A stretch of 64,000 nucleotides of DNA from Alphaproteobacteria bacterium. GTDB taxonomy: Bacteria > Pseudomonadota > Alphaproteobacteria > UBA828. Position 1 is the stretch's first letter. Each line of letters opens with the position of its first letter. Shown in pieces: positions 1 to 64,000 of the stretch. The notes under the pieces are model-generated. The model was not told where the DNA came from. It did not search any database and saw only the letters and a program-made list of their open reading frames with translations. The DNA lies in NCBI GenBank assembly GCA_963422645.2, contig CAXXVO010000014.1, forward strand, positions 64,001-128,000, read 5' to 3'. The position numbers were made by a program, and so were the translations under genes.

Positions 1-1
1 C

Positions 2-343
2 GCCGACGGCGGCTGGGGCGAGACCGGCGACAGCTATTACGCCGAGCGAATCGAGCGCGCGTTCGACGTCGTCTCCACCCCGACGCAGACCGCGTGGGCG
101 GTGCTCGCGCTCATGGCCGCTGGCGAAGTGCGGAGCGACGCGGTGCGGCGCGGCATCGACTATCTCTGCCGCGCCGAGCGTCAGGGCGCGAAGTGGCTGG
201 AGGACGACTACACCGCCGTCGGCTTCCCGCGCGTCTTCTACCTCCGCTACCACGGCTACAGCGCCTACTTCCCGCTCTGGGCGCTGGCGCGGTACCGCTC
301 CCTCGTGCGCGGCAACGACCACCGCCCGCGCCACGGCATGTAA
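2..343 (+). CDS. shc: Squalene-hopene cyclase, C-terminal part (5'-truncated by window edge)
   Basis: Frame 2 reads ADGGWGETGDSYY...STPTQTAWAVLAL...TAVGFPRVFYLRYHGY..YFPLWALARY, the QW-type motif and conserved SHC C-terminus; adjacent to hpnG/hpnH. Confidence 0.95.
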   Translation, partial: ADGGWGETGDSYYAERIERAFDVVSTPTQTAWAVLALMAAGEVRSDAVRRGIDYLCRAERQGAKWLEDDYTAVGFPRVFYLRYHGYSAYFPLWALARYRSLVRGNDHRPRHGM

Positions 344-1101
344 CCAAATCGAGGGCGGGGCGCGTCATGGCTGACCGGTCCCGCGTCGGCATTGTCACGG
401 GCCTCGTGGCCGAGGCCGAGACCCTGCCCGAGGGCGACTTCTGGATCGCGGTCTCGGGCGCGAGCCCTGAGCGCGCGGCTCAGGCGGTCGATGCGATGGT
501 CGCGGGCGGCGTGCGGCTGCTGGTGAGCTACGGCTTCGCCGCCGGGCTTGATCCGCGCCTCGGCCCGGGAGACCTTGTGCTGCCCGAGGCCGTCATCGTC
601 CACGAAGGGGAGGTCGAGGAACCCCATCGCGGCGGCGTGCGCGACCAGCTCCAGCGGCTCACCTCCTTCAAGCGGGACAGCGACTCCGAGCCGCCGCCTG
701 CGCCCACGGACGAAGACCTCATGATGGCGGATGCGGCCGTGCGGGAGGCGCTGGGTCGGGAGCTGGAAGAGCCGGATGCGGGTGGCATCGTCGCCGGCGT
801 CGACCGCCCGCTGACGAACGGCAGCCAGAAGCTCTCCCTTCTCGCTCAGACCCGCGCCAGGGTTGCGGACATGGAGAGCCACGTGGTCGCGCGGGCCGCG
901 GTGGCCGCCGGGGTGCCCTTCGTCGCGATCCGGGTCGTGAGCGACCCGAGCAACCGCGCCCTCCCGCGCGCCGCCCTCGCCGGGCTTACCGATGAGGGCC
1001 GCGTCGATGGCCGCGCGGTCGCAGGCACGCTGCTGCGGCGCCCGTGGGAGTGCATCGACATGCTGACGCTCGCGCTCGACGGAGCGCAGGCGATGCGCCG
1101 G

Positions 1102-2274
<1,173 letters not shown>

Positions 2275-2280
2275 CGGACC

Positions 2281-3258
2281 CTACTCGGCGGGCGCCGCGC
2301 TGGCGGCAGGTTCCTGCGCCTTGCCGTTGCCGCTTGCCTCGACCAGCTCGGCCGGCAGCTTGAAGCGCACCCGCTCCTTGATCCCGTCCTGGATTTGCAG
2401 CTCGACCGCGTTGATCTCCCGCAGCCGGGCGACCAGATCCTGCACCAGCTCTTCGGGCGCCGATGCGCCGGCGGTCACGCCCACGCGGCGCACGCCGTCG
2501 AACCACGTCGGGTCGAGGTCGCGGGCGTCGTCGATCAGGTGGGTCGGCACACCCATCTCCTCGCCGATCTCGCGCAGCCGGTTGGAGTTGGAGCTGTTGC
2601 GCGCGCCCACCACGAGGATCAGCTCCACGTCTTCCGCGAGCTTGCGCACCGAGGCTTGCCGGTTCTGGGTCGCGTAGCAGATGTCCTTCACGTCGGGGCC
2701 GGAGATGCTCGGGAAGCGTGAGGTCAGCGCCTCGATCACGTCGCGGGTGTCGTCGACGCTGAGCGTGGTCTGGGTGACGTAGGCGACCTTGTCGGGATTG
2801 GCCACTTCGAGCTTCGCGACGTCGGCCGGCGTGGCGACGATATGCACCCCGTTCTTCACGCGGCCGCTGGTGCCCTCGACCTCGGGATGCCCGTCGTGGC
2901 CGATCAGGATGATCTCGCGGCCCTCGCGCTCGTAGCGCCTGGCCTCGATGTGCACCTTGGCCACCAGTGGGCAGGTCGCATCGATCACCGGCAGGTTCCG
3001 GTTCGCGGCCTCGCTCTCCACCTTCTCGGACACACCATGGGCGCTGAAGATGGTGACCGCGCCTTCGGGCACCTCGTCGATCTCCTCGACGAAGACCGCG
3101 CCCTTCTTGCGCAGGTCGTCCACCACCCGCTTGTTGTGCACGATCTCGTGGCGGACGTAGACCGGCGGGCCGAAGACCTCGAGCGCACGCTCAACGATCT
3201 CGATCGCCCGCTCGACGCCGGCGCAGAAGCCCCGGGGCTCCGCCAGGATGACCTGCAT
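2281..3258 (-). CDS. ispH: 4-hydroxy-3-methylbut-2-enyl diphosphate reductase
   Basis: [55 protein letters not shown]; ATG at 3258. Confidence 0.97.
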
Positions 3259-3551
3259 GCTACCGTTGTCGCCCAAGTTAGGCCCTCGCTCAATCATGGA
3301 GGTGCTCCGGGCGGGGCCGTCGACTCCACACCCAGAGCTACCACTACACCCTATCGCAGACCCGCGATTCCGACAACACGCACCTTCCCCGCCGGCAGGC
3401 GGGTAGCGGCCTGCTCGCGTCCCCGTCAGGCAGCCTGCGCTCCGCGCGCGTCCCGCCCGACATGCGCAGGCCGCACGAGGGCGGGAAGCGAGATCCGGCG
3501 GTGAGGCGGGGGCCGGCAGCACCGGGAGACCTTCTGTCTGCCCCGGTCGCT

Positions 3552-4952
3552 TCAGGTGGAATGCTTGCGCGAAGTGTCGGCGCTCGAGCCCGCAGGCTGA
3601 CGGGCAATCCTTTCACGAACCTTCGCCAGCACCGCGGAGGGCGGGCGGGCCGGTGTCCAGTCAGGACGATCGGCGGCGGAGGTGGTGGCGTCGATCCCGA
3701 GCTTGCCGACGACGCCGTCCTTCTCCAGCGGCTCGGCCCGGTCCGCCTGAACGCCCGGCACGACGATCAGGTCGCGTTCGGGCCGCATGCGGGTCGCCAG
3801 CGCATGCTCCACGGCAACGGGGTCCCACGGGTCGACGTCGCCATCGACCACCGTGACTTGTTTCACAAGACTGACCGCGGCCCAGACGGCGAAGATCGCT
3901 CTGCGCGCCGCTCCCTCGCGGGCACCGTCGAGGTTCACGACGGCATGCAGCCGGCCCGCGCCACCCGCCGTCACAGCCACCTCGCGCACCGATGGCAGAA
4001 CCCGATGCAGCGATCGGCGCAGCCCGGCCGCGATCGCCTCCGCACCGAGCAGAATGTGTTCGCCCGCATAGCCTGGAAGCACGCACTGGAAAATGGCGTC
4101 GCTGCGCCGGGTCATGTGCGAGAAGGTCACGACATAACCCGCGCCATAACGCTCGTACATGCCGTGAAATTCGCTGACCGGACCTTCCTCGACGGTCTCG
4201 TCGGGATCGAGCACGCCTTCCAGGACGATCTCGCAGTGCGCCGGCACGGGAAGATCGATGCCCCGGCCCGGCACCACCTCGACGGGCTCGCCGAGCAGAG
4301 CGCCGGCGACTTCAAGCTCATCGTCCCCGAGTCCCAGATAGAAGCAGGCCGCGAGCATGACCGCCGGATGATTGCCCAGTGTCACGGCGATCTCCAGCCG
4401 CTCGCCGCGCGCCTGTGCGGCGCGCGCCAGGACGGCGAGATGATGGTTCGGTGCAATGCCGATGAACGCGCGGTTCCCGCCGAGGGGCTTCAGTCGTGCG
4501 ATCGAGAGATTCCCGTGGCCCGTGACGGTGTCCTTCGCAATGATCGCACCTGCGGTGATGTAGGGTCCGGTCTCGTGCTCGAAGAAGGTGGGGATCGGCA
4601 GGGCGGCCAGGTCCGGGTTCGGCACGACAACCTCCTGGCACGGGGCATCGCCGGCAACGACCCGCGGTGCGAGCGGGCTCTGCACGGCATCGACGAGCCG
4701 GGCCTGCAACCGATCGGTTTCGACGCCCGCCGCCCGCGCCGCCTGCGCCCGTGTCGTCAGGTGATTGCCGGTCACGGCCATGGCGTGCCCGGCGACGTTC
4801 TCGAACACTACCGGGCCTCGTCCATCGAGAAGCGACAGCCAGGCAGCGATTTCGTAGACCGGATCGACTCTCTCCGCGATCCGGGTCAACGCACCGGACT
4901 CCTCCGCCATGGCGAGGAATGCGCGCATGGATTGCCGGTGGTGCGTCGTCAT
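3552..4952 (-). CDS. UbiD-family (prFMN-dependent) decarboxylase
   Basis: [67 protein letters not shown]; start overlaps upstream stop (ATGA 4949-4952). Confidence 0.92.
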
Positions 4953-6433
4953 GCTGCACCTCCTTGTCCGGCGCGGTCGTCGGCGAAGATGCGCGCCGTC
5001 AGATCGCCCGCGAGGCGCTGCATCTCGGGGCCCAGAACCCGGTCGGCGTGCACCGGCGGCACGCGGCTGCGGACCAGAGACAGGAGGTCGGCGAGCCGCT
5101 TCGGCACCCGCTCCCGGTTCAGGACATGGAGCGCCTGCGAGGCTGCGACGGCCAGAACCGCAAGCGCCGAGTCGAGCGATTGACCTGCCGCCATGCACTT
5201 CGGCCAGGCGAGAAACGCGGGCGCGCCCACATCGTCCTGCCCGAAGACGCTCGCGTCTGCGGCCGGAATGAAGGTCCGTGTGGCGGCGGCGCGCGCCTCT
5301 TCGAGGAAGCCCGCAATCGCCATCGGCAGGTATCCGACGGCGCCGTGACCGTCGGTCTCGCCCGCGCCGCGCCCCACCAGCAGGAAATCGGGAAATCCGG
5401 AGACGCGCCCGTTCATCAGTCCGGCGCAGAGACGCAGGCATATCAGACAGAGGTCCGCCCAGGCGCCGGTAATGCCGTCCATGGCCGGTGCGGCAACCGA
5501 ATTGTGAAAGCCGCCGGTGCTCAGGCAGCGTCCGTGCGCGTGGGTCTCGTCGGGCGCGAGATAGACCGGATTGTGGGTCACCGCCGACAGGCTCTGCGCC
5601 GCGAGCCCCTGCGCGAAGCCGATCGCCGCATGAGCCTGCGCCAGCACGTGGGGCACGATCCGGTAGCTCACCGGCCCCTGGTGGGGACGCGGCTCACCGC
5701 AGTCGGTCATGCCGTCGAGCAGGGCCGCCAGACGCGCGAAGGCCCGCCGGTCGTGCGCGCCGCCCAGCAGCCCGCCCAGAACCGCCTCGTAGTGCTCGGC
5801 CGGGGCGTTGAATGCCACGATCGCCAGCGCCAACACCTCCTCGGCCACCGCGATCCGCCGCTCGGCGCTCAACACCGCATCGGCCAGGATCGCGGCTGCG
5901 GCGGGGGATCCGTTGATCAGCGCACCGCGCTCTCCGGCCTGCAGCTCGAACCGCTCCGACAACGCGGCGAACAGCGTGTAGAGGACCAGGATTTCGCCCG
6001 GCCCGCCCTGACCCTGCCTCGGCACGCAGGGAATAGGGCCGTGGTTCAACATCCCGACAAGCGCCTCAACCAGCCGTGGCGTCGCCATCCCATGGCCGCC
6101 CAGCAGATTGGCGAACCGCGCAAGGACCATGGCGCGCGCGACGCGATGCGGGTAGGGCTCGCCGAACGCGACGGCCGCGGCCAGCGGTTTCAGGCTGGCG
6201 AGGCGCCGCCGATCCTCCTCGTCGAGTGTCCGCCCGACCATCTCGCCATGCCCCCTGTTCACGCCATACACCGACGCATTCGGGTCTTTGTCGAGGTAGC
6301 GCATGAAGGCGGCACGAGACGCTGCGATCCCGCTCAGAGCCGCAGCATCGATGGCCACCGGCTCGCCCTTCCAGGCGACGGCCAGCACCGCCTCGGGCGT
6401 GATGTCGAAACGCGAAGCCAGGACCACCGTCAT
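4949..6433 (-). CDS. Aromatic amino acid lyase (HAL/PAL) family protein lacking the ASG/MIO motif
   Basis: VYGVNRGHG, GERGALINGS, QGPVSYRIVPHVL, NPV, STGGFH, FGQDD match HAL-fold motifs; the GSVGASGDL site reads GQGGPGEIL. Confidence 0.85.
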   Translation of the reverse strand: MTVVLASRFDITPEAVLAVAWKGEPVAIDAAALSGIAASRAAFMRYLDKDPNASVYGVNRGHGEMVGRTLDEEDRRRLASLKPLAAAVAFGEPYPHRVARAMVLARFANLLGGHGMATPRLVEALVGMLNHGPIPCVPRQGQGGPGEILVLYTLFAALSERFELQAGERGALINGSPAAAAILADAVLSAERRIAVAEEVLALAIVAFNAPAEHYEAVLGGLLGGAHDRRAFARLAALLDGMTDCGEPRPHQGPVSYRIVPHVLAQAHAAIGFAQGLAAQSLSAVTHNPVYLAPDETHAHGRCLSTGGFHNSVAAPAMDGITGAWADLCLICLRLCAGLMNGRVSGFPDFLLVGRGAGETDGHGAVGYLPMAIAGFLEEARAAATRTFIPAADASVFGQDDVGAPAFLAWPKCMAAGQSLDSALAVLAVAASQALHVLNRERVPKRLADLLSLVRSRVPPVHADRVLGPEMQRLAGDLTARIFADDRAGQGGAA

Positions 6434-6813
6434 GGCGCACGCCGTCCGCCCCGCTCAGGTGTGCCTCGGGACGGCCCGGCGCTGCCGGCGAATTCGAGAG
6501 CATCGCCGTCGTGCATGGGATCACCTCGCAGGGGCTCGATGAACGATGAACCGCCCGTGCGCAGAAGTCGAGACGGTAGCCGGTGCGGCGGACGGTGCCG
6601 TGCCTCTCTGGGGGCCATTTCAAGGCCGATCCACAGGGCGCAAGCGATATCGGCGGAAGCAGATCACCGCTTCGAGATCATCGACGCGACTTGGGTGGGC
6701 CCGGACAGGTTACTTGTGGCCTGCGATCGGAAGCGCCTGTCCAGCAACCGCAGAGCCGGGATCGCGACGTGCTAATGTTCGAAGGTGAAGAGGCCGTCCG
6801 GCAGTCCCCGATA

Positions 6814-7935
6814 ATGACGATGCGCACGAGCACGAACTATCTGAACGAGCAGGCGTGGCGCTACTTCTGGCACCCGGTGTGCACGGTCGCGGAACTGCGC
6901 GCTGCGGCGGCAAATGGGAAGCGGCCGCTTGCCGTAACCCTGCTCGGCGAGAGGCTGGCGGTGGCGGAAATCGGCGGCCGCGTCGCAGCGCTCGACGACC
7001 GTTGCATCCACCGCTCGACCAAGCTCTCGGTGGGGCGCACCGAATCCGGAGGACTGCGCTGCGCGTATCACGGATGGCTCTACGGAGCGGACGGGCGGTG
7101 CCGGGAGATTCCCTCGATGCCCGACCACTCGATTCCCGACGACTGCAAGGTCAGGGCCCACGACGCGGCCATCGAATACGACCTGGTCTGGGTGCGGCTC
7201 GATTCCTCGCTCGATACCCGAGTCCCCGGTTGTCCCGCGTTCGGCGATGCCGCATTTCGCTCCGTGGCGGGCGAGCCCTACACGTGGCCGACGTCGGCGG
7301 CGCGGCGGCTGGAGAACTTCGTCGACCTCGCACACTTTCCCTTCGTGCACGACGGCTCGCTCGGGGACCGGCGCCAGACGCGCGTTCCCATCGCCAGGGT
7401 CGATCGGCTCAACCGGGAGCTGCGCTTTCAATTCATGCCGTCGTCGGAGATGCAGCTTCCCGGCGTCGCCCTCATGGCGCCCACCGACTATCGCCTCTGG
7501 GTGCCGTTTACCGTCAATCTCGAGTTCTTCTTCCCCGACGGCGAGCGCAACCAGCTCTGGATGTCCGCCTCCCCAGTCGAGTCCGGCATGTGCCGCAGCT
7601 TCTGGTTCACCAGCCGTACTGCGGATCGGGACGGACCGGACCAACCGCACCTCGACTTCCAGGCTCTGGTGCTGAGCGAAGACCTGCCGGTGATCGAGGC
7701 GCAGGAGCCGCCCGAGATTCCTGCCCCCGCCGAGGAGTATTCCGTGCGCACCGACAAGGTCTCCGTCGCCTATCGCAGGTGGCTCAAGGAGTTGTCGAGA
7801 GCCGCGGAGATAAGCGCGGACGCGCTGGCCCGCTGCCTCGATTCGGTGCGCATCGAATCCGACCGGGCCTTCGACGACATGCCGTCTCCCGCTTCGGCGG
7901 CGGGCGACGGCGCTTCCGCTTCGGCGGCGGAGTAA
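6814..7935 (+). CDS. Rieske non-heme iron oxygenase alpha subunit (VanA/demethylase-like, alpha3 type)
   Basis: WHPV, DRCIHR...CAYHGW Rieske motif; ENFVDLAHFPFVH iron site; EDLPVIEAQ; start uncertain (6775/6814/6820). Confidence 0.9.
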   Translation: MTMRTSTNYLNEQAWRYFWHPVCTVAELRAAAANGKRPLAVTLLGERLAVAEIGGRVAALDDRCIHRSTKLSVGRTESGGLRCAYHGWLYGADGRCREIPSMPDHSIPDDCKVRAHDAAIEYDLVWVRLDSSLDTRVPGCPAFGDAAFRSVAGEPYTWPTSAARRLENFVDLAHFPFVHDGSLGDRRQTRVPIARVDRLNRELRFQFMPSSEMQLPGVALMAPTDYRLWVPFTVNLEFFFPDGERNQLWMSASPVESGMCRSFWFTSRTADRDGPDQPHLDFQALVLSEDLPVIEAQEPPEIPAPAEEYSVRTDKVSVAYRRWLKELSRAAEISADALARCLDSVRIESDRAFDDMPSPASAAGDGASASAAE

Positions 7936-7994
7936 GGCTGGGACGGCTGCCTCGCGAGGTCACGATCGAGCGCACGGAAGGGAGCCAAGGGCAG

Positions 7995-8315
7995 ATGGGG
8001 AGCGTCGTCTATCACGTTGTGGGCGAAAGAGCCCATCTCCGCGAGGGCGAGGTCAAGCAAGTTGCCGTCGAGGGAAGGGAATTCGCGCTCTACAGAATCG
8101 GCGGCGAGTTCTTCGCCACCGACGATACCTGCACGCATGCCCACGGCTCCCTGAGCGAGGGATACGTAGAAGGCGAGGAAATCGAGTGTCCGCTTCACGG
8201 CGCCTGCTTCAACATCCGCACCGGCGAAGCAACCTGCCCGCCGGCGACGGAGGCCCTCGCCACCTACGAGGTGAGAGTCGAAGGCGAGGATATCCTGGTC
8301 GGCATTCGCGCCTGA
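7995..8315 (+). CDS. Rieske-type ferredoxin of a non-heme iron oxygenase
   Basis: DDTCTHAHGSLSEG..IECPLHGACFNIRTG; 106 aa from ATG 7995. Confidence 0.92.
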   Translation: MGSVVYHVVGERAHLREGEVKQVAVEGREFALYRIGGEFFATDDTCTHAHGSLSEGYVEGEEIECPLHGACFNIRTGEATCPPATEALATYEVRVEGEDILVGIRA

Positions 8316-8384
8316 GCGTCGCCACGGGCAGGCTCCGCGGCGCGGTACGCCCGCAACAAGAATTTTCTTACGAGAGGACCGACA

Positions 8385-9515
8385 ATGGCAGGCCGGTTAG
8401 AGCGAACGATCGAAGCCGATGTTCAGTCCGGCCTTTACGACGGAGCCGCGACGATCGTTGCCGTCGGCGGCGAGATCGCGTTCGACGAGACGATCGGATA
8501 CGCCGATCGCCCCAATGAGACGCCGCTCCGCCGTGACAGCGTCTTCCCGGTGTTCTCGATTTCGAAGGCGCTCACCGCCGTTGCCCTGCTGCAGCGCATC
8601 GAGCGCGGCGAGGCCAGACTCGATACACCGGTCTGCGAAGTGATTCCCGAGTTTGGGGTCAAGGGGAAGGCGCGCGCCACGCTCGGGCAGCTTCTCTGTC
8701 ACACGGCGGGGGTGGCCCCCGGCTTTCCGGCCGTCCCCGCAGACAAGCAAGGCGATCTCGAGGCGGTCGTTGCCGCCGTCTGCGATACGCCTGCGGTCTC
8801 GGTGCCGGAAGAGGAGGCGAGTTATTCGCAGATCATGGCACACGCGGTGGCGGCGGCGTGTGTCCGGAGGCTGGACGGGAGCGGGCTTCGCTTTCGCGAT
8901 ATCGTGATACGCGACATTTGTGCGCCGCTCGGTATGACGGACACGTGCCTCGGAATGCGTGCGGATCTCGCGTCCCGCGGCATTGTCCCCCGTTGCACGG
9001 ATCGCAGCCCCGGGTTGTTCGATCCGGACGCCCTCGTCGCGGCGGCGCAGGACATCATGAACCCGGCGCTCGATCACGAGATGCCTGCTGCCGGCTTCGT
9101 CTCGACGCTGAACGACATTTACGCATTTGCAGAGGCGCTCCGGTGCGGAGGAGGGCGAGGCGAAGCGCGCATGCTCTCCCCTGCCATGGTCGCATTCGCG
9201 ACCAGAGTTCATACGGGGACCATGGTCAACACCCAGTGGCATTTCGCGCGCGAGATGAAGGGCTGGCCCGCGTTCCCTGCCAATCTCGGTCTCGGTTTCT
9301 TCATCCGTGGCGAGGGCATGATCCCCACCTATTTCGGGCATCTGTCGAGCCCGGAAACATTCGGCGCCTTCGGTGCCGGTTCGACCAACATGTGGGTCGA
9401 CCCGACGCGTGACATGGTCATGGTCTGCCTTACGACCGGCATTCTGGAAGAGACGAACAGCGCCGCTCGCTTTCAGCGCATCTCGGACGTCGCAATCGCG
9501 GAATTCTATCGCTGA
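8385..9515 (+). CDS. Serine hydrolase, beta-lactamase/esterase family VIII fold
   Basis: FSISK (SxxK), LLCHTAG, YS motif, PLGMTDT, FGAFGAGSTNMWVDP; RBS GAGAGGA. Confidence 0.9.
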   Translation: MAGRLERTIEADVQSGLYDGAATIVAVGGEIAFDETIGYADRPNETPLRRDSVFPVFSISKALTAVALLQRIERGEARLDTPVCEVIPEFGVKGKARATLGQLLCHTAGVAPGFPAVPADKQGDLEAVVAAVCDTPAVSVPEEEASYSQIMAHAVAAACVRRLDGSGLRFRDIVIRDICAPLGMTDTCLGMRADLASRGIVPRCTDRSPGLFDPDALVAAAQDIMNPALDHEMPAAGFVSTLNDIYAFAEALRCGGGRGEARMLSPAMVAFATRVHTGTMVNTQWHFAREMKGWPAFPANLGLGFFIRGEGMIPTYFGHLSSPETFGAFGAGSTNMWVDPTRDMVMVCLTTGILEETNSAARFQRISDVAIAEFYR

Positions 9516-9685
9516 TGCACTCGGAGCGGTGTGAGACAAGCGAGGCGCCGCAATCGAATGGGGCCCTCGAATTGGGGCCGACGACACGGCCGGCCCATGC
9601 AGCCTGGGCGCAACAGCGAGCCTCGTGACTCGGCGCGTTCTCTCGGAATCAACACCGTCGCCCCGAGTGTCGTTCCGCTCCCTCG

Positions 9686-10849
9686 TTAGCGGTCGGTGCG
9701 ATAGAAGGCGACCGCGTCTTCGTTAAGCTCGATGCCGAGGCCAGGACCCGTCGGCAAGGGCATGCGGCCGTTCTCGATCTTGGGCTCCGGTCCCACGAGA
9801 TCGCGGCGCAGCGGCGAATCGAAGACGACCGGCGAAATGTATTCGAAGAGCGGCGTCTGCGGACATGCGGCCTGCAGGTGACGGCCGCAGGCGGAGGTTA
9901 TGCCGGTCTTCCAGCCGTGCGGAATCACGTCGGCGCCGTAGAGCTCCGCGAGCTCGCAGATGCGCCTGAGCTCGGTCAGGCCGCCGGCGCGATCGATGGC
10001 CGACTGGATGACGTGCACCTTGCCGACCTCGAGCCACTCGCGCGCTTCGAAGCGCGTCGCGCCGAATTCGGCACCGCCGATCCGGATCGGGCTGTTCGCG
10101 GCAAGCCGCGCGTGGCCCAGCAGATCGTCGTGCTGCAGCGGCGCCTCGGCGAAGTAGATATCGCAATCGGCGACCCGGTCGAGCACCCAGCGCGCGTCGG
10201 CCCAGCTCCTCCAGCGGTAGCCGAAGTCGAGCGCCATGGTGATCCCGTCGCCCAGCATGCGCCGGCCGATCTTGATCTGCTCGACCAGCTCGGCGTCGCT
10301 GACAAGGTCGCCGAACAGGACCTCCATCTTGACCGCGTCGAACCCGGTGGCGAGGGCGGTGTCGAACTGCTGCTCGATGACCGCCATCAGCTCCCCGATC
10401 GAGCGATCGTGCGGCATGCCGGGAAAGATCGTGCAATAGGGCCGCAGATCGTCGCGCCTCGCGCCGCCCAGGAGCTTGTAGGCCGGCAGGCCGAGCTGCT
10501 TGCCCGCAAGATCGTGGAGCGCGATGTCGACCGCAGAGAGCGCGTGGATGCCAAGACCCCGCCGACCGGGAAAGATCGTGCCTTCGTAGAGCTTCTCCCA
10601 GAGCGCTACCGTCTCCACCGGATCGGCGCCGATCAGCACCTCGGCGGCGTTGCGGCTCCACAGGTGCTGGGTCGGCATCTCCAGGAACGCCTTGACGGCA
10701 TGGGCGGGCGCGTCGCATTCGCCGATCCCGCTCAGGCCGTTCTCGTCGGTCAGGCGGACTACGACCGTCTCGGTCGTGCCGTCCAAGTCCTCGGGCTTGG
10801 CGTCGCGATTGGCGAGCGGGATGACGTCGATCGACGCAATGGGAGTCAT
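9686..10849 (-). CDS. Mandelate racemase/muconate lactonizing enzyme family protein (putative acid-sugar dehydratase)
   Basis: ALSAVDIALHDLAGKQLGLPAYKLLGG, AVKME, metal ligands D/E/E (ALDF, FAEAP, GAEF), GGLTE, PHGW, PTGPGLGIELN. Confidence 0.92.
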   Translation of the reverse strand: MTPIASIDVIPLANRDAKPEDLDGTTETVVVRLTDENGLSGIGECDAPAHAVKAFLEMPTQHLWSRNAAEVLIGADPVETVALWEKLYEGTIFPGRRGLGIHALSAVDIALHDLAGKQLGLPAYKLLGGARRDDLRPYCTIFPGMPHDRSIGELMAVIEQQFDTALATGFDAVKMEVLFGDLVSDAELVEQIKIGRRMLGDGITMALDFGYRWRSWADARWVLDRVADCDIYFAEAPLQHDDLLGHARLAANSPIRIGGAEFGATRFEAREWLEVGKVHVIQSAIDRAGGLTELRRICELAELYGADVIPHGWKTGITSACGRHLQAACPQTPLFEYISPVVFDSPLRRDLVGPEPKIENGRMPLPTGPGLGIELNEDAVAFYRTDR

Positions 10850-11165
10850 GAAATCACGCCTTCGCTTGAGTGGCGGGCCCCGCCTTGCCGCGCGGAACGC
10901 CCTCGTCCCGGCGGCGGCAGGATGCAGGCCGGGCCCCTGCCGAAAGAACGAGAACAACCTGGTCCGAACCTACGCGCGCGATCATCCCGGTGAAAGGGCA
11001 TCGCGCGTGCCGGCAGCCGCCCCCGACTCCGTCGTGTTGACCCTCGTGGCCGCTCTGGATACCGTCCGAGCGGAACTCGGGACTGATTTCCAGAGTATCG
11101 GAGGGCACGTCGGGGTGCCGTCCGCCGGTTGATTGGACTGCCCCGCTTCGCAAGCAGCGAGACCC

Positions 11166-12263
<1,098 letters not shown>

Positions 12264-12363
12264 GCGCGCCGCTCGTCCTGCACTGCCGACGAGACCTCTC
12301 CCTTGAGCCTGGACTGGGCTTCCCGCAGGATGGCGCGGCCCTGCCGGGGCGGGGAGTAGGGGA

Positions 12364-13374
12364 ATGAAGGAACTTTCCTGGGGCGTGCTCGGCGCCTCGT
12401 TCTTCGCCATCGAGCACATGATTCCGGCGCTGCAGCAGACCGCCGGCCTCCGCGTCCACGGGATCGCGAGCCGCGAGCTCGCCAAGGCGGAGGCGGTGGC
12501 CGAGCAGTTCGGCCTGGCTCAGGCCTATGGCGATTACGAGGCCATGTTGGCTGATCCCGCCATCGACGTGGTCTTCAACCCGCTGCCCAACCACCTCCAC
12601 GTGCCCTGGACGGCGAAGGCGGCGCGCGCCGGCAAGCACGTGCTCTGCGAGAAGCCCATCGCGCTCGACGCGGACGAGGCGGCGCAGCTCATTGCCGTCC
12701 GCGACGAGACCGGCGTACAGATTCAGGAGGCCTACGTCGTCATCCATCACCCGCAGTGGAAGCGGGTGCGGGAGCTGGTACGCGCGGGCCGCATCGGCCG
12801 CCTGCGGGCGATCCAGGGCTGGTTCAGCTATTGGCTGGATGACCCCGGGAACATCCGCAACAAGCGGGAGATGGGCGGCGGCGGGCTGTTCGACGTCGGC
12901 GTCTATCCGCTGCTCACCGGGCGCTACGTCTTCGAGGCCGACCCGATTCGCGCCTTCGCCGCGATCGAGCGGCATCCCGAATGGGACGTGGACGTGCTGA
13001 GCCACGCGGTGCTGCAGTTCCCCTCCGGCATCTTGACCTTCACCTGCGGTACGCTGCTCGCCGTGCACCAGCACATGGCGATCCAGGGCACCGAGGGGCG
13101 GATCGAGCTGCCCGACCCCTTCGCCCAGTCGCCGACCCGCGAGGCCCGAATCTCGATCCTCGGCCCACGCGAAATCTGGGAGCCGCTCAACGAGGAGGTC
13201 GAGACCCTGGAGCGGGTCAACCAGTACGTGCGGCAGGCCGAGGCGTTCTGCGCGGCGGTGCGGGGCGAGGCGCCGCTGGTGTTTCCGCTTGAGGAGTCGG
13301 TCAGGATGATGCGGGCGCTGGATGCGCTCGCGCGCTCGGGCGAGAGCGGCCGGTGGGAGGAGGTCGGCGCCTGA
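12364..13374 (+). CDS. Gfo/Idh/MocA family oxidoreductase (putative sugar dehydrogenase)
   Basis: LPNHLH, AGKHVLCEKPIA, NIR..EMGGGGLFDVGVY. Confidence 0.93.
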   Translation: MKELSWGVLGASFFAIEHMIPALQQTAGLRVHGIASRELAKAEAVAEQFGLAQAYGDYEAMLADPAIDVVFNPLPNHLHVPWTAKAARAGKHVLCEKPIALDADEAAQLIAVRDETGVQIQEAYVVIHHPQWKRVRELVRAGRIGRLRAIQGWFSYWLDDPGNIRNKREMGGGGLFDVGVYPLLTGRYVFEADPIRAFAAIERHPEWDVDVLSHAVLQFPSGILTFTCGTLLAVHQHMAIQGTEGRIELPDPFAQSPTREARISILGPREIWEPLNEEVETLERVNQYVRQAEAFCAAVRGEAPLVFPLEESVRMMRALDALARSGESGRWEEVGA

Positions 13375-13441
13375 GCGCCGGTGCTGCGGGCTGCGCGCGC
13401 TGCTATAACGAGCCGGATCAGACTTGGGCAGGGAAGGGGAC

Positions 13442-15421
13442 ATGACCACGGCACCGAGCGAGGCGCTCACGCTCTATGGCACCGAGCAGGAGAGGCCGGA
13501 AGCGCGGACTCTCACCGCCGGCGCGCTCACGGCCGAGCTCGAGGCCGGCAAGCTGCGCTGGATCCGCTACGGCGGCACCGAAGCACTGCGCGGGCTTGCC
13601 TTCGTCGTGCGCGGCGGGGGGTGGGAGACCTATGCGCCGCAAATCGCCAATCTGGAGATCGAGGAACAGGGCGGCGGCTTTCGCGTGGGCTACGACGGGC
13701 GCATCGACTCTCCTGACGGCGCGCTCAGCTACCGGGCCGACATCGTGGCGGAGAACGAGCGGAGCCTGGTCTTCACGGTGGAATTCGAGCCCGAGACCGA
13801 GTTCAGGACCGGCCGGACGGGCTTCGTCGTACTGCACCCGGTGGAGGGTGTGGCGGGCGAGGCCTGCACCATCACCCACAGTGACGGCACCGTGGATGAG
13901 ACCGCGTTCCCCGGCCTGATCATGCCGCTTCAGCCCTTCTTCGACATCGCCGCCATGCGCCATCGGGTCTCGCCGGGGGTCTGGCTTACCTGCCGCTTCG
14001 AAGGCGCCGACCCGTGGGAGACCGAGGACCAACGCAACTGGACCGACGCCTCCTACAAGACCTACTACCGCCCGCTCGCGCTGCCCTTCCCCTACACGCT
14101 GGCGGCCGGCGAGCGGCTGCGGCAGGTCGCGACGCTCAGCATCGAGGGGGGCTCTGCAGCCGTCGCGACGGGGGCCGGGGATGACGGCGCGGTCGAGATC
14201 GCCCTCGGCGGCGCGACCGGGACGCAGATGCCGGAGATCGGGCTCGGCGTCGGCAACTTCGAGCGCGACCACCTCGACCACGGGCTCGACCTGCTCAAGG
14301 CTCTCGGACCTGGGCACCTCGTCTGCGAATGCGACCCGCGCGACGCTCATGCGGCAGACGCGCTCGCCGCCGGCCGGGGCCTGGCCGAGGCCCTCGATGC
14401 CGAGGTCGTGCTGGAGATCGCGGTGCCCTGCGAGCAGCCCGTGGCCGACGAGCTCGCGCAGGCTGCCGAGATTGCGGGCGGCGCCGGGCTCGTGCCGGAC
14501 GCCATCGTGCCGGAGCAGGCACGGCTCCTGAAGTTCACCCTGGAGAAGATTCCGGCCCTCGGCATCCCCGACTTCGACGAGGTCTACGGCGCGGCGAGCG
14601 CGGCCTTCCCCAGCGTGCGGCTCGGCGGCGGTGTCTTCACCAACTTCACCGAGCTCAACCGCAATTGCGCCACGCCCGACCTGTTCGACTTCCTCACGCA
14701 TGCCACCTGCGCCGTGGTGCACGAGCCGGACGATCTCTCGGTGATGGAGACGTTGCAGACGCTGCCGGACATCGTCGCCTCGGCCAAGGCGTGGGCCGGC
14801 GGCAAGCCCTACCGGATCGCGCCGAGCGCCATCGGCATGCGCTTCAATCCCTACGGGCCGGACGTCCACCACAACAGCGACAACGGGCGCTACTCCTTCA
14901 ACCGCCAGGACCCGCGCCACCGCGCCCTGCTCGGCGCCGCGTTCACGCTCGGCTATGCCGCGCGGGTGGCGCCGCTCGGCCTGGAAGCGCTGGCGATCGG
15001 CCAACCTTCCGGCGCGCTCGGCATGGTCTATCGCAGGACCGCGCACCCGCAGCCCTGGTTCGACGATCTCGATGGTCCGGCGGTGCCGCCGCTCTATCAC
15101 ATCGTGGCGTCGCTCGCGGCGGCGAAGGGTGCGGCGGTCCGCGCGGTGACCAGCGGCGATGCGACCCGCGTGCTGGGCCTCGCTTACGAAAAAGGGAGCG
15201 GCACCCTGCTCTGGCTCGCCAACCTCACGCCGGCGCCCCAGACTGTGACAGTCTCGGGCCTCTCGGGCGGCTCGGCCACCATCGGCCGGCTGGATTCGAG
15301 CAACTTCGTGGATGCGGTGACCGACCCCGCGGGCTTCGCCGCAAGCCCGGGCCGGCCGGGCGATCCCAGCCGCCTCCAATTGGCGCCGTTCGCGGTCTCG
15401 CGTATCGAGATCGGCGCTTAG
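13442..15421 (+). CDS. apnL: D-apionate lactonase-like protein
   Basis: LYGTE N-terminus, RTGFVVLHP, QPFFDI, WETEDQRNWTDASYKTY.RPLALPFPY, GGGVFTNFTELNR, DDLSVMETL, QDPRHR are recalled ApnL-family motifs; 659 aa. Confidence 0.75.
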   Translation: MTTAPSEALTLYGTEQERPEARTLTAGALTAELEAGKLRWIRYGGTEALRGLAFVVRGGGWETYAPQIANLEIEEQGGGFRVGYDGRIDSPDGALSYRADIVAENERSLVFTVEFEPETEFRTGRTGFVVLHPVEGVAGEACTITHSDGTVDETAFPGLIMPLQPFFDIAAMRHRVSPGVWLTCRFEGADPWETEDQRNWTDASYKTYYRPLALPFPYTLAAGERLRQVATLSIEGGSAAVATGAGDDGAVEIALGGATGTQMPEIGLGVGNFERDHLDHGLDLLKALGPGHLVCECDPRDAHAADALAAGRGLAEALDAEVVLEIAVPCEQPVADELAQAAEIAGGAGLVPDAIVPEQARLLKFTLEKIPALGIPDFDEVYGAASAAFPSVRLGGGVFTNFTELNRNCATPDLFDFLTHATCAVVHEPDDLSVMETLQTLPDIVASAKAWAGGKPYRIAPSAIGMRFNPYGPDVHHNSDNGRYSFNRQDPRHRALLGAAFTLGYAARVAPLGLEALAIGQPSGALGMVYRRTAHPQPWFDDLDGPAVPPLYHIVASLAAAKGAAVRAVTSGDATRVLGLAYEKGSGTLLWLANLTPAPQTVTVSGLSGGSATIGRLDSSNFVDAVTDPAGFAASPGRPGDPSRLQLAPFAVSRIEIGA

Positions 15422-15461
15422 CCGACAGAGCATTCCGACGGATCGAGACGGGTAGGAGAAC

Positions 15462-16262
15462 ATGACAGAATTCGCCCTCAAGGAGATGTCCCGCCACGGC
15501 CGGCTCAAGGTCGGCACTTTTTTGGTGGAGTTCAGCACACCGGGGATCGGCCAGATCCTGAAGGCCGCCGGCTGCGAGTTCGTGCTGCTCGACATGGAGC
15601 ATTCCGGCTTCGGCTTCGACACGATCAAGCAGGTGCTGCGCTACATGCAGGCGGGCGATATGCCGACGATCGTGCGCGTGCCCTCCCGCGAATACCACCA
15701 CGCGGCGCGCGCCATGGACATGGGGGCCGAGGGCATCATGCTGCCGATGGTGGGCTCGCCAAAGGTGGCGCGGGAGCTGCTGAGCTACGTCAAGTACGCG
15801 CCCGACGGCGAGCGCGGCGTCGCGCTGCAAATCGCGCACGACCGCTACGCGCCGGGCGACGTGAAGCAGAAGCTGCGGAACGCCAACAGGCGCTGCACCT
15901 TCGTTGCCCTGATCGAGACCGGCGAGGGGGTCGAGAACGTCGATGACATCGCGGCGATCGAGGACGTCGACGTGGTCTGGATCGGCCACTTCGACCTCTC
16001 GGTCTCCATGGGCATCGCCGGCCAATTCGACCACCCGGATTTTGTCGCGGCGGTGGCGCGGATCGCGGGTGCCGCGAAGAAGCACAACAAGTCACTCGGC
16101 CGGCTGGTGCCCAACGTCGAGACCGGCGTGGCGCTCTACAAGGAAGGGTTCGACTTCATCTGCTATTCGGGCGACGTCTGGCTGCTGCAACAGTCCATGC
16201 GTGAAGGTGCGGAGGGCTTGCGCGCCCAATGCAAGCGCGGCCGGCGGCGGCCCAAGAGATAA
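15462..16262 (+). CDS. HpcH/HpaI class II aldolase
   Basis: FVLLDMEHS, IVRVP, MDMGAEGIMLPMV, YAPDGERG, LIET, WIGHFDLSVSMG. Confidence 0.92.
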   Translation: MTEFALKEMSRHGRLKVGTFLVEFSTPGIGQILKAAGCEFVLLDMEHSGFGFDTIKQVLRYMQAGDMPTIVRVPSREYHHAARAMDMGAEGIMLPMVGSPKVARELLSYVKYAPDGERGVALQIAHDRYAPGDVKQKLRNANRRCTFVALIETGEGVENVDDIAAIEDVDVVWIGHFDLSVSMGIAGQFDHPDFVAAVARIAGAAKKHNKSLGRLVPNVETGVALYKEGFDFICYSGDVWLLQQSMREGAEGLRAQCKRGRRRPKR

Positions 16263-16278
16263 GGGAGATCGACAGGTT

Positions 16279-17331
16279 ATGGCCGAGAAATTCAAAATCG
16301 CACTGAGCGCGGACTATCTCACGCCGGAGGGCGAGCCGCTCTTCCCGATGTTCGATCGCGGGCCGCTCGACGACGATCCGGACATCGAGTGGAGCTACCT
16401 GAAGAACAGCGACGGGCCGGTGGACGCGGCGGAGCTCGCCGGGCACGACGCGCTGATCCTGCTGGCCCAGCGCTTCGAGCGTTCCAGCGTGCCGAGCGAC
16501 GGCAGGCTCGCCATGGTTGCGCGCTTCGGCGTCGGCTACGACAGCGTGGACGTGCAGGCCTGCACCGACAACGACATCTGCCTGGTCATCACGCCGGACG
16601 GTGTGCGCCGGCCGGTCGCGGTCGCCATCATCGCGTTGATCCTCGCGGTCACCGGCAAGCTCCTGATCAAGCACCAGCTGACCATCGAGGGCCCGGCCGG
16701 CTTCGCCCGCAGGTCCGGGTACATGGGGGTGGGCATCGTCGGCAAGACCCTGGGCTCGGTCGGCATCGGCAACATCGGGGCCGAGATGTTCCGCATGGCC
16801 GCCCCCTTCGACATGAACTTCATGGCCTGCGACCCCTACGCCGACCCGGCGGTGGCGGAAGAGCTGGGGGTGCAGATGGTCGATCTCGACACGCTCTGCC
16901 GGGAGTCGGACATTCTGACCGTCAACTGCCCCTTGAGCGACGCAACCCACCACATCGTCGATGAGCGGCTGATCGGAATGATGAAGCCCACGGCCTATCT
17001 GGTGAACACCTCGCGCGGCGGCACGGTGGACCAGAAGGCGCTGACCGTGGCGTTGCAGGAAGGGCGGATCGCCGGCGCCGGGCTCGACGTGCTCGACCCC
17101 GAGCCGCCGGACCCGGACGACCCCATCCTCAAGCTCGACAACGTGGTCTTCTCGCCGCACGCGCTGGCCTGGACCGACCAGTGCTTCGCCGGCCTCGGCG
17201 CGGGCGACGTCATCGCCTGTCAGGCGCTGAAGCGTGGGGAGCCGCCGAAGGCCATCGTCAACCGCGAGATTCTCGACAACGCGGCCTGGCGGGCCAAGCT
17301 CGCGCGCTACGCCGAGATTTTCGGCGGCTGA
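16279..17331 (+). CDS. D-isomer-specific 2-hydroxyacid dehydrogenase
   Basis: RFGVGYDSVD, GSVGIGNIG, VNTSRG, LDVLDPEP, SPH; RBS GGAG upstream of ATG 16279. Confidence 0.93.
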   Translation: MAEKFKIALSADYLTPEGEPLFPMFDRGPLDDDPDIEWSYLKNSDGPVDAAELAGHDALILLAQRFERSSVPSDGRLAMVARFGVGYDSVDVQACTDNDICLVITPDGVRRPVAVAIIALILAVTGKLLIKHQLTIEGPAGFARRSGYMGVGIVGKTLGSVGIGNIGAEMFRMAAPFDMNFMACDPYADPAVAEELGVQMVDLDTLCRESDILTVNCPLSDATHHIVDERLIGMMKPTAYLVNTSRGGTVDQKALTVALQEGRIAGAGLDVLDPEPPDPDDPILKLDNVVFSPHALAWTDQCFAGLGAGDVIACQALKRGEPPKAIVNREILDNAAWRAKLARYAEIFGG

Positions 17332-17351
17332 TCCTCAGCCGCCAAGCGCTT

Positions 17352-17386
17352 ATCCCTCGAATCCCGCCCAATCCCGGCGAATCCCG
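17352..17386. repeat. Approximately 10-bp-phased ATCCC direct repeats in the intergenic region
   Basis: ATCCC at 17352, 17361, 17371, 17381 (tatccctcga atcccgccca atcccggcga atcccgcaca). Confidence 0.6.
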
Positions 17387-17467
17387 CACAAAATTAGTGC
17401 CCGCACGATCCCACAGGGCTCTCAGCAGGCCGCGCGACCGGCGCGCTATGGGAAGTCGCCGCACGCC

Positions 17468-18625
17468 GTGACCGGATTCGATTTTCCGCCGCCGGCGATG
17501 CCGCCCGGCACCGATGCGCTGCGCGACGAGGTTCGCGCGTTCCTCGCGGAATCGCGAGAAACCCAGGGCTGGCGGCCCGATTCCGACTTCGGCTCGGACT
17601 GGTCGTCCTCCTTCAGCCGTGCGCTCGGCGCGCGGGGCTGGATCGGCATGTGCTGGCCCAGGCGTTACGGCGGGCACGAGCGCTCAGCGCTCGAGCGCTA
17701 CGTCGTGATCGAGGAGCTGCTGGCGGCCGGCGCGCCAGTCTACGCCCACTGGGTGGCGGACCGGCAGAGCGGCCCGCTGCTGCTGCGCTTCGGCAGCGAG
17801 GAAGAGCGCCAGACGATCCTGCCCCGGATCGCAGCCGGGAAATGCTACTTCGCCATCGGCATGAGCGAGCCCGATTCCGGCTCCGATCTCGCCTCGGTCC
17901 GCACCCGCGCGGAGCGGACGGCGGAGGGCTGGCGCATCGACGGCACCAAGGTGTGGACCAGCAACGCCCACCGCTCGCAATACATGATCGCGCTCTGCCG
18001 CACGGGGCCCGCCGGCGAGAGCCGCCACGAAGGCCTCAGCCAGTTCCTGATCGACCTCGAAGCCGACGGCGTGCGGGTGAGCCCCATCGTCAACCTCGCC
18101 GGTAAGCACGACTTCAACGAATGCGTCTTCGAGGATGTTGTGATTCCGGCCGACAGGCTGATCGGGCAGGAGGGCGACGGCTGGCGTCAGGTCACCGGCG
18201 AGCTTGCGCTGGAGCGGAGCGGGCCCGAGCGCATCCTCAGCACCTTCCACCTCTTTGCTGGGCTGGTCACGGCGGCGGGGCCGGATCCCGAGCCTCGGCT
18301 CGCCGAAGCGATCGGGCGGCTCACGGCGGAGCTTTATGCGCTCCGCGCCATGTCCCTCGCCGTTGCCGGTCAACTGGAGAAGGGAGAGCTCCCGGAGGTC
18401 GAGGCCGCCATCGTCAAGGACATGGGTACCCGCTTCGAGGCCGAGGTTGCGGAGACGCTGCGCCGCGCCGTGCCGCTGGAGCCGGTCGCGGGGGGAAGCG
18501 CCAACGCGCCGTCGCTCGCTTCCGCGCTGGGCTCTTCAGTGCTGGGGCTGCCCTCGTTCTCGCTGCGCGGCGGCACCAACGAGGTCCTGCGCTCGATCAT
18601 CGCCCGCGGCCTGGGTGTCAGGTGA
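17468..18625 (+). CDS. Acyl-CoA dehydrogenase (larger subunit of a paired ACAD)
   Basis: IGMSEPDSGSDLAS, GTKVWTS, FNECVFEDV, ERSGPER, SLRGGTNEVLRSIIARGLG. Confidence 0.94.
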   Translation: MTGFDFPPPAMPPGTDALRDEVRAFLAESRETQGWRPDSDFGSDWSSSFSRALGARGWIGMCWPRRYGGHERSALERYVVIEELLAAGAPVYAHWVADRQSGPLLLRFGSEEERQTILPRIAAGKCYFAIGMSEPDSGSDLASVRTRAERTAEGWRIDGTKVWTSNAHRSQYMIALCRTGPAGESRHEGLSQFLIDLEADGVRVSPIVNLAGKHDFNECVFEDVVIPADRLIGQEGDGWRQVTGELALERSGPERILSTFHLFAGLVTAAGPDPEPRLAEAIGRLTAELYALRAMSLAVAGQLEKGELPEVEAAIVKDMGTRFEAEVAETLRRAVPLEPVAGGSANAPSLASALGSSVLGLPSFSLRGGTNEVLRSIIARGLGVR

Positions 18626-18632
18626 GGGCGCG

Positions 18633-19700
18633 ATGAGCGACGAGACGACGCGCCTGATCGAGCAGACCGCCGACGACCTGTTTGCGGCGGAGAGCGCGGG
18701 CGCTCGCGCGGCGCTCGCGGAAGGCTCCTGGCCGGAACAGCTCTGGCAGACCTTCGCCGAGACCGGGCTCGCACAGGCGGCGTTGCCCGAGGAGGCCGAA
18801 GGCGCCGGGCTCGCGGCCGGGCTCGCGGTGCTGCGCGCGGCAGGGCGCCATGCCGCGCCGATCCCGGCTGCCGAGACAATGGTGGGGGCTCTACTCTGTC
18901 ATGCGGCGGGAATCGAGGCGCCGGACGGCCCGTTGACCCTCCACGCGCTGCCGGATGGAGCGGGTGCCGGCGCCGCCGCTGCCCTCCCGCGAGTCCCGTG
19001 GGCGCGCTTCGTCTCCGCCGTCGTGTTCGTCGCTCCAGGCGAGGGGCTGGCCTCGTGCAAGCCGGTCGATATCAGCGAGGGCGCCAACCTGGCCGGTGAG
19101 CCGCGCGACGACGTCACGCTTGCCGGCCCGCCGGACCGCTTCGCCGCCTTGCCGCCGGAGGTGGACGGCTTCGCGTTGATGGCTGTCGCGCGCGCTGCTC
19201 AGCTGCGGGGAGCGATGGAACGCGTGCTCGCCATGAGCGTAGGCTACGCGCACGACCGTGTGCAGTTTGGCCGGCCGTTGGCGCGCTTCCAGGCGATTCA
19301 GCATTACTTGGCCGAAATCGCCGGCGAGGCGGCCGCCACCGGGGCCGCGGTGGATGCGGCTGCGGAGGCGGGCACCCCCTTCGCCTTCGCCGCCGCCAAG
19401 GCGCGGGCGAGCCAGGCGGCAGGCACGGTCGCCCGCCTCGCGCATCAGGTGCACGGCGCCATCGGCTACACCGCGGAGCACGACCTGCATATCTGGACCA
19501 AGCGGCTCTGGGCCTGGCGCGACGAGTACGGCAACGAGGCCCACTGGTGGCAGGTGCTCGGCGCCGAGACCGCGCGGGGTGGTGGCGCTGCGCTCTGGCC
19601 GACGATGGTCGCTGCCTCCGGCAGCGCGGTAGCAGAAGCCTCCGGCAACGCGGCAGCAGAAAAAGGAGGTAACTACCCAGGTACCCCAATCCTGAGTTGA
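18633..19700 (+). CDS. Acyl-CoA dehydrogenase family, short partner subunit; C-terminus altered by IS insertion
   Basis: NLAGEPRD, RVQFGRPLARFQAIQH, AHQVHGAIGYTAEH; the last ~10 codons come from the IS66 left end. Confidence 0.9.
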   Translation: MSDETTRLIEQTADDLFAAESAGARAALAEGSWPEQLWQTFAETGLAQAALPEEAEGAGLAAGLAVLRAAGRHAAPIPAAETMVGALLCHAAGIEAPDGPLTLHALPDGAGAGAAAALPRVPWARFVSAVVFVAPGEGLASCKPVDISEGANLAGEPRDDVTLAGPPDRFAALPPEVDGFALMAVARAAQLRGAMERVLAMSVGYAHDRVQFGRPLARFQAIQHYLAEIAGEAAATGAAVDAAAEAGTPFAFAAAKARASQAAGTVARLAHQVHGAIGYTAEHDLHIWTKRLWAWRDEYGNEAHWWQVLGAETARGGGAALWPTMVAASGSAVAEASGNAAAEKGGNYPGTPILS

Positions 19701-19810
19701 GGACGGTGATTATGGCGGCGGCCGCGGCCTGGTTCTGCCACCGCGATTGGTTCTTGACCTCATAGAGTTGCGGGACTATGGACTGCTCTCTCGCGTGACG
19801 GGAGCGGTCC

Positions 19811-20476
19811 ATGGGGTATTTCGGCTCGAAGGCGACAGCAGGTCTGTGCCAAGCGCTGATTGCGCTGATGCCGCCGCACTCCGTCTACATCGAAAGCCAC
19901 CTTGGGGGCGGGGCGCTGATGAAGCGCAAGCCGCCGGCCGTGCGTTCGATCGGCATCGACCGCGATGCGCAGGCGCTCGAGGCCTTCGTCTGCGACTACC
20001 CGGTCGATCTGGTTCACGGCTGTGCCCATGACTTCCTGGCCTCGTTCCCGTTCCTGGGCCCGGAGCTGGTTTACAGCGATCCGCCCTATCTGCACGCGAC
20101 CCGCCGCTCGGCGCAGCGCTACCGCTTCGAGTACGAGGAGGCCGGCCACGTCGCGCTTCTCGCGCTGCTCAAGGCTCTGCCCTGCCAGGTCATGATCTCG
20201 GGCCATCCGTCGGCGCTCTATGACGAGGTGCTGGCGGGATGGCGCCGGCTGGCGCTGCAGGTCACGACCCAGGGTCTGGTGCGAACCGAGGTCGTCTGGT
20301 TCAACTACGCCCCCGACCGGATGCATTGGGCCAGCCACGCAGGCCGGAACTTCACCGACCGCCAGCGCATCAAGCGCAAGGCAGCCAACTGGGGCCGGCG
20401 CTACCAGGCCTTGCCGCCGGGCGAACGCCTCGCCGTGCTCGCCGCCATGATGGCCGTCGAGGCCGAAGACACGTGA
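19811..20476 (+). CDS. Compact DNA adenine methyltransferase (Dam/D12-like), IS passenger
   Basis: YFGSK N-terminus, YIESHLGGGA motif I, YSDPPY motif IV, RTEVVWFNY; RBS GGAG. Confidence 0.85.
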   Translation: MGYFGSKATAGLCQALIALMPPHSVYIESHLGGGALMKRKPPAVRSIGIDRDAQALEAFVCDYPVDLVHGCAHDFLASFPFLGPELVYSDPPYLHATRRSAQRYRFEYEEAGHVALLALLKALPCQVMISGHPSALYDEVLAGWRRLALQVTTQGLVRTEVVWFNYAPDRMHWASHAGRNFTDRQRIKRKAANWGRRYQALPPGERLAVLAAMMAVEAEDT

Positions 20477-22011
20477 CGGTGTCGCACTGGCACGAAGACC
20501 TCGCCGCCCGTAACGAGGCCTTCTGCTGCCTGAAGGAGCTTCTCGAGCCATCATCCCTCGCAACCACTGTCGTCGTTGCCGTCCGGGAATGGGGGCAGGG
20601 GCTGCTGCGATCAGCCACCGCGCTCGCCCGGGAAAATGCCGCACTCGAGCAGGAGAACGCGGCCCTGCGCGAGCGCATCGCCGAACTCGAGCGCAGCGCG
20701 GCCCTCAACAGCACCACAAGCAGCAAGCCCCCCGCCAGCGACGGGCTCAAGAAGAAAAGCGGAGCCCAGAGGCGCACCCAAAGCCAGCGCGGAAAGTCCG
20801 GCGGGCCCAGTGGCGGCCAGCCCGGCCACAAGGGAACCACCCTCGCGCGGAGCGACAGCCCGGACCGTGTCGTCGATCACCACCCCTCCACCTGTTCCGG
20901 CTGTGGCGTCGAGCTCTCGGACGCCGACCGGCAAGGCGCGCCCGCCTGTCGGCAGGTCTTCGACGTACCCGAGCCGCAGCCTCTCGAGGTCACCGAACAC
21001 CGCGCCCATCGCTGCCTCTGCGGCGCATGCGGCACGCTGACACGAGCCGCCTTCCCGCCGGGCGTCACCGCCCCGGTCCAGTACGGCCCTCGCATCACCG
21101 CTTGGGTGAGTTACCTGCTGTACGCCCAGTTCGTGCCCGAGAAGCGTCTGGCCGAACTCATGAGCGACATCTTCGCGGTGTCCATCTCCACTGCCACGAT
21201 CGCCGCCATGGGCCGGCGCACAGCGCAGCGCTTCGAGGGCTTCCTCGACCATGTCGCCGATCTGATCCGCACGCAGGCGCCGGTCAAGCACCTCGACGAG
21301 ACCGGCCTGCGTATCGCCGCCCGTACCCGCTGGCTCCATGTGCTGTGCACCCCGTTGCTCACCGTCCTGCGCATCGGCGAGGGACGCGGCGATGTCGAAA
21401 AGAACCTGAAAGGCATCCTCGTCCACGACGACTTCGCCCCCTACTTCACCATCAAGGGCGTCCGCCACGGCGCCTGCAACGCACATCACCTGCGCGAACT
21501 CCAGGCCCTGATCGACATCGAGAAGGAGGAATGGGCGGCGAGCATGCACCGCCTGCTTCAGCGCGCGCGCAGGGCCGCCCGCTTCGCCCGTGAGAAAGAC
21601 CGTCAAGTCCCCGCCTCCCTGGTGGCCCGCATCTCAAGGGCATGGGACCGTATCCTCGAAGAAGCCATCGCCTTCCATGAGGCCCAACCGCCGCTCCAGA
21701 TCGCAAAGCGAGGGCGAAAGAAACGCCGCATCGGCCACAACCTCGCGCGCCGCCTTCAAAAGCATAAGGAGGGCTGCCTGCGCTTCCTCACCGACCTGCG
21801 CACGCCGTTCACGAATAACGAGGCGGAGCGTGACATCCGTATGAACAAAGTGCATGAGAAGATCTCAGGCGGCTTCCGCTCCCTGCAAGGCGCCTGCAAC
21901 TTCGCCGGAATGCGCAGCGTCATCGTCACCGCTCGAAAGCAAGGCTGGAACATCCTGCAAATCCTGGCGCACCCGGAACCGATGCAGCTGATCCCTATAC
22001 TGCGCTCCTGA
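20473..22011 (+). CDS. IS66 family transposase
   Basis: Coiled coil, NSTTSSKPPASDG, GGQPGHKG, CxxC zinc motifs, HLDETG, CNAHHLREL, FTNNEAERDIRM; GTG overlaps the MTase stop (GTGA). Confidence 0.93.
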   Translation: MTVSHWHEDLAARNEAFCCLKELLEPSSLATTVVVAVREWGQGLLRSATALARENAALEQENAALRERIAELERSAALNSTTSSKPPASDGLKKKSGAQRRTQSQRGKSGGPSGGQPGHKGTTLARSDSPDRVVDHHPSTCSGCGVELSDADRQGAPACRQVFDVPEPQPLEVTEHRAHRCLCGACGTLTRAAFPPGVTAPVQYGPRITAWVSYLLYAQFVPEKRLAELMSDIFAVSISTATIAAMGRRTAQRFEGFLDHVADLIRTQAPVKHLDETGLRIAARTRWLHVLCTPLLTVLRIGEGRGDVEKNLKGILVHDDFAPYFTIKGVRHGACNAHHLRELQALIDIEKEEWAASMHRLLQRARRAARFAREKDRQVPASLVARISRAWDRILEEAIAFHEAQPPLQIAKRGRKKRRIGHNLARRLQKHKEGCLRFLTDLRTPFTNNEAERDIRMNKVHEKISGGFRSLQGACNFAGMRSVIVTARKQGWNILQILAHPEPMQLIPILRS

Positions 22012-22191
22012 ACTTCTCCGGCTCATCCTGAGTATCGCTGTCCTCTCATCTTGTTCGCGACGCGGCGTTCATCATCCTCTCGCGCTCAAGAGAGTAGGCA
22101 CCCCCGCGGCGTGGGGGCGTTGACGCAAAAGGAACTGGCTTGTTCCATAAGAGAGAGGGGGTACCTGGGCAGTTACAAAAGGAGACCGCCC

Positions 22192-22983
22192 GTGAGCGAC
22201 GAGATCCGCCTGGAGGTCGCGGAGCGTGTCGCGACGATCACGCTCAACCGGCCGCACAGGCGCAACGCCTTCACCCGCTCCATGATCGATGCCTGGGCCG
22301 CGGCGCTTGCGGACTGTCGCGACCGCGCGGATGTGCACGTGGTGGTGGTGACCGGGGCCGGCAAGGCCTTTTGCAGCGGCGGCGACATCAAGGAGCTGAT
22401 GGGGGAGGGGCTGGAGCAGGCGCCGGCCGAGCAGCGCGCGACGATCGGCGAGCACGTGCATCGCATCCCGCTCACCCTCGCCGACATGGACAAGCCGGTG
22501 ATCGCGGCGATCAATGGTGCCGCCATCGGCGCCGGCCTCGACCTCGCGCTCGCGATGGACCTGCGCTTCGCTGCGGCCTCGGCCAAGTTTGCCGAGACCT
22601 ACGTCAAGGTCGGGCTCGCACCGGGCGCCGGCGGTGCGCACTGGCTGCCGCGGCTGGTGGGCCAGGCCAAGGCGCTGGAGCTGCTGTGGACGGGCGTGGC
22701 CATCGACGCGGTGGAAGCCGAGCGCATCGGTCTCGTCAACCGGGCCTGCGCAGACGACGAGCTGATGCCGCAAACCATGGAGCTCGCGCGCCGCCTGGCG
22801 GACGGACCGACTTTGGCCATCCGCGCCATCAAGCGGCTGGTGCGCGACGGCATCGGCGGCGATCTGCGCGCCGGGTTGGACAGGGCCTCTGCCACCTACG
22901 GCGTGCTCGGCGCTACCGAGGATCACCGCGAGGCGGTGAGGGCCTTCATCGAGAAGCGCACGCCGCGCTTCCAGGGGCGGTAG
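22192..22983 (+). CDS. Enoyl-CoA hydratase/isomerase family protein
   Basis: ITLNRP, AFCSGGDI, KPVIAAINGAAIGAG, DHREAVRAFIEKRTPRFQGR; GTG start after AAAAGGAG RBS. Confidence 0.94.
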   Translation: MSDEIRLEVAERVATITLNRPHRRNAFTRSMIDAWAAALADCRDRADVHVVVVTGAGKAFCSGGDIKELMGEGLEQAPAEQRATIGEHVHRIPLTLADMDKPVIAAINGAAIGAGLDLALAMDLRFAAASAKFAETYVKVGLAPGAGGAHWLPRLVGQAKALELLWTGVAIDAVEAERIGLVNRACADDELMPQTMELARRLADGPTLAIRAIKRLVRDGIGGDLRAGLDRASATYGVLGATEDHREAVRAFIEKRTPRFQGR

Positions 22984-26091
<3,108 letters not shown>

Positions 26092-26179
26092 TTCGGCGGT
26101 CGAACGCTCGGCGTCCGGTCGTTTAGGCCGGCACTGCTGTCTTGACAGCGGCCGGCGCCGGCGTTGATGTCGTACTGCC

Positions 26180-26521
26180 ATGGCCGAGCGATTCGCGCGC
26201 GTTCGCTACCGGACGATCATCGTGCTGCTCACCTGCGCGCTGGGCCTGCTCTATGTCGGCTACCAGAGCGTGCAGGGCGAGCGCGGGCTGCTCGGGTGGA
26301 TCGAGCGCTCTGCCGAGGCCGAGCGGACCCGCGCCGAGGTGGCCGCGCTCGCCGAGGAGCGGCGCAAGCTGGAGCGCCGCGTCTCTCAGCTTAGGGCCGA
26401 GAGTCTGGACCTCGACCTGCTCGACCAGGAGGCCCGCCGCACGCTCAACCTGGGCCACCCGGATGAGGAGGTGCTGTTCCACGACGGGCCGGCGCAACCC
26501 GCGCCTGCTCCCGGCGAGTAG
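26180..26521 (+). CDS. ftsB: Septum formation initiator FtsB/DivIC
   Basis: TM helix, GERGL, coiled coil, LDLDLLDQEARRTLNL; eno-ftsB-pdh synteny. Confidence 0.85.
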   Translation: MAERFARVRYRTIIVLLTCALGLLYVGYQSVQGERGLLGWIERSAEAERTRAEVAALAEERRKLERRVSQLRAESLDLDLLDQEARRTLNLGHPDEEVLFHDGPAQPAPAPGE

Positions 26522-26672
26522 CGCGCCCTCGACTGAGAGCCTGAAGTGCTTGCCATGGCAAGCACTAATCGCCTTGCCCTTGTCAGTCCGCCGCGTTTGA
26601 CCTAGCGTGCCTTGAAGTTCCGCGCCAGCCGATTACGTGACGGGTGGAGCGGGCGTCGGACGCGAGGAAGAG

Positions 26673-27692
26673 ATGGCGACTGCCAGGAAACGGGCCCGGA
26701 GCGGGACGGCACCCGCTCGCGAGGCCGCGATGGAGCCGGAGACGCTGCATCGCGCGTTCCGCGACATGCTGCTGCTCCGCCGCTTTGAGGAGAAGGCCAG
26801 CCAGCTCTACGGCATGGGGCTGATCGGGGGCTTCTGCCACCTCTATATCGGGCAGGAGGCGGTGGTCACGGGCATTCAGTACGCGCTCGGGCCGGGCGAT
26901 TCGGTCATCACGGGCTATCGCTGCCACGCCCACATGCTGATCGCCGGCGTGCCTCCCAGGGAGGTCATGGCGGAGCTCACCGGGCGCGCCGCCGGTGCGT
27001 CCAAGGGCAAGGGCGGCTCGATGCACCTCTTCGCGCCCGAGAGCGGTTTTTACGGCGGCCACGGCATCGTCGGCGCCCAGGTGCCGCTCGGCGTCGGCCT
27101 CGGCTTCGCCCACAAGTACCGTTCCTCGGACCGGGTCTCCGTCACCTATTTCGGCGACGGTGCGGCCAATCAGGGCCAGGTGTTCGAGGCCTTCAACATG
27201 GCGGCGCTCTGGCAGCTCCCGGTCCTCTTCGTAATCGAAAACAACCAGTACGCCATGGGGACCTCGGTCGAGCGCTCCGCAGCGGTATCGGAGTTGCACG
27301 AGCGCGGCGCGGCCTTCGGTATTCCCGGCGGGCGGGTCGACGGCATGGACGTGGCGGCCGTGTATCAGGCGGCCGAGGAGGCGGTCGCTGGCCTGCGGGC
27401 GGGCAACGGGCCGCTGCTGCTCGAAATGATGACCTACCGCTACCGCGGCCACTCGATGTCCGATCCGGCCAAGTACCGAAGCCGCGATGAGGTCAGCAAG
27501 GTCCGCAAGGAGCGCGATGCGATCGAGCAGGCGCGTCAGGCCCTGATCGAAGGCGGCCACGCCGACGAGGACGCGCTCAAGGAGATCGACCGGGAGATCA
27601 AGGCCATCGTCAACGACGCCGCCGATTTCGCTCAAGGCGCGCCTGAGCCCGCTCCGGTTTCGCTCGAGGCCGATGTCGTGGCCCGCGTCTGA
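26673..27692 (+). CDS. pdhA: Pyruvate dehydrogenase E1 alpha
   Basis: [43 protein letters not shown]. Confidence 0.97.
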
Positions 27693-27723
27693 CGCTTACG
27701 CTTACACGGAAGACCCGCGACTC

Positions 27724-28707
27724 ATGGCACTGCAGACCGTTCGAGAGGCGCTTCGCGACGCGATGGCGGAGGAGATGCGGGCCGACCCCGATGTCTTCCT
27801 CATGGGCGAGGAGGTGGCGGAGTATCAGGGCGCCTACAAGGTAAGCCAAGGCCTGCTCGACGAGTTCGGTGCGGCCCGTGTGATCGACACGCCCATCACC
27901 GAAGCCGGATTCGCCGGCATCGGCGTCGGCGCCGCCATGGGCGGACTCAAGCCTATCGTCGAGTTCATGACCTTCAACTTCGCCATGCAGGCGATGGACC
28001 ATCTGATCAACTCGGCCGCGAAAACGCTCTACATGTCGGGCGGCCTGCTGCCGGTGCCGGTGGTGTTCCGCGGGCCCAACGGCGCCGCCGCACGGGTCGC
28101 AGCCCAGCACTCCCAGTGCTATGCGAGCTGGTTCGCCCATGTGCCGGGCTGGCGGGTGATCGCGCCCTATTCGGCGGCCGACGCCAAGGGGCTGCTGAAG
28201 GCCGCCATCCGCGACCCCAACCCGGTGGTGTTTCTCGAGAACGAGCTGCTCTACGGCCAGAGCTTCGAAGTGCCAGAGGGCAACGATCACCTGGTGCCCA
28301 TCGGCAAGGCCACCGTCGCGCGCACCGGCAGCGATGTTACCGTCGCCGCCTTCTCGATCATGGTGGGACGCGCGCTGGAGGCCGCTGAGACTCTCTCCGC
28401 GGAGGGCATCGAAGCCGAGATCATCGACCTGCGCTCGCTCCGTCCGCTCGACGGTGCGGCGGTGCTGGCCTCGGTGGAGAAGACCAACCGCCTGGTCACG
28501 GTGGAGGAAGGCTGGCCCTTCGCCGGCATCGGCGCCGAGGTCGCCGCTCTGGTCATGGAGCAGGCGTTCGACATGCTCGATGCGCCGGTCGCGCGTGTCT
28601 CGGGCGCCGACGCGCCGATGCCTTACGCCGCTAATCTGGAAGCTGCGACCCTTCCGGGCGCGAAAGACATCGCCGACGCCGTCCGCCGCGTCTGCTACAG
28701 AAGTTAG
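27724..28707 (+). CDS. pdhB: Pyruvate dehydrogenase E1 beta (no N-terminal lipoyl domain)
   Basis: [44 protein letters not shown]. Confidence 0.97.
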
Positions 28708-28716
28708 GGAGGCACC

Positions 28717-30063
28717 ATGCCGATCCAGATCCTCATGCCGGCCCTCTCGCCGACGATGACCGAGGGCAACGTCGCGAGCTGGCTCAAGAACGAGGGGGAC
28801 TCCGTCCAGGCCGGCGATATTCTGTGCGAGATCGAGACCGACAAGGCGACCATGGAGGTGGAGGCGACCGACGAAGGCACACTTGCCAGGATCGTCGCTC
28901 CCGCCGGCTCCGAAGGGGTGCCGGTGAACGCGGTCATCGGGCTGATCCTGGAGGAGGGCGAGGACACATCCGCGCTCGAGGGCGCGGAGGCTGCCGCCCC
29001 CGCTGCAGCTGCACTCGCAGCCCCGGCGGCTGAGGCCGCAACCGAATCCGCGCCGGCGGCAAGTGCAGCGGCTGCGCCGGCGGTGCCGGCACCGTCGCCC
29101 GGCGGCAACGGCGCCACGCCGCCCGCGCCCGGGCGCGATCCCGGCGCACGCATCTTCGTGAGCCCGCTGGCGCGCCGCATGGCCAAGCAGGCCGGCCTCG
29201 CGCTGGAGGCAATCGCCGGCACCGGCCCGAACGGGCGCATCGTCAAGGTCGATGTCGAGGCGGCCATCGCCGCCGCCGCGGCCGCGCCGGCCGCTGCTGC
29301 GGCACCCGCCCCTGCGGCGGCCGCAGCCCCCGCCGCTGCCCCGGCCCCGGTGGTCGCTCCCGCGGCCCCTGCCGCCGCGTACCAGGACACGCCGGCGAGC
29401 ACCATGCGCAAGGTCATCGCGCAACGGCTACAGGAGGCGAAGCGCGAGGTCCCGCACTTCTATCTGACCATCGATTGCGCAGTCGATGCGCTGCTGGAGA
29501 CCCGCGCGCAGCTCAACGAACGCTCCGACGCCTACAGCCTCTCGGTCAACGACTTCGTGATCCGTGCCGCGGCGCTCGCGCTGCGCAAGGTCCCGGCCGC
29601 CAATGCGTCGTGGGTCGACGGTGCGCTCCGCCAATACACGAGCGCCGATGTCTCGGTGGCCGTGGCCATCGAGGATGGGCTGGTGACGCCCATCGTGCGC
29701 AACGCCGACGCCAAGGGGCTGGCCGAGATTTCCGCCGAGGTGAAGGAGCTCGCCGGGCGCGCCCGGGCCAAGCCCATGGGGCTCGCGCCGCAGGAGTATC
29801 AGGGCGGCACCTTCAGCGTCTCCAATCTCGGCATGTACGGCATCAAGGAGTTCGCGGCGATCATCAACCCGCCACAATCCATGATCCTCGCCGTCGGCAC
29901 CGCCGAGCAGCGGCCGGTGGTCAAGGACGGCGCGCTTGCCGTCGCGACCATGATGTCGTGCACGCTCTCGGTCGATCACCGGGTGGTCGACGGCGCGCTC
30001 GGCGCCCAATTCCTGCAGGCGTTCAAGGGCCTGATCGAAGACCCGCTCACCATGCTTCTCTAG
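28717..30063 (+). CDS. pdhC: Pyruvate dehydrogenase E2, dihydrolipoamide acetyltransferase
   Basis: MPALSPTM, EIETDKA lipoyl site, SPLARR E3-binding domain, DHRVVDG. Confidence 0.97.
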   Translation: MPIQILMPALSPTMTEGNVASWLKNEGDSVQAGDILCEIETDKATMEVEATDEGTLARIVAPAGSEGVPVNAVIGLILEEGEDTSALEGAEAAAPAAAALAAPAAEAATESAPAASAAAAPAVPAPSPGGNGATPPAPGRDPGARIFVSPLARRMAKQAGLALEAIAGTGPNGRIVKVDVEAAIAAAAAAPAAAAAPAPAAAAAPAAAPAPVVAPAAPAAAYQDTPASTMRKVIAQRLQEAKREVPHFYLTIDCAVDALLETRAQLNERSDAYSLSVNDFVIRAAALALRKVPAANASWVDGALRQYTSADVSVAVAIEDGLVTPIVRNADAKGLAEISAEVKELAGRARAKPMGLAPQEYQGGTFSVSNLGMYGIKEFAAIINPPQSMILAVGTAEQRPVVKDGALAVATMMSCTLSVDHRVVDGALGAQFLQAFKGLIEDPLTMLL

Positions 30064-30112
30064 CGGGAGCCGGCCTCGCCGGCCCCTCACCCATACCAGA
30101 CCGGAGGACATC

Positions 30113-31516
30113 ATGGCCGATCCGTCCTTTGACGTTGTCATCGTCGGCAGCGGCCCCGGCGGCTATGTCGCTGCGATCCGCGCCAGCCAGCTCGGCCTGA
30201 AGACTGCCGTGGTCGAGCGCGAGCACCTCGGCGGCATCTGCCTCAACTGGGGCTGCATCCCGACCAAGGCGCTGCTCCGGGTCTCGGAACTGCGCCACAC
30301 CCTCGACCGGCTCGGCGATTTCGGCATCAGCGTGGGCGAGGTCTCGGTCGATATCGAGAAAGTCGTCGCCCGTTCGCGCAAGGTCGCCGATCAGCTCTCC
30401 CACGGCGTCGCTTACCTGATGAAGAAGAACGGCATCACGGTCATCGAAGGCCACGCCCGGCTCGCAGGCGCCGGCGCCCTTGAGGTCACGAAGGAGGACG
30501 GGGAGGCCGAGGCGATCCGCGCCGCGCACATCATCCTCGCCACCGGAGCGCGGGCGCGGGTGCTGCCGGGTTTGGAGCCAGACGGTGAGACGATCTGGAC
30601 CTACAAGGAAGCGATGGTTCCTGCCGCGCACCCGGCATCGCTGCTGGTGATCGGCGCCGGCGCCATCGGCATGGAGTTCGCGAGCTTCTACGCCGACCTC
30701 GGCAGCGCCGTCACCGTGGTCGAGATCCTGCCGCGCGTGCTGCCCGTGGAGGACGAGGAAATCTCGGCTGCCGCCCTCAAGGCCTTCGAAGCCCAAGGCA
30801 TGACCATCCACACCGGCGCGCGGGTGAACAGCCTCGCGGCGAAGGGCGGCGTGGTGCAGGCCGCCATCGAGACTGCAGACGGCAAGACCGAGAACGTCAC
30901 GTTCAACCGCGCGATTCTCGCCGCCGGCATCGTCGGCAACGTCGAGGACATCGGGCTGGAGGGCACCGGCGTCGTGGTCGAGAAGGGCCATATCCAGACC
31001 GACCCCTGGATGGCGACGGGCGAGCCCGGTGTCTACGCAATCGGCGATGTAACAGGTCCGCCCTGGCTCGCCCACAAGGCCAGTCACGAGGGCGTGCTCT
31101 GCGTGGAGAAGATTGCGGGCGTGGAAGGCGTGCACCCGCTGGACACCAGCCGCGTGCCGGCCTGCACTTACTGCCGGCCCCAGGTCGCCTCGGTCGGGCT
31201 TAGCGAAGCCGCCGCGAAGGAGGCAGGGCACGCGGTCAGGGTCGGGCGCTTCCCCTTCATCGGCAACGGCAAGGCGATCGCCCTCGGCGAGCCCGAAGGC
31301 ATGGTCAAGACCGTGTTCGACGAGGCGACCGGAGAGCTGCTCGGCGCCCACATGATCGGCACCGAGGTGACCGAGCTGATCCAGGGCTACACGGTCGCCC
31401 GCGCGCTGGAGTGCACCGAGGCCGACCTTGTCGAGACGATCTTCCCGCACCCCACATTATCCGAGGCGATGCACGAATCGGTGCTTGACGCCTATGGGCG
31501 CGTCATCCACATCTAG
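30113..31516 (+). CDS. lpdA: Dihydrolipoamide dehydrogenase
   Basis: GSGPGGY, GGICLNWGCIPTK, GAGAIG, HPTLSE. Confidence 0.97.
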   Translation: MADPSFDVVIVGSGPGGYVAAIRASQLGLKTAVVEREHLGGICLNWGCIPTKALLRVSELRHTLDRLGDFGISVGEVSVDIEKVVARSRKVADQLSHGVAYLMKKNGITVIEGHARLAGAGALEVTKEDGEAEAIRAAHIILATGARARVLPGLEPDGETIWTYKEAMVPAAHPASLLVIGAGAIGMEFASFYADLGSAVTVVEILPRVLPVEDEEISAAALKAFEAQGMTIHTGARVNSLAAKGGVVQAAIETADGKTENVTFNRAILAAGIVGNVEDIGLEGTGVVVEKGHIQTDPWMATGEPGVYAIGDVTGPPWLAHKASHEGVLCVEKIAGVEGVHPLDTSRVPACTYCRPQVASVGLSEAAAKEAGHAVRVGRFPFIGNGKAIALGEPEGMVKTVFDEATGELLGAHMIGTEVTELIQGYTVARALECTEADLVETIFPHPTLSEAMHESVLDAYGRVIHI

Positions 31517-31537
31517 GCGGTAACCGGGGAGTTGCTC

Positions 31538-32476
31538 ATGCCTGAGTCGCAGGTCACACCGCTGAAGTCGCGTAGCGACCGCGAACCCAAGCCGCGCTGG
31601 CTCCGGGTCAAGGCGCCGACCTCGCCCGAATACAACGCGACGCGAAAGCTGATGCGCACGCACCGGCTGAACACCGTGTGCGAGGAGGCCGCCTGCCCCA
31701 ATATCGGCGAGTGCTGGGCCAAGGGCCACGCGACGGTGATGATCCTGGGCTCGGTCTGCACCCGCGCCTGCGCCTTCTGTAACATCGCGACCGGCCGGCC
31801 CGATCAGCTCGATCCGCACGAGCCCGACGAACTCGCGCAGGCGGTCGGTGCGCTCGGCCTCGACCACGTCGTCATTACCTCGGTCGACCGCGACGATCTC
31901 GACGACGGCGGCGCCTTCCAGTTCGTGCGCTGTATCGAGCGGCTGCGCGAGACCGCGCCCGAGACCACCATCGAGGTGCTGACGCCGGACTTCCGCAACA
32001 AGCCCGGCGCCATCGAGGCGGTGACGGACGCGAAGCCCGACGTCTACAACCACAACCTGGAGACGGTGCCGCGCCTCTATACCGAGGTGAGGCCCGGCGC
32101 GCGCTACTATCACTCGCTCCGCCTGCTGGACACGGTGAAGCGCCGCGATCCCTCGATTTTCACCAAGTCCGGCGTCATGGTGGGCCTCGGCGAGGAGCGC
32201 CGCGAGATCCTCCAGGTGATGGACGATCTGCGTTCGGCGGACGTGGATTTCTTGACCATCGGCCAGTACCTGCGCCCGACCGAGCGTCATCACGAAGTGA
32301 TGCGCTACGTCACACCGGACGAGTTCGCCGAATACGAGCGGCTGGCCTACGCCAAGGGCTTCCTGATGGTCTCGTCCTCGCCGCTCACGCGCTCCTCCTA
32401 CCACGCCGGCGACGACTTCCAGACCCTGCGGGCCAACCGCGAGGTCAAGCTCGCTGCCGCTTCCGCCGACTCTTGA
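31538..32476 (+). CDS. lipA: Lipoyl synthase
   Basis: [29 protein letters not shown]. Confidence 0.97.
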
Positions 32477-32491
32477 GTACCCGCTTCGCCC

Positions 32492-32956
32492 ATGCCGCAG
32501 CACGTCGAGCGCCGCTTCCTGCCCTATAGCTCGGCCCAGATGTTCGATCTCGTGGCTGAGGTCGAGCGCTATCCCGAGTTCCTGCCCTGGTGCCTCGGGA
32601 CCCGCGTTACCAGGCGAGAGCCCGGCGAGCCCGGCATCGTGGAGGCCGACATGCTGATCGGCTTCATGATGTTTCGCGAGCGCTTCGGCTCACGGGTCCA
32701 GCTACACCGCGACGAGTACCGGATCGAGGTCAACTACACTCACGGGCCATTCCGCTACCTGATCAACCGCTGGCGCTTCGACGAGCGCAACGACGGCTGC
32801 GAGGTCGATTTCTTCGTCGATTTCGAGTTCCGCTCCAGGCTGCTCAAGCGCGTCATGGGCGGGCTCTTCGCCGATGCCGTGGACCGCATGGTGCGCGCCT
32901 TCGAAGTCCGCGCCCGGCAGCTCTACGGCACCCCGGCCGTCGAAGCAGCAGGCTAA
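32492..32956 (+). CDS. RatA/Coq10 START-domain protein
   Basis: FDLVAEVERYPEFLPWC, GPFRYLINRWRF, FEVRARQLYG; lipA-ratA synteny. Confidence 0.92.
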   Translation: MPQHVERRFLPYSSAQMFDLVAEVERYPEFLPWCLGTRVTRREPGEPGIVEADMLIGFMMFRERFGSRVQLHRDEYRIEVNYTHGPFRYLINRWRFDERNDGCEVDFFVDFEFRSRLLKRVMGGLFADAVDRMVRAFEVRARQLYGTPAVEAAG

Positions 32957-33024
32957 GGAACAGAGTCAATTCACTTCGCGCGCGTTCCCGGAGCCAGGCG
33001 GGACGCGGCGAGGGGAGGGCAGCC

Positions 33025-34545
33025 ATGGCGATCAAAGCACCCACCACCGACCAGATCGTCGAGGTCGGCACGCAGCTTGGCATGCACCTCAGCGAGGACG
33101 AGGCTGCCCAGTATCTCGCCGCAATGCAGCCCATGCTCGCGGGCTACGGCGTCGTGGACTCCATGGCGGACGAGCTGCCGGAGGTCAGATACCCGCGCGT
33201 TCCCGGCCACCGGCCCACGGGCGAGGAGAACCCACACAACGGCTGGTACTGGAAGACCGCCATCAAGGGCGCGGCGGGCGGAAAGCTCGCCGGCAAGCGG
33301 GTCGCGATCAAGGACAATGTCTGCGTCGCCGGCGTGCCGATGATGAACGGCGCCTCGGTTCTCGAAGGCTACGTGCCGGAGGTGGACGCCACCTTGGTGA
33401 GCCGCATCCTCGACGCGGGCGGCGAGATCGCGGGCAAGACCGCGTGCGAATACCTCTGCTTCTCCGGCGCGAGCCATACCAATGCAACCGGCCTTCCCGT
33501 GCACAACCCCTGGAAGCGGGGCTACACCTCCGGCGGCTCCTCGTCGGGCTCAGGCGCGGTGGTCGCGGCCGGCGACGTAGAGATGGCCATCGGCGGCGAC
33601 CAGGGCGGCTCGATCCGGATTCCTGCGTCCATGTGCGGCATCGTCGGGCTCAAGCCCACCCATGGCCTCGTGCCCTATACGGGCGTGATGCCCATCGAGC
33701 TCACCATCGATCACGTCGGGCCAATGACCGACACCGTCGCCAACAACGCGCTCCTGCTCGAGGCGACCGCCGGCGTCGACGGCCTCGACCCGCGCCAGAT
33801 TGGCGTGCCGGAGATCCCGTCCTATACGGCTGCGCTCGGCCAGGGCGCGGACGGGATGACCATCGGCGTCGTGACCGAAGGCTTCGGCCATCCCAACTCG
33901 GAGCCCGCCGTGGACCAGACGGTCCGCGCCGCCACCGCCCGGTACGAGGCGATCGGCGCCACCGTGCGCGAGATCAGCATCCCGGAGCATCTGGTCAGCG
34001 GCGCCGTCTGGACCCCGATCGGGCTCGAGGGCACGGTCGATTTCATGATCAACGGCAACGGCTTCGGCACCAACTGGAAGGGCCTCTTCGTCACCAGCCT
34101 GATCGACCGCTACGCCCGCTGGCGCGAGCGCGCGGACGAGTTCCCGCACACGCTGAAGTACGCGATCCTGCTCGGCCAATACATGCTGAACCAATACGGC
34201 GGGCGCTACTACGGCAAGGCGCAGAACATCGCCCGCCGCATTCGCGCGGCCCACGATCGGGCGCTCGACGAATGCGACGTACTGGTCATGCCGACGCTGC
34301 CGATCGTAGCGACGCCGATCGCGCCGGCGGACGCGCCGATCGACCTCTACATCCAGCGCGCCCACGAGATGCTGACCAACACCGCCTGCCACAACATCAC
34401 CGGCCACCCGGCGCTCACCATTCCATGCGGCCTGCACGACGGCTTGCCGGTCGGCCTCCAGCTGATCGGCAAGCACTTCGACGAAGCGACCATCTACCGC
34501 GCCGCCCACGCCTTCGAGCAGTCGGTCGACTGGAAGACGCTCTGA
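33025..34545 (+). CDS. Amidase (amidase signature family)
   Basis: IKDN, GGSSSGS, GGDQGGSIRIPAS, GLKPT. Confidence 0.95.
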   Translation: MAIKAPTTDQIVEVGTQLGMHLSEDEAAQYLAAMQPMLAGYGVVDSMADELPEVRYPRVPGHRPTGEENPHNGWYWKTAIKGAAGGKLAGKRVAIKDNVCVAGVPMMNGASVLEGYVPEVDATLVSRILDAGGEIAGKTACEYLCFSGASHTNATGLPVHNPWKRGYTSGGSSSGSGAVVAAGDVEMAIGGDQGGSIRIPASMCGIVGLKPTHGLVPYTGVMPIELTIDHVGPMTDTVANNALLLEATAGVDGLDPRQIGVPEIPSYTAALGQGADGMTIGVVTEGFGHPNSEPAVDQTVRAATARYEAIGATVREISIPEHLVSGAVWTPIGLEGTVDFMINGNGFGTNWKGLFVTSLIDRYARWRERADEFPHTLKYAILLGQYMLNQYGGRYYGKAQNIARRIRAAHDRALDECDVLVMPTLPIVATPIAPADAPIDLYIQRAHEMLTNTACHNITGHPALTIPCGLHDGLPVGLQLIGKHFDEATIYRAAHAFEQSVDWKTL

Positions 34546-34576
34546 CCGGCGGCAGCCACCCAAGGAGACCCAAGAG

Positions 34577-35209
34577 ATGAAGCTCTACGAATTTGCAATA
34601 GCGCCCGGCCCGCGCCGGGTGCGCATCTTCATCGCCGAGAAGGGGATCGAGATTCCCTCCGTCCAGATCAACACCCGCGAGCGGCAGCAGTTCACCGACG
34701 AGTACCGCGCCGTGAACCCCAACTGCGTGGTGCCCACGCTGGTGCTCGACGACGGCACCAGCATCGGCGAGACGGTGGCGATCTGCCGCTACCTGGAGGA
34801 GACCCATTCCGATCCCAACCTGATGGGCCGCGACGCCAAGGAGAAGGCGGTGATCGAGATGTGGAACCGGCAGGCGGAACTCGAGGGCTATCTGGCGGCC
34901 GTCGAAGCGGTGCGGAACAGCGCCCCGCTGTTCGAGGACCGCGGGGTGGCCGGCGTGACGGGCGGCGTTCCCCAGATTCCAGCACTGGCCGAGCGGGGCA
35001 AGCAATCCATGGGGCGCTTCTTCGCCAAGCTCGACCGCCGGCTTGCTGACAGCAGCCATCTCGCGGGCGACAGGTTCTCCATCGCCGACATCACTGCGTT
35101 CGTGACGATCGACTTCGCCAAGCGCGCCGAAATCGAGATCCCGGATGACTGCTCCAACGTCGCCCGCTGGTTCGCCGAGGTGGGCGCCCGGCCCAGCGCC
35201 GAGGCCTAA
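34577..35209 (+). CDS. Glutathione S-transferase family protein
   Basis: APGPRRVRIFIAEKG, NPNCVVPTL, ETVAICRYLE, FSIADI. Confidence 0.93.
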   Translation: MKLYEFAIAPGPRRVRIFIAEKGIEIPSVQINTRERQQFTDEYRAVNPNCVVPTLVLDDGTSIGETVAICRYLEETHSDPNLMGRDAKEKAVIEMWNRQAELEGYLAAVEAVRNSAPLFEDRGVAGVTGGVPQIPALAERGKQSMGRFFAKLDRRLADSSHLAGDRFSIADITAFVTIDFAKRAEIEIPDDCSNVARWFAEVGARPSAEA

Positions 35210-35464
35210 AGCGGCTTCAGCCCCGGGCCGAAGGTCCGGAGCGCGCGACTGCGCGCCGCGCCCAATGGCGCGTAGGCAAGCGAACGGAGTGAGCGCCCGC
35301 CGTTGAGGGAAATGACTAAACCAGCGCCCGGCGACTGAGGGAAATGATTGGTAACTGCCCAGGTCGTCTGATTTGTCATTTTGGGCCAGTGGATTGAGGC
35401 GTTTCTCGTTCGGAGTTGGTGGAAAGGGCTTGACGGGAATTTCGGGAAATGACTCAACAACGAC

Positions 35465-36970
35465 ATGAGCAATCCCGAGTCGCCGCGCGGCCCTTCGACG
35501 GGAGCAGCGCCCGAAACGCCCGCGCAGAAGATCGCCCGCCTGGAGGAGGAGAACGCCCGGCTTCGGGAGGAAAATGCCTGGCTTCGGCAGCAGAACGCGC
35601 GGCTGGAAGAGCAAGTCGCGCGTCTCGTCGAGCGCATCGAGGAGTTGGAGCGCCGTCTCGGCCTCAACAGCGGCAACAGCGTCAAGCCGCCTTCGAGCGA
35701 TGGGCTGAGGAAGCCGAATTCGAAGCGGCGAACCCGAAGCCTGCGCGGCAAATCGGGCCGCAAGCCCGGTGGCCAGCCCGGCCACAAGGGCAAGACGCTG
35801 CGCCGCGCCGATCACCCGGATCGGGTGAAGGATCACGTCCCGGCTTCCTGCAAGGGATGCGGTTCGCCGCTTTCGGACGCGGCCAGGGCGGGAACGCCCG
35901 TCGCCCGCCAGGTGTTCGATCTGCCCGAGCCGAGCCCCCTGGAGGTGACCGAGCACCGGGCGCATGCCAAGTGCTGCGGGCATTGCGGGACGGTGACCCG
36001 GGCGGCGTTCCCCGACGGGGTGTCGGCGCCGGTGCAGTACGGCCCGCGCATTGCCGGGGTGGCGGTCTACCTTCAGCACGCTCACTTCCTGCCGGAGGAT
36101 CGGCTGTCGCAGGTGATGGCCGAGCTCTTCGGCGCGCCGGTGACGGCTGCGACGTTGGCGACGATGAGCGAGAGGGCGGCCGAGCGGCTGCGGGACGCGG
36201 CCTTGCACATACAGGACCTGGCGGCGGGCACGGCGCGGGTGAAACACATGGACGAGACCGGCTTGCGGATCGGCGGTCAGACGCAGTGGCTTCATGTGAT
36301 CTGCACGCCGCTGCTGGCGGCGTACCGGGTCAGCGGCAAGCGCGGCGCCCTGCTCTCGGGTGTCTCCGGCATCGTCGTGCACGATCACTGGAAGCCGTAC
36401 TTCGCGATGGAAGGGGTGGAGCACGGCCTGTGCAACGCCCATCACCTGCGGGAGTTGCAGGCGCTGGTGGACATCGAAGGGGAGGCTTGGGCCCGGCGGA
36501 TGCAGCAGCTCCTGCGCCGAGCCAATCGCGCCGCCCGCATCGCGCTGGACAAGGATATCGCCGTTCCGGCGAGGCTTGTGGCGCTGATCGAGCGCCGATA
36601 CGACGAGATCATCGCCGATGCGCTGGCCTTTCACGAGAGCCAACCACCGTTCTCGCCTGGCAAGAGGAAGAAGCGCCGGAAGCGAAGGATCGGTCACAAT
36701 CTGGCCTTGAGGCTGCGCGACCACAAATGCGCGGTGCTCCGGTTCCTGATCGACCTCGAGGTCGGGTTCACGAACAACGAGGCCGAGCGCGACCTTCGGA
36801 TGATGAAGCTGCGCCAGAAGATCTCCGGGGGCTTCCGGTCCGCGCAGGGGGCCGAGAACTTCGCCATCCTGCGCAGCGTCATCACCACCGCCAGAAAGCA
36901 GGGCTGGAATATCATCGAAGCCCTGACCAGCCCATCGGATCGGCTCATCGCCACCGTCAAGTGCGCGTAA
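35465..36970 (+). CDS. IS66 family transposase
   Basis: NSGNSVKPPSSDG, GGQPGHKG, HMDETG, CNAHHLREL, FTNNEAERDLRMMK.RQKISGGFRS. Confidence 0.96.
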   Translation: MSNPESPRGPSTGAAPETPAQKIARLEEENARLREENAWLRQQNARLEEQVARLVERIEELERRLGLNSGNSVKPPSSDGLRKPNSKRRTRSLRGKSGRKPGGQPGHKGKTLRRADHPDRVKDHVPASCKGCGSPLSDAARAGTPVARQVFDLPEPSPLEVTEHRAHAKCCGHCGTVTRAAFPDGVSAPVQYGPRIAGVAVYLQHAHFLPEDRLSQVMAELFGAPVTAATLATMSERAAERLRDAALHIQDLAAGTARVKHMDETGLRIGGQTQWLHVICTPLLAAYRVSGKRGALLSGVSGIVVHDHWKPYFAMEGVEHGLCNAHHLRELQALVDIEGEAWARRMQQLLRRANRAARIALDKDIAVPARLVALIERRYDEIIADALAFHESQPPFSPGKRKKRRKRRIGHNLALRLRDHKCAVLRFLIDLEVGFTNNEAERDLRMMKLRQKISGGFRSAQGAENFAILRSVITTARKQGWNIIEALTSPSDRLIATVKCA

Positions 36971-37207
36971 GCTCACCTGGCACGGGTTCTCCAACAGCGG
37001 AGCCATTCTCATAAACGATCATGGTCGACGCCGTGCTGGACCACCCCATAGAATGAAAATCGGTGCCCGTCGCGCGGGCGGACTTCGGGCCACATCGGGG
37101 TAGCTTACCGGTCGCAGTCCGCAAGAGGGGCATCGTGAGCTGTGAAACCCGGCGACCACAGAGGAGCACACGGGCGTCGCGTGGGTAGCGTTGTGCCGAA
37201 TCCCAGA

Positions 37208-37269
37208 GAATTTTCACAGCAAGAACCTGGGCAGTTACGAATTTTCACAGCAAGAACCTGGGCAGTTAC
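37208..37269. repeat. Perfect 2 x 31-bp tandem repeat of the IS right terminus
   Basis: GAATTTTCACAGCAAGAACCTGGGCAGTTAC at 37208-37238 and 37239-37269. Confidence 0.95.
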
Positions 37270-37327
37270 AATGATTGAACCGCCCGAGACTTGCCGCCAT
37301 CGCCCCGCCGCGCTATGAGGCCGGACG

Positions 37328-37615
37328 ATGGACGTGCGCATCTACAGGCCGGCGAAAACGGCCACCCAGTCGGGCCGGGCGAAGATCAACCGCTGGGTGC
37401 TTGAGCACGCGCCGCGCGGCCACCGCTCGGTGGACAGCCTGATGGGCTGGACCGGCTCCGACGACACCACGCAGCAGGTCAAGCTGAGCTTCGCGACCAA
37501 GCAGCAGGCAATCGCCTACGCCAAGCGCAAGGGCCTCGCCTACGTCGTGGAGGAGCCGCAGTCGCGCCCCACCCGGCCCAAGTCCTACGCCGACAACTTC
37601 ATCCGCAAGACCTGA
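37328..37615 (+). CDS. ETC complex I accessory subunit (NDUFS4-like)
   Basis: RIYRPAKTATQSG, LMGWTGSDDT, KSYADNF. Confidence 0.92.
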   Translation: MDVRIYRPAKTATQSGRAKINRWVLEHAPRGHRSVDSLMGWTGSDDTTQQVKLSFATKQQAIAYAKRKGLAYVVEEPQSRPTRPKSYADNFIRKT

Positions 37616-37625
37616 GGCAGCGTCC

Positions 37626-37810
37626 TCAGGTCTGAACGCGACTGGCCTGCGACGATAAGGCAGGCCACACGGCGAGTCCCATGTTTGGAAAAGGCCGTAT
37701 CTCTACCATTGCTCATTGCCCTGTGGTTCGCCGGTGTCTTGCTCGGGATGCAAGTTGTCGTCGGTAACGCGGCTCAACAAGTCGGCGAGGTCGTAGGGCC
37801 TCTTGCGCAT
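37626..37810 (-). pseudogene. Decayed mazEF-like toxin-antitoxin remnant
   Basis: 37703-37810 encodes YDLADLLSRVTDDNLHPEQDTGEPQGNEQW (MazE C-terminus-like); overlapping ATG 37709 reads MVEIRPFPNMGLAVW.. (weakly MazF N-terminus-like) and stops after 27 codons. Confidence 0.55.
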
Positions 37811-37908
37811 CTCTGAGAAATCGCTCTGCGAAGCCGTCTCGACAGCCGCACTTTCAGAAGCGCTCGACTGGTCGGAAGTTTCCTCGGGGATGTGCACGGT
37901 CGGGCCAC

Positions 37909-38826
37909 TCACCCCGCGAATCGCGGCTCGGGGATCCCTCTGATGCCGAGGCCGGTGACTGCAAACAGGCCGCCCGCGAGGAACTGCGGCTTGGCCTCCA
38001 CCGCGAACATGTCGTGCACCGCCGGGTGCTGCACGCGGGCCATGGAGGTGACGTAGAGCACGTCGAGGTCGTCGCCGCCGAACATGACGCTGGTGACGTT
38101 CTTCACCGGCATCCCGATGCGGCGCTCGACCGAGCCGTCCGGCGCGTAGCGCACCATCTCGCCGCCGATCACTTGCGCGTTCCAAAGGCAGCCCTCCTCG
38201 TCCACGGTCGAGCCGTCTGCGACGCCGGCATCGTCCTTGGTCGAGGCGAAGACCCGCTTGTTGGCGAGCGTGCCCGTCTCGATGTCGTAGTCGTAGGCCC
38301 AAAACTCATCCTGGAAGCTGTCGGCGAGGTAGAAGGTCTTGTCGTCCGGGCTCCAGCACGGGCCGTTGGTGCAGATGATGCCGTCGTCCACCTTGGTGAC
38401 GGAGAGGTCGGGATCGAGCCGCCACAGGCCGCAGATGGTGAGCTCCTCCTTGTCGTCCATGCCGCCCGCGAAGAAGCGCCCGCGCCGGTCGCACTTGCCG
38501 TCGTTGAGCCGGGTGCGCGGCTGTTCGGCATCGACCTTGGTAATCAGTTCCATCTCTGCCTTGTCGTAGTCGAAGAAGTAGAAGCCGTCGTCGAGCGCCA
38601 TCACCGCGCCGCCGCCGGCACGGAGCGCCATCGCGCCGACATCGTGCTCGCCGAGGGTCCAGTTCTCGACCTTGCCGCTCTCGGGGTCCATGCGCCAGAG
38701 CTCGGGCTTGCCGACCCGGCGCCCGGTGCCGTCCACCCAGTAGAGCCGGCCTTCGTCGACGTCCCACACCGGGCCTTCGCCCAGATGGTTCCCGCAGTCG
38801 AGGATGCACTCGATCTTGATGCTCAT
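37909..38826 (-). CDS. SMP-30/gluconolactonase/LRE family protein
   Basis: LGEGPVW, LYWVD, RLNDGKCDRRGRF, NGPCWSPD, DGSTVDEEG, FGG.DLDVLYVTS. Confidence 0.95.
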   Translation of the reverse strand: MSIKIECILDCGNHLGEGPVWDVDEGRLYWVDGTGRRVGKPELWRMDPESGKVENWTLGEHDVGAMALRAGGGAVMALDDGFYFFDYDKAEMELITKVDAEQPRTRLNDGKCDRRGRFFAGGMDDKEELTICGLWRLDPDLSVTKVDDGIICTNGPCWSPDDKTFYLADSFQDEFWAYDYDIETGTLANKRVFASTKDDAGVADGSTVDEEGCLWNAQVIGGEMVRYAPDGSVERRIGMPVKNVTSVMFGGDDLDVLYVTSMARVQHPAVHDMFAVEAKPQFLAGGLFAVTGLGIRGIPEPRFAG

Positions 38827-38936
38827 GCGTGTCACCCCTTTGTTTGCCGGATGGTGGCGGCGGTGGGCGTCGCGTGCAAGACCGCGCACATTGTCAGCGG
38901 GCGGTGCGGCGGCTAAGAGGGAGCAGGGAGGATCAC

Positions 38937-39623
38937 ATGACCGCTCACGACATCGATCTCGCGGCGCTCGGCCGCTACGATACGGCTACCATCTGCAACG
39001 CGCTCCTGGCGATCGCGCCGGGGGCCGCGGGGCGCTCGACCAAGATAACGCTTCACTGTGCGCGGCCCGACCTGCCGCCCATGGTGGGCTTCGCGCGCAC
39101 AACGCTCTACCGCACGCAGGAGCCCGGCGCCCTCGACGCCGAGGCCGAGAAGGCGCAGGACCTCGCCTGGTTCGACTACGTCGCCGCCGGGCCCGAGCCC
39201 CGCATCGTCGTGGTGCAGGACGGCGACACGCCCCACGCCGCCAGCAACGCGATCTTCGGCGAGGTCATGAGCTTCATGCACAGCGTGCTCGGCTGCATCG
39301 GCCTCCTCACCAACGGCGCCGTCCGCGACGTGGCCGGCATGGCCGAGGGCTTCCAGGTGCTTTGCGGCGGCATCGCGCCCAACCGCGCCGGCTTTCACCG
39401 GGTCGACTTCGACTGCGAGATCAACGTCGCGGGGCTCTATGCGCGCACCGACACCCTCATCCATGCCGACGTCAACGGCGCCGTCGTCGTCCCGCTCGAG
39501 CTGGTGCCGGAGATCCTGGAGGCAGCGGCCGCGGTCACCAAGAAGGAGCAGAAGATCATCGACTTCTGCCGCGACCCCGGTGTCACGGCCGAGAGCTTCA
39601 AGCGCTTCTGGCGCGAGGGCTGA
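38937..39623 (+). CDS. RraA/HMG-aldolase family protein
   Basis: DTATICNAL, PMVGFART, FGEVM, TNGAVRD, IHADVNGAVVVP. Confidence 0.9.
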   Translation: MTAHDIDLAALGRYDTATICNALLAIAPGAAGRSTKITLHCARPDLPPMVGFARTTLYRTQEPGALDAEAEKAQDLAWFDYVAAGPEPRIVVVQDGDTPHAASNAIFGEVMSFMHSVLGCIGLLTNGAVRDVAGMAEGFQVLCGGIAPNRAGFHRVDFDCEINVAGLYARTDTLIHADVNGAVVVPLELVPEILEAAAAVTKKEQKIIDFCRDPGVTAESFKRFWREG

Positions 39624-39629
39624 ACGCCG

Positions 39630-40370
39630 GTGCGCATCCTTCTGCTCCAGAACCACGAGAGCTCCGGACCGGGTTACCTGGAAGAGCCGGCGGCCCGCCG
39701 CGGCGCGCGCTTCGAGGCCTGCATGCCGCACCTCAATGCCGACCACCGCCTGCCCGAGGACGACGCCGGCTACGACGGCTTCCTCCTCATGGGAGGCGCG
39801 ATGCACGCGGGCCACGTGGAGGAGCATCCCTGGCTCGAGGATGCAGCGGCGCTGGTGCGGTGCTTCACCGAGGCGGAGAAGCCGGTGCTCGGCGTCTGTC
39901 TCGGCTCGCAGATCGTCGCCCGCGCCTTCGGCGGGCGCTGCTACGACATGGCGGTGCCCGAGGTGGGCTTCGTACCGGTCCGGCTGACGGTGGCGGCGGA
40001 GACCGATCCGCTGCTCGGCCAGTCCTTCGACAATCCCGTCCACCTCGCCGAATTCCACAGCCAGACCTTCGATCTGCCCGAGGGCGCGACCCGGCTCATG
40101 GTCGGCGACGCGGTGCCCAACCAGGCCTTCCGCATCGGAGCCGCGACCTATTCATTCCAGCCCCACTTCGAGGTGACGCCCCAGATGATGACGTACTGGG
40201 TCTCGATCTCCGACGAGGTCGTGCCCAAGTACGCACCGACCCTGCCCGAGGCGCTGCCGCACCAGCTGCACCTCCACCACCACGCCTCCCACGATTTCTG
40301 CTACCGCGTAGGCGACGCCTGGCTCGACCTTGTCGCGGCGCGGGCGAGGCGGGAAGGGGAGGACGGTTGA
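39630..40370 (+). CDS. Class I glutamine amidotransferase-like protein
   Basis: LMGG, LGVCLGSQ (Cys), EVG, FQPHFE (His-x-Glu). Confidence 0.92.
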   Translation: MRILLLQNHESSGPGYLEEPAARRGARFEACMPHLNADHRLPEDDAGYDGFLLMGGAMHAGHVEEHPWLEDAAALVRCFTEAEKPVLGVCLGSQIVARAFGGRCYDMAVPEVGFVPVRLTVAAETDPLLGQSFDNPVHLAEFHSQTFDLPEGATRLMVGDAVPNQAFRIGAATYSFQPHFEVTPQMMTYWVSISDEVVPKYAPTLPEALPHQLHLHHHASHDFCYRVGDAWLDLVAARARREGEDG

Positions 40371-40388
40371 CGGCGGTGATCGCTACGG
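40104..40388. repeat. Copy 1 of a ~270-bp direct repeat (GATase 3' end) plus degenerate tRNA-Glu 3' end
   Basis: 40104-40372 matches 41833-42101 with about 8 substitutions; 40374-40388 CGGTGATCGCTACGG vs TGGTGACCCCTACGG of the tRNA (12/15). Confidence 0.9.
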
Positions 40389-40433
40389 TTTGAGTGGGCG
40401 CGCAGCTTCTCCGACCCAGCCTGTCCCACACGT

Positions 40434-40528
40434 CGTCATGCCCGGACTCGTTCCGGGCATCTTTCTCAGCCAGGCCCGCCTTCCGTCATGCAAACGCGTG
40501 GATGGCCGCAACAAGTGCGGCCATGACG
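40434..40528. repeat. REP/RIME-like double-hairpin palindromic element
   Basis: CGTCATGCCCGGACTCGTTCCGGGCATC...GATGGCCGCAACAAGTGCGGCCATGACG: two hairpins inside CGTCATG/CATGACG ends. Confidence 0.75.
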
Positions 40529-40690
40529 TGTTGGGGGCGCTGTGCAAATGGACAGAAACTTCTCGAACGGGACATTAGGCCGCGTCAACGCGTTCGATCT
40601 GTATCGTCTGCTCGAGGTGGCGGGACCGCGCGAGACTAAGGTGGGCCTTGGGATCGGCCAGTTTCAGGCGGCCGACTTGCCCCCCGCCGG

Positions 40691-41635
40691 TCATGCGTCC
40701 TCCCCGGAATTCACGTGGGCGAGTGTCGCAGCCCCGAGGTCCGCGAGCGCGGAACCGGTGGACTTGAAGAACGTGATTTTCTGTTCGTCGCCGCAGCCGG
40801 CCGCAGTTCGTTGGCAGAGGCCGGACAGGTCGCCGGCGATCTGCTCCTCCGTTAGCGCGCCGGACCGGATCGGCCCAATGAGGTCGCCGCTCTCTTTCAG
40901 GGCTCCCTTCGTATCGATATAGACGCGCGCGCGGCTCACCGCCGCGTCGTCGGCCTCTCGCATGTGGGGCCTGAAGCTGCCGATCAGGTCGAGATGCTGT
41001 CCTGGCCTGAGCCACGCGCCCGCGATCAGCGGATCGATTGCCAGCGTCGCGCAACTGATGATGTCGGCGGCCGCCACCGCAGCCTTGAGGTCCGTCGAAG
41101 CCGCGGCGCGAAACCCCGCGTCGTTCAGCCTTCGCGCCAGCTTTTCGGCGTTCTCCGCGTTGATGTTCCAGACCGCGACGTCCTCGATCGGACGCACCGC
41201 CCGAAACGCATCCGCCAGGTTGCCGGCGACCCGCCCCGCCCCAACCACCAGGAGCCGCCGCGCATCCGCGGGCGCCAGGTAGCTTGCTGCCAGCGCCGCG
41301 GTGGCTGCTGTGCGCCGGTCGGTAAGTTCACCACCGTCCAGCATCGCCAGGTGCCGCCCGGTCTTCGCATCGAAGAGAAGATAGGAAGAGGACACCGAGG
41401 GCATTCCGGCGGCCGCGTTACCCGGATTGACGTTCACAATCTTGACCCCGCCCAGGCCCGCCGGGTTCCACGCGGGCATCAGGAGCAGCGCCGCGTCCGG
41501 CTCCCCGTCGAGCGCGATGGTGTGGTGATGCCGCAAGGGAGCGGCGGCGCCGGATCGGAACATTTTCCGTAGCGCCTCGATCAGCGCATCGAAGGGCAGC
41601 AGGTCTCGGGTCTCTTCGGCACTGAAGACGCGCAT
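40691..41635 (-). CDS. Ornithine cyclodeaminase/mu-crystallin family protein (imine reductase-like)
   Basis: LLLMPAW, GVKIV, LTDRRTAA, VGAGRVA, ADIISCAT, HLDLIGSF, FKSTGSALADL. Confidence 0.94.
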   Translation of the reverse strand: MRVFSAEETRDLLPFDALIEALRKMFRSGAAAPLRHHHTIALDGEPDAALLLMPAWNPAGLGGVKIVNVNPGNAAAGMPSVSSSYLLFDAKTGRHLAMLDGGELTDRRTAATAALAASYLAPADARRLLVVGAGRVAGNLADAFRAVRPIEDVAVWNINAENAEKLARRLNDAGFRAAASTDLKAAVAAADIISCATLAIDPLIAGAWLRPGQHLDLIGSFRPHMREADDAAVSRARVYIDTKGALKESGDLIGPIRSGALTEEQIAGDLSGLCQRTAAGCGDEQKITFFKSTGSALADLGAATLAHVNSGEDA

Positions 41636-41832
41636 GGTTCAGTTCCTCGATTACGTCGCGGGGGAGACGAAGCCCCTCGGGCCGGCGCTCCCCACCGGCC
41701 TCCGCCGCACTGCGGCGGAGGTTACGACCCTGATTTTATGCCACCGTCCTCGTTGGTGCAGAGCGCGTCGCCGGTCCTGAAGGGTGGGTCCACTATGACC
41801 AGGATCGGAATTGCGTCCCAGCTCATCTGACG

Positions 41833-42099
41833 GGCGACGCGGTGCCCAACCAGGCCTTCCGGATCGGGGCCGCGACCTATTCATTCCAGCCCCACTTCGA
41901 GGTGACGCCCGAGATGATGACGCACTGGGTCTCGATCTCCGACGAGGTCGTGCCCAAGTACGCGCCGACCTTGCCCGAGGCGCTGCCGCACCAGCTGCAG
42001 CTCCACCACCACGCCTCCCACGATTTCTGCTACCGCGTAGGCGACGCCTGGCTCGACCTTGTCGCGGCGCGGGCGAAGCGGGAAGGGGAGGACGGTTGA
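41833..42099 (+). pseudogene. Duplicated 3' fragment of the GATase gene (copy 2 of direct repeat)
   Basis: Encodes VPNQAFRIGAATYSFQPHFE...REGEDG*, nearly identical to the C-terminal third of 39630-40370; lacks the N-terminal catalytic Cys region. Confidence 0.9.
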
Positions 42100-42102
42100 C
42101 GA

Positions 42103-42177
42103 TGGTGACCCCTACGGGAATTGAACCCGTGTCTCCACCTTGAAAGAGTGGTGTCCTAACCTCTAGACGAAGGGGTC
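42103..42177 (-). tRNA. tRNA-Glu(TTC)
   Basis: Reverse complement GACCCCTTCGTCTAGAGGTTAGGACACCACTCTTTCAAGGTGGAGACACGGGTTCAATTCCCGTAGGGGTCACCA; acceptor stem GACCCCT/AGGGGTC, T-loop GTTCAATTC, encoded CCA. Confidence 0.96.
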
Positions 42178-42220
42178 GGTGGCTTGGGCCGCGCTATGTA
42201 GCGGGCGTGGCGCCTCAAAA

Positions 42221-44029
42221 TCAAGGGTTTGATGGCGCCGGCGCAGGCGCGCCGTCGTCGATGTGCAGCTCGACGGCGCGGGTGCCCCGGCGGCGGTCTA
42301 GGCGGAGACGGCCTGCCAGGTGGAAGGGGTGCTCCGCGCCCGCGAGCAGCGCGTGGCCCAACGCGTTGTCGGCGGCGCGGAAGGCGATACCCTTGAGTCG
42401 CTTGCCCGAGCGGCCCGCAAGCTGGCAGCGCACGTGGCCGCGGCCCACGATATCGGCGCGCAGCAGCTGGGCGCCGGCGATGGCGAAGCGGGGCTCCGGA
42501 TTGCCGGCGCCGTAGGGGCCGGCCGTCTCCAGCATCTCCAGGAGCTCCGCTGTCGCGCCTTCGACGCCGAGCGCGCCATCGAGGCCGAGGGTCGGAGTCC
42601 GGGCGGCCTCGTCTGCGTCCACGCCCAGGCGGTGGTGCAGGAAATCCTCCAGCGGCGAGAGCTTCGCCCTTTCCACGGTGAAGCCCGCCGCCATCGGATG
42701 GCCGCCGCCATTGACCAGCAGCCCAGCCTGCCGCGCCGCGGTGATCGCGGCGCCGATATCGATGCCCGGCACCGAGCGGCAGGAGGCCTTGCCTATGCCG
42801 TCCGCGCCATCCTCCCAGGCGACGACGACCGCTGGCCGGTTGTAGCGCTCCTTGAGCCGGCTCGCGACGATGCCGATCACCCCGGCATGCCAGCGCTCTT
42901 CATGGGCGAGGACCAGGGGCGCCGACGCCGGCGTGCCGCCACTTGCCGTCTCAACCTGCTCGATGGCCTCCTCCAGCACCGCCTGCTCGATGGCCTGGCG
43001 CTCGCGGTTGAGCGCATCGAGACGCTGCGCGATCTCCCGCGCCTTGTCGTCCTCCTCGGTGGTCAGCAGGCGCGCGCCCAGACTGGCCTCGCCCACCCGG
43101 CCGCCGGCATTGACGCGCGGCCCCAGAATGAAGCCCAGGTGGTACACCCCCGGCGCTTCCTCCAGCCCGGCGACGTCGCCGAGCGCCCTGAGCCCGACGT
43201 TGCGGCGTTGCCGCATCATCGTGAGCCCTTGGCGCACGAAGGCGCGGTTGACTCCGGTGAGCGGCACCACGTCGCAGACTGTGCCGAGCGCCACCAGGTC
43301 GAGCCATTGTAGGAGATCCGGCTCCGCCCGGTCGCGGTACCAGCCTGCCTCGCGCAGGTGGCGGTTGAGCCCCACGACGAGGAGGAACGCCACGCCCACG
43401 GCGGCGAGCTGGCGGTGCGGGCTCGCGTCGTCCAGCCGGTTGGGGTCGATCACGGCGCAGGCCTGGGGCAGCCGCGCCTCGGCCACGTGGTGGTCCACCA
43501 CGATCACGTCGAGGCCCGCGTCGGCGGCGTCATCCAGCGCATCGAAGGCGCTGATTCCGCAATCCACGGTGATGACCACACGCACGTCCTGCGCCGCGAG
43601 TATGCGCATGGCCGTGCCGTTCGGGCCGTAGCCCTCGCGCAGGCGGTCGGGGATGTAGATCGTCGGCGGGTCGGCGACGGCCTCGAGGAAACGGCTGAGG
43701 AGCGCGGCCGAAGTCGCGCCGTCCACGTCGTAGTCGCCGAAGATCGCGATCTTCTCGCCCGCTTCCAGCGCGCGGGCGAGACGTGCGATGGCCTTGTCCA
43801 TGTCCAGCAGGTGGAGCGGGTCGGGCAGGAGGCGGCGCAGCGTCGGGTCGAGATAGTCCGGCGCGTCTTCCGCCGCGATGCCGCGGGCCGCGAGCACGCG
43901 CCCGACCAGCTCCGGCGCCTCGATGGCCTGGGCGAGAGAAAGCCCGGCCATCGAATCGGCAAGGCGCGCGCGCCAGCGCTTGCCGAGCAGCGATCGCTCG
44001 ACCCCGAGCATCGCCGCTCCGTCGCTCAT
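42221..44029 (-). CDS. recJ: ssDNA-specific exonuclease RecJ
   Basis: GDYDVDG, PDRLREGYG, TVDCG, VDHH, ALGTVCDVVPL, GPRVNAGGR, GGGHPMAAG. Confidence 0.97.
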   Translation of the reverse strand: MSDGAAMLGVERSLLGKRWRARLADSMAGLSLAQAIEAPELVGRVLAARGIAAEDAPDYLDPTLRRLLPDPLHLLDMDKAIARLARALEAGEKIAIFGDYDVDGATSAALLSRFLEAVADPPTIYIPDRLREGYGPNGTAMRILAAQDVRVVITVDCGISAFDALDDAADAGLDVIVVDHHVAEARLPQACAVIDPNRLDDASPHRQLAAVGVAFLLVVGLNRHLREAGWYRDRAEPDLLQWLDLVALGTVCDVVPLTGVNRAFVRQGLTMMRQRRNVGLRALGDVAGLEEAPGVYHLGFILGPRVNAGGRVGEASLGARLLTTEEDDKAREIAQRLDALNRERQAIEQAVLEEAIEQVETASGGTPASAPLVLAHEERWHAGVIGIVASRLKERYNRPAVVVAWEDGADGIGKASCRSVPGIDIGAAITAARQAGLLVNGGGHPMAAGFTVERAKLSPLEDFLHHRLGVDADEAARTPTLGLDGALGVEGATAELLEMLETAGPYGAGNPEPRFAIAGAQLLRADIVGRGHVRCQLAGRSGKRLKGIAFRAADNALGHALLAGAEHPFHLAGRLRLDRRRGTRAVELHIDDGAPAPAPSNP

Positions 44030-44050
44030 CGAGTCAGGTGCCGGGGCTAA

Positions 44051-45049
44051 TCACGCGCCGATGCGCTCGGGCGCGCGTGAGAAATCGTGCTCGGCCTCGA
44101 TCATGCGCAGGGTGCCGGTGCGCGAGCGCATGACCACCGAGCTGGTATGTGCACCGTGCGGAACCCGCGAGACACCGCGCAGCATCGCCCCATCGGTAAC
44201 ACCGGTCGCGCAGAACATCACCTCGCCGCCCGCGAGCTCGTGCAGGGTGTACTTGCGGCTCAAGTCGGTGACGCCCATCGCCCGCGCGCGCCGCTTCTCG
44301 TCGTCGTTGCGGAAAACCAATCGACCCATCATCTGGCCGCCGATGCAGCGAAGCGCCGCGGCGGCGAGCACCCCTTCGGGCGCGCCGCCGATCCCCATGT
44401 AGATGTCGACGGTGCGGTTGAGCCGCGTGGTCGCGATCACGCCCGCGACGTCGCCGTCCCTGATCAGCTGGATGCGCGCGCTGGTCTCGCGCACCTTGGC
44501 AATCAGCTCTTCGTGCCTGGGCCGGTCCAGAATCAGGACAGTGAGCTCGTTAACGTCGCAGTGCTTCGCCTTGGCGAGCTTGGCCAGCGTCGTGGCCGGC
44601 GGGTCGTCGAGGTCGACCAGCTCGTCCGGCAGCCCGTCGCCGACCGCGATCTTGTCCATGTAGGTGTCGGGCGCGGCGAGGAAGCCGCCCTTCTCCGCCA
44701 TCGCGAGCACGGCAAGCGCGTTGGGGCCGCCGGTGGCGCAGATGGTGGTGCCTTCGAGCGGGTCGAGCGCGACATCGAGGCTGGGCCCCTTGCCGGTGCC
44801 GACGGTCTCGCCAATGAAGAGCATCGGCGCCTCGTCCCGCTCGCCTTCGCCGATCACGACCGTGCCGTCGATGTCGAGCGCGTTGAGGCCGCGCCGCATG
44901 GCGTCGACCGCGGCTTGATCTGCCGCCATCTCGTCACCGCGGCCGATCAGCCGGGCCGCCGCGCGGGCCGCAGCTTCGGTCACGCGTACCGCGTCTAGCG
45001 CCAGGTTCCGGTCGAGGGAGACGATCTCCTCTGCGCTCTGCTTCCCCAC
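44051..45049 (-). CDS. glpX: Class II fructose-1,6-bisphosphatase
   Basis: RVTEAAA, VIGEGERDEAPML, DPLEGT, LDRPRH, GGAPEGV, ATGVTDG. Confidence 0.97.
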   Translation of the reverse strand: MGKQSAEEIVSLDRNLALDAVRVTEAAARAAARLIGRGDEMAADQAAVDAMRRGLNALDIDGTVVIGEGERDEAPMLFIGETVGTGKGPSLDVALDPLEGTTICATGGPNALAVLAMAEKGGFLAAPDTYMDKIAVGDGLPDELVDLDDPPATTLAKLAKAKHCDVNELTVLILDRPRHEELIAKVRETSARIQLIRDGDVAGVIATTRLNRTVDIYMGIGGAPEGVLAAAALRCIGGQMMGRLVFRNDDEKRRARAMGVTDLSRKYTLHELAGGEVMFCATGVTDGAMLRGVSRVPHGAHTSSVVMRSRTGTLRMIEAEHDFSRAPERIGA

Positions 45050-45058
45050 CGGTGCCTC

Positions 45059-46366
45059 TTAGAACGCTTCGATCCGGATCATGCGCGGCGGCTCCAGCAC
45101 CGCATCGAGCCGGTCGATCGCGGCGAGCGCGCCCACCACCGCCGCCTCCTGCGCCTCGTGGGTGGTGAGCACCACGGGCACAAGCTCGCCGGGGTTCCGT
45201 CCGCGCTGCAGCATGGCCTCCACGGAGACCTGCTCGTCGCGCAGGCAGGCGGCGATGCCGGCAATCACGCCCGGCTTGTCCACCACCATCAGGCGAATGT
45301 AGTAGGCGCCGACGTGGTGGTCCATGGGCTTCGCCGCCGCCCGGGGCGTGCCTGCCGCTGCGGCGGGAAAGGCCGGCATGATCTGGCCGCGGGCGATGTC
45401 CACGAGGTCGGCGACCACGGCCGATGCGGTCGGCCCGGCCCCGGCGCCGGGGCCCTCGAAGAGCGCGCTGCCGATCCGGTCGCCCTCCGCCACCACGGCG
45501 TTGAACACACCGTCGACGCGGGCAATTGGCGCGGTCTCACGGATCATGCAGGAGTGCACGCGCTGGGTGATGCCATGCTCGCCGGCGCGGGCGATGCCCA
45601 AGAGCTTGACCCGGTAGCCGAGCTCGATGGCGAAGCCGATGTCGAGCGCGCTGACGTGGCGTATGCCCTCGACGTGCACGGCGCCGAAGTCGACCGGGCA
45701 GCCGAAGACGACGCTGGTAAGGATGGCGAGCTTGTGTGCGGCGTCGATGCCGTCGATGTCGGTGGAGGGATCGGCCTCCGCGTAGCCGAGCTCCTGCGCC
45801 TCCTGCAGCACGGACTCGAACTCCCGCGTCTGGCCGGCCCGCACCGACTCGTGCATCGCGGTCATGATGTAGTTGCAGGTGCCGTTCAGGATGCCGTAGA
45901 CGCCGCCGAATCGATTGCCGGCGAGGCCCTCGCGCAGCGCCTTGACGATCGGGATGCCACCGGCCACCGCGGCCTCGTAGCCAAGATGGCGCTCCGCTTG
46001 TCGGGCGGAGTCCGCGAGCGCGGCACCATGGTGGGCGAGCAGGGCCTTGTTGGCGGTCACCAGGTGCTTTTGGTTGGCAAGCGCGGTCTCGGAGAGTACC
46101 CGGGCCGCACCCTCGGCACCGCCGATCAGCTCGACCACGACATCGACGGCGGGGTGGGCCGCGAGCTCCCGGGCATCGTCCCGCCAGTCGAGCCCGTCGA
46201 GCGAGATCCCGCGATCCTTGCCCTTGTCGCGTGACGAGACCGCCACAACCTCGATCGGCCGGCCGGTCCGTTGCTTCAGCAGCGTGGCGTTGTCGCGAAG
46301 CAGCGCCAGCACGCCGCAGCCGACCGTACCCAGCCCGGCGATGCCGATTCGTAGCGGCTCAGGCAT
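45059..46366 (-). CDS. hom: Homoserine dehydrogenase
   Basis: AGLGTVG, VTANKA, EAAVAGGIP, NGTCNY, GYAEADP, GPGAG..PTASAV, C-terminal ACT domain. Confidence 0.97.
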   Translation of the reverse strand: MPEPLRIGIAGLGTVGCGVLALLRDNATLLKQRTGRPIEVVAVSSRDKGKDRGISLDGLDWRDDARELAAHPAVDVVVELIGGAEGAARVLSETALANQKHLVTANKALLAHHGAALADSARQAERHLGYEAAVAGGIPIVKALREGLAGNRFGGVYGILNGTCNYIMTAMHESVRAGQTREFESVLQEAQELGYAEADPSTDIDGIDAAHKLAILTSVVFGCPVDFGAVHVEGIRHVSALDIGFAIELGYRVKLLGIARAGEHGITQRVHSCMIRETAPIARVDGVFNAVVAEGDRIGSALFEGPGAGAGPTASAVVADLVDIARGQIMPAFPAAAAGTPRAAAKPMDHHVGAYYIRLMVVDKPGVIAGIAACLRDEQVSVEAMLQRGRNPGELVPVVLTTHEAQEAAVVGALAAIDRLDAVLEPPRMIRIEAF

Positions 46367-46593
46367 GTGTGCGTGCTGCTTTCTGTTCGTTTCGCAACGA
46401 GAGGGGAGGGCGGCCAGCTCGATCCTGGTCGCCCGGCACACCGTGAAAGCGACGGATCACGACGGGGTAAGGGTCTCGGCGAGCCGGTCGCGTGGTGGGC
46501 TGCGGGGCACGCCGCCGGCGGCCCGCATGCCCTTTTCACAAGCTAAGAAGGCGGCTGGCGCGATCATCCGCCGTTCACCGGAGCAGGCTCCGC

Positions 46594-47007
46594 CTACTCC
46601 TCCGCCGGCTGATACACGGCGCGCACCTGCATCATTGGCTCTTCCTCCTCCACGCGCGCGCGGAGTTCCTCAGCCGTGTGCTGCGCCTTCTCGCGATCCG
46701 CCACCAGGCCGGCCGTCAGCTCAATACGCTCTTCCTTGCTCGCGACAGCAGGCGCTTCGTTCGGCACCTCGCTGAGGGATCGGTAGGACTCGTCGCCGCC
46801 GGGAACGGCATCGCTGCCGAAGACCTCGTCGTCGTCCTCGACATGGCTGAACAGGTCGCCGACGTAGTCGGTCGTGTCCTCGATCGCCGAGCATCCGGTA
46901 ACCAGGAGGCCGAGAGCGATCGGCCCGATTGCGAGTAGCGCGAGCGGCCGCGTCCGCCGATGCTGGCGAGTCCGCGTTGTCGTCTGATGGCTCCGAGAAT
47001 CGTGCAT
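46594..47007 (-). CDS. Putative lipoprotein, hypothetical
   Basis: Basic N-terminus, hydrophobic stretch and lipobox LVTG-C; start uncertain (47007 or 47043). Confidence 0.55.
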   Translation of the reverse strand: MHDSRSHQTTTRTRQHRRTRPLALLAIGPIALGLLVTGCSAIEDTTDYVGDLFSHVEDDDEVFGSDAVPGGDESYRSLSEVPNEAPAVASKEERIELTAGLVADREKAQHTAEELRARVEEEEPMMQVRAVYQPAEE

Positions 47008-47161
47008 GGGGCATTCTCCTGGTTGGCTGGCGATGCCATGCAACCGCCAGCATTGAGGACCGTTCGACTCGCGAGTAGCATATACTCAATTCCGATCATT
47101 CGCATTGGCCGGTGGCCGACAGGTGCGCCCGCCAACACACTCCACACGGACTCGGCTCACG

Positions 47162-48952
47162 ATGCCTGACAACTCTCCCGCCGCAGACGCGACGGAACAC
47201 GACGCGGCCGACCATCTCGCCGCCATCACGGAACAAAGCCAGCGGATCGCAGCGCGCTTTTTCAGCGGGCAGGGCGCGACCGGCACCGGGGCGGCTTCCG
47301 ACCCCCTCAACCTGAGCGCCGCCTTGGGGGCGATGGCGCGGAGCCTGGCCAACGATCCGTCGCCGCTGATCGACGCTCAGATGAGGTGGTGGGACGGCTA
47401 TCTCAGGCTGTGGCAGCAAGGCGCGGAGCGCTTGCGAGGCGAAGAGCCTGAGCCGGTGGCCGCGCCCGAGCCCGACGACCGGCGTTTTCGCGATCCGGCC
47501 TGGACCGAGAGCTGGGTCTTCGATCATCTCAAGCAGTCATATCTGCTGACGGCTGCCTGCGTGCAGTCGACGGTGGGGAACCTGCGCGGCCTCGACGAGA
47601 GGGACGCCGCGAAGCTCGCCTTCTACACGCGCCAATTCGTCGATGCGCTGGCGCCGACCAATTTCCTCGCCACCAACCCCGCCGCACTGAAGGAGACCGC
47701 CGAGACCAAGGGCGAGAACTTGCTAAAGGGCCTGCGCAACGTGCTCGACGATCTGGAGCGTAATGACGGTCGCTTTGCGCCCCGAATGTCGGACGAGGAT
47801 CATTTCAGCCTGGGTGAGACCATCGCCACGACGCCCGGAAAGGTCGTCTTCCAGAACGAGCTCATGCAGCTGATCCAGTACGCCCCGAGCACCGAGACGG
47901 TGTTTCGCCGGCCGCTCCTCATCGTGCCGCCCTGGATCAACAAGTACTACGTGCTCGATCTGAGGCCGAAGAACTCGTTCGTCAGGTGGGCCGTATCGCA
48001 GGGCTATACGGTCTTCGTGATCTCGTGGGTCAACCCGGACGAGCGCCTCGCGAAGAAGACCTTCGAGGACTACATGGTGGAAGGCCCGTTGGCTGCGCTC
48101 GATGCGATCGAGCAGGCGACAGGCGAGCGCGATGTCACGGCGATCGGCTACTGTTTGGGCGGCACGCTGACGGCGGCGACGCAGGCGTACCTCGCGGCCA
48201 AGGACGACAAGCGGATCAGGAGCGCGACCTTCTTCGCCTCCCTCGTCGACTTCACCGAGCCCGGCGAACTCGGCGTCTTCATCGACGACGCCCAGCTCGA
48301 GTCGCTCGAGGCCATGATGGCGGAGCAGGGCTATCTCGAAGGCCGCCACATGGCGACGACCTTCAACATGCTGCGGGCCAACGACCTGATCTGGTCATTC
48401 GTGGTTAACAACTACCTGCTCGGCCGCGAGCCGCTGCCCTTCGACCTGCTCTTCTGGAATTCGGATTCGACCCGGATGCCGGCGGCGATGCACGGCTTCT
48501 ACCTGCGCAAGATGTATCAGGAGAACCTGCTCGCCCAGCCGGAGGGCCTGAGCCTCGCTGGCGTTCCCATCGACCTCCGTCGCGTCGACATCCCCACCTA
48601 TATCGTGGCGACGCGGGAAGACCACATCGCACCGTGGCAGTCCTGCTTCGCCGCGTGCGGGCTCTACCGGGGGCAGCGCCGCTTCGTCCTCGGCGCTTCC
48701 GGTCATATTGCCGGCATCATCAACCCGCCGGCGGCCGGCAAGTACGGCTACTGGACCGGACCGGTCGTGGAGTCGCAGGACGCCAACGCCTGGCTTGCCG
48801 CCGCCGAGCAACACGATGGCTCCTGGTGGAACGACTGGCACGCCTGGCAGCGCCGCCGCTCAGGCGGCAGGAAGGTACCGGCGCGGGTTCCGGGCGACGG
48901 CGGGCTTACTCCGATCGAGGACGCGCCGGGCGCCTACGTCCTGGCGGGGTAG
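47162..48952 (+). CDS. phaC: Class I poly(3-hydroxyalkanoate) synthase
   Basis: DRRF.DPAW, PTNF.ATNP, PPWINKYYVLDL, GYCLGG lipase box, EDHIAPW, SGHIAGIINPP, APGAYV. Confidence 0.97.
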   Translation: MPDNSPAADATEHDAADHLAAITEQSQRIAARFFSGQGATGTGAASDPLNLSAALGAMARSLANDPSPLIDAQMRWWDGYLRLWQQGAERLRGEEPEPVAAPEPDDRRFRDPAWTESWVFDHLKQSYLLTAACVQSTVGNLRGLDERDAAKLAFYTRQFVDALAPTNFLATNPAALKETAETKGENLLKGLRNVLDDLERNDGRFAPRMSDEDHFSLGETIATTPGKVVFQNELMQLIQYAPSTETVFRRPLLIVPPWINKYYVLDLRPKNSFVRWAVSQGYTVFVISWVNPDERLAKKTFEDYMVEGPLAALDAIEQATGERDVTAIGYCLGGTLTAATQAYLAAKDDKRIRSATFFASLVDFTEPGELGVFIDDAQLESLEAMMAEQGYLEGRHMATTFNMLRANDLIWSFVVNNYLLGREPLPFDLLFWNSDSTRMPAAMHGFYLRKMYQENLLAQPEGLSLAGVPIDLRRVDIPTYIVATREDHIAPWQSCFAACGLYRGQRRFVLGASGHIAGIINPPAAGKYGYWTGPVVESQDANAWLAAAEQHDGSWWNDWHAWQRRRSGGRKVPARVPGDGGLTPIEDAPGAYVLAG

Positions 48953-49499
48953 CCGCAGGCGCTCGCCGCGGCGGGCCCGAGGATGCCCGGTACTCGCCGG
49001 CGCGGTTCGCGTAGCGCCGGGCGATGGAGGTGATGGTCTCGCGCTCGGCGTTGCTCACCATGCGCACCGCCTTCGCGGGCCGTCCCATCCACATCTCGCC
49101 GCTCTTGACCCGCTTGCCCGGCGTCACCAGCGCGCCGGCGGCGACCCAGGCACCGGTCTCCACCACCGCAAAGTCCATCACCGTGGCGCCCATGCCGATC
49201 ATGCAGGCGTCCTCCAGAATGCAGGCGTGCAGCAGGCACATGTGACCCACCACGACGTCATCGCCGATGAACGTGGGGCCGTCTGCCGTAGCGGTGTGGA
49301 CGATGGTGCCGTCCTGGACGTTGCTGCGTGCGCCGATGCGGATGTAGTTCACGTCCCCGCGCAGGACGCAGTTGAACCAGATGCTCGATTGGTCCCCGAG
49401 CACGACATCGCCGATCACGTTGGTGCCGGCGGCGACGAAGGCGTTCGGCGCCACCTGTGGCCAGCGGTGGTGATAGGGGAGCAGCAGACCGGCTGACAT
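48906..49499 (-). CDS. Gamma carbonic anhydrase family protein
   Basis: IGDVVLG..SSIWFNCVLRGDVNYIRIG..SNVQDGTIVH, VGH..LLH hexapeptide repeats. Confidence 0.93.
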   Translation of the reverse strand: MSAGLLLPYHHRWPQVAPNAFVAAGTNVIGDVVLGDQSSIWFNCVLRGDVNYIRIGARSNVQDGTIVHTATADGPTFIGDDVVVGHMCLLHACILEDACMIGMGATVMDFAVVETGAWVAAGALVTPGKRVKSGEMWMGRPAKAVRMVSNAERETITSIARRYANRAGEYRASSGPPRRAPAATPPGRRRPARPRSE

Positions 49500-49513
49500 G
49501 GGCTCCCGACTCC

Positions 49514-50572
49514 CTAAGGGAAGAGCGGCGCCTGCTCGAGCCCGGTCGTCTCCGGCAGGGCGTGCATCAGGTTCATGTTCTGGATCGCCTGGCCGGAAGC
49601 GCCCTTGACCAGATTGTCGATAGCCGAGATCAGAATCGCGCGTCCCTCGATCCGGTCGTCGAAGACCCCGATGAGGCAGTGGTTGGAGCCCCGCACGTGC
49701 CGCGTCGCCGGCGCCGCGCCCGTCGGCAGCACGCGTACGAAGGGCTCGTCCGCGTAGCGCCGGGCGAGGGCCTCGCGCAGGGCATCGGCACCCGCACGGC
49801 TGCGCACGTAGATCGTCGCCAGGATGCCCCGGTTCATGGGTATGAGATGGGGCGTGAAATTGACCCGCACCGGCGCGCCGGCTGCGGCCGAGAGCCCCTG
49901 CTCGATCTCGGGCGCGTGGCGGTGGGCGGCGATGCCGTAGGCGTGCACGCCCTCGCCGACCTCGGCGAAGAGGCTTCCCTGTTTGGCTTCGCGCCCTGCG
50001 CCGGAGACTCCAGACTTGGCGTCAATGATGATGTCGTCGTTCTCGATCAGCCCGTCTTCGAGCAGCGGCGCCAGCGGCAGCTGCGCGGAGGTGGGGTAGC
50101 ACCCGGGGTTCGCCACCAGCCGGGCGCTGCGGACCTCATCGCGGGCGAGCTCCGTCAGCCCGTAAACCGCCTCGGCCTGAAGCGCCACGGCGCCGTGCGC
50201 CCGCCCGTACCATTCGGCATAGACCTCGGGGTCTTCGAGCCGGAAGTCTGCCGAAAGGTCCACCACCTTCAGATGGTCGGGGAGCGCGGCGATGACCTCC
50301 TGCGTGGTGCCGTGAGGCAGGCAGCAGAAGACCGCGTCGAGCGAATCCCAGGCGGCGTCCTCGATCTTGACGAGATCGGGAAAGCCCGCGCCGTGGAGAT
50401 GGGGAAAGACTGCGCCCAGGCTCTGGCCCGCGCGGCGTTCGGCGGTGAGCAAGCCGACCGAGAAGCCGTCGTGAAGCGTCAGCAGGCGCAGCAGCTCGCC
50501 GCCCGTATAGCCGCTCGCGCCCAGCACGCCGACGCGCGCGGTGTTGCCCGTACCGGAGGGGGAGGGGCTCAT
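49514..50572 (-). CDS. argC: N-acetyl-gamma-glutamyl-phosphate reductase
   Basis: GASGYTGGEL, DLSADFRL, ANPGCYPT, SGVSGAGR, HRHAPEI, DNLVKGASGQA. Confidence 0.97.
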   Translation of the reverse strand: MSPSPSGTGNTARVGVLGASGYTGGELLRLLTLHDGFSVGLLTAERRAGQSLGAVFPHLHGAGFPDLVKIEDAAWDSLDAVFCCLPHGTTQEVIAALPDHLKVVDLSADFRLEDPEVYAEWYGRAHGAVALQAEAVYGLTELARDEVRSARLVANPGCYPTSAQLPLAPLLEDGLIENDDIIIDAKSGVSGAGREAKQGSLFAEVGEGVHAYGIAAHRHAPEIEQGLSAAAGAPVRVNFTPHLIPMNRGILATIYVRSRAGADALREALARRYADEPFVRVLPTGAAPATRHVRGSNHCLIGVFDDRIEGRAILISAIDNLVKGASGQAIQNMNLMHALPETTGLEQAPLFP

Positions 50573-50645
50573 TGGAGGTCTGCCGTGATCGCTGGAGCCG
50601 GAGCGGGGGACGCACATCAGCGCAGCCGCGCCGGCGACGCCCGGG

Positions 50646-51128
50646 CTAGCGTTTGGAGAACTGGAAGCTGCGGCGGGCCTTGCGCTTGCCGTACTTCTTG
50701 CGCTCCACGACGCGGCTGTCGCGGGTGAGGAAGCCGCCGGACTTGAGCATCTTGCGCAGTTCCGGCTCGCGCGCCGCAAGCGCCCGGCTGATGCCGTGAC
50801 GAAGTGCCCCGGCCTGGCCCGAGAGGCCACCGCCCTTGACCGTGCAGATGACGTCGTACTGGGTGCGGCGCCCGACCAGCTCCGCCGGCTGATTGATGAT
50901 CATCTGGAGCGCCGGGCGGGCGAAGTAGTTCTCCACCGGGCGCTTGTTGACCGTGATCGTGCCGATACCGGGCCGCAGCCACACGCGCGCAACCGCATCC
51001 TTGCGCTTGCCGGTCGAGTAGGTGCGGCCGAGCCGGTCGATCTGCGGTTCCGGCTCGATGTCGGCGTCGGGCCGGGCGACCTCGCCGAGCTCGGCAAGGC
51101 TGGTCAGGGTCTTCGGCTCGTCAGCCAC
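50646..51128 (-). CDS. rpsI: 30S ribosomal protein S9
   Basis: [38 protein letters not shown]. Confidence 0.98.
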
Positions 51129-51594
51129 GGAGCGTGCTCCTCGCGTTCTTCGGATTCATCGCGGCGATGTCGAGAGGCTCAGGCTGCTGCGCCTCGTGCG
51201 GATGGTCCGAGCCAGGATAGACCTTGAGGTTCGCCATCTGCTGGCGGCCCAAGGGGCCCTTGGGGATCATCCGCTGCACCGCCTTGATCACCACCTCCTC
51301 GGGCCGCTTGCTGCCGAGGATGCGGGCCGCCGTGCGGGTCTTGAGGCCGCCGGGATATCCGGTGTGGTGATGGTAGAGCTTGTCTTCCCGCTTGCGCCCG
51401 GTGAGCCGGACCTTCCCGGCATTGACGATGATGATGTTGTCGCCGCAATCCATGTGCGGGGTGTAGCTTGGCTTGTGCTTGCCGCGCAGACGGGTCGCGA
51501 CGATGCTGGCGAGCCGACCGAGGACGATGTCCTCGGCGTCTACCAGCATCCACTTCTTCTCAATCGTGGCAGGCGTTGCCGAGAAGGTTTTCAT
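51121..51594 (-). CDS. rplM: 50S ribosomal protein L13
   Basis: [37 protein letters not shown]; alternative GTG start at 51603. Confidence 0.98.
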
Positions 51595-51874
51595 TTCGCT
51601 CACGACGATGGGATATGACGTAACGGCGCACGGACCCGTTCGGCTCTCGCCAGCCAGCGCGCCGCCGGGAGTATGCCACAGGACGTCGCCCAGTCAACGG
51701 CAGCGTTGCGGGGCCTGGGGCGTTCGCCTCGTTGGCCGACTGCACCGCGCAGCCCCTCACTCTTGGGAGAGATCCCTGCCGAGCGGCCTTTACGACAGTG
51801 ACGGGCTCGGAGACCCTGGCTTCTAGCCCACGTCTCACTCTTGAATGCCCCGGCTGGGAGCGAAGAAAACGAAG

Positions 51875-51891
51875 TTGTATGCTAGTATCAA
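51875..51891. promoter_or_regulatory. Possible transcription-factor operator (imperfect palindrome) upstream of the SDR gene
   Basis: AT-rich TTGTATGCTAGTATCAA centred on CTAG, ~50 bp before ATG 51940. Confidence 0.25.
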
Positions 51892-51939
51892 TCACTTATC
51901 CAGCATCGTTGTTTGATGACGTCGAGTGGCGGGGGTGTG

Positions 51940-52680
51940 ATGTCGATCTTGATTTCAGGCGGAACCAAGGGCATCGGGCGGGCCATCGGTCTCGCCTTCG
52001 CCGAGCCCGGCGTCGACGTGTTTCTCAACTATCACGGCGATGACGATGCGGCGGACGAGGCCCGGACACTGGTCGACTCGAAGGGTGCGCGCTGTCATCT
52101 GATCAAGCAGGATGTCTCGACGCCGGGGGGCTGCCGGGCTGTGCTCGCCCAAGTGGCGGAGCGCGTCGACCGGCTCGACCAGCTCGTGCACTGCGCGGTC
52201 CGCGCCATTCCGAAGCCCGCGCTGGACTGCGACCCGGACGATTTCACCGCCGCGGTCAATCTCAACGGCACGGCGCTGCTCTATCTCGTGCAGGCGGCCG
52301 ATCCGCTGCTCCAGCGCGGCAGCACGGTGTTCTTTCTCACCAGCCGGGGCGGGCGCACCGTGGTCCCCAACTACGCCGCCATCGGCATCGCCAAGGCGCT
52401 GGCGGAATCTTTGGTGCGCTATCTCGCGAGCGAGCTTGCGCCGCGCGGCGTGCGAATCAACAGCGTCGCTCCCGGCGTGGTAGATACGGATGCGGTGCGG
52501 GCGTTGTTCGGCGACCAGGCGAGCGAGATCGTGAAGCACGCCGCCGAGACGAACCCGAGCGGACGCGGCGTGCGGGACGAGGACTACACCAGCGTGATCC
52601 GCTTCCTCGCGAGTCCGGAGGCCGCGTTCGTCCAGGGGCAAACGATTTTCGTCAACGGCGGCCACTACCTGGCGGCGTAG
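51940..52680 (+). CDS. SDR oxidoreductase, FabL/FabI-like enoyl reductase type
   Basis: SGGTKGIG, YAAIGIAK (Yx6K), LVRYLASEL.PRGVRINSVAPG, GQTIFVNGG. Confidence 0.9.
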   Translation: MSILISGGTKGIGRAIGLAFAEPGVDVFLNYHGDDDAADEARTLVDSKGARCHLIKQDVSTPGGCRAVLAQVAERVDRLDQLVHCAVRAIPKPALDCDPDDFTAAVNLNGTALLYLVQAADPLLQRGSTVFFLTSRGGRTVVPNYAAIGIAKALAESLVRYLASELAPRGVRINSVAPGVVDTDAVRALFGDQASEIVKHAAETNPSGRGVRDEDYTSVIRFLASPEAAFVQGQTIFVNGGHYLAA

Positions 52681-52689
52681 GCGGCGCCC

Positions 52690-53859
52690 TCAACCCAGCC
52701 GCTCGATCAGCGTCGCGTTGGCCATGCCGCCGCTCTCGCACATGGTCTGAAGGCCGAGGCGGCCGCCGCTCTCCTCCAGGCTCCCGATCAGGCTGGCCGT
52801 GAGCCGGCCACCCGATGCGCCGACGGGATGGCCGAAGGCGATGGCCCCGCCGTTGACGTTGACGCGGTCGAGGTCGGCACCCAGCGTCTCCGCCCAGGCC
52901 AGCACCACCGAGGCGAAGGCTTCGTTGACCTCGAAGCGGTCGATCTCGCCCAAGGTCCGGCCGCTTCGCGCCAGCAGCTTTTCCGTTGCCGGGATGATCC
53001 CCGTCAGCATGAGCAGGGGGTCGTCGCCCGAGACCGCGAAATGCGTGATCGCCGCACGCGGCGTCAGGCCCAGCCGCTGCACCGACTCCTCCGACGCGAT
53101 CAGCAGTGCCGAGGCGCCGTCGGAGACCTGGCTCGAATTCCCCGCCGTCACCACCCAGCCGATCTCGGGGAAGCGCTCGGCCTTGCCGGCATCCACGAAC
53201 GCGGGCTCCAGCGCGGCGAGCTTTTCCGCACTCGTATCGGGGCGGATGCCTTCGTCCGTCGAGGCCCCGTCGATGGGCAGGATGTCGCGCGCGAAGACGC
53301 CGCGCTCCTCGGCCGCCGCCGCGCGCCGGTGCGAGCGCAGCGCGTAGGCATCGAGGTCGGCGCGCGAGAGCCCCCAGCGGGCCGAGATCAGCTCGGCGGA
53401 AATGCCCTGGTGCACCAGACCGTCGGCGTAGCGCCGGCGCAGCATCGGCCCGAGATGGTCCTTGCCGCGCCGGTTGCTGCCCATCGGCACGCGGCTCATC
53501 ATCTCGACCCCGCAAGCGATGACGAGGTCGTAGGCCCCCGCCATCACGCCCTGCGCCCCAAAATCCATCGCCTGCTGCGCCGAGCCGCACTTGCGGTCGA
53601 TGGTGACGGCGGGAACGGTCTCGGGAAAGCCCGCCGCGAGCCAAGCCTGGCGGCCGATGTTGGCGGCCTGCTCGCCCGCCTGGATGACGCAGCCCGCGAT
53701 CACGTCGTCGACCGCGCCGGGATCGACGCCGGTGCGCGCGACCAGACCCTCGAGCGTCATCGCAAGCAGGTCGACCGGATGAACCGCGCTCAGCGCACCA
53801 TCCGCCCGCCCCTTGGCGAAGGGAGTGCGGACCACATCGATGATGAGGGCGCGGCGCAT
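52690..53859 (-). CDS. Thiolase (acetyl-CoA C-acyltransferase)
   Basis: RTPF, DRKCGSAQQA (Cys), NEAF, GHPVGASG, TMCESGG (Cys). Confidence 0.95.
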   Translation of the reverse strand: MRRALIIDVVRTPFAKGRADGALSAVHPVDLLAMTLEGLVARTGVDPGAVDDVIAGCVIQAGEQAANIGRQAWLAAGFPETVPAVTIDRKCGSAQQAMDFGAQGVMAGAYDLVIACGVEMMSRVPMGSNRRGKDHLGPMLRRRYADGLVHQGISAELISARWGLSRADLDAYALRSHRRAAAAEERGVFARDILPIDGASTDEGIRPDTSAEKLAALEPAFVDAGKAERFPEIGWVVTAGNSSQVSDGASALLIASEESVQRLGLTPRAAITHFAVSGDDPLLMLTGIIPATEKLLARSGRTLGEIDRFEVNEAFASVVLAWAETLGADLDRVNVNGGAIAFGHPVGASGGRLTASLIGSLEESGGRLGLQTMCESGGMANATLIERLG

Positions 53860-53860
53860 C

Positions 53861-55321
53861 CTAGCCGGCACGACGGAGCGAAACCGAGAGATTGGCGCTT
53901 TCCACCTCCACGTACTTCGAGGTGGAAAGCGCCATCAACTTGCGCACGTGTTCGAGCTCCGGCGTGGAGAGAATCGGGAAGTCGCGCTTCACCGGGCCCG
54001 CGGCCCGCATCCTCTCCAGGTCCGCCGCCGGGACCAGGGCGCGCAGGATCAGCTCGTCGTCATCGTCGGTGCCGTGGCGCTTGCGAAGCTCGGCCAAGGT
54101 GGGCTGCTCCGGCGGCTCGGCCAGCACCTCCTTGGCACGGGGCGCGGCCATGATCCGGTCCAACACGTCCGGATCGATGGGCGCTACCGGCTCGCCGTAG
54201 TGCCCGCCGGCATACTGGATCACCTCGTCCGGAATCACGGCGTAGCGCTCGCCGGTGACAATGTTGAGCACAGCTAGGGTGCCGACGAGCTGGGAGAAGG
54301 GCGTCGCCATGCCGGGGTAGCCCAGCTCGCGGCGCACGCGGCCGGTCTCCTCCAGCACGTCGTCCAGCCGGTCCGCCATCTCGTGCTGGACGAGCTGCGC
54401 CTTCAGCGTCCCCATCATGCCGCCCGGCACCTGGTGGTGCACGGAGAAGAGGTCGTATTCCTGCGGCACGCCCACGGGGAAGCCCGCCGCCGTGGCGACG
54501 CCCTCGAAGTGCTCCGCGATCTGCGGCAGGAGCGATCGATCGATATTGTGGGTATGGCCGAGATGCTCGACGTTCCGTGTCATCACCTCGACCGAGGGGA
54601 CGGAAGGGCCGTTCGCCATCGGCCCGCAGGCCGTGTGCAGGATACGGATGCCGAGCTCGATCGCCTCGACGTAGGCGCGGCCGGAGGCGCCCAGGAGGTT
54701 ATTCGAGTGGAACTCGATGGGCTTGCCGCGCGCGTTCGCCATGATGGCCGGCACCAGCGTGCGCATGCGGTCCGGCTCCAGCACGCCGCCCGTGTCGTAG
54801 AGCAGGAGCGTGTCGATATCCGGCGAGGCCGAGAGCCTGTCCGCTTTGTCGGCGTAGTAGTCGTCGGTGTGCACCGGGCTCAGCGTGAACATGATGGCGC
54901 CTGCCACCTCCGCGCCGAACTCCTTGGCCACCCTGGCGAGGCGGTGTGTCTTGTCGATGTTGAAGAGCACGTCGTAGATCCAAAAACTGCGGCAGCCGTG
55001 CACGCAGAGCTGCCGCATCCAGACGTCCATCAGCGCATCGGGCGTGACGCCGAAGGTGACGCTCGCATTGCTGCGCATGCCGCCCCGGATCGTGCTCTTG
55101 GGCATGGCGTCGACCAGGAGGTCGAGCCCCTCCCACGGATTCTCGCGGCATTGGCGGATCAGGACCTCGAAGAGGCTCGAGCCGGTGAGGTCCACCACCC
55201 GATAGCCGACCCGGTCGATCACCGGTGCAATGGGGAGCGCCATGCCGGCCTGCATGCGCATGCCCCACAGGCTCTGCTGTCCGTCCCGCATGGTCTCGTC
55301 GAGGAATTCGATGTGCGCCAT
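53861..55321 (-). CDS. Stand-alone carboxyltransferase subunit (PycB/OadA/transcarboxylase-5S-like TIM barrel, no biotin domain)
   Basis: DETMRDGQQSLW, ENPWE, TLSPVHTDDYY, HQVPGGM, ELGYP.MATPFSQLVG; metal HxH reads FHSNN and the usual KD-Lys position reads LYDTGG. Confidence 0.88.
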   Translation of the reverse strand: MAHIEFLDETMRDGQQSLWGMRMQAGMALPIAPVIDRVGYRVVDLTGSSLFEVLIRQCRENPWEGLDLLVDAMPKSTIRGGMRSNASVTFGVTPDALMDVWMRQLCVHGCRSFWIYDVLFNIDKTHRLARVAKEFGAEVAGAIMFTLSPVHTDDYYADKADRLSASPDIDTLLLYDTGGVLEPDRMRTLVPAIMANARGKPIEFHSNNLLGASGRAYVEAIELGIRILHTACGPMANGPSVPSVEVMTRNVEHLGHTHNIDRSLLPQIAEHFEGVATAAGFPVGVPQEYDLFSVHHQVPGGMMGTLKAQLVQHEMADRLDDVLEETGRVRRELGYPGMATPFSQLVGTLAVLNIVTGERYAVIPDEVIQYAGGHYGEPVAPIDPDVLDRIMAAPRAKEVLAEPPEQPTLAELRKRHGTDDDDELILRALVPAADLERMRAAGPVKRDFPILSTPELEHVRKLMALSTSKYVEVESANLSVSLRRAG

Positions 55322-55332
55322 CGTCGCTCCGC

Positions 55333-56691
55333 TCAGTGCATCAGCGAGGGCATGAAGACGTCCTCCAGCCAGCGCGTGTTGAGCCTGTTAGCCGTGAAGT
55401 CAGGGTGCCGCACCAAGTGCGCCTGGAACGCGAGGTTGGTGTCGATCCCGCCGATCTGAAATCGGTCCAGCGCGCCGCCCATGCGCTCCACCGCTTCGGC
55501 GCGGTCGCCAGCGCGCACGATCAGCTTCGCGATCATGCTGTCGTAGAAGGGAGACACGAAGGCACCCGGGCGGCAGTGGCTGTCTATGCGAATGCCCTGT
55601 CCCTCCGGTGCGCACCAGGCGTCGATCAGACCGGGCGAGGGCGCGAAGTCCCGCTCCGGCGCCTCGGCGTTGATCCGGCATTCGATGGCGTGGCCGGCAA
55701 GCGCGATGTCTTCCTGCGCGACGCTGAGCCCGCCGCCGCCCGCGATGCGCAACTGCTCCTCGATCAGGTCGATGCCGGCGACCTCCTCGGTCACGGGATG
55801 CTCGACCTGGATGCGGACATTGGCTTCGATGAAATAGGCCTCGCCGCGGTCAACGTCGTAGAGGAACTCGACCGTGCCGGCGCTCCGATAGTCGAGGTGC
55901 CGGGCGAGGCGGCAGGCGGCGTCGTGAATCTGCGTGCGCGCTTCGGCCGGCAGCGCCGCCGCCGGCGCTTCCTCCACCATCTTCTGGAAGCGCCGCTGCA
56001 CAGAGCAATCCCGCTCGCCGAAATGGACGACCGCGCCGTCGCCGTCGCCCATGATCTGCACCTCAACATGGCGCGCGTCCTCGACGAAGCGCTCAACGAA
56101 GAGCGTACCGTCGCCAAAGGCGGCCTTGGCCTCCGTCGATGCACGCTCGAAGCCATCGTCGATGTCCGCATCCCTTCGTGCGACGAACATGCCGCGCCCG
56201 CCGCCACCTGCGCTGGCCTTCATCAGCACCGGGTAGCCGACGGAGGCGGCGAAGGAGCGGGCCTCGGCTGCCGAATGGATACGGTCGGAGCCGGGGACGA
56301 TGGGCACGCCCGCTTCGATCGCGATGGTGCGGGCGGTGAGCTTGTCGCCGAGCCGCTCGATGGTCTCGGCCCGCGGCCCGACGAACGCGATTCCCTCCCG
56401 CTCGCACAGGCCGGCGAGAGCCGGGGACTCGGAGAGGAAGCCGTAGCCCGGATGCAGTCCGTCGCAGGCGGTGGCCTCGGCCGCATGCACAAGCAGGTTG
56501 GCGTTGAGGTAGCTCTCGCGCGCCGGCGCCGGCCCCAGCACCACCGCGCGGTCCGCGAGCTCCGCCGCCAAGCCCTCGCGGTCCGCGTCGGAGACCCCGA
56601 CAACGCACTCGAGCCCGAGCGCGCGGCAGGCGCTGACGATGCGCACGGCGATCTCCCCCCGGTTGGCGACGAAGACGCGCGAGAGGGCCAT
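55333..56691 (-). CDS. Biotin carboxylase subunit
   Basis: ANRGEIAVRI, HPGYGFLSE, KASAGGGGRGM, ERDCSVQRRFQK, RIQVEHPVTE, ECRINAE, YDSMIAK. Confidence 0.96.
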   Translation of the reverse strand: MALSRVFVANRGEIAVRIVSACRALGLECVVGVSDADREGLAAELADRAVVLGPAPARESYLNANLLVHAAEATACDGLHPGYGFLSESPALAGLCEREGIAFVGPRAETIERLGDKLTARTIAIEAGVPIVPGSDRIHSAAEARSFAASVGYPVLMKASAGGGGRGMFVARRDADIDDGFERASTEAKAAFGDGTLFVERFVEDARHVEVQIMGDGDGAVVHFGERDCSVQRRFQKMVEEAPAAALPAEARTQIHDAACRLARHLDYRSAGTVEFLYDVDRGEAYFIEANVRIQVEHPVTEEVAGIDLIEEQLRIAGGGGLSVAQEDIALAGHAIECRINAEAPERDFAPSPGLIDAWCAPEGQGIRIDSHCRPGAFVSPFYDSMIAKLIVRAGDRAEAVERMGGALDRFQIGGIDTNLAFQAHLVRHPDFTANRLNTRWLEDVFMPSLMH

Positions 56692-57161
56692 CACGCCGTC
56701 TCGGCCGCTTCGGCCTCCGGCTCGACCAGAAAGAGCGGTACGCCAAACTCCACCATCTCGCCGTCCTCGACGCAGGCCTTGGCGATCCGGCCGCTGATCC
56801 CGGCCCGCACCGGCGTGAACAGCTTCATGACCTCGATCAGACAAACCTCGGTTGCCTCGCTGACCTGCTGGCCGACCTCCACGTAGGGCGCGATCCCCGG
56901 CTTGGGCGCGCGGTAGAAGGTGCCGAGATTGGGCGCCGTGATCGGCACAAGCCCATCGGCCGGCGCCGCTTCGGCCGGATCGGGAGGGGCCTGCTCCTCC
57001 GAGGCTACGCCAGCCTCCGTCGCCGCCGATCCGAGTGCCGCCGCATCCGCATCCTTCGAGAGCACCAGCTTCAGGCCGTCGGTCTCGAGCCGGAGCTCGT
57101 GCCAGTCCGAGCGGTCGAAGATGCGGATCAGCGCCTCGACCTCCTTGCGGTCGACGGTCAT
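56691..57161 (-). CDS. Biotin carboxyl carrier protein
   Basis: APNLGTFYRAP, IEVMKL biotinylation site, VEFGVPLF. Confidence 0.94.
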   Translation of the reverse strand: MTVDRKEVEALIRIFDRSDWHELRLETDGLKLVLSKDADAAALGSAATEAGVASEEQAPPDPAEAAPADGLVPITAPNLGTFYRAPKPGIAPYVEVGQQVSEATEVCLIEVMKLFTPVRAGISGRIAKACVEDGEMVEFGVPLFLVEPEAEAAETA

Positions 57162-58918
57162 GCAGCGGTCTCCGCGCGCGCGGCGGCACAGGCCGCAAGC
57201 AGTGCCGGCAGGGCGTGGCGCACGACGATGAAATCGAGACCGGCGGCGACGGCGGCCGCGACACCCGCATCGCTGGCGAGCGCGCCGCCCTTTGCGCCGG
57301 GAGTCCCCTCGAGCAGCGCGGGCAAGCGCTCCGGGTCCGCACCGCCCGGCAAGCGGTCGAGATCGACCGCGCCCTCCGGCGCCGCGTCGCCCGCGCGATA
57401 GACCGCCATCGGCGCGGCCGCGCGGGCCCATGACGTGATCTGGCGGAGGTAGGGATCGTCCGTCTCCGAAGGAACGCTCACCGGCAATGCGCCATCGAAC
57501 ACCTTCCCCGCCTTGCCGTCCACCGTCACCTCCCTGCCCGCAAGCGCTGCGTCCACGCCTTCGCCGCAGCCGACGACGCAGGGAACGCCGAGGGAGCGGC
57601 TTACCACGGCGGCGTGGGAGGTCGCACCCCCGGTCGCCGTCACGACAGCGCGGGCGGTGACCATGCCGTGCACGTCGTCCGGGCTGGTGGTCGGGCGCAC
57701 CAGCACAACGTCCTCGCCGGACGTGCCGCGCGCCTCGGCCGCATCGGCGTCCAGCACGACTTTGCCGATGCCGACACCGGGGCTCGCTCCCTCTCCCTCG
57801 GCGAGCAGGGAGGCGTTCTCCCCGGCGCCGTCGTCAAGGCGGGGCATGAGCAGCATGCGGACCTGGGCCGCGCTGACGCGGGCGAGTGCCTCGTCCGTGG
57901 AGATCCTTCCCTCATTCACCAGGTCGACCGCGACGCGCATGGCCGCGGCGGGAGCCCGTGCGGCGGTGCGGGTCTGCAACAGGTAGAGCGCGCCCTCTTG
58001 TACCGAGAACTCGATGTCCTGCACATCCCGGTTCAGCGCTTCGAGCCGGCGCGCGGCGTCGATCAGTGCGGCGTGCGCCTCCGGCAGGGAAGACGCCAGC
58101 GCATCCAGTCCCTGCGGCGTCCGCTGGCCGGAGACCACGTCCTCCCCCTGGGCGCGGGCGAGATACTCGCCGTAAGGCGCAGGCGCCCCGGTGAGCGGGT
58201 TGCGGCTGAAGAGCACACCCGTTCCGCTGTTCTCGCTGAGGTTGCCGAACACCATGGCTTGAACCGTGACGGCGGTCCCTGCGTCGTCCGGAAGCCCGTG
58301 ATGCCGGCGATATCGCTTCGCGCGCCGTCCGTTCCAGGAGTCGAAGACGGCGCGGACCGCGCCGAGAAGCTGATCGGCCGGCGCGTCCGGCACGCTACCC
58401 GCCGCCCCCGTCTCCGCAACGGTTGCGCGCCATGTCGCTGGGGTCCCTTGGGAAGGCAGCCCGTCGATCGCCGCCTTGAGCACGATGCGCGCGTACATCT
58501 CGTGGAAGCGCCGATGCGTGTCGCGGGCGAAGACAGCGTCGCCGCTCTCGGCTGCGAGCGCTGCCTCGATTTCCTCGTCGATCCCGAGATTGAGCACCGT
58601 ATCCAGCATACCCGGCATGCTGACGTCGGCGCCGGAGCGAACGGCCAGCAGCAAGGGGCGTTCGTGCGCGCCGAAGCGGCGCCCGGTCTCCGCCTCCAGC
58701 ATGGCGATGCCGGCGTGAAGCTCGTCGACGAGGCCGTCCGGCAGCGCGCCTTCGGCGAGATAGGCGCGGCAGGCCTCGGTCGTCGCCACGAAGGCGGGCG
58801 GCACCGGCAGGACTGCGTGGCGCATGACGGCGATGCCCCACGCCTTGCCGCCGATCAGCGCGCGGTCGGGCTGCGCCGCGCCGTCGAGGAAGAGCACCCA
58901 GCGGCCGACAGCACCCAT
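57158..58918 (-). CDS. PPDK-like protein: ATP-grasp plus phospho-His domain, lacking the C-terminal pyruvate-binding barrel
   Basis: IGGKA, VPPAFV, VRSGA.VSMPGMLDTVLNLG, VQAMVFGN, SGTGV, QGEDVVSG, DIEF, LLQTR, GGATSHAAVVSR; only 586 aa. Confidence 0.9.
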   Translation of the reverse strand: MGAVGRWVLFLDGAAQPDRALIGGKAWGIAVMRHAVLPVPPAFVATTEACRAYLAEGALPDGLVDELHAGIAMLEAETGRRFGAHERPLLLAVRSGADVSMPGMLDTVLNLGIDEEIEAALAAESGDAVFARDTHRRFHEMYARIVLKAAIDGLPSQGTPATWRATVAETGAAGSVPDAPADQLLGAVRAVFDSWNGRRAKRYRRHHGLPDDAGTAVTVQAMVFGNLSENSGTGVLFSRNPLTGAPAPYGEYLARAQGEDVVSGQRTPQGLDALASSLPEAHAALIDAARRLEALNRDVQDIEFSVQEGALYLLQTRTAARAPAAAMRVAVDLVNEGRISTDEALARVSAAQVRMLLMPRLDDGAGENASLLAEGEGASPGVGIGKVVLDADAAEARGTSGEDVVLVRPTTSPDDVHGMVTARAVVTATGGATSHAAVVSRSLGVPCVVGCGEGVDAALAGREVTVDGKAGKVFDGALPVSVPSETDDPYLRQITSWARAAAPMAVYRAGDAAPEGAVDLDRLPGGADPERLPALLEGTPGAKGGALASDAGVAAAVAAGLDFIVVRHALPALLAACAAARAETAA

Positions 58919-58920
58919 GC

Positions 58921-59523
58921 CTATTCCTGCCGCGTGCGGCCGAGGATTCGCAGCAGGTCTTCGTGAAGCTCGAACCACACCGTGTGATAGGACTCGATCC
59001 GTGCGCCGCTGACCCACTCGATAGCGCCGTCCTCGGCCTTCTCCAGCGCCGCTTCCAGCTTGCACGCGTAAATCGCGAGGCGCGGCAGGCCGGCGCTCAG
59101 TTGCTGGAGGATCGCCTCCGCCCGCTCGTGCAGGGCGCCCAGACGATCGATCAGCCTATCGTCATAGTCCTTGTTGGTGTGATCGTTCAGCACGCTCTCG
59201 CCGTCGATCTCGATGGTCTGCCACGCGGTCATCAGCGCCTTGAGGTCTCGATTGATCGCCTCGAAGCGCTCGCAGGCGGAGGCGAACGCCGGGTCGGCCC
59301 GTTGCGCGGCAAAGAGCCTGGAATAGGCGCCGTCGAGGGCCACGCGCGCGACAGGCGTCAGGGAATACGCCTCGCCGGCGCGCAGGGCGCGGCCCTTGGC
59401 CACCGCCTCGTCGAGCGCCGCCTGCACCTCGGTCTCGTCGAGTCCGACTGCTTTGGCGATCGCCGCGGCGTCCGCATGCTTCTTGATCGCGAGGCCGTGG
59501 AGGACGAGATAGGTGTCGGTCAT
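58921..59523 (-). CDS. Conserved helical protein with N-terminal winged-HTH (partner of truncated PPDK; Rv1126c-like by recall)
   Basis: N-terminal HTH-like segment; WQ...NDHTNKDYD...SYHTVWFELHEDL motif; 2 bp from the PPDK-like start. Confidence 0.75.
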   Translation of the reverse strand: MTDTYLVLHGLAIKKHADAAAIAKAVGLDETEVQAALDEAVAKGRALRAGEAYSLTPVARVALDGAYSRLFAAQRADPAFASACERFEAINRDLKALMTAWQTIEIDGESVLNDHTNKDYDDRLIDRLGALHERAEAILQQLSAGLPRLAIYACKLEAALEKAEDGAIEWVSGARIESYHTVWFELHEDLLRILGRTRQE

Positions 59524-59526
59524 GGC

Positions 59527-61020
59527 TCAGGCACTCTCCCGCTCGGCCGTCGTGTCGGCCGAGGCGAGGACGCGGTCTCGGACCGCGCGGCGCAGGAGCT
59601 TGCCTGCCCCGCTCTTGGGCAGCGTGTCCCAGATCTCGACGCTCTTCGGGCACTTGTAGCCGGCGAGCCTCTCGCGACAGAACTGCCGCACTGCCTCCGG
59701 GTCGAGACCCGGCCGCCCGGCAACGACGGCATGGACGCGATCGCCCCACTTCTCGTCGGGCAGTCCCACCACGGCGGCCTCGACGACGCCCTCGTGGGCC
59801 AGCAGCACATCCTCGATCTCGCGCGGGTAGACGTTGTAGCCGCCGCTGATGAGCATGTCGTTCTTGCGGTCGAGAATGTAGAAGAAGCCGTCCTCGTCGA
59901 TGCGGCCGATGTCGCCGGTATGGAGCCAGCCGTTGCGGAAGGCCCTGGCGGTCTCCTCCGGGCGCTTCCAGTAACGGGCCATGAGCTGGGTCCCGCGGCA
60001 GACGATTTCGCCCCGCTCGCCGGTCGGCACCGGCTTGTCGTCCTCGTCGAAGACCGCCACGTCCGCGGTGGTGTAGGGCCGCCCGCACGAGCCCACGCGG
60101 TCGTGATCCTCCGGCCCGAGATAGGTAATCACCATGGGGGACTCCGCCTGGCCGTAGGTCTGGGCGAAGACCGGGCCGAAACGGGCCATGGCGCGCTCCA
60201 GCAGGCTCGGCGCGATGGGCGATGCGCCGTAGCAGATGCGTTTGAAGCGGAGGTCCGCCGTCTCCAGCGCGGGCTCCTCCATGATCATCGCCAGCATGGT
60301 CGGCACCAGAAAGGTGTGGGTCGCGCGCGCCTGCGCAGCCATGGCGATGAAGCCGACGGCGTCGAAGTGCGGCATGATCCACTGGTGCACGCCCCGTACC
60401 AGCGCGGGCAGGAAGAAGGCGCCACTCGCGTGCGCGATGGGGGCGGCGTGGAGGAAGCGGTCGCCCGACGCGAGGTCGGGCACCAGGTCCATGAGAAAGG
60501 CCGAGAGCTCCGCAGTCTCGCCCAGCGTGGTGAGCGTGACCGCCTTGGGCGCGCCGGTGGTCCCGCCCGTGAAGCCCAGGCGATAGGGCGCCTCAAGCTC
60601 GCGGTCCACGCAGCAGACGCCGGGTGGTCCCTCGTCGATGAGCCGGCGGAGCGCGTCGGCGCCGTAGACCATGGCCGCGCCGAAGCCCTTGGCGCCCTCG
60701 ACATCGTCGTGGATGAGGCCGCGGGCGCCGCTGTCGCCCAGCTTGTAGCGATGGTCCGCCGCCGTCTCGCGCACGTTGAGCGAGACCCGCACGAGGCCGG
60801 ACTTGGCGATCGCGTAGTAGGCGATCAGGCAATCGATCCCGTTGGGCAGCAGCACGCCGACGCGGTCGCCCAGCTCGAAGCCTTCCGCGAGCAGCGCGTT
60901 GCCGAGCCGGTCCGTCGCCGCGTCGAAGGCGCGGAAGCTCAGCGTGCGCGTCCCTTCGGTCAGCGCCGGTGCCTCGCCGTACATGAGCGCCGCGCGCCGG
61001 ATGTACTCGCCGATCTGCAT
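59527..61020 (-). CDS. Acyl/aryl-CoA ligase (ANL superfamily)
   Basis: FTGGTTGAPK, YGQAE, WLHTGD, DRKNDMLISGGYNVYPREIE, LPKSGAGK. Confidence 0.95.
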   Translation of the reverse strand: MQIGEYIRRAALMYGEAPALTEGTRTLSFRAFDAATDRLGNALLAEGFELGDRVGVLLPNGIDCLIAYYAIAKSGLVRVSLNVRETAADHRYKLGDSGARGLIHDDVEGAKGFGAAMVYGADALRRLIDEGPPGVCCVDRELEAPYRLGFTGGTTGAPKAVTLTTLGETAELSAFLMDLVPDLASGDRFLHAAPIAHASGAFFLPALVRGVHQWIMPHFDAVGFIAMAAQARATHTFLVPTMLAMIMEEPALETADLRFKRICYGASPIAPSLLERAMARFGPVFAQTYGQAESPMVITYLGPEDHDRVGSCGRPYTTADVAVFDEDDKPVPTGERGEIVCRGTQLMARYWKRPEETARAFRNGWLHTGDIGRIDEDGFFYILDRKNDMLISGGYNVYPREIEDVLLAHEGVVEAAVVGLPDEKWGDRVHAVVAGRPGLDPEAVRQFCRERLAGYKCPKSVEIWDTLPKSGAGKLLRRAVRDRVLASADTTAERESA

Positions 61021-61060
61021 GAGTTCAGGCCGCCTGGACGTGTGGGAGCGGGGCGCGTCT

Positions 61061-62614
61061 CTAGTCGCGGGGGAGCGCCGCCAGCTCCGCAGCGCCGAGC
61101 GATGCCCCGCGACCCTGGATCTTGCGCGCCCGCTCCTGCTCCAAATGGTACATCTCGTCCGCGCGCGCCGTGTCGTGGTTGTACTTGAGCCAGGTCTCGT
61201 CCAGGAAACGATAGCGGTCGGACTGCGGCGCGAAGGCGCGGACCCGCGCGTTGTACTCCTCCAGCGTCAGCACGCCCTGGCTCGTGCGGTAGCGGTCGGC
61301 CTTGGCCGGGAGCGTGGTGGCGCCGGGATAGACCGGGCCGCAAGTGGGCACGTACTCCTCGCCGTCCAGGATCGCGTAAGGGATCGGCGTATACATGCGG
61401 GTCGGGCCGTTGCCGTGCTGCATCATGCTGTAGGACGAAAGGCGATGGCTCGCCAGCGTCAGCAGTCCCACCAACTCGCCCAGGCAGTCGCGGCTGAACT
61501 CGTCGTTGAGCAGGGGGCGGAAGCGCTCCGCCCGCTCGTCGATCAGCATCCAGTCCTCTCGGGCGTAGACGCCGGCGACGTGGGCGAGGTCCTTGCAGAT
61601 GCCGAAGTAGGTGAGCGCGCCGGCGTCGAGCATCTGGTCGCGGCTCCAACCGGCGATGCGCCTCCAGAGCCGCGCCGTCGCTTCCTTGAAGAGCCCGTCC
61701 AGCGTGCGGAATATCTCGGTCAGGGTCTCGCGACTCTCCATCCCCACCGGAACGTGCCCCTCGGTGAGCGGGTCGGAGGTGTAGAGGCCGACGCCGATGA
61801 TACTCTCCGCCCTGAACTCAGGCTCGGATTCGAAGCTTCCCCAGTCGTCGACCAGGTAGAAGTGGCAGTCCTTCACCAGCATCGGGACGGTGAGGTTGTT
61901 GTAGGGAATGTCGGCCGCCACGTCGTCGAGCCAGGGGAAGTCGCCTTCGCCGAGGTCCATGAAGTCGCGGACGATCATCTCCACGCCGTCGGCGACTTTG
62001 TAGGGCCCGGTGTTGAGCAGACTGATGCGGCTCTCGCAGCTCACCAGGAAGCCGTATTGCGCCGCAGAAGCCATGAACTGGGTCGCCGCGCTGTGCAGCG
62101 CATCGCCGGCCTCGCAGCCGTAGGCGTCGGACTCGAAGACCTGAAGCCGCCGCTCCGGCAGGATCTGGCAGCGGTGGCCGAACTCCTTATTGGTGATGTG
62201 GCCGTCGTTACGGTGCCAGGAGAGTTGCAGGCGTTTCCAGAAGTCCATCAGGTAGACGAGGTCTTCCACGGCGTCCTGCGGGCGCAGAAGGCCCATATTG
62301 ATGAGCCACTCGCGGCCGAGCAGGTAGAAGCCCGGCATTCCCCAGCCCATGGCGCTCTTGCCCGGCGGGCGTCCCTCCCGAGCGCGATCGCCGATCTCTT
62401 CCGCCGTCATCACGCTCTCCACCTTTCGCAAGAGCGAGGGGTAGCGGTAGAAGGCGTTGAGGTAGGAGAGCAGCATGTAGGGCGGCACCGGAAAGAGCTT
62501 GGATTCCTGCACGGTGCGCGTGACGCAGAGCCAGTAGGTCTCGTCGGTGAAGGTTTGCAGGAGGTTGTTGGTCTCCAGCAGCTGAGCGTAGGAGAGGCGA
62601 GGCGCGCCGACCAT
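61061..62614 (-). CDS. Hypothetical protein, 517 aa (no family recognised)
   Basis: Long ORF with natural composition and GC3 bias from ATG 62614 (TGATG overlap with upstream stop); lies within the operon. Confidence 0.85.
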   Translation of the reverse strand: MVGAPRLSYAQLLETNNLLQTFTDETYWLCVTRTVQESKLFPVPPYMLLSYLNAFYRYPSLLRKVESVMTAEEIGDRAREGRPPGKSAMGWGMPGFYLLGREWLINMGLLRPQDAVEDLVYLMDFWKRLQLSWHRNDGHITNKEFGHRCQILPERRLQVFESDAYGCEAGDALHSAATQFMASAAQYGFLVSCESRISLLNTGPYKVADGVEMIVRDFMDLGEGDFPWLDDVAADIPYNNLTVPMLVKDCHFYLVDDWGSFESEPEFRAESIIGVGLYTSDPLTEGHVPVGMESRETLTEIFRTLDGLFKEATARLWRRIAGWSRDQMLDAGALTYFGICKDLAHVAGVYAREDWMLIDERAERFRPLLNDEFSRDCLGELVGLLTLASHRLSSYSMMQHGNGPTRMYTPIPYAILDGEEYVPTCGPVYPGATTLPAKADRYRTSQGVLTLEEYNARVRAFAPQSDRYRFLDETWLKYNHDTARADEMYHLEQERARKIQGRGASLGAAELAALPRD

Positions 62615-63366
62615 CACGAAGCCTCCTGGGCCAGCTTCCAGATGTTGGCGGTCACTTCCTCGCCCTTCTGATAGGCCTCCGCCGTTTTCGCCGCCGCGGC
62701 GGTCTCCATCTCCAGGCGCTGACCTTCCTTGATCCCGGTGATCTTGGCGTTCATGAGGCAGGGAATACCGTATTCCCGCGCGAGAATCCCGAGGTGGGAA
62801 CGCACGGTGCCGCCCATGCAGATGATGCCGGTGAATTGCTCCAGGATCGGCGCGGTGAGGGTGCCGCCGGAATCGTCGATGATGGCGATGGTCTCGGGCG
62901 GCACGCCGTCGCCGAGATAGCGCATGACCTGGCTGCTGGAGCGGACGTAGCGCGCGGTGCCTACGGTATTCTCGGCGACGCGCATCACGTTGTCGCCGAC
63001 GCCGCAAAGCGCCCTGCCCTCTGCATCGGCCTCGCCGGAGGGCGCGTCCGGGTGCTCCATGGTCCAGTCGGGGTCGTCACCCAGGATGCCTTCGGCGGGC
63101 TTATAGGCCTCGGGCCGTTCGTTCACCGAAATCACCGCCGAGAAGTCGTAGCGGTGGCCGGCGTCGAGCAGCTTCCTTTCGATCTCCTCGAAATCGGCCG
63201 CGGTGATCAGATCGTAGGACTTGTCGAAGACGAAACTGTTCCAGTCGACCCCGCTCTCGCCCAGGCGGCGCCTCACCAGGTCCTTGATCGCGCTGTGGAA
63301 GGCCTCGACGGTGGGCGAGTGTGCCTGATCGCCGTACTTGTCCGTGTCCACGTAAAGCTTGGCCAC
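62614..63366 (-). CDS. Protein with C-terminal PEP-utilising phospho-His (swivel) domain
   Basis: GIICMGGTVRSHLGILAREYGIPC matches the phospho-His swivel motif; acidic N-terminal domain; RBS GGGGGAG before GTG. Confidence 0.87.
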   Translation of the reverse strand: MAKLYVDTDKYGDQAHSPTVEAFHSAIKDLVRRRLGESGVDWNSFVFDKSYDLITAADFEEIERKLLDAGHRYDFSAVISVNERPEAYKPAEGILGDDPDWTMEHPDAPSGEADAEGRALCGVGDNVMRVAENTVGTARYVRSSSQVMRYLGDGVPPETIAIIDDSGGTLTAPILEQFTGIICMGGTVRSHLGILAREYGIPCLMNAKITGIKEGQRLEMETAAAAKTAEAYQKGEEVTANIWKLAQEAS

Positions 63367-63513
63367 TTTCTCCCCCAGGGCAGGCTCGCCGGAACGGAGG
63401 CGCCAACATGCGGATTGGCCTATCAGCTGTCAATCTGGCTATCGATCTTGCGCCAGGCGGAAGCCCCGAAGAGACTGCGGCCCCCGCCGCGCCCGCCCGA
63501 AAGGATCCCCGCC

Positions 63514-64000
63514 ATGCCAGCGGAGAGCGATCTCTCCCACCACCGCATCCTGGTCACCAATGACGACGGCATCCATGCCAGGGGGCTGAAAATTCTCGAG
63601 GCGATCGCGCGGAGCCTGTCCGACGATGTCTGGGTCGTCGCGCCTGATCACGAGCGGAGCGGCGCCGGCCATTCCATCTCGATGCACACGCCGATCCGCC
63701 TGCGCCAGATGGGGGAGAAGCGCTACGCGGTGGACGGTACGCCCACCGACTGTGCGCTCATGGCGATCCACGAGCTGATGACCGAAAGCCCGCCCACGGT
63801 CCTCCTCTCCGGCATCAATCGCGGCGCCAATCTCGCGGATGACATGACCTATTCGGGCACCATCGCCGCCGCGATGGAGGGGACCCTGCTCGGCATCCGC
63901 TCGATCGCGCTCAGCCAGGTGTTCACCATGGGCGGTGAGGCGCTCTGGGCCACGGCGGAGGCCTTCGCGCCGGACGTGATCCAAACCCTCATGCGCCTGC
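63514..64000 (+). CDS. surE: 5'/3'-nucleotidase SurE (3'-truncated by window edge)
   Basis: RILVTNDDGIHARGL, VVAPDHERSGAGHSIS, DGTPTDC, SGINRGANL, YSGTIAAAMEG. Confidence 0.96.
   Translation, partial: MPAESDLSHHRILVTNDDGIHARGLKILEAIARSLSDDVWVVAPDHERSGAGHSISMHTPIRLRQMGEKRYAVDGTPTDCALMAIHELMTESPPTVLLSGINRGANLADDMTYSGTIAAAMEGTLLGIRSIALSQVFTMGGEALWATAEAFAPDVIQTLMRL

Follow-up and report, generated by a model that had tools for sequence, protein, structure and literature searches.

A conserved bacterial nine-gene operon as a candidate route for kinase-assisted biotin carboxylation

Systems that combine a kinase with a biotin-dependent carboxylase are known from several bacteria, namely Hpe from Rhodococcus rhodochrous GD02 and Acv from Sphingobium sp. 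SYK-6 (PMC9618137; bioRxiv 2022.04.28.489975; PMC12624787), as well as MarK-AcvCDEF from Novosphingobium aromaticivorans and Xcc/Hac from Aromatoleum aromaticum EbN1 (PMC12624787; PMC10715001). They belong to hydroxyphenylethanone pathways; the Hpe/Acv type is defined by a kinase for 4-hydroxyacetophenone or acetovanillone and a carboxylase restricted to the phosphorylated compound. According to the available parts of these reports, Hpe, Acv, and MarK illustrate that kinase types are interchangeable before this kind of carboxylase (PMC9618137; bioRxiv 2022.04.28.489975; PMC12624787), while the p-ethylphenol route of Aromatoleum comprises a dehydrogenase, a carboxylase, a ligase, and a predicted thiolase (PMC10715001). 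For the ketone carboxylases Apc and Acx, the accessible text describes an activation of inert ketones as phosphoenol intermediates, as proposed (PMC5214803). HpeHI, phenylphosphate synthase, CreHI, and rifampin phosphotransferase are described in the excerpted source as transferring a phosphoryl group via a His to a small molecule (PMC12167813), and the truncated pyruvate phosphate dikinase (PPDK) VadK as a methylcitrate-cycle regulator in actinobacteria (PMC13400623, in part).

Here, we analyzed an operon at 52690-63366 of the window, i.e. the whole stretch of 64,000 nucleotides under study. The coordinates agree with an earlier note of nine co-oriented genes with gaps of 40 bp or less and several overlaps, and order, sizes, and domains are as listed there. 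The nine genes and their two neighbors are:

62614-63366, minus strand: g1, putative phospho-His carrier of 250 aa with the mobile His domain of PEP-utilizers (PF00391)
61061-62614, minus strand: g2, protein of 517 aa without a described family
59527-61020, minus strand: g3, AMP-forming acyl-CoA ligase (PF00501, PF13193)
58921-59523, minus strand: g4, helical protein of 200 aa
57158-58918, minus strand: g5, truncated PPDK of 586 aa with PPDK_N (PF01326) and PEP-utilizers (PF00391) domains
56691-57161, minus strand: g6, biotin carboxyl carrier protein, BCCP (PF00364)
55333-56691, minus strand: g7, biotin carboxylase, BC (PF02786, PF02785, PF00289)
53861-55321, minus strand: g8, free carboxyltransferase (CT) of 486 aa, PYC_OADA/HMGL-like (PF02436)
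52690-53871, minus strand: g9, thiolase (PF00108, PF02803)
51913-52680, plus strand: FabL-like short-chain dehydrogenase (SDR; PF13561), convergent with the operon
63514-64000, plus strand: second SurE-family phosphatase paralogue (PF01975), divergent from g1

According to the coordinates, adjacent genes overlap by 1 nt (g1/g2 and g6/g7), 4 nt (g5/g6), or 11 nt (g8/g9), or are separated by 40 nt (g2/g3), 3 nt (g3/g4), 2 nt (g4/g5), or 11 nt (g7/g8). A consensus scan of the minus strand within the operon did not find a terminator-like site.

The genes were expected to co-occur across genomes, and this was indeed observed. Using g2, we collected 79 loci, of which 27 were too short to judge and 2 lacked a full g2 match, leaving 50 judgeable loci. 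All nine genes were present in the same order and on the same strand in 39 of these, all from other genomes, and each junction was no longer than 60 nt in 29 to 39 of the 39 full loci. This conserved arrangement exceeds chance. One further locus (L057) contains the set except for the BCCP, whose identity falls under the 40% cut above which a gene was counted as present, while g1-g2-g4 alone (5/50) and partial or rearranged sets (5/50) were also seen; in L031 and L032, g3 is missing and g2 and g4 adjoin. The operon was found in 10 of 20 genomes of the same genus, in 12 of 24 of the same family, and in none of 16 from other families, and no orthologue was detected in a phylum sample of 400 other genomes. 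Such a patchy distribution, even within the genus, fits an accessory catabolic trait. Cultured strains are among the carriers, with Roseiarcus fermentans and Pseudooceanicola atlanticus represented by loci L025 and L029.

Like Hpe, Acv, MarK, and Xcc, the operon appears to combine an ATP-dependent kinase with a biotin carboxylase of three subunits, in which the PycB-like CT lacks a biotinyl domain. g6 matches PF00364 with 55.5 bits and TIGR00531 with 107.2 bits (under the cutoff of 115.2), and its translation contains EVMKL, which we take to be a biotinylation-type motif; g7 scores 597.3 bits with NF006367 (cutoff 597). g8 shares its fold family with PycB, OadA, and the 5S transcarboxylase subunit (PF02436, 96 bits) and has 2nx9, 5ks8, and 1rqb as its closest PDB chains, but stays under every NCBIfam cutoff, the best model being NF006761 with 308 bits versus 402. 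Unlike Acv-type and PycB/OadA transferases, which have the carbamylated Lys and an HxH motif, g8 carries Tyr and HxN at these positions, and so does every orthologue in which those columns are present. With two of four canonical metal ligands lost, g8 may differ in its mode of action from Acv-type transferases or may even lack transferase activity.

The identity of g8 to Acv-type transferases is 37-41%, versus 29-33% to OadA/PycB. In a quick, midpoint-rooted tree with only three Acv-type rows, the g8 family forms one clade (48 rows, SH-aLRT 100) that is sister (99) to these rows, lying beside and not inside them, and the branch on each side amounts to about 2 changes per column; the pyruvate carboxylase that the genome encodes elsewhere (PYC; 1154 aa) falls outside this grouping, as do OadA/PycB. 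The label of the Acv-type loci (L081-L083) is given by gene content, i.e. PpsA-like, PpsB-like, BCCP, CT, and HAD (the HAD verified only in L082), and not by named references such as AcvE, HpeB, or XccA. Within the bounds of this quick tree, the view that the CT is not of the PycB type by clade was borne out. An assignment of g8 to the PycB/OadA family was rejected on the grounds of Tyr and HxN in the metal site, the missing biotinyl domain, the scores below cutoff, and the position outside that group. Judged from these comparisons, g8 is predicted to represent a CT family of its own, a separate subfamily whose metal site is altered. It is also the best conserved of the nine proteins (median identity of 75% over 33 distant loci) and retains Arg-Asp, Gln, Arg, and Thr where the pyruvate-acting OadA/PycB/PYC rows conserve them, presumably for pyruvate binding; this Arg is absent from the three Acv-type rows.

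The kinase differs from those of the described systems. Unlike in Hpe and Acv, it is neither of the PpsA/PpsB type (HpeHI, AcvAB) nor a UPF0261 protein as MarK, a domain that Pfam did not detect in any of the nine proteins. Instead, g5 reaches 708.9 bits with the NCBIfam truncated-PPDK model NF004531 (cutoff 456) and consists of ATP-grasp and phospho-His domains, the PEP/pyruvate domain being absent. It aligns to PPDK chains as far as about residue 538 of 874 (E 4.5e-114), contains the canonical His motif GGATSHAAV, and is 46% identical over residues 19-498 to the separate 897-aa PPDK of the same genome, versus 28% over 177 residues only to the PpsB-like protein of the Acv-type locus L081. We take VadK (Rv1127c) from Mycobacterium tuberculosis to be a member of NF004531, and g5 resembles it by this model and by its architecture of ATP-grasp and swivel His without PEP/pyruvate domain; unlike VadK, it has an extra C-terminal tail, and its gene belongs to a carboxylase operon that encodes a further His carrier. 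Given that VadK, the characterised truncated PPDK, autophosphorylates its own His with ATP and Mg in the accessible account (PMC13400623), we propose g5 as a candidate ATP-dependent phosphoryl donor.

The proposed further kinase subunits are g1, g2, and g4. The swivel domain of g1 is a PEP-utilizers domain (PF00391, 32.9 bits, residues 158-218) that follows an N-terminal half without recognised domain, and its His191, within GGTxRSH, is invariant across 26 aligned sequences. We propose g1 as a candidate module-specific phosphoryl carrier. g2 had no match in Pfam, NCBIfam, or the PDB, the latter searched by sequence and by profile, and neither homology to AcvA/PpsA-like (HpeH-like) proteins (hhalign probability 0.35%) nor similarity to the C-terminal PEP/pyruvate domain of PPDK (0.18%) was detectable. 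Its family comprises 430 representatives at E<=1e-3 among 1.84 billion proteins, with R33, Y46, P59, G100, R101, R196, Y205, P265, and G348 invariant throughout, and we propose g2 as a candidate substrate-binding, phosphoryl-accepting subunit. g4 matched no Pfam or NCBIfam family above threshold, and a PDB profile search returned only matches at E~0.7 to the winged-helix part of O-methyltransferases; H9, H115, H180, H187, E185, E188, and D189 are invariant. In L056, g4 is joined to the C-terminus of g2 in a single 729-aa ORF, P0001 (726 aa) and P0003 (728 aa) are probable g2+g4 fusions as well, and in the distant fused relatives P0057 and P0069 a g1-type His domain precedes g2-like domains. 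By these natural fusions, which connect g1, g2, and g4, we infer that g4 is a partner of g2. Since neither protein has a recognisable fold or family, it is fusions and gene order that point to a substrate-binding role of g2/g4.

As in the two-component dikinases HpeHI, phenylphosphate synthase, and CreHI, ATP-grasp and swivel-His parts thus reside on separate polypeptides. However, the His domain of those enzymes lies C-terminal to a rifampin-binding-like substrate domain in one protein, whereas the carrier is a separate protein here, the ATP-grasp protein has a His domain of its own, and the presumed substrate subunit g2 is unrelated. The claim of a PPDK-derived, multi-protein kinase unlike that of Acv/Hpe is consistent with these data. 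As g5 is PPDK-derived and g2 unrelated to AcvA/HpeH-like proteins, we rejected the operon as a one-to-one orthologue of Acv/Hpe; judged by its proteins, the set is distinct.

The candidate CoA ligase g3 (PF00501, 223 bits; best NCBIfam model NF004837 with 383 bits, under the cutoff of 476) is FadD/MenE-like and, unlike the Hpe/Acv enzyme, not acetoacetyl-CoA-synthetase-like. We propose it as a candidate activator of a beta-keto acid. g9 scores 433.5 bits with TIGR01930 (cutoff 240.55). Like in Hpe, Acv, and Xcc, a C-C cleaving enzyme thus accompanies the ligase, and the thiolase is not the contrast to known systems that the earlier note had made of it, as the Aromatoleum route is predicted to use one too in the available text (PMC10715001). 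Unlike HpeD/AcvF, an in-operon HAD phosphatase is missing, and none of the nine proteins showed a HAD domain by Pfam. The corresponding earlier claim applies to the nine genes, but not to the neighborhood: SurE is divergent beside g1, a SurE gene lies upstream in 21 of the 39 full loci, and either SurE or Y_phosphatase3 (the latter in 15/39) is encoded within 9 kb upstream in 22.

Directly past the thiolase, an SDR homologue is present in 33 of the 39 full loci, and it is co-directional in gammaproteobacterial loci. We count the FabL-like SDR as the conserved tenth member of the system. It scores 189.7 bits with PF13561, and its best NCBIfam model is FabL NF005975 (191.7 bits, under the cutoff of 328); it is closest to the enoyl reductases and not to alcohol dehydrogenases. 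Acetoacetate decarboxylase (ADC) family genes occur near the operon in 16/39 full loci, with two in this genome, and neighboring genes of this family with the catalytic PKK motif were seen. Both SDR and ADC-family genes are part of the neighborhood and had been missed before. Adjoining transporters vary by lineage (sugar-type, Liv-type, or none), and no aromatic-ring catabolic genes were seen beside the operon among the ORFs scanned.

Considering these observations together, we hold with somewhat better than even confidence that the nine genes and the SDR encode the breakdown of a carbonyl compound, with a methyl ketone as the most likely candidate, via kinase-assisted biotin carboxylation. 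ATP would autophosphorylate the swivel His of g5, from which the phosphoryl group would pass via the swivel His of g1 to a substrate held by g2/g4, with g5 as shared donor and g1-g2-g4 as substrate-specific module. Of five genomes searched that carry g1-g2-g4 as a second module besides the full operon, three hold one intact g5, one has a g5 split across two contig ends, and none was found in the other. The phosphate might serve as an anionic handle attached to a distant hydroxyl, similar to Hpe/Acv, and be removed later by SurE or Y_phosphatase3; or an enol phosphate might be formed, which would lose its phosphate during carboxylation. g7, g6, and g8 would then carboxylate the phosphorylated ketone at the carbon alpha to the carbonyl, yielding a beta-keto acid, which g3 would convert to the CoA thioester and g9 would cleave thiolytically to acyl-CoA and acetyl-CoA. 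A proposed ATP-dependent ketone activation followed by carboxylation to a beta-keto acid is shared with Acx/Apc; unlike these biotin-free enzymes of the hydantoinase family, the operon proteins are unrelated, with no hydantoinase A/B-type domain in any of the nine by Pfam and NCBIfam.

The route is most likely related to, yet distinct from, the acetovanillone pathways. That it follows the same logic as Acv/Hpe had been suggested before; co-occurrence of the unit and placement of the CT support this, while the phosphatase and thiolase contrasts do not stand as drawn. Together with the non-orthology to Acv/Hpe, the former two make kinase, carboxylation, CoA ester, and thiolysis still the best reading of these predicted activities. 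Several points count against it. To our knowledge, no case has been described in which one PEP-utilizers swivel domain passes a phosphoryl group from its His to the His of another, which speaks against the relay. An ADC-family protein, i.e. a beta-keto-acid decarboxylase, beside a carboxylase forming a beta-keto acid is left unexplained by the model, the SDR is enoyl-reductase-like, adjoining transporters are inconsistent between lineages, and the metal site of g8 is altered.

A regulatory function of the phospho-His proteins appears unlikely. g5 would be a VadK-like histidine kinase able to bind metabolic enzymes and adjust their activity, and g1, g2, and g4 would form with the phosphatases a phosphorelay controlling carboxylase, ligase, or thiolase, the carboxylase substrate being unphosphorylated. 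This would be in line with the truncated-PPDK score of g5, the weak winged-helix-like N-terminus of g4, the naming of Y_phosphatase3 as a protein tyrosine phosphatase family, and the interaction of the regulatory kinase VadK with methylcitrate-cycle enzymes in the excerpted report (PMC13400623). However, it would make regulators of four of nine tightly coupled genes whose order is fixed across 39 loci, and a kinase acting on the substrate is required by all characterised carboxylases in the sister clade, as far as described in the available text (PMC9618137). Moreover, g1-g2-g4 recurs as a separate module next to Y_phosphatase3, SDR, and NUDIX genes and no carboxylase, in MAGs also holding the full operon, and therefore looks like a small-molecule module.

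We also regard it as improbable that the kinase serves another step, phosphorylating an alcohol for elimination or isomerisation or the carboxylation product, or that the biotin enzyme is a decarboxylase or transcarboxylase acting on a beta-keto acid. The operon would then belong to a larger pathway with an order unlike that of Hpe, in an island of transport, SDR, ADC, phosphatases, two ligases, and two thiolases. The conserved extra genes speak for this, i.e. ADC and Y_phosphatase3 in the loci counted above, a second AMP-binding ligase (27/39), and an SCPx-type thiolase (17/39), as do the SDR, ADC, and Y_phosphatase3 genes that abut or overlap on one strand in L025, the altered metal site of g8, and OadA, a decarboxylase subunit, as its closest solved relative. 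On the other hand, the conservation of separate BC and BCCP genes across 39 loci points to a carboxylation that depends on ATP; an OadA-type decarboxylase does not require a BC, which counts against the decarboxylase reading. In addition, gammaproteobacterial loci keep the nine genes and the SDR, with no ADC or phosphatase genes within the 9 kb examined. A split PEP-pyruvate-oxaloacetate node, in which g5, g1, g2, and g4 would jointly form a PPDK or PEP synthase while g6-g8 would be a three-subunit carboxylase of pyruvate or another 2-oxoacid, is very unlikely: although the resemblance of g5 to the genome's PPDK and the pyruvate-type positions of g8 favor it, the genome already encodes PPDK and PYC, g2 does not resemble the PEP/pyruvate domain, g8 lies outside the OadA/PycB/PYC group without the carbamylated Lys and one His, CoA ligase and thiolase would have no role, and the operon occurs patchily even among genomes of one genus.

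The SurE gene beside g1 passes the window end, the whole gene encoding 262 aa (PF01975, 198.8 bits; NF001490, 334.8 bits versus a cutoff of 233). Its product is 46% identical to that of the other surE of the genome, which is located on contig C14 in a serS-surE-LysM/M23 setting.

The nine co-oriented genes that the earlier note had recognised at 52690-63366 were borne out by an ORF listing with start-codon mapping, all of them on the minus strand, and every gene label it had given was upheld by Pfam and NCBIfam:

g1, minus strand, 250 aa, phospho-His carrier; a PEP-utilizers swivel domain forms the C-terminal third
g2, minus strand, 517 aa, no family
g3, minus strand, AMP-binding CoA ligase
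g4, minus strand, 200 aa, no family
g5, minus strand, 586 aa, truncated PPDK
g6, minus strand, BCCP
g7, minus strand, biotin carboxylase
g8, minus strand, 486 aa, PycB/OadA-like carboxyltransferase without biotinyl domain
g9, minus strand, thiolase

Operon junctions range from an 11-nt overlap up to a 40-nt gap, and a consensus scan revealed no terminator-like site on the coding strand inside the operon. Owing to its G+C content of 65-73%, the region contains numerous long ORFs that overlap the real genes but are spurious. The metatranscriptome of one sponge library (X20) contained short contigs that are 90-95% like portions of the operon; since these derive from relatives and DNA carry-over is possible, they were not counted as expression. 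While the observation itself is confirmed, the interpretation attached to it is supported in part. We slightly favour reading the operon as kinase-assisted biotin carboxylation of a ketone, followed by CoA activation and thiolysis, in which the phosphate would be either a remote handle or an enol phosphate.

In order to assess conservation, we scanned one genome per species for g2 and obtained 79 loci, mainly from MAGs of Alpha- and Gammaproteobacteria. Five loci belong to cultured strains, namely Roseiarcus fermentans, Pseudooceanicola atlanticus, Chachezhania sediminis, Antarcticimicrobium luteum, and Rhodosalinus halophilus. All nine proteins were compared to the 79 loci by tblastn, of which 50 could be judged (27 were too short and 2 were without a full g2 match). 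The co-occurrence of the genes in other genomes was confirmed in 39 of these 50 loci, which carry all nine genes in the same order and on the same strand. One additional locus, L057, differs solely in its BCCP, which falls under the 40% identity cut, while g1, g2, and g4 alone were found in 5/50 loci and another 5/50 are partial or rearranged (L008, L024, L031, L032, L048). In the reduced operon of L048 (1000-6700), the transferase and the thiolase come immediately after g1, g2, and g3, with g4-g7 absent; the operons of L031 and L032 are without the CoA ligase g3. Median identities for the 33 full loci with a g2 identity <80% range from 47% (BCCP) to 75% (carboxyltransferase), and junctions of at most 60 nt were found in 29-39 of the 39 full loci, depending on the junction. 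The g2 gene is present in 10/20 other species of the genus, 12/24 of the family, and 0/16 genomes of other families, and a phylum-wide sample of 400 other genomes yielded no g8 orthologue. The trait is accessory. The transferase g8 is abundant in metagenomes, where a search identified 3257 proteins at E<=1e-10, among which the best 120 clusters listed are all at least 72% identical to g8.

Among solved structures, g8 is closest to OadA (2nx9), PycB (5ks8), and the 5S transcarboxylase subunit, and its score lies under all NCBIfam cutoffs. In the phylum sample, four free transferases are 35-41% identical to g8, and OadA/PycB-type proteins with biotinyl tails 29-33%. Three of the free transferases (L081-L083), labelled Acv-type by gene content only, are neighboured by a 612-619-aa protein with a C-terminal His domain and a BCCP. 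Only L081 showed an ATP-grasp match to g5 near the Acv-type transferase, and it was weak. L082 encodes a 348-aa PPDK_N (PpsB-like) protein and a HAD phosphatase according to Pfam, and its gene content is that published for acvABCDEF in bioRxiv 2022.04.28.489975. The fourth free transferase is preceded by a TRAP transporter; at L084:3858-10443, the transporter is followed by BCCP, biotin carboxylase, and this 497-aa transferase, which retains the canonical Lys and HxH and is 35% identical to g8; a kinase gene was not seen in the cluster. The transferase branches outside the g8 family and outside the Acv-type rows.

A quick, midpoint-rooted ML search with 61 rows united all 48 rows of the g8 family in a single clade (SH-aLRT 100), which is sister to the three Acv-type rows (SH-aLRT 99), with L084 next. 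The longest branch of this quick tree (100) divides all of these from the OadA/PycB rows and from the PYC of the genome itself, which sets g8 apart from PycB and OadA, two of the comparisons that the earlier note had called for. The Lys of xxKDxxG and the HxH motif are kept in all OadA/PycB/PYC, Acv-type, and L084 rows. All g8-family rows covering those columns carry Tyr (LLYDTxG) and HxN (FHxNN). The family keeps the Arg-Asp, Gln, and Thr positions as well as the Arg of LLRGQN, the latter being missing from the Acv-type rows. Going by the pyruvate carboxylase literature, the carbamylated Lys and the two His are presumably metal ligands, and Arg, Gln, and Thr presumably act in pyruvate binding and proton transfer.

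The alignment of g5 to PPDK structures reaches approximately residue 538 of 874 (E 4.5e-114), and g5 passes the NF004531 cutoff. For VadK/Rv1127c, a characterised protein of the truncated type, PMC13400623 describes autophosphorylation at His422 with ATP and Mg and binding of methylcitrate-cycle enzymes. An alignment of 26 sequences shows His191 of g1 to be invariant. We found 430 relatives of g2 at E<=1e-3 in 1.84 billion representatives, many of them fragments, and the PDB holds no match to g2 by sequence or profile (best profile E 1.2, chance). An AcvA-like substrate domain (hhalign 0.35% against AcvA/PpsA-like proteins) and a diverged PEP/pyruvate domain (hhalign 0.18% against the PPDK C-terminal domain) were both ruled out for g2. 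The residues that are invariant in its close and distant relatives are four Arg-containing positions, two Tyr, and Gly/Pro, which could serve in an anion-binding site.

Fusions and a second cluster of paralogues tie g1, g2, and g4 together. P0057 and P0069, two distant relatives, have a PEP-utilizers domain fused ahead of the g2-like domain. In L056, and probably also in P0001 and P0003, a single ORF (729 aa in L056) spans g2 and g4, which are neighbours wherever g3 is absent. The second cluster was observed in uncultured Gammaproteobacteria (L056, L058, L059, L060, L062, L063, and L065; e.g. L059:8183-13584). It comprises Y_phosphatase3, then g1, g2, and g4 paralogues that are 53-60% identical to those of the window, then a short-chain dehydrogenase/reductase (SDR) and a NUDIX hydrolase, and is adjoined by an MlaFEDC operon. 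Judged by contig names, it coexists with the complete nine-gene operon in the same MAGs. When we searched five genomes with the second cluster for g5, three contained exactly one intact copy, in one the gene was split across two contig ends, and in one incomplete MAG none was found. A single g5 beside two modules suggests a shared ATP-dependent donor (g5) that serves substrate-specific modules (g1-g2-g4). Direct loading of g1 by the ATP-grasp domain of g5 is an equally open alternative. These proteins could also be read as a regulatory phosphorelay, which we regard as unlikely.

The surroundings of the operon were analyzed by clustering the flanking ORFs of the 39 full loci and running representatives against Pfam, with 9 kb examined.

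Recurrent neighbours of the operon in the full loci
SDR, directly after the thiolase, 33/39
Second AMP-binding ligase, mostly directly before g1, 27/39
SurE, upstream on the opposite strand, 21/39
GntR/FCD regulator, nearby, 21/39
SCPx-type thiolase, upstream, 17/39
Acetoacetate decarboxylase (ADC)-family gene, upstream, 16/39
Y_phosphatase3, upstream, 15/39
Sugar-type ABC binding protein, upstream, 14/39

SurE or Y_phosphatase3 occurs in 22/39 full loci, and the gammaproteobacterial loci have neither within the 9 kb examined. The window itself contains two of these neighbours:

51913-52680, SDR; best NCBIfam model FabL, under cutoff
63514 (start), SurE; the gene continues past the window end

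The SurE model cutoff is passed by both surE copies of the genome, the second of which has the usual serS-surE-LysM/M23 setting. Past the window, the genes after SurE encode a Liv-type ABC transporter, two ADC-family proteins, and a further SDR. The two ADC-family genes adjoin each other and lie with the SDR at L080:7429-10448 (contig C15 of the same genome, ~5.4-8.4 kb past the window end); all three share the strand of the SurE paralogue and diverge from the operon. When the ADC of L025 is aligned with solved acetoacetate decarboxylases, its PKK motif proves to be conserved. We could not accommodate a beta-keto-acid decarboxylase in the proposed route, and this is the chief observation left unexplained. 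The reading to weigh here would be a larger island in which the reactions run in another order or direction; we consider it improbable for the operon. Very improbable is a split PEP-pyruvate-oxaloacetate node, in a genome that encodes a separate PYC (1154 aa) and a separate PPDK (897 aa, 46% identical to g5).

On the other side, genes downstream of the window SDR were observed at 47105-48952 (plus strand), 49514-50830 (minus strand), and 50646-51603 (minus strand). They include rplM and rpsI, identified from their translations, followed by a semialdehyde-dehydrogenase-family gene and a PhaC-type PHA synthase (Pfam); these are housekeeping genes and bound the island on the SDR side.

Within the favoured reading of kinase-assisted ketone carboxylation, we tentatively propose, with rather low confidence, that g5, g1, g2, and g4 form a novel type of ATP-driven ketone dikinase whose enol phosphate is used directly by g8. 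A PTS-like relay would lead from the PPDK-derived donor via the dedicated His carrier to a catalytic subunit of new fold, and would convert an unactivated methyl ketone to its enol phosphate, like PPDK with pyruvate. The carboxyltransferase, devoid of the carbamylated Lys and one His, would take the enol phosphate directly; phosphate would leave as the enolate attacks carboxybiotin, and a phosphatase would not be needed. Such a system would be the biotin-dependent equivalent of what acetone and acetophenone carboxylases do, and would be widespread among Proteobacteria of marine, freshwater, and soil habitats. As substrates, we considered acetone, acetol, acetoin, levulinate, acetoacetate, dehydrocarnitine-derived aminoacetone, deoxy-ketosugars, and isoprenoid methyl ketones, and adopted none.

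According to the literature, HpeHI and AcvAB are two-component, PpsAB-like dikinases (PMC9618137; PMC12167813), HpeCBA carboxylates only the phosphorylated ketone, HpeD and AcvF are HAD phosphatases, HpeE is a ligase, and HpeF a hydrolase (PMC9618137). The unrelated UPF0261 kinase MarK precedes AcvCDEF in Novosphingobium (PMC12624787), the p-ethylphenol route of Aromatoleum employs a dehydrogenase, the HacABC carboxylase, the AcsA1 ligase, and the TioL1 thiolase (PMC10715001), and inert ketones are activated as phosphoenol intermediates by Apc and Acx (PMC5214803). The operon would have its logic and, going by the quick tree, its transferase lineage in common with the known kinase-assisted systems; its putative kinase is of a third kind and its transferase site is rebuilt. 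Our full-text literature search, with supplements and most subscription journals outside its scope, yielded the Hpe, Acv, MarK, HpeHI, Apc, and Acx papers besides unrelated work, no paper describing this gene combination, and nothing relevant on an isoprenoid ketone. To our knowledge, kinase-assisted biotin carboxylation of ketones was first described in 2022, so far for lignin-derived phenolic ketones only.

If true, the proposed function would give ketone carboxylation a third kinase solution, unrelated to the earlier ones, along with a new protein family (g2) and a transferase subfamily whose metal site is rebuilt. The same logic would then extend to lineages that showed no aromatic context, such as sponge-associated Rhodospirillales, Roseiarcus, Paracoccaceae, and uncultured Gammaproteobacteria. 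Moreover, metabolic partners would be assigned for the first time to a VadK-like truncated PPDK from outside the actinobacteria, and a testable model would be at hand for how truncated PPDKs hand on the phosphoryl group. Carboxylation of simple alkyl or isoprenoid methyl ketones is known from physiology (older literature, marine denitrifiers); if the substrate were of this kind, the operon would name the enzymes.

Forty metagenome loci (L093-L132) encode ~500-aa proteins in which a PEP-utilizers His domain is joined to a g2-like domain, the latter being 29-34% identical to g2 residues about 14-357. Their neighbours share nothing with the operon and include an ABC exporter, a P450, a malate/lactate dehydrogenase, and an amidohydrolase; tblastn of the 14 loci of at least 4 kb detected no ATP-grasp, carboxylase, or other operon gene nearby. 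Finally, the tblastn frame of the g1 orthologue at L004:9249-9995 is interrupted by a stop codon, and the Acv-type transferase match at G212:C1:3158950-3160410, in a sampled genome, has one in-frame TGA; each could be a sequencing error or a pseudogene.

Follow-up and report, generated by a model that had tools for sequence, protein, structure and literature searches.

A tightly packed operon on the minus strand of an alphaproteobacterial contig most likely encodes a previously undescribed multi-protein kinase, made up of the proteins we call A, B, D and E, among the enzymes of a ketone carboxylation-cleavage pathway. It lies in the 64,000-nucleotide stretch that we analyzed (the window; all positions are numbered from its first letter), and its stop and start codons overlap. 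Protein B (517 aa, 61061..62614) belongs to no described family, and its structural model is without a match among solved folds. We consider it somewhat probable that B binds the acceptor and carries out phosphotransfer within a small-molecule dikinase of a third kind, which is multi-protein and works by a histidine relay. We infer B's role as acceptor subunit, the sequence of phosphotransfer steps and the class of substrate from gene neighborhoods, fusions and structure prediction. Among the routes for lignin-derived aromatics, the carboxylation of ketones after priming by phosphorylation was discovered recently, and two types of kinase are known for it. In the data cited here from PMC13101465, just 52 of 836 genomes have their kinase and carboxylase genes in a cluster. 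If real, a third kinase module unrelated to those two would explain some acv/hpe-type carboxylase clusters that seemingly lack a kinase and would be an extra part for pathway engineering.

The B gene consists of 517 codons and a stop. The first letter of its ATG (62614-62612) is also the last of the TGA that ends the 250-aa A gene upstream, which gives TGATG, and AGGAGG stands 8 nt to the 5′ side of the ATG; the GC3 of the gene is 0.90. A preliminary description of this DNA had proposed a soluble-looking, aromatic-rich protein of no recognizable family, coupled by this overlap to a phospho-His gene. The gene and its overlap with a swivel-His gene are real, and the peptides quoted from B are present at residues 27, 186, and 337. 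The soluble appearance agrees with the composition (at most 12 hydrophobic residues in any 20-residue window), and the enrichment in aromatics holds in a mild form (F+W+Y 11.2%). No family was recognized here either: hmmscan against Pfam-A and a search of NCBIfam, PPDK and PEPS models included, each returned zero families at E ≤ 0.01, and no PDB sequence matched at E ≤ 10. The top feature score in the ESM Atlas, 0.79, is under the level of a usable lead.

The predicted structure of B (pLDDT 86.5) is a mixed alpha/beta fold for which Foldseek found no PDB match at E ≤ 0.001, and nothing resembling a confident match to an unrelated family emerged. The top Foldseek rows (TolC and others) are noise, with E-values of 0.11 or worse and TM of about 0.1, and Bet v 1/SRPBCC-like rows, with a probability of 0.08 or less, are too weak to use. 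VIA-wide gave generic helical matches only, over residues 163-323 (Z ≤ 5.2, the best over 79 residues). The conserved core covers approximately residues 13-380 and includes the motifs RTxxES..P..Y46, G100-R101, C-E-S-R196, G203-P-Y205, D257-W-G, and Y336, with Arg196 invariant across the superfamily. Residues from approximately 380 to 517 form an extension specific to the subfamily.

The gene is far beyond chance. A word-seeded search (8000 candidates scored) recovered homologs in 998 protein clusters (90% identity) at E ≤ 1e−3, a genome search with B found 78 loci, and the family alignment (A1) contains alpha- and gammaproteobacterial members that are 59-85% identical to the query. A second word-seeded search of the family gave 1351 clusters at 90% identity, and a profile search of 1.84 billion cluster representatives gave 513 at E ≤ 1e−3. 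The gene occurs in heterotrophs from marine and fresh waters, and cultured carriers include Roseiarcus, Pseudooceanicola atlanticus, Chachezhania, and Rhodococcus. The synteny counts below are from the 78 loci, with the loci assessable for each gene as the denominator.

Protein A (62614..63366, minus strand) has an N-terminal domain of no known family followed by a PEP-utilizers mobile domain, or swivel domain (PF00391, residues 158-218, E 5.1e−8), with the catalytic His191 in GGTVRSH. The domain is divergent (32.9 bits against a cut-off of 23.1), and His191 and its neighbors (GG..RSH191) are invariant in 26 sequences. A is directly upstream of B in 70/70 assessable loci, and homologs of B lie almost always beside swivel domains. 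Neither outcome that the preliminary description named as refuting its reading, a confident match of B to an unrelated known family or homologs mostly outside PEP-utilizer neighborhoods, was observed. The phospho-His gene of that description encodes a separate 250-aa swivel-domain protein; the truncated PPDK (protein E) is a different one, encoded three genes downstream of B. Three predictions of the A-B complex scored 0.87, 0.87, and 0.86, and the best control scored 0.02; 116 of 157 solved complexes attain the mark used for such predictions, compared with 2 of 215 mismatched pairs. The runs have at least 86% of their contacts in common, with a partner pLDDT of at least 86. The predicted interface joins residues 185-186 and 189-191 of A (GG..RSH191) with residues 35-44, 193-194, 196, 254, and 259-262 of B, which include the most strongly conserved motif of B, CESR/Arg196. 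On these models A is predicted to bind B.

Natural fusions with the PEP-mobile domain, which the preliminary description had suggested looking for, do occur. Among 17 proteins scanned, four carry PF00391 N-terminal to a B-like core (P0180, P0216, and P0250, and P0182 below the cut-off). P0069 fuses B to D (62% identical to D, E 1e−72), and P0250 and a 793-aa protein encoded on pROB02 of Rhodococcus opacus have the order swivel, B, D; hhalign matched the latter to B with an E-value of 1.3e−55 and to D with 3.1e−18. B relatives of approximately 720 aa were considered as fusions to A and ruled out (BLASTP E 0.33); they are B-D fusions. The pairing extends to a distant branch of 375-aa proteins, for which a closer subset was scanned in metagenomes, the whole distant-family alignment being too diverse. 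Among its 80 loci, 62 have a swivel gene immediately upstream in the same orientation; it is adjacent and divergent in five, elsewhere in the locus in four, absent in three, and not assessable in six. No ATP-grasp partner was found within 5 kb in this branch, where the neighbors are housekeeping genes.

Besides the swivel protein with its histidine, the gene content of a dikinase is completed beside B by the ATP-grasp protein E (57158..58918, minus strand; 586 aa, start codon checked), a truncated PPDK that accompanies B in 50/60 assessable loci. E contains an ATP-grasp nucleotide domain (PF01326, E 1.8e−41) and a swivel domain with the canonical histidine (PF00391, E 8.9e−24; GGATSH), and is without the PEP/pyruvate TIM barrel. 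It satisfies the NF004531 (PRK05878) model with 708.9 bits against a cut-off of 456, over model positions 8-532 of 534, and of the 865 positions of TIGR01828, the model of full-length PPDK, it matches only 191-538. The same architecture of ATP-grasp domain and swivel histidine without a PEP/pyruvate domain is found in VadK (Rv1127c), which we take to be a member of NF004531. In the sections cited here of the report on it (PMC13400623), VadK is the only studied protein of this kind, autophosphorylates its own histidine, co-purifies with a small operonic partner (Rv1126c), and is reported to be a histidine kinase with a regulatory role toward enzymes of the methylcitrate cycle. VadK-type truncated PPDKs are described in those sections as being without any acceptor domain. 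VadK is reported to act as a regulator whose genome offers it no acceptor-domain partner, whereas the gene of E stands beside those of A, B, and D and of a catabolic carboxylase. In both the window and Rhodococcus, a conserved candidate acceptor unit accompanies a truncated PPDK of the VadK kind.

The remaining genes of the operon suggest what the kinase may be for. C (59527..61020; 497 aa) is an AMP-forming acyl-CoA synthetase (PF00501, E 6.9e−66; PF13193) and is downstream of B in 54/67 assessable loci. A biotin-dependent carboxylase in three components follows: F, the biotin carboxyl carrier protein (BCCP; 56691..57161, 156 aa; PF00364, E 1.4e−14; TIGR00531); G, the biotin carboxylase (55333..56691, 452 aa; PF02786, PF02785, PF00289; NF006367, 595 bits); and H, a 5S/PycB-type carboxyltransferase (53861..55321, 486 aa; PF02436, E 3e−27; NF006761, 308 bits). 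These subunits are present in 46-48 of 53-58 assessable loci. The best PDB matches of H are OadA (2nx9, about 30% identity) and PycB (5ks8). I (52690..53871; 393 aa) is a thiolase (PF00108, PF02803; TIGR01930, 433 bits, above the cut-off). C, F, G, H, and I are on the minus strand. Divergent from them is J (51913..52680, plus strand), a short-chain dehydrogenase (PF13561, E 7.7e−56) that keeps its position in related alphaproteobacterial loci. By analogy, the operon appears to repeat the logic of the Hpe/Acv hydroxyaryl-ketone pathways, i.e., kinase, carboxylase, CoA ligase, and cleavage. In these, a dikinase phosphorylates a phenolic hydroxyl and the biotin carboxylase takes only the phosphorylated ketone, according to the portion of PMC9618137 used here. 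The carboxylase of those pathways also has three components with a PycB-like carboxyltransferase, as AcvD has been described.

The substrate may not be phenolic, given that the neighboring transporters are of the LivK-type or sugar-type ABC class and ADC-family genes are close by. Acetone and acetophenone carboxylases activate their ketone by phosphorylation. B could likewise be an enol-phosphate synthase that converts a plain, non-phenolic methyl ketone to its enol phosphate, as the TIM barrel of PEP synthase does with pyruvate, for carboxylation by the biotin enzyme; this would provide an alternative to the hydantoinase-type acetone and acetophenone carboxylases. The marine and freshwater hosts, the absence of any visible aromatic-ring or ring-cleavage gene in the window, the short-chain dehydrogenase genes that flank the operon, and the thiolase, whose best NCBIfam models are acetoacetyl-CoA thiolases, are all in keeping with such a ketone. 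We nevertheless regard it as improbable. The nearest plasmid relatives of H outside the operon family are in MarK-BCCP-BC-CT-HAD clusters of the acv/hpe aryl-ketone type (pBAR1, P. putida YC-AE1 plasmid), with whose carboxyltransferases H is 38-41% identical, and the Rhodococcus versions of the module lie on aromatic-catabolic megaplasmids. The Cre-like context described below suggests that the phosphate protects a hydroxyl group, and dedicated phosphatases would be superfluous if the phosphate left during carboxylation.

A kinase as we propose it is unrelated to both known types. The first, HpeHI/AcvAB/PpsAB/CreHI, is also split, into an ATP-grasp protein and a protein with both the swivel histidine and the acceptor site, and HpeHI/AcvAB-type genes lead operons whose other products are carboxylase components (BCCP, biotin carboxylase, PycB-type carboxyltransferase), a phosphatase, a CoA ligase, and a cleavage enzyme (PMC9618137, PMC12167813, in the parts cited). 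The arrangement differs here, in that the ATP-grasp protein E retains a swivel, A is a second swivel protein, and D is a third protein. In that type, the acceptor site is a RIF-binding-type domain N-terminal to the swivel in the same chain, and B has no profile similarity to it. The preliminary description had looked to the substrate domain of rifampin phosphotransferase and PpsA for a relative of B, and hhalign, Foldseek, and VIA showed no such similarity. Profiles of B (A3, A1) gave hhalign probabilities of 0.14% and 0.19% against a five-sequence PpsA-like alignment (A4), which itself finds RPH (5hv1/5fbs) at an E-value of 2.3e−35, and B does not match NCBIfam models NF006149-NF006153. RPH entries were in the PDB copy searched and are absent from the rows returned for B, an absence that excludes no fold. 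The idea that B is a split or permuted PpsA/HpeH was rejected at the profile level. The operon itself contains no PpsA-like, PpsB-only, or UPF0261 gene. The only PpsA-like gene of the genome lies outside it, on contig C7, where an IS110 transposase interrupts it, and no carboxylase adjoins the PpsAB-like locus of the genome.

The second known type is MarK (UPF0261/Tm-1-like), which, in clusters with acvCDEF, occupies the kinase position beside a homologous carboxylase, as the module does (PMC12624787, in the part cited). MarK is a single ADP-forming kinase of unrelated fold, without a phospho-histidine relay. PEP synthase, PPDK, and PTS enzyme I have the swivel-His mechanism between two distant active sites in common with our proposal; in them a TIM barrel (PF02896) serves as the acceptor domain, and B has no Pfam match. 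PPDK, PEPS, and EI chains are absent from the Foldseek and VIA-wide rows of B (best E 0.11; Z 5.2), which again excludes no fold. The literature on dikinases and ketone carboxylation, in the portions cited here, does not describe the A-B-D module; clusters that contain it may be shown in the supplements (PMC9618137, Fig. S5; PMC12624787, Datasets S2 and S3).

Another context of the module is that on pROB02, where its fused form and an E homolog are encoded with a P450, a ferredoxin, an FAD-dependent oxidoreductase, an ALDH, an ADH, and a phosphatase. The Cre pathway uses this set of enzymes, with CreHI as its kinase; in the Cre-like P450 cluster on pROB02, the fused module stands where the kinase would be.

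Protein D (58921..59523, minus strand; 200 aa) belongs to the module with A and B. It follows B in 63/67 assessable loci, and some genomes encode the two as one chain with D at the C-terminal end. Its model (pLDDT 94.5) consists of a MarR-like winged helix (residues 1-70), which superposes on 6pco with a Z of 11.9 and an rmsd of 1.2 Å over 70 residues (VIA), and a four-helix bundle with invariant His/Asp/Glu. No Mycobacterium protein is among the best 120 homologs of a Rhodococcus D. The preliminary description had not included D as a member of the module.

The winged helix raises the question of whether A, B, and D form a ligand-sensing regulator, in which B would sense the substrate, E would phosphorylate His191 of A, and D would bind DNA or the module would modulate the carboxylase. 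Residues 1-70 of D superpose on MarR-type winged helices, some UniRef homologs of D carry the name "MarR family transcriptional regulator," the 793-aa fusion has a weak match to TrmB (E 3.4e−4), and VadK is itself reported as regulatory (PMC13400623, in the sections cited). Such a role is unlikely in our view. The genes lie inside a packed enzyme operon, and related loci have separate regulators of the GntR/FCD, HTH, or LuxR type. The module takes the kinase position in Hpe-like and Cre-like clusters and is accompanied by a dedicated phosphatase. Winged helices are also found in enzymes, e.g., O-methyltransferases and the Rio2 kinase, and most of the invariant residues of D belong to its helical bundle rather than to the recognition helix.

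If A, B, and D instead form a kinase with B as the acceptor subunit, E would draw on ATP to phosphorylate the histidine of a swivel domain. His191 of A would receive the phosphoryl group either directly at the ATP-grasp site of E or by transfer from histidine to histidine, and the swivel domain of A would dock on B. We know of no precedent for transfer between two swivel histidines. B would hold the small-molecule acceptor and catalyze phosphoryl transfer to a hydroxyl oxygen, phenolic or enolic; Arg33, Arg101, Glu194, Arg196, Tyr46, Tyr205, and Tyr336 form a candidate pocket on the grounds of conservation and the interface residues. D may contribute a metal site or act as an adaptor to E. The phosphorylated ketone would then be the substrate of the biotin carboxylase F-G-H, and the resulting beta-keto acid would be dephosphorylated, activated by C, and cleaved by the thiolase I. 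This retains the main suggestion of the preliminary description, that B works with a phospho-His domain and supplies what the PPDK lacks, for which synteny, fusions, complex prediction, and kinase position all speak; binding of the acceptor is the inferred part, and the direct partner of B is A, not necessarily E. Several observations run against an acceptor subunit. E already has a canonical swivel, to which A adds a second; the operon encodes neither a Y_phosphatase3 nor a HAD phosphatase; VadK is reported as regulatory (PMC13400623, as above); the winged helix of D resembles DNA-binding domains; and the distant branch has no ATP-grasp partner within 5 kb.

The phosphatases bear on another role for B, which the preliminary description had offered as a dephosphorylating step. 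B would take the phosphate from the carboxylation product back to His191 of A, and from there on to fresh substrate or to E. This would give the second swivel domain a purpose, and the operon in the window has no Y_phosphatase3 gene and no HAD-type phosphatase (HpeD/AcvF), the latter being absent also from the 18 kb beyond the window. Such shuttling of phosphate is chemically plausible, since HpeH alone transfers phosphate from 4-phosphoacetophenone to acetovanillone (PMC12167813, in the part cited). However, Y_phosphatase3 genes accompany the module in the loci L020 (Roseiarcus fermentans DSM 24875), L029, and L065, on pRB98 of Rhodococcus oxybenzonivorans, and on pROB02, and these dedicated phosphatases weaken the suggestion. 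A SurE-family phosphatase/nucleotidase gene is adjacent in the window as well (63530..64000, plus strand, running off the window; PF01975, E 3.1e−58 on L094:52-1299). It is divergent from the operon, also adjoins it in L020 and L029, and is a candidate phosphatase for the pathway. Recovery of the phosphoryl group would moreover leave the priming kinase without an acceptor site, because E lacks one. We therefore judge this role of B distinctly unlikely.

An extension of the acceptor-subunit proposal, which we put forward tentatively as a possibility, is that B represents a third acceptor-domain fold of the swivel-His dikinases, beside the TIM barrel and the RIF-binding domain. The A-B-D units would be exchangeable, substrate-specific modules charged by a common VadK-type PPDK. 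The PTS, in which one energizing protein serves several acceptor modules, resembles this proposed role of E. If so, B would be the missing acceptor partner of the "orphan" truncated PPDKs, and the many acv/hpe-type carboxylase clusters in which no known kinase is present would gain a third, so far unrecognized one. A second A-B-D locus without E is present in seven genomes, and all seven also contain the full operon with E, a co-occurrence that fits one ATP-using E serving several acceptor modules.

The preliminary description was right about the gene itself: positions 61061-62614 of the minus strand hold a 517-codon ORF with an ATG start and a TAG stop, and the three peptides quoted from its product (B) occur at residues 27, 186, and 337. 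The ATG follows an AGGAGG and overlaps the upstream stop codon, TGA, by one base (TGATG). Coupling to the upstream gene stands, but this "phospho-His gene" encodes a separate 250-aa protein (A) and not the truncated PPDK. B contains 11.2% F+W+Y and at most 12 hydrophobic residues in every 20-residue window, and the GC3 of its gene is 0.90. It still belongs to no recognised family, with no Pfam or NCBIfam match at E ≤ 0.01 and no PDB sequence at E ≤ 10.

The gene lies in an operon of nine minus-strand genes, arranged head to tail; neighbours overlap or lie no more than 11 nt apart. In Pfam and NCBIfam profile scans, A (62614-63366) combines a domain of no known family with a divergent PEP-utilizers swivel domain carrying His191. 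B is followed by an AMP-forming acyl-CoA synthetase (C, 59527-61020), a 200-aa protein of no family (D, 58921-59523), a protein with PPDK ATP-grasp and swivel domains but no PEP/pyruvate domain (E, 57158-58918; NF004531, 708.9 bits, cut-off 456), a BCCP (F, 56691-57161), a biotin carboxylase (G, 55333-56691), a PycB/5S-type carboxyltransferase (H, 53861-55321), and a thiolase (I, 52690-53871). A divergent SDR gene flanks the operon at the low end and a divergent SurE gene at the high end, and the cluster is bounded by rplM and rpsI. Past the window end, the source genome has two ADC-family genes and encodes an ABC transporter of LivK type, a further SDR, and a GMC oxidoreductase. Genes for ring catabolism are not seen around the operon; the transporters are LivK- or sugar-type, with ADC-family genes nearby. 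Acetoacetate-decarboxylase-family genes (PF06314) form a tandem pair 3.4-5 kb past the window end (L094:6429-8007), and a single one lies near the Roseiarcus operon (L020:3809-4543). A beta-keto-acid decarboxylase next to a ketone carboxylase is odd. On the plus strand at 47105-48952, past rplM and rpsI, a gene for a PhaC-type polyhydroxyalkanoate synthase (PF07167, E 1.8e-73) is separated by about 3 kb from the SDR end of the operon.

A word-seeded search with 8000 candidates scored returned 998 clusters of B relatives at E ≤ 1e-3; a profile search covering 1.84 billion cluster representatives returned 513 at E ≤ 1e-3, 104 of them at E ≤ 1e-30. Among 120 listed relatives (63-99% identity) none has a Pfam domain, and every named one is a "hypothetical protein." A genome scan located B at 78 loci in Alpha- and Gammaproteobacteria, the hosts including Roseiarcus, Chachezhania, Pseudooceanicola, Antarcticimicrobium, Rhodosalinus, and many MAGs. 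Counting only loci with enough flanking DNA to judge, the neighbourhood of B recurs: A is immediately upstream in 70/70, and nearby are D (63/67), C (54/67), E (50/60), F (48/58), G (46/55), H (46/53), and I (44/52). In these loci B never stands alone. The misses come mostly from seven variant loci (L063-L066, L069, L071, L073), which are second, paralogous A-B-D sets, all without the C gene; E and the carboxylase are missing too from the six whose flanks are long enough to tell. Where their flanks are readable, A-B-D is followed by an SDR-like gene, and the sole variant locus scanned against Pfam, L065, reads Y_phosphatase3-A-B-D-SDR-NUDIX. Because all seven genomes that hold a variant locus have the full operon on another contig, the variants suggest that one E serves several A-B-D modules.

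Natural fusions with the swivel domain, which the preliminary description had proposed looking for, exist. PF00391 is N-terminal to the B-like core in three of 17 diverse relatives scanned (P0180, P0216, P0250) and, slightly below cut-off, in P0182; P0250 (777 aa) has a D-like segment at its C-terminus as well. On plasmid pROB02 of Rhodococcus opacus B4, a 793-aa "PEP-utilizing enzyme" contains a swivel (57-108), a B core (204-583; hhalign E 1.3e-55), and D (603-789; E 3.1e-18). The order of the fused parts is the gene order A, B, D. Relatives of about 720 aa are B-D fusions, the C-terminus of P0069 being 62% identical to D (E 1e-72). In L059, L063, and L073, B-D reads through as a single frame.

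We consider it on balance probable that B is the acceptor-binding, transfer-catalysing subunit of a relay from E through His191 of A to an acceptor, priming ketone carboxylation. E would charge a swivel histidine using ATP, the phosphoryl group would pass to His191 of A, and A would dock on B, which would bind the acceptor and catalyse the transfer onto an enolic or phenolic oxygen; D, in the same unit, may provide a metal site or act as an adaptor. F-G-H would then carboxylate the phosphorylated ketone, followed by dephosphorylation (by SurE here, by Y_phosphatase3 elsewhere), CoA ligation by C, and cleavage by I.

As proposed, the system would work in the manner of a swivel-histidine dikinase that feeds a biotin carboxylase, which is of a known kind. 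The Hpe pathway (Rhodococcus rhodochrous GD02) and the Acv pathway (Sphingobium SYK-6) begin with a two-component dikinase, HpeHI/AcvAB, which phosphorylates acetovanillone or 4-hydroxyacetophenone on the phenolic OH; the biotin carboxylase HpeCBA acts on the phosphorylated ketone only, and later steps fall to a phosphatase, a CoA ligase, and a cleavage enzyme (PMC9618137; bioRxiv 10.1101/2022.04.28.489975). HpeH has been modelled as an RPH-like acceptor domain plus swivel, and HpeI is an ATP-grasp protein (PMC12167813). The Novosphingobium kinase, MarK, is unrelated (PMC12624787), and a 2026 paper still gives only these two kinase types (PMC13101465). The window operon has the same steps as Hpe/Acv but a kinase set of its own. 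Another source-genome contig (54496-60632) carries a PpsA/HpeH-like gene scoring above cut-off on NF006153 (601.6 bits), in which an IS110-family transposase gene splits off the first ~120 codons, and then a PpsB-like ATP-grasp gene; the pair resembles a classical two-component dikinase of the phenol type that has been disrupted, and no carboxylase lies beside it.

H is about 30% identical to OadA and 38-41% identical to carboxyltransferases encoded in MarK-BCCP-BC-CT-HAD clusters of Sphingomonas bisphenolicum pBAR1 and a Pseudomonas putida plasmid. That its closest relatives beyond this operon family sit in aryl-ketone clusters makes it unlikely that the module is an enol-phosphate synthase for plain ketones, a reading that would keep the acceptor role of B with different chemistry. 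A SurE-family gene adjoins the operon in the window (63530-64000, plus strand, continuing in L094:52-1299) and in the distantly related alphaproteobacterial loci of Roseiarcus (L020:5395-6585) and Pseudooceanicola (L029:5463-6227); this recurrence suggests that SurE is a phosphatase belonging to the pathway. Y_phosphatase3 also occurs with the module in L020, L029, and L065. A phosphoryl-recovery role would suit a window without a classical phosphatase, but with phosphatases present in related loci we regard it as very unlikely.

Plasmid pRB98 of Rhodococcus oxybenzonivorans carries the whole operon (B 53% identical), then Y_phosphatase3 and an SRPBCC gene. On pROB02, the A-B-D fusion and a homologue of E lie among P450, ferredoxin, FAD-dependent oxidoreductase, ALDH, Zn-ADH, and Y_phosphatase3 genes, a set that matches the Cre pathway. 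The roles of CreJEF, CreG, CreC, and CreD in that pathway were reportedly described by Du and colleagues in 2016. 4-Cresol is phosphorylated by CreHI ahead of side-chain oxidation (PMC9618137; bioRxiv 10.1101/2022.04.28.489975). With Hpe/Acv-like and Cre-like contexts, the module thus sits where the kinase would be in two pathway types that are independent of each other.

The AlphaFold2 model of B (32-row alignment; mean pLDDT 86.5, pTM 0.88) has a mixed alpha/beta fold. Foldseek against the PDB gave nothing at E ≤ 0.001 (best E 0.11), and the best VIA-align hit among 48,161 representative chains covered only helices 163-323 (Z 5.2, 79 residues, rmsd 3.4 Å). Comparing two B profiles with a PpsA-like alignment, built from genomes, gave hhalign probabilities of 0.14% and 0.19%; the alignment itself recovers rifampin phosphotransferase at E 2.3e-35. 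B is therefore not detectably related to either known acceptor domain, the PEP/pyruvate TIM barrel or the RIF-binding type, although a missing fold match does not exclude a shared fold. The system further differs from known swivel-histidine dikinases in its additional swivel protein (A) and third subunit (D). We found no description of the A-B-D module in main-text literature on Hpe, Acv, and MarK; the family has no searchable name.

Three A-B complex predictions scored 0.87, 0.87, and 0.86, against 0.02 for the best of three controls. The mark for this score is attained by 116/157 solved complexes and 2/215 mismatched pairs, counts that hold only roughly here as the runs used custom alignments. 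The runs had at least 86% of contacts in common and partner pLDDT of at least 86. The predicted interface includes residues 185-186 and 189-191 of A (the GG..RSH191 loop) and 35-44, 193-194, 196, 254, and 259-262 of B, with a large predicted contact between the A N-terminal domain and B 105-112, 320-328, and 361-380. The models support A binding B, with the His loop among the residues that would touch B's most conserved patch.

The D model (pLDDT 94.5) is a MarR-like winged helix (6pco: Z 11.9, rmsd 1.2 Å over 70 residues), then a four-helix bundle with invariant Asn113-Asp114-His115, His132-Glu133, His180...Glu185, and His187-Glu188-Asp189. The winged helix could speak for A-B-D being a regulatory module, as could VadK (Rv1127c), a truncated PPDK that is reported to be a regulatory histidine kinase, to autophosphorylate on His422, and to co-purify with the partner encoded in its operon (PMC13400623). 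The operon position of A-B-D, the separate regulators of related loci, and the two pathway contexts render this improbable.

A distant branch of B-like proteins (~375 aa, ~25% identical, aligned to B residues ~13-380) makes up another large group; among 8000 candidates scored, 1351 clusters reach E ≤ 1e-10, and the named members come mostly from Acidimicrobiia. In 80 metagenome loci, a swivel-domain gene is directly upstream on the same strand in 62, adjacent and divergent in five, elsewhere in the locus in four, and absent in three; six were not assessable. A DUF7065/DUF7064 protein comes next in four of six long loci scanned, and a search up to 5 kb away showed no ATP-grasp, carboxylase, or Y_phosphatase3 gene. 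Tyr46, Gly100, Arg196, Tyr205, and Pro265 are invariant in both branches, and Arg33, Leu40, Pro42, Pro59, Arg101, Leu190, Gly203, Pro204, Tyr336, Gly348, and Asp354 nearly so. In the metagenome loci L100, L122, L128, and L140, a conserved unit of swivel, B-like, and DUF7065/DUF7064 proteins sits among housekeeping genes (malate dehydrogenase, Fpg, aldehyde dehydrogenase, H+-pyrophosphatase).

Besides its operon copy, pRB98 has three more B-like genes. Two are in a tandem set (L079 7902-12272) encoding a 125-aa swivel, a 398-aa B-like protein, a 542-aa swivel+B-like fusion, and a 381-aa protein with a weak DUF7065 match, with an additional acyl-CoA synthetase gene upstream; the third is at 409108-410253 of the record. 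On the Methylibium petroleiphilum PM1 plasmid RPME01 (L081 9890-12106), genes for a 415-aa B-like, a 153-aa hypothetical, and a 149-aa swivel protein adjoin a MarR gene; a B12-dependent acyl-CoA mutase cluster (MeaB, mutase subunits, AMP-binding protein) lies some 4 kb away.
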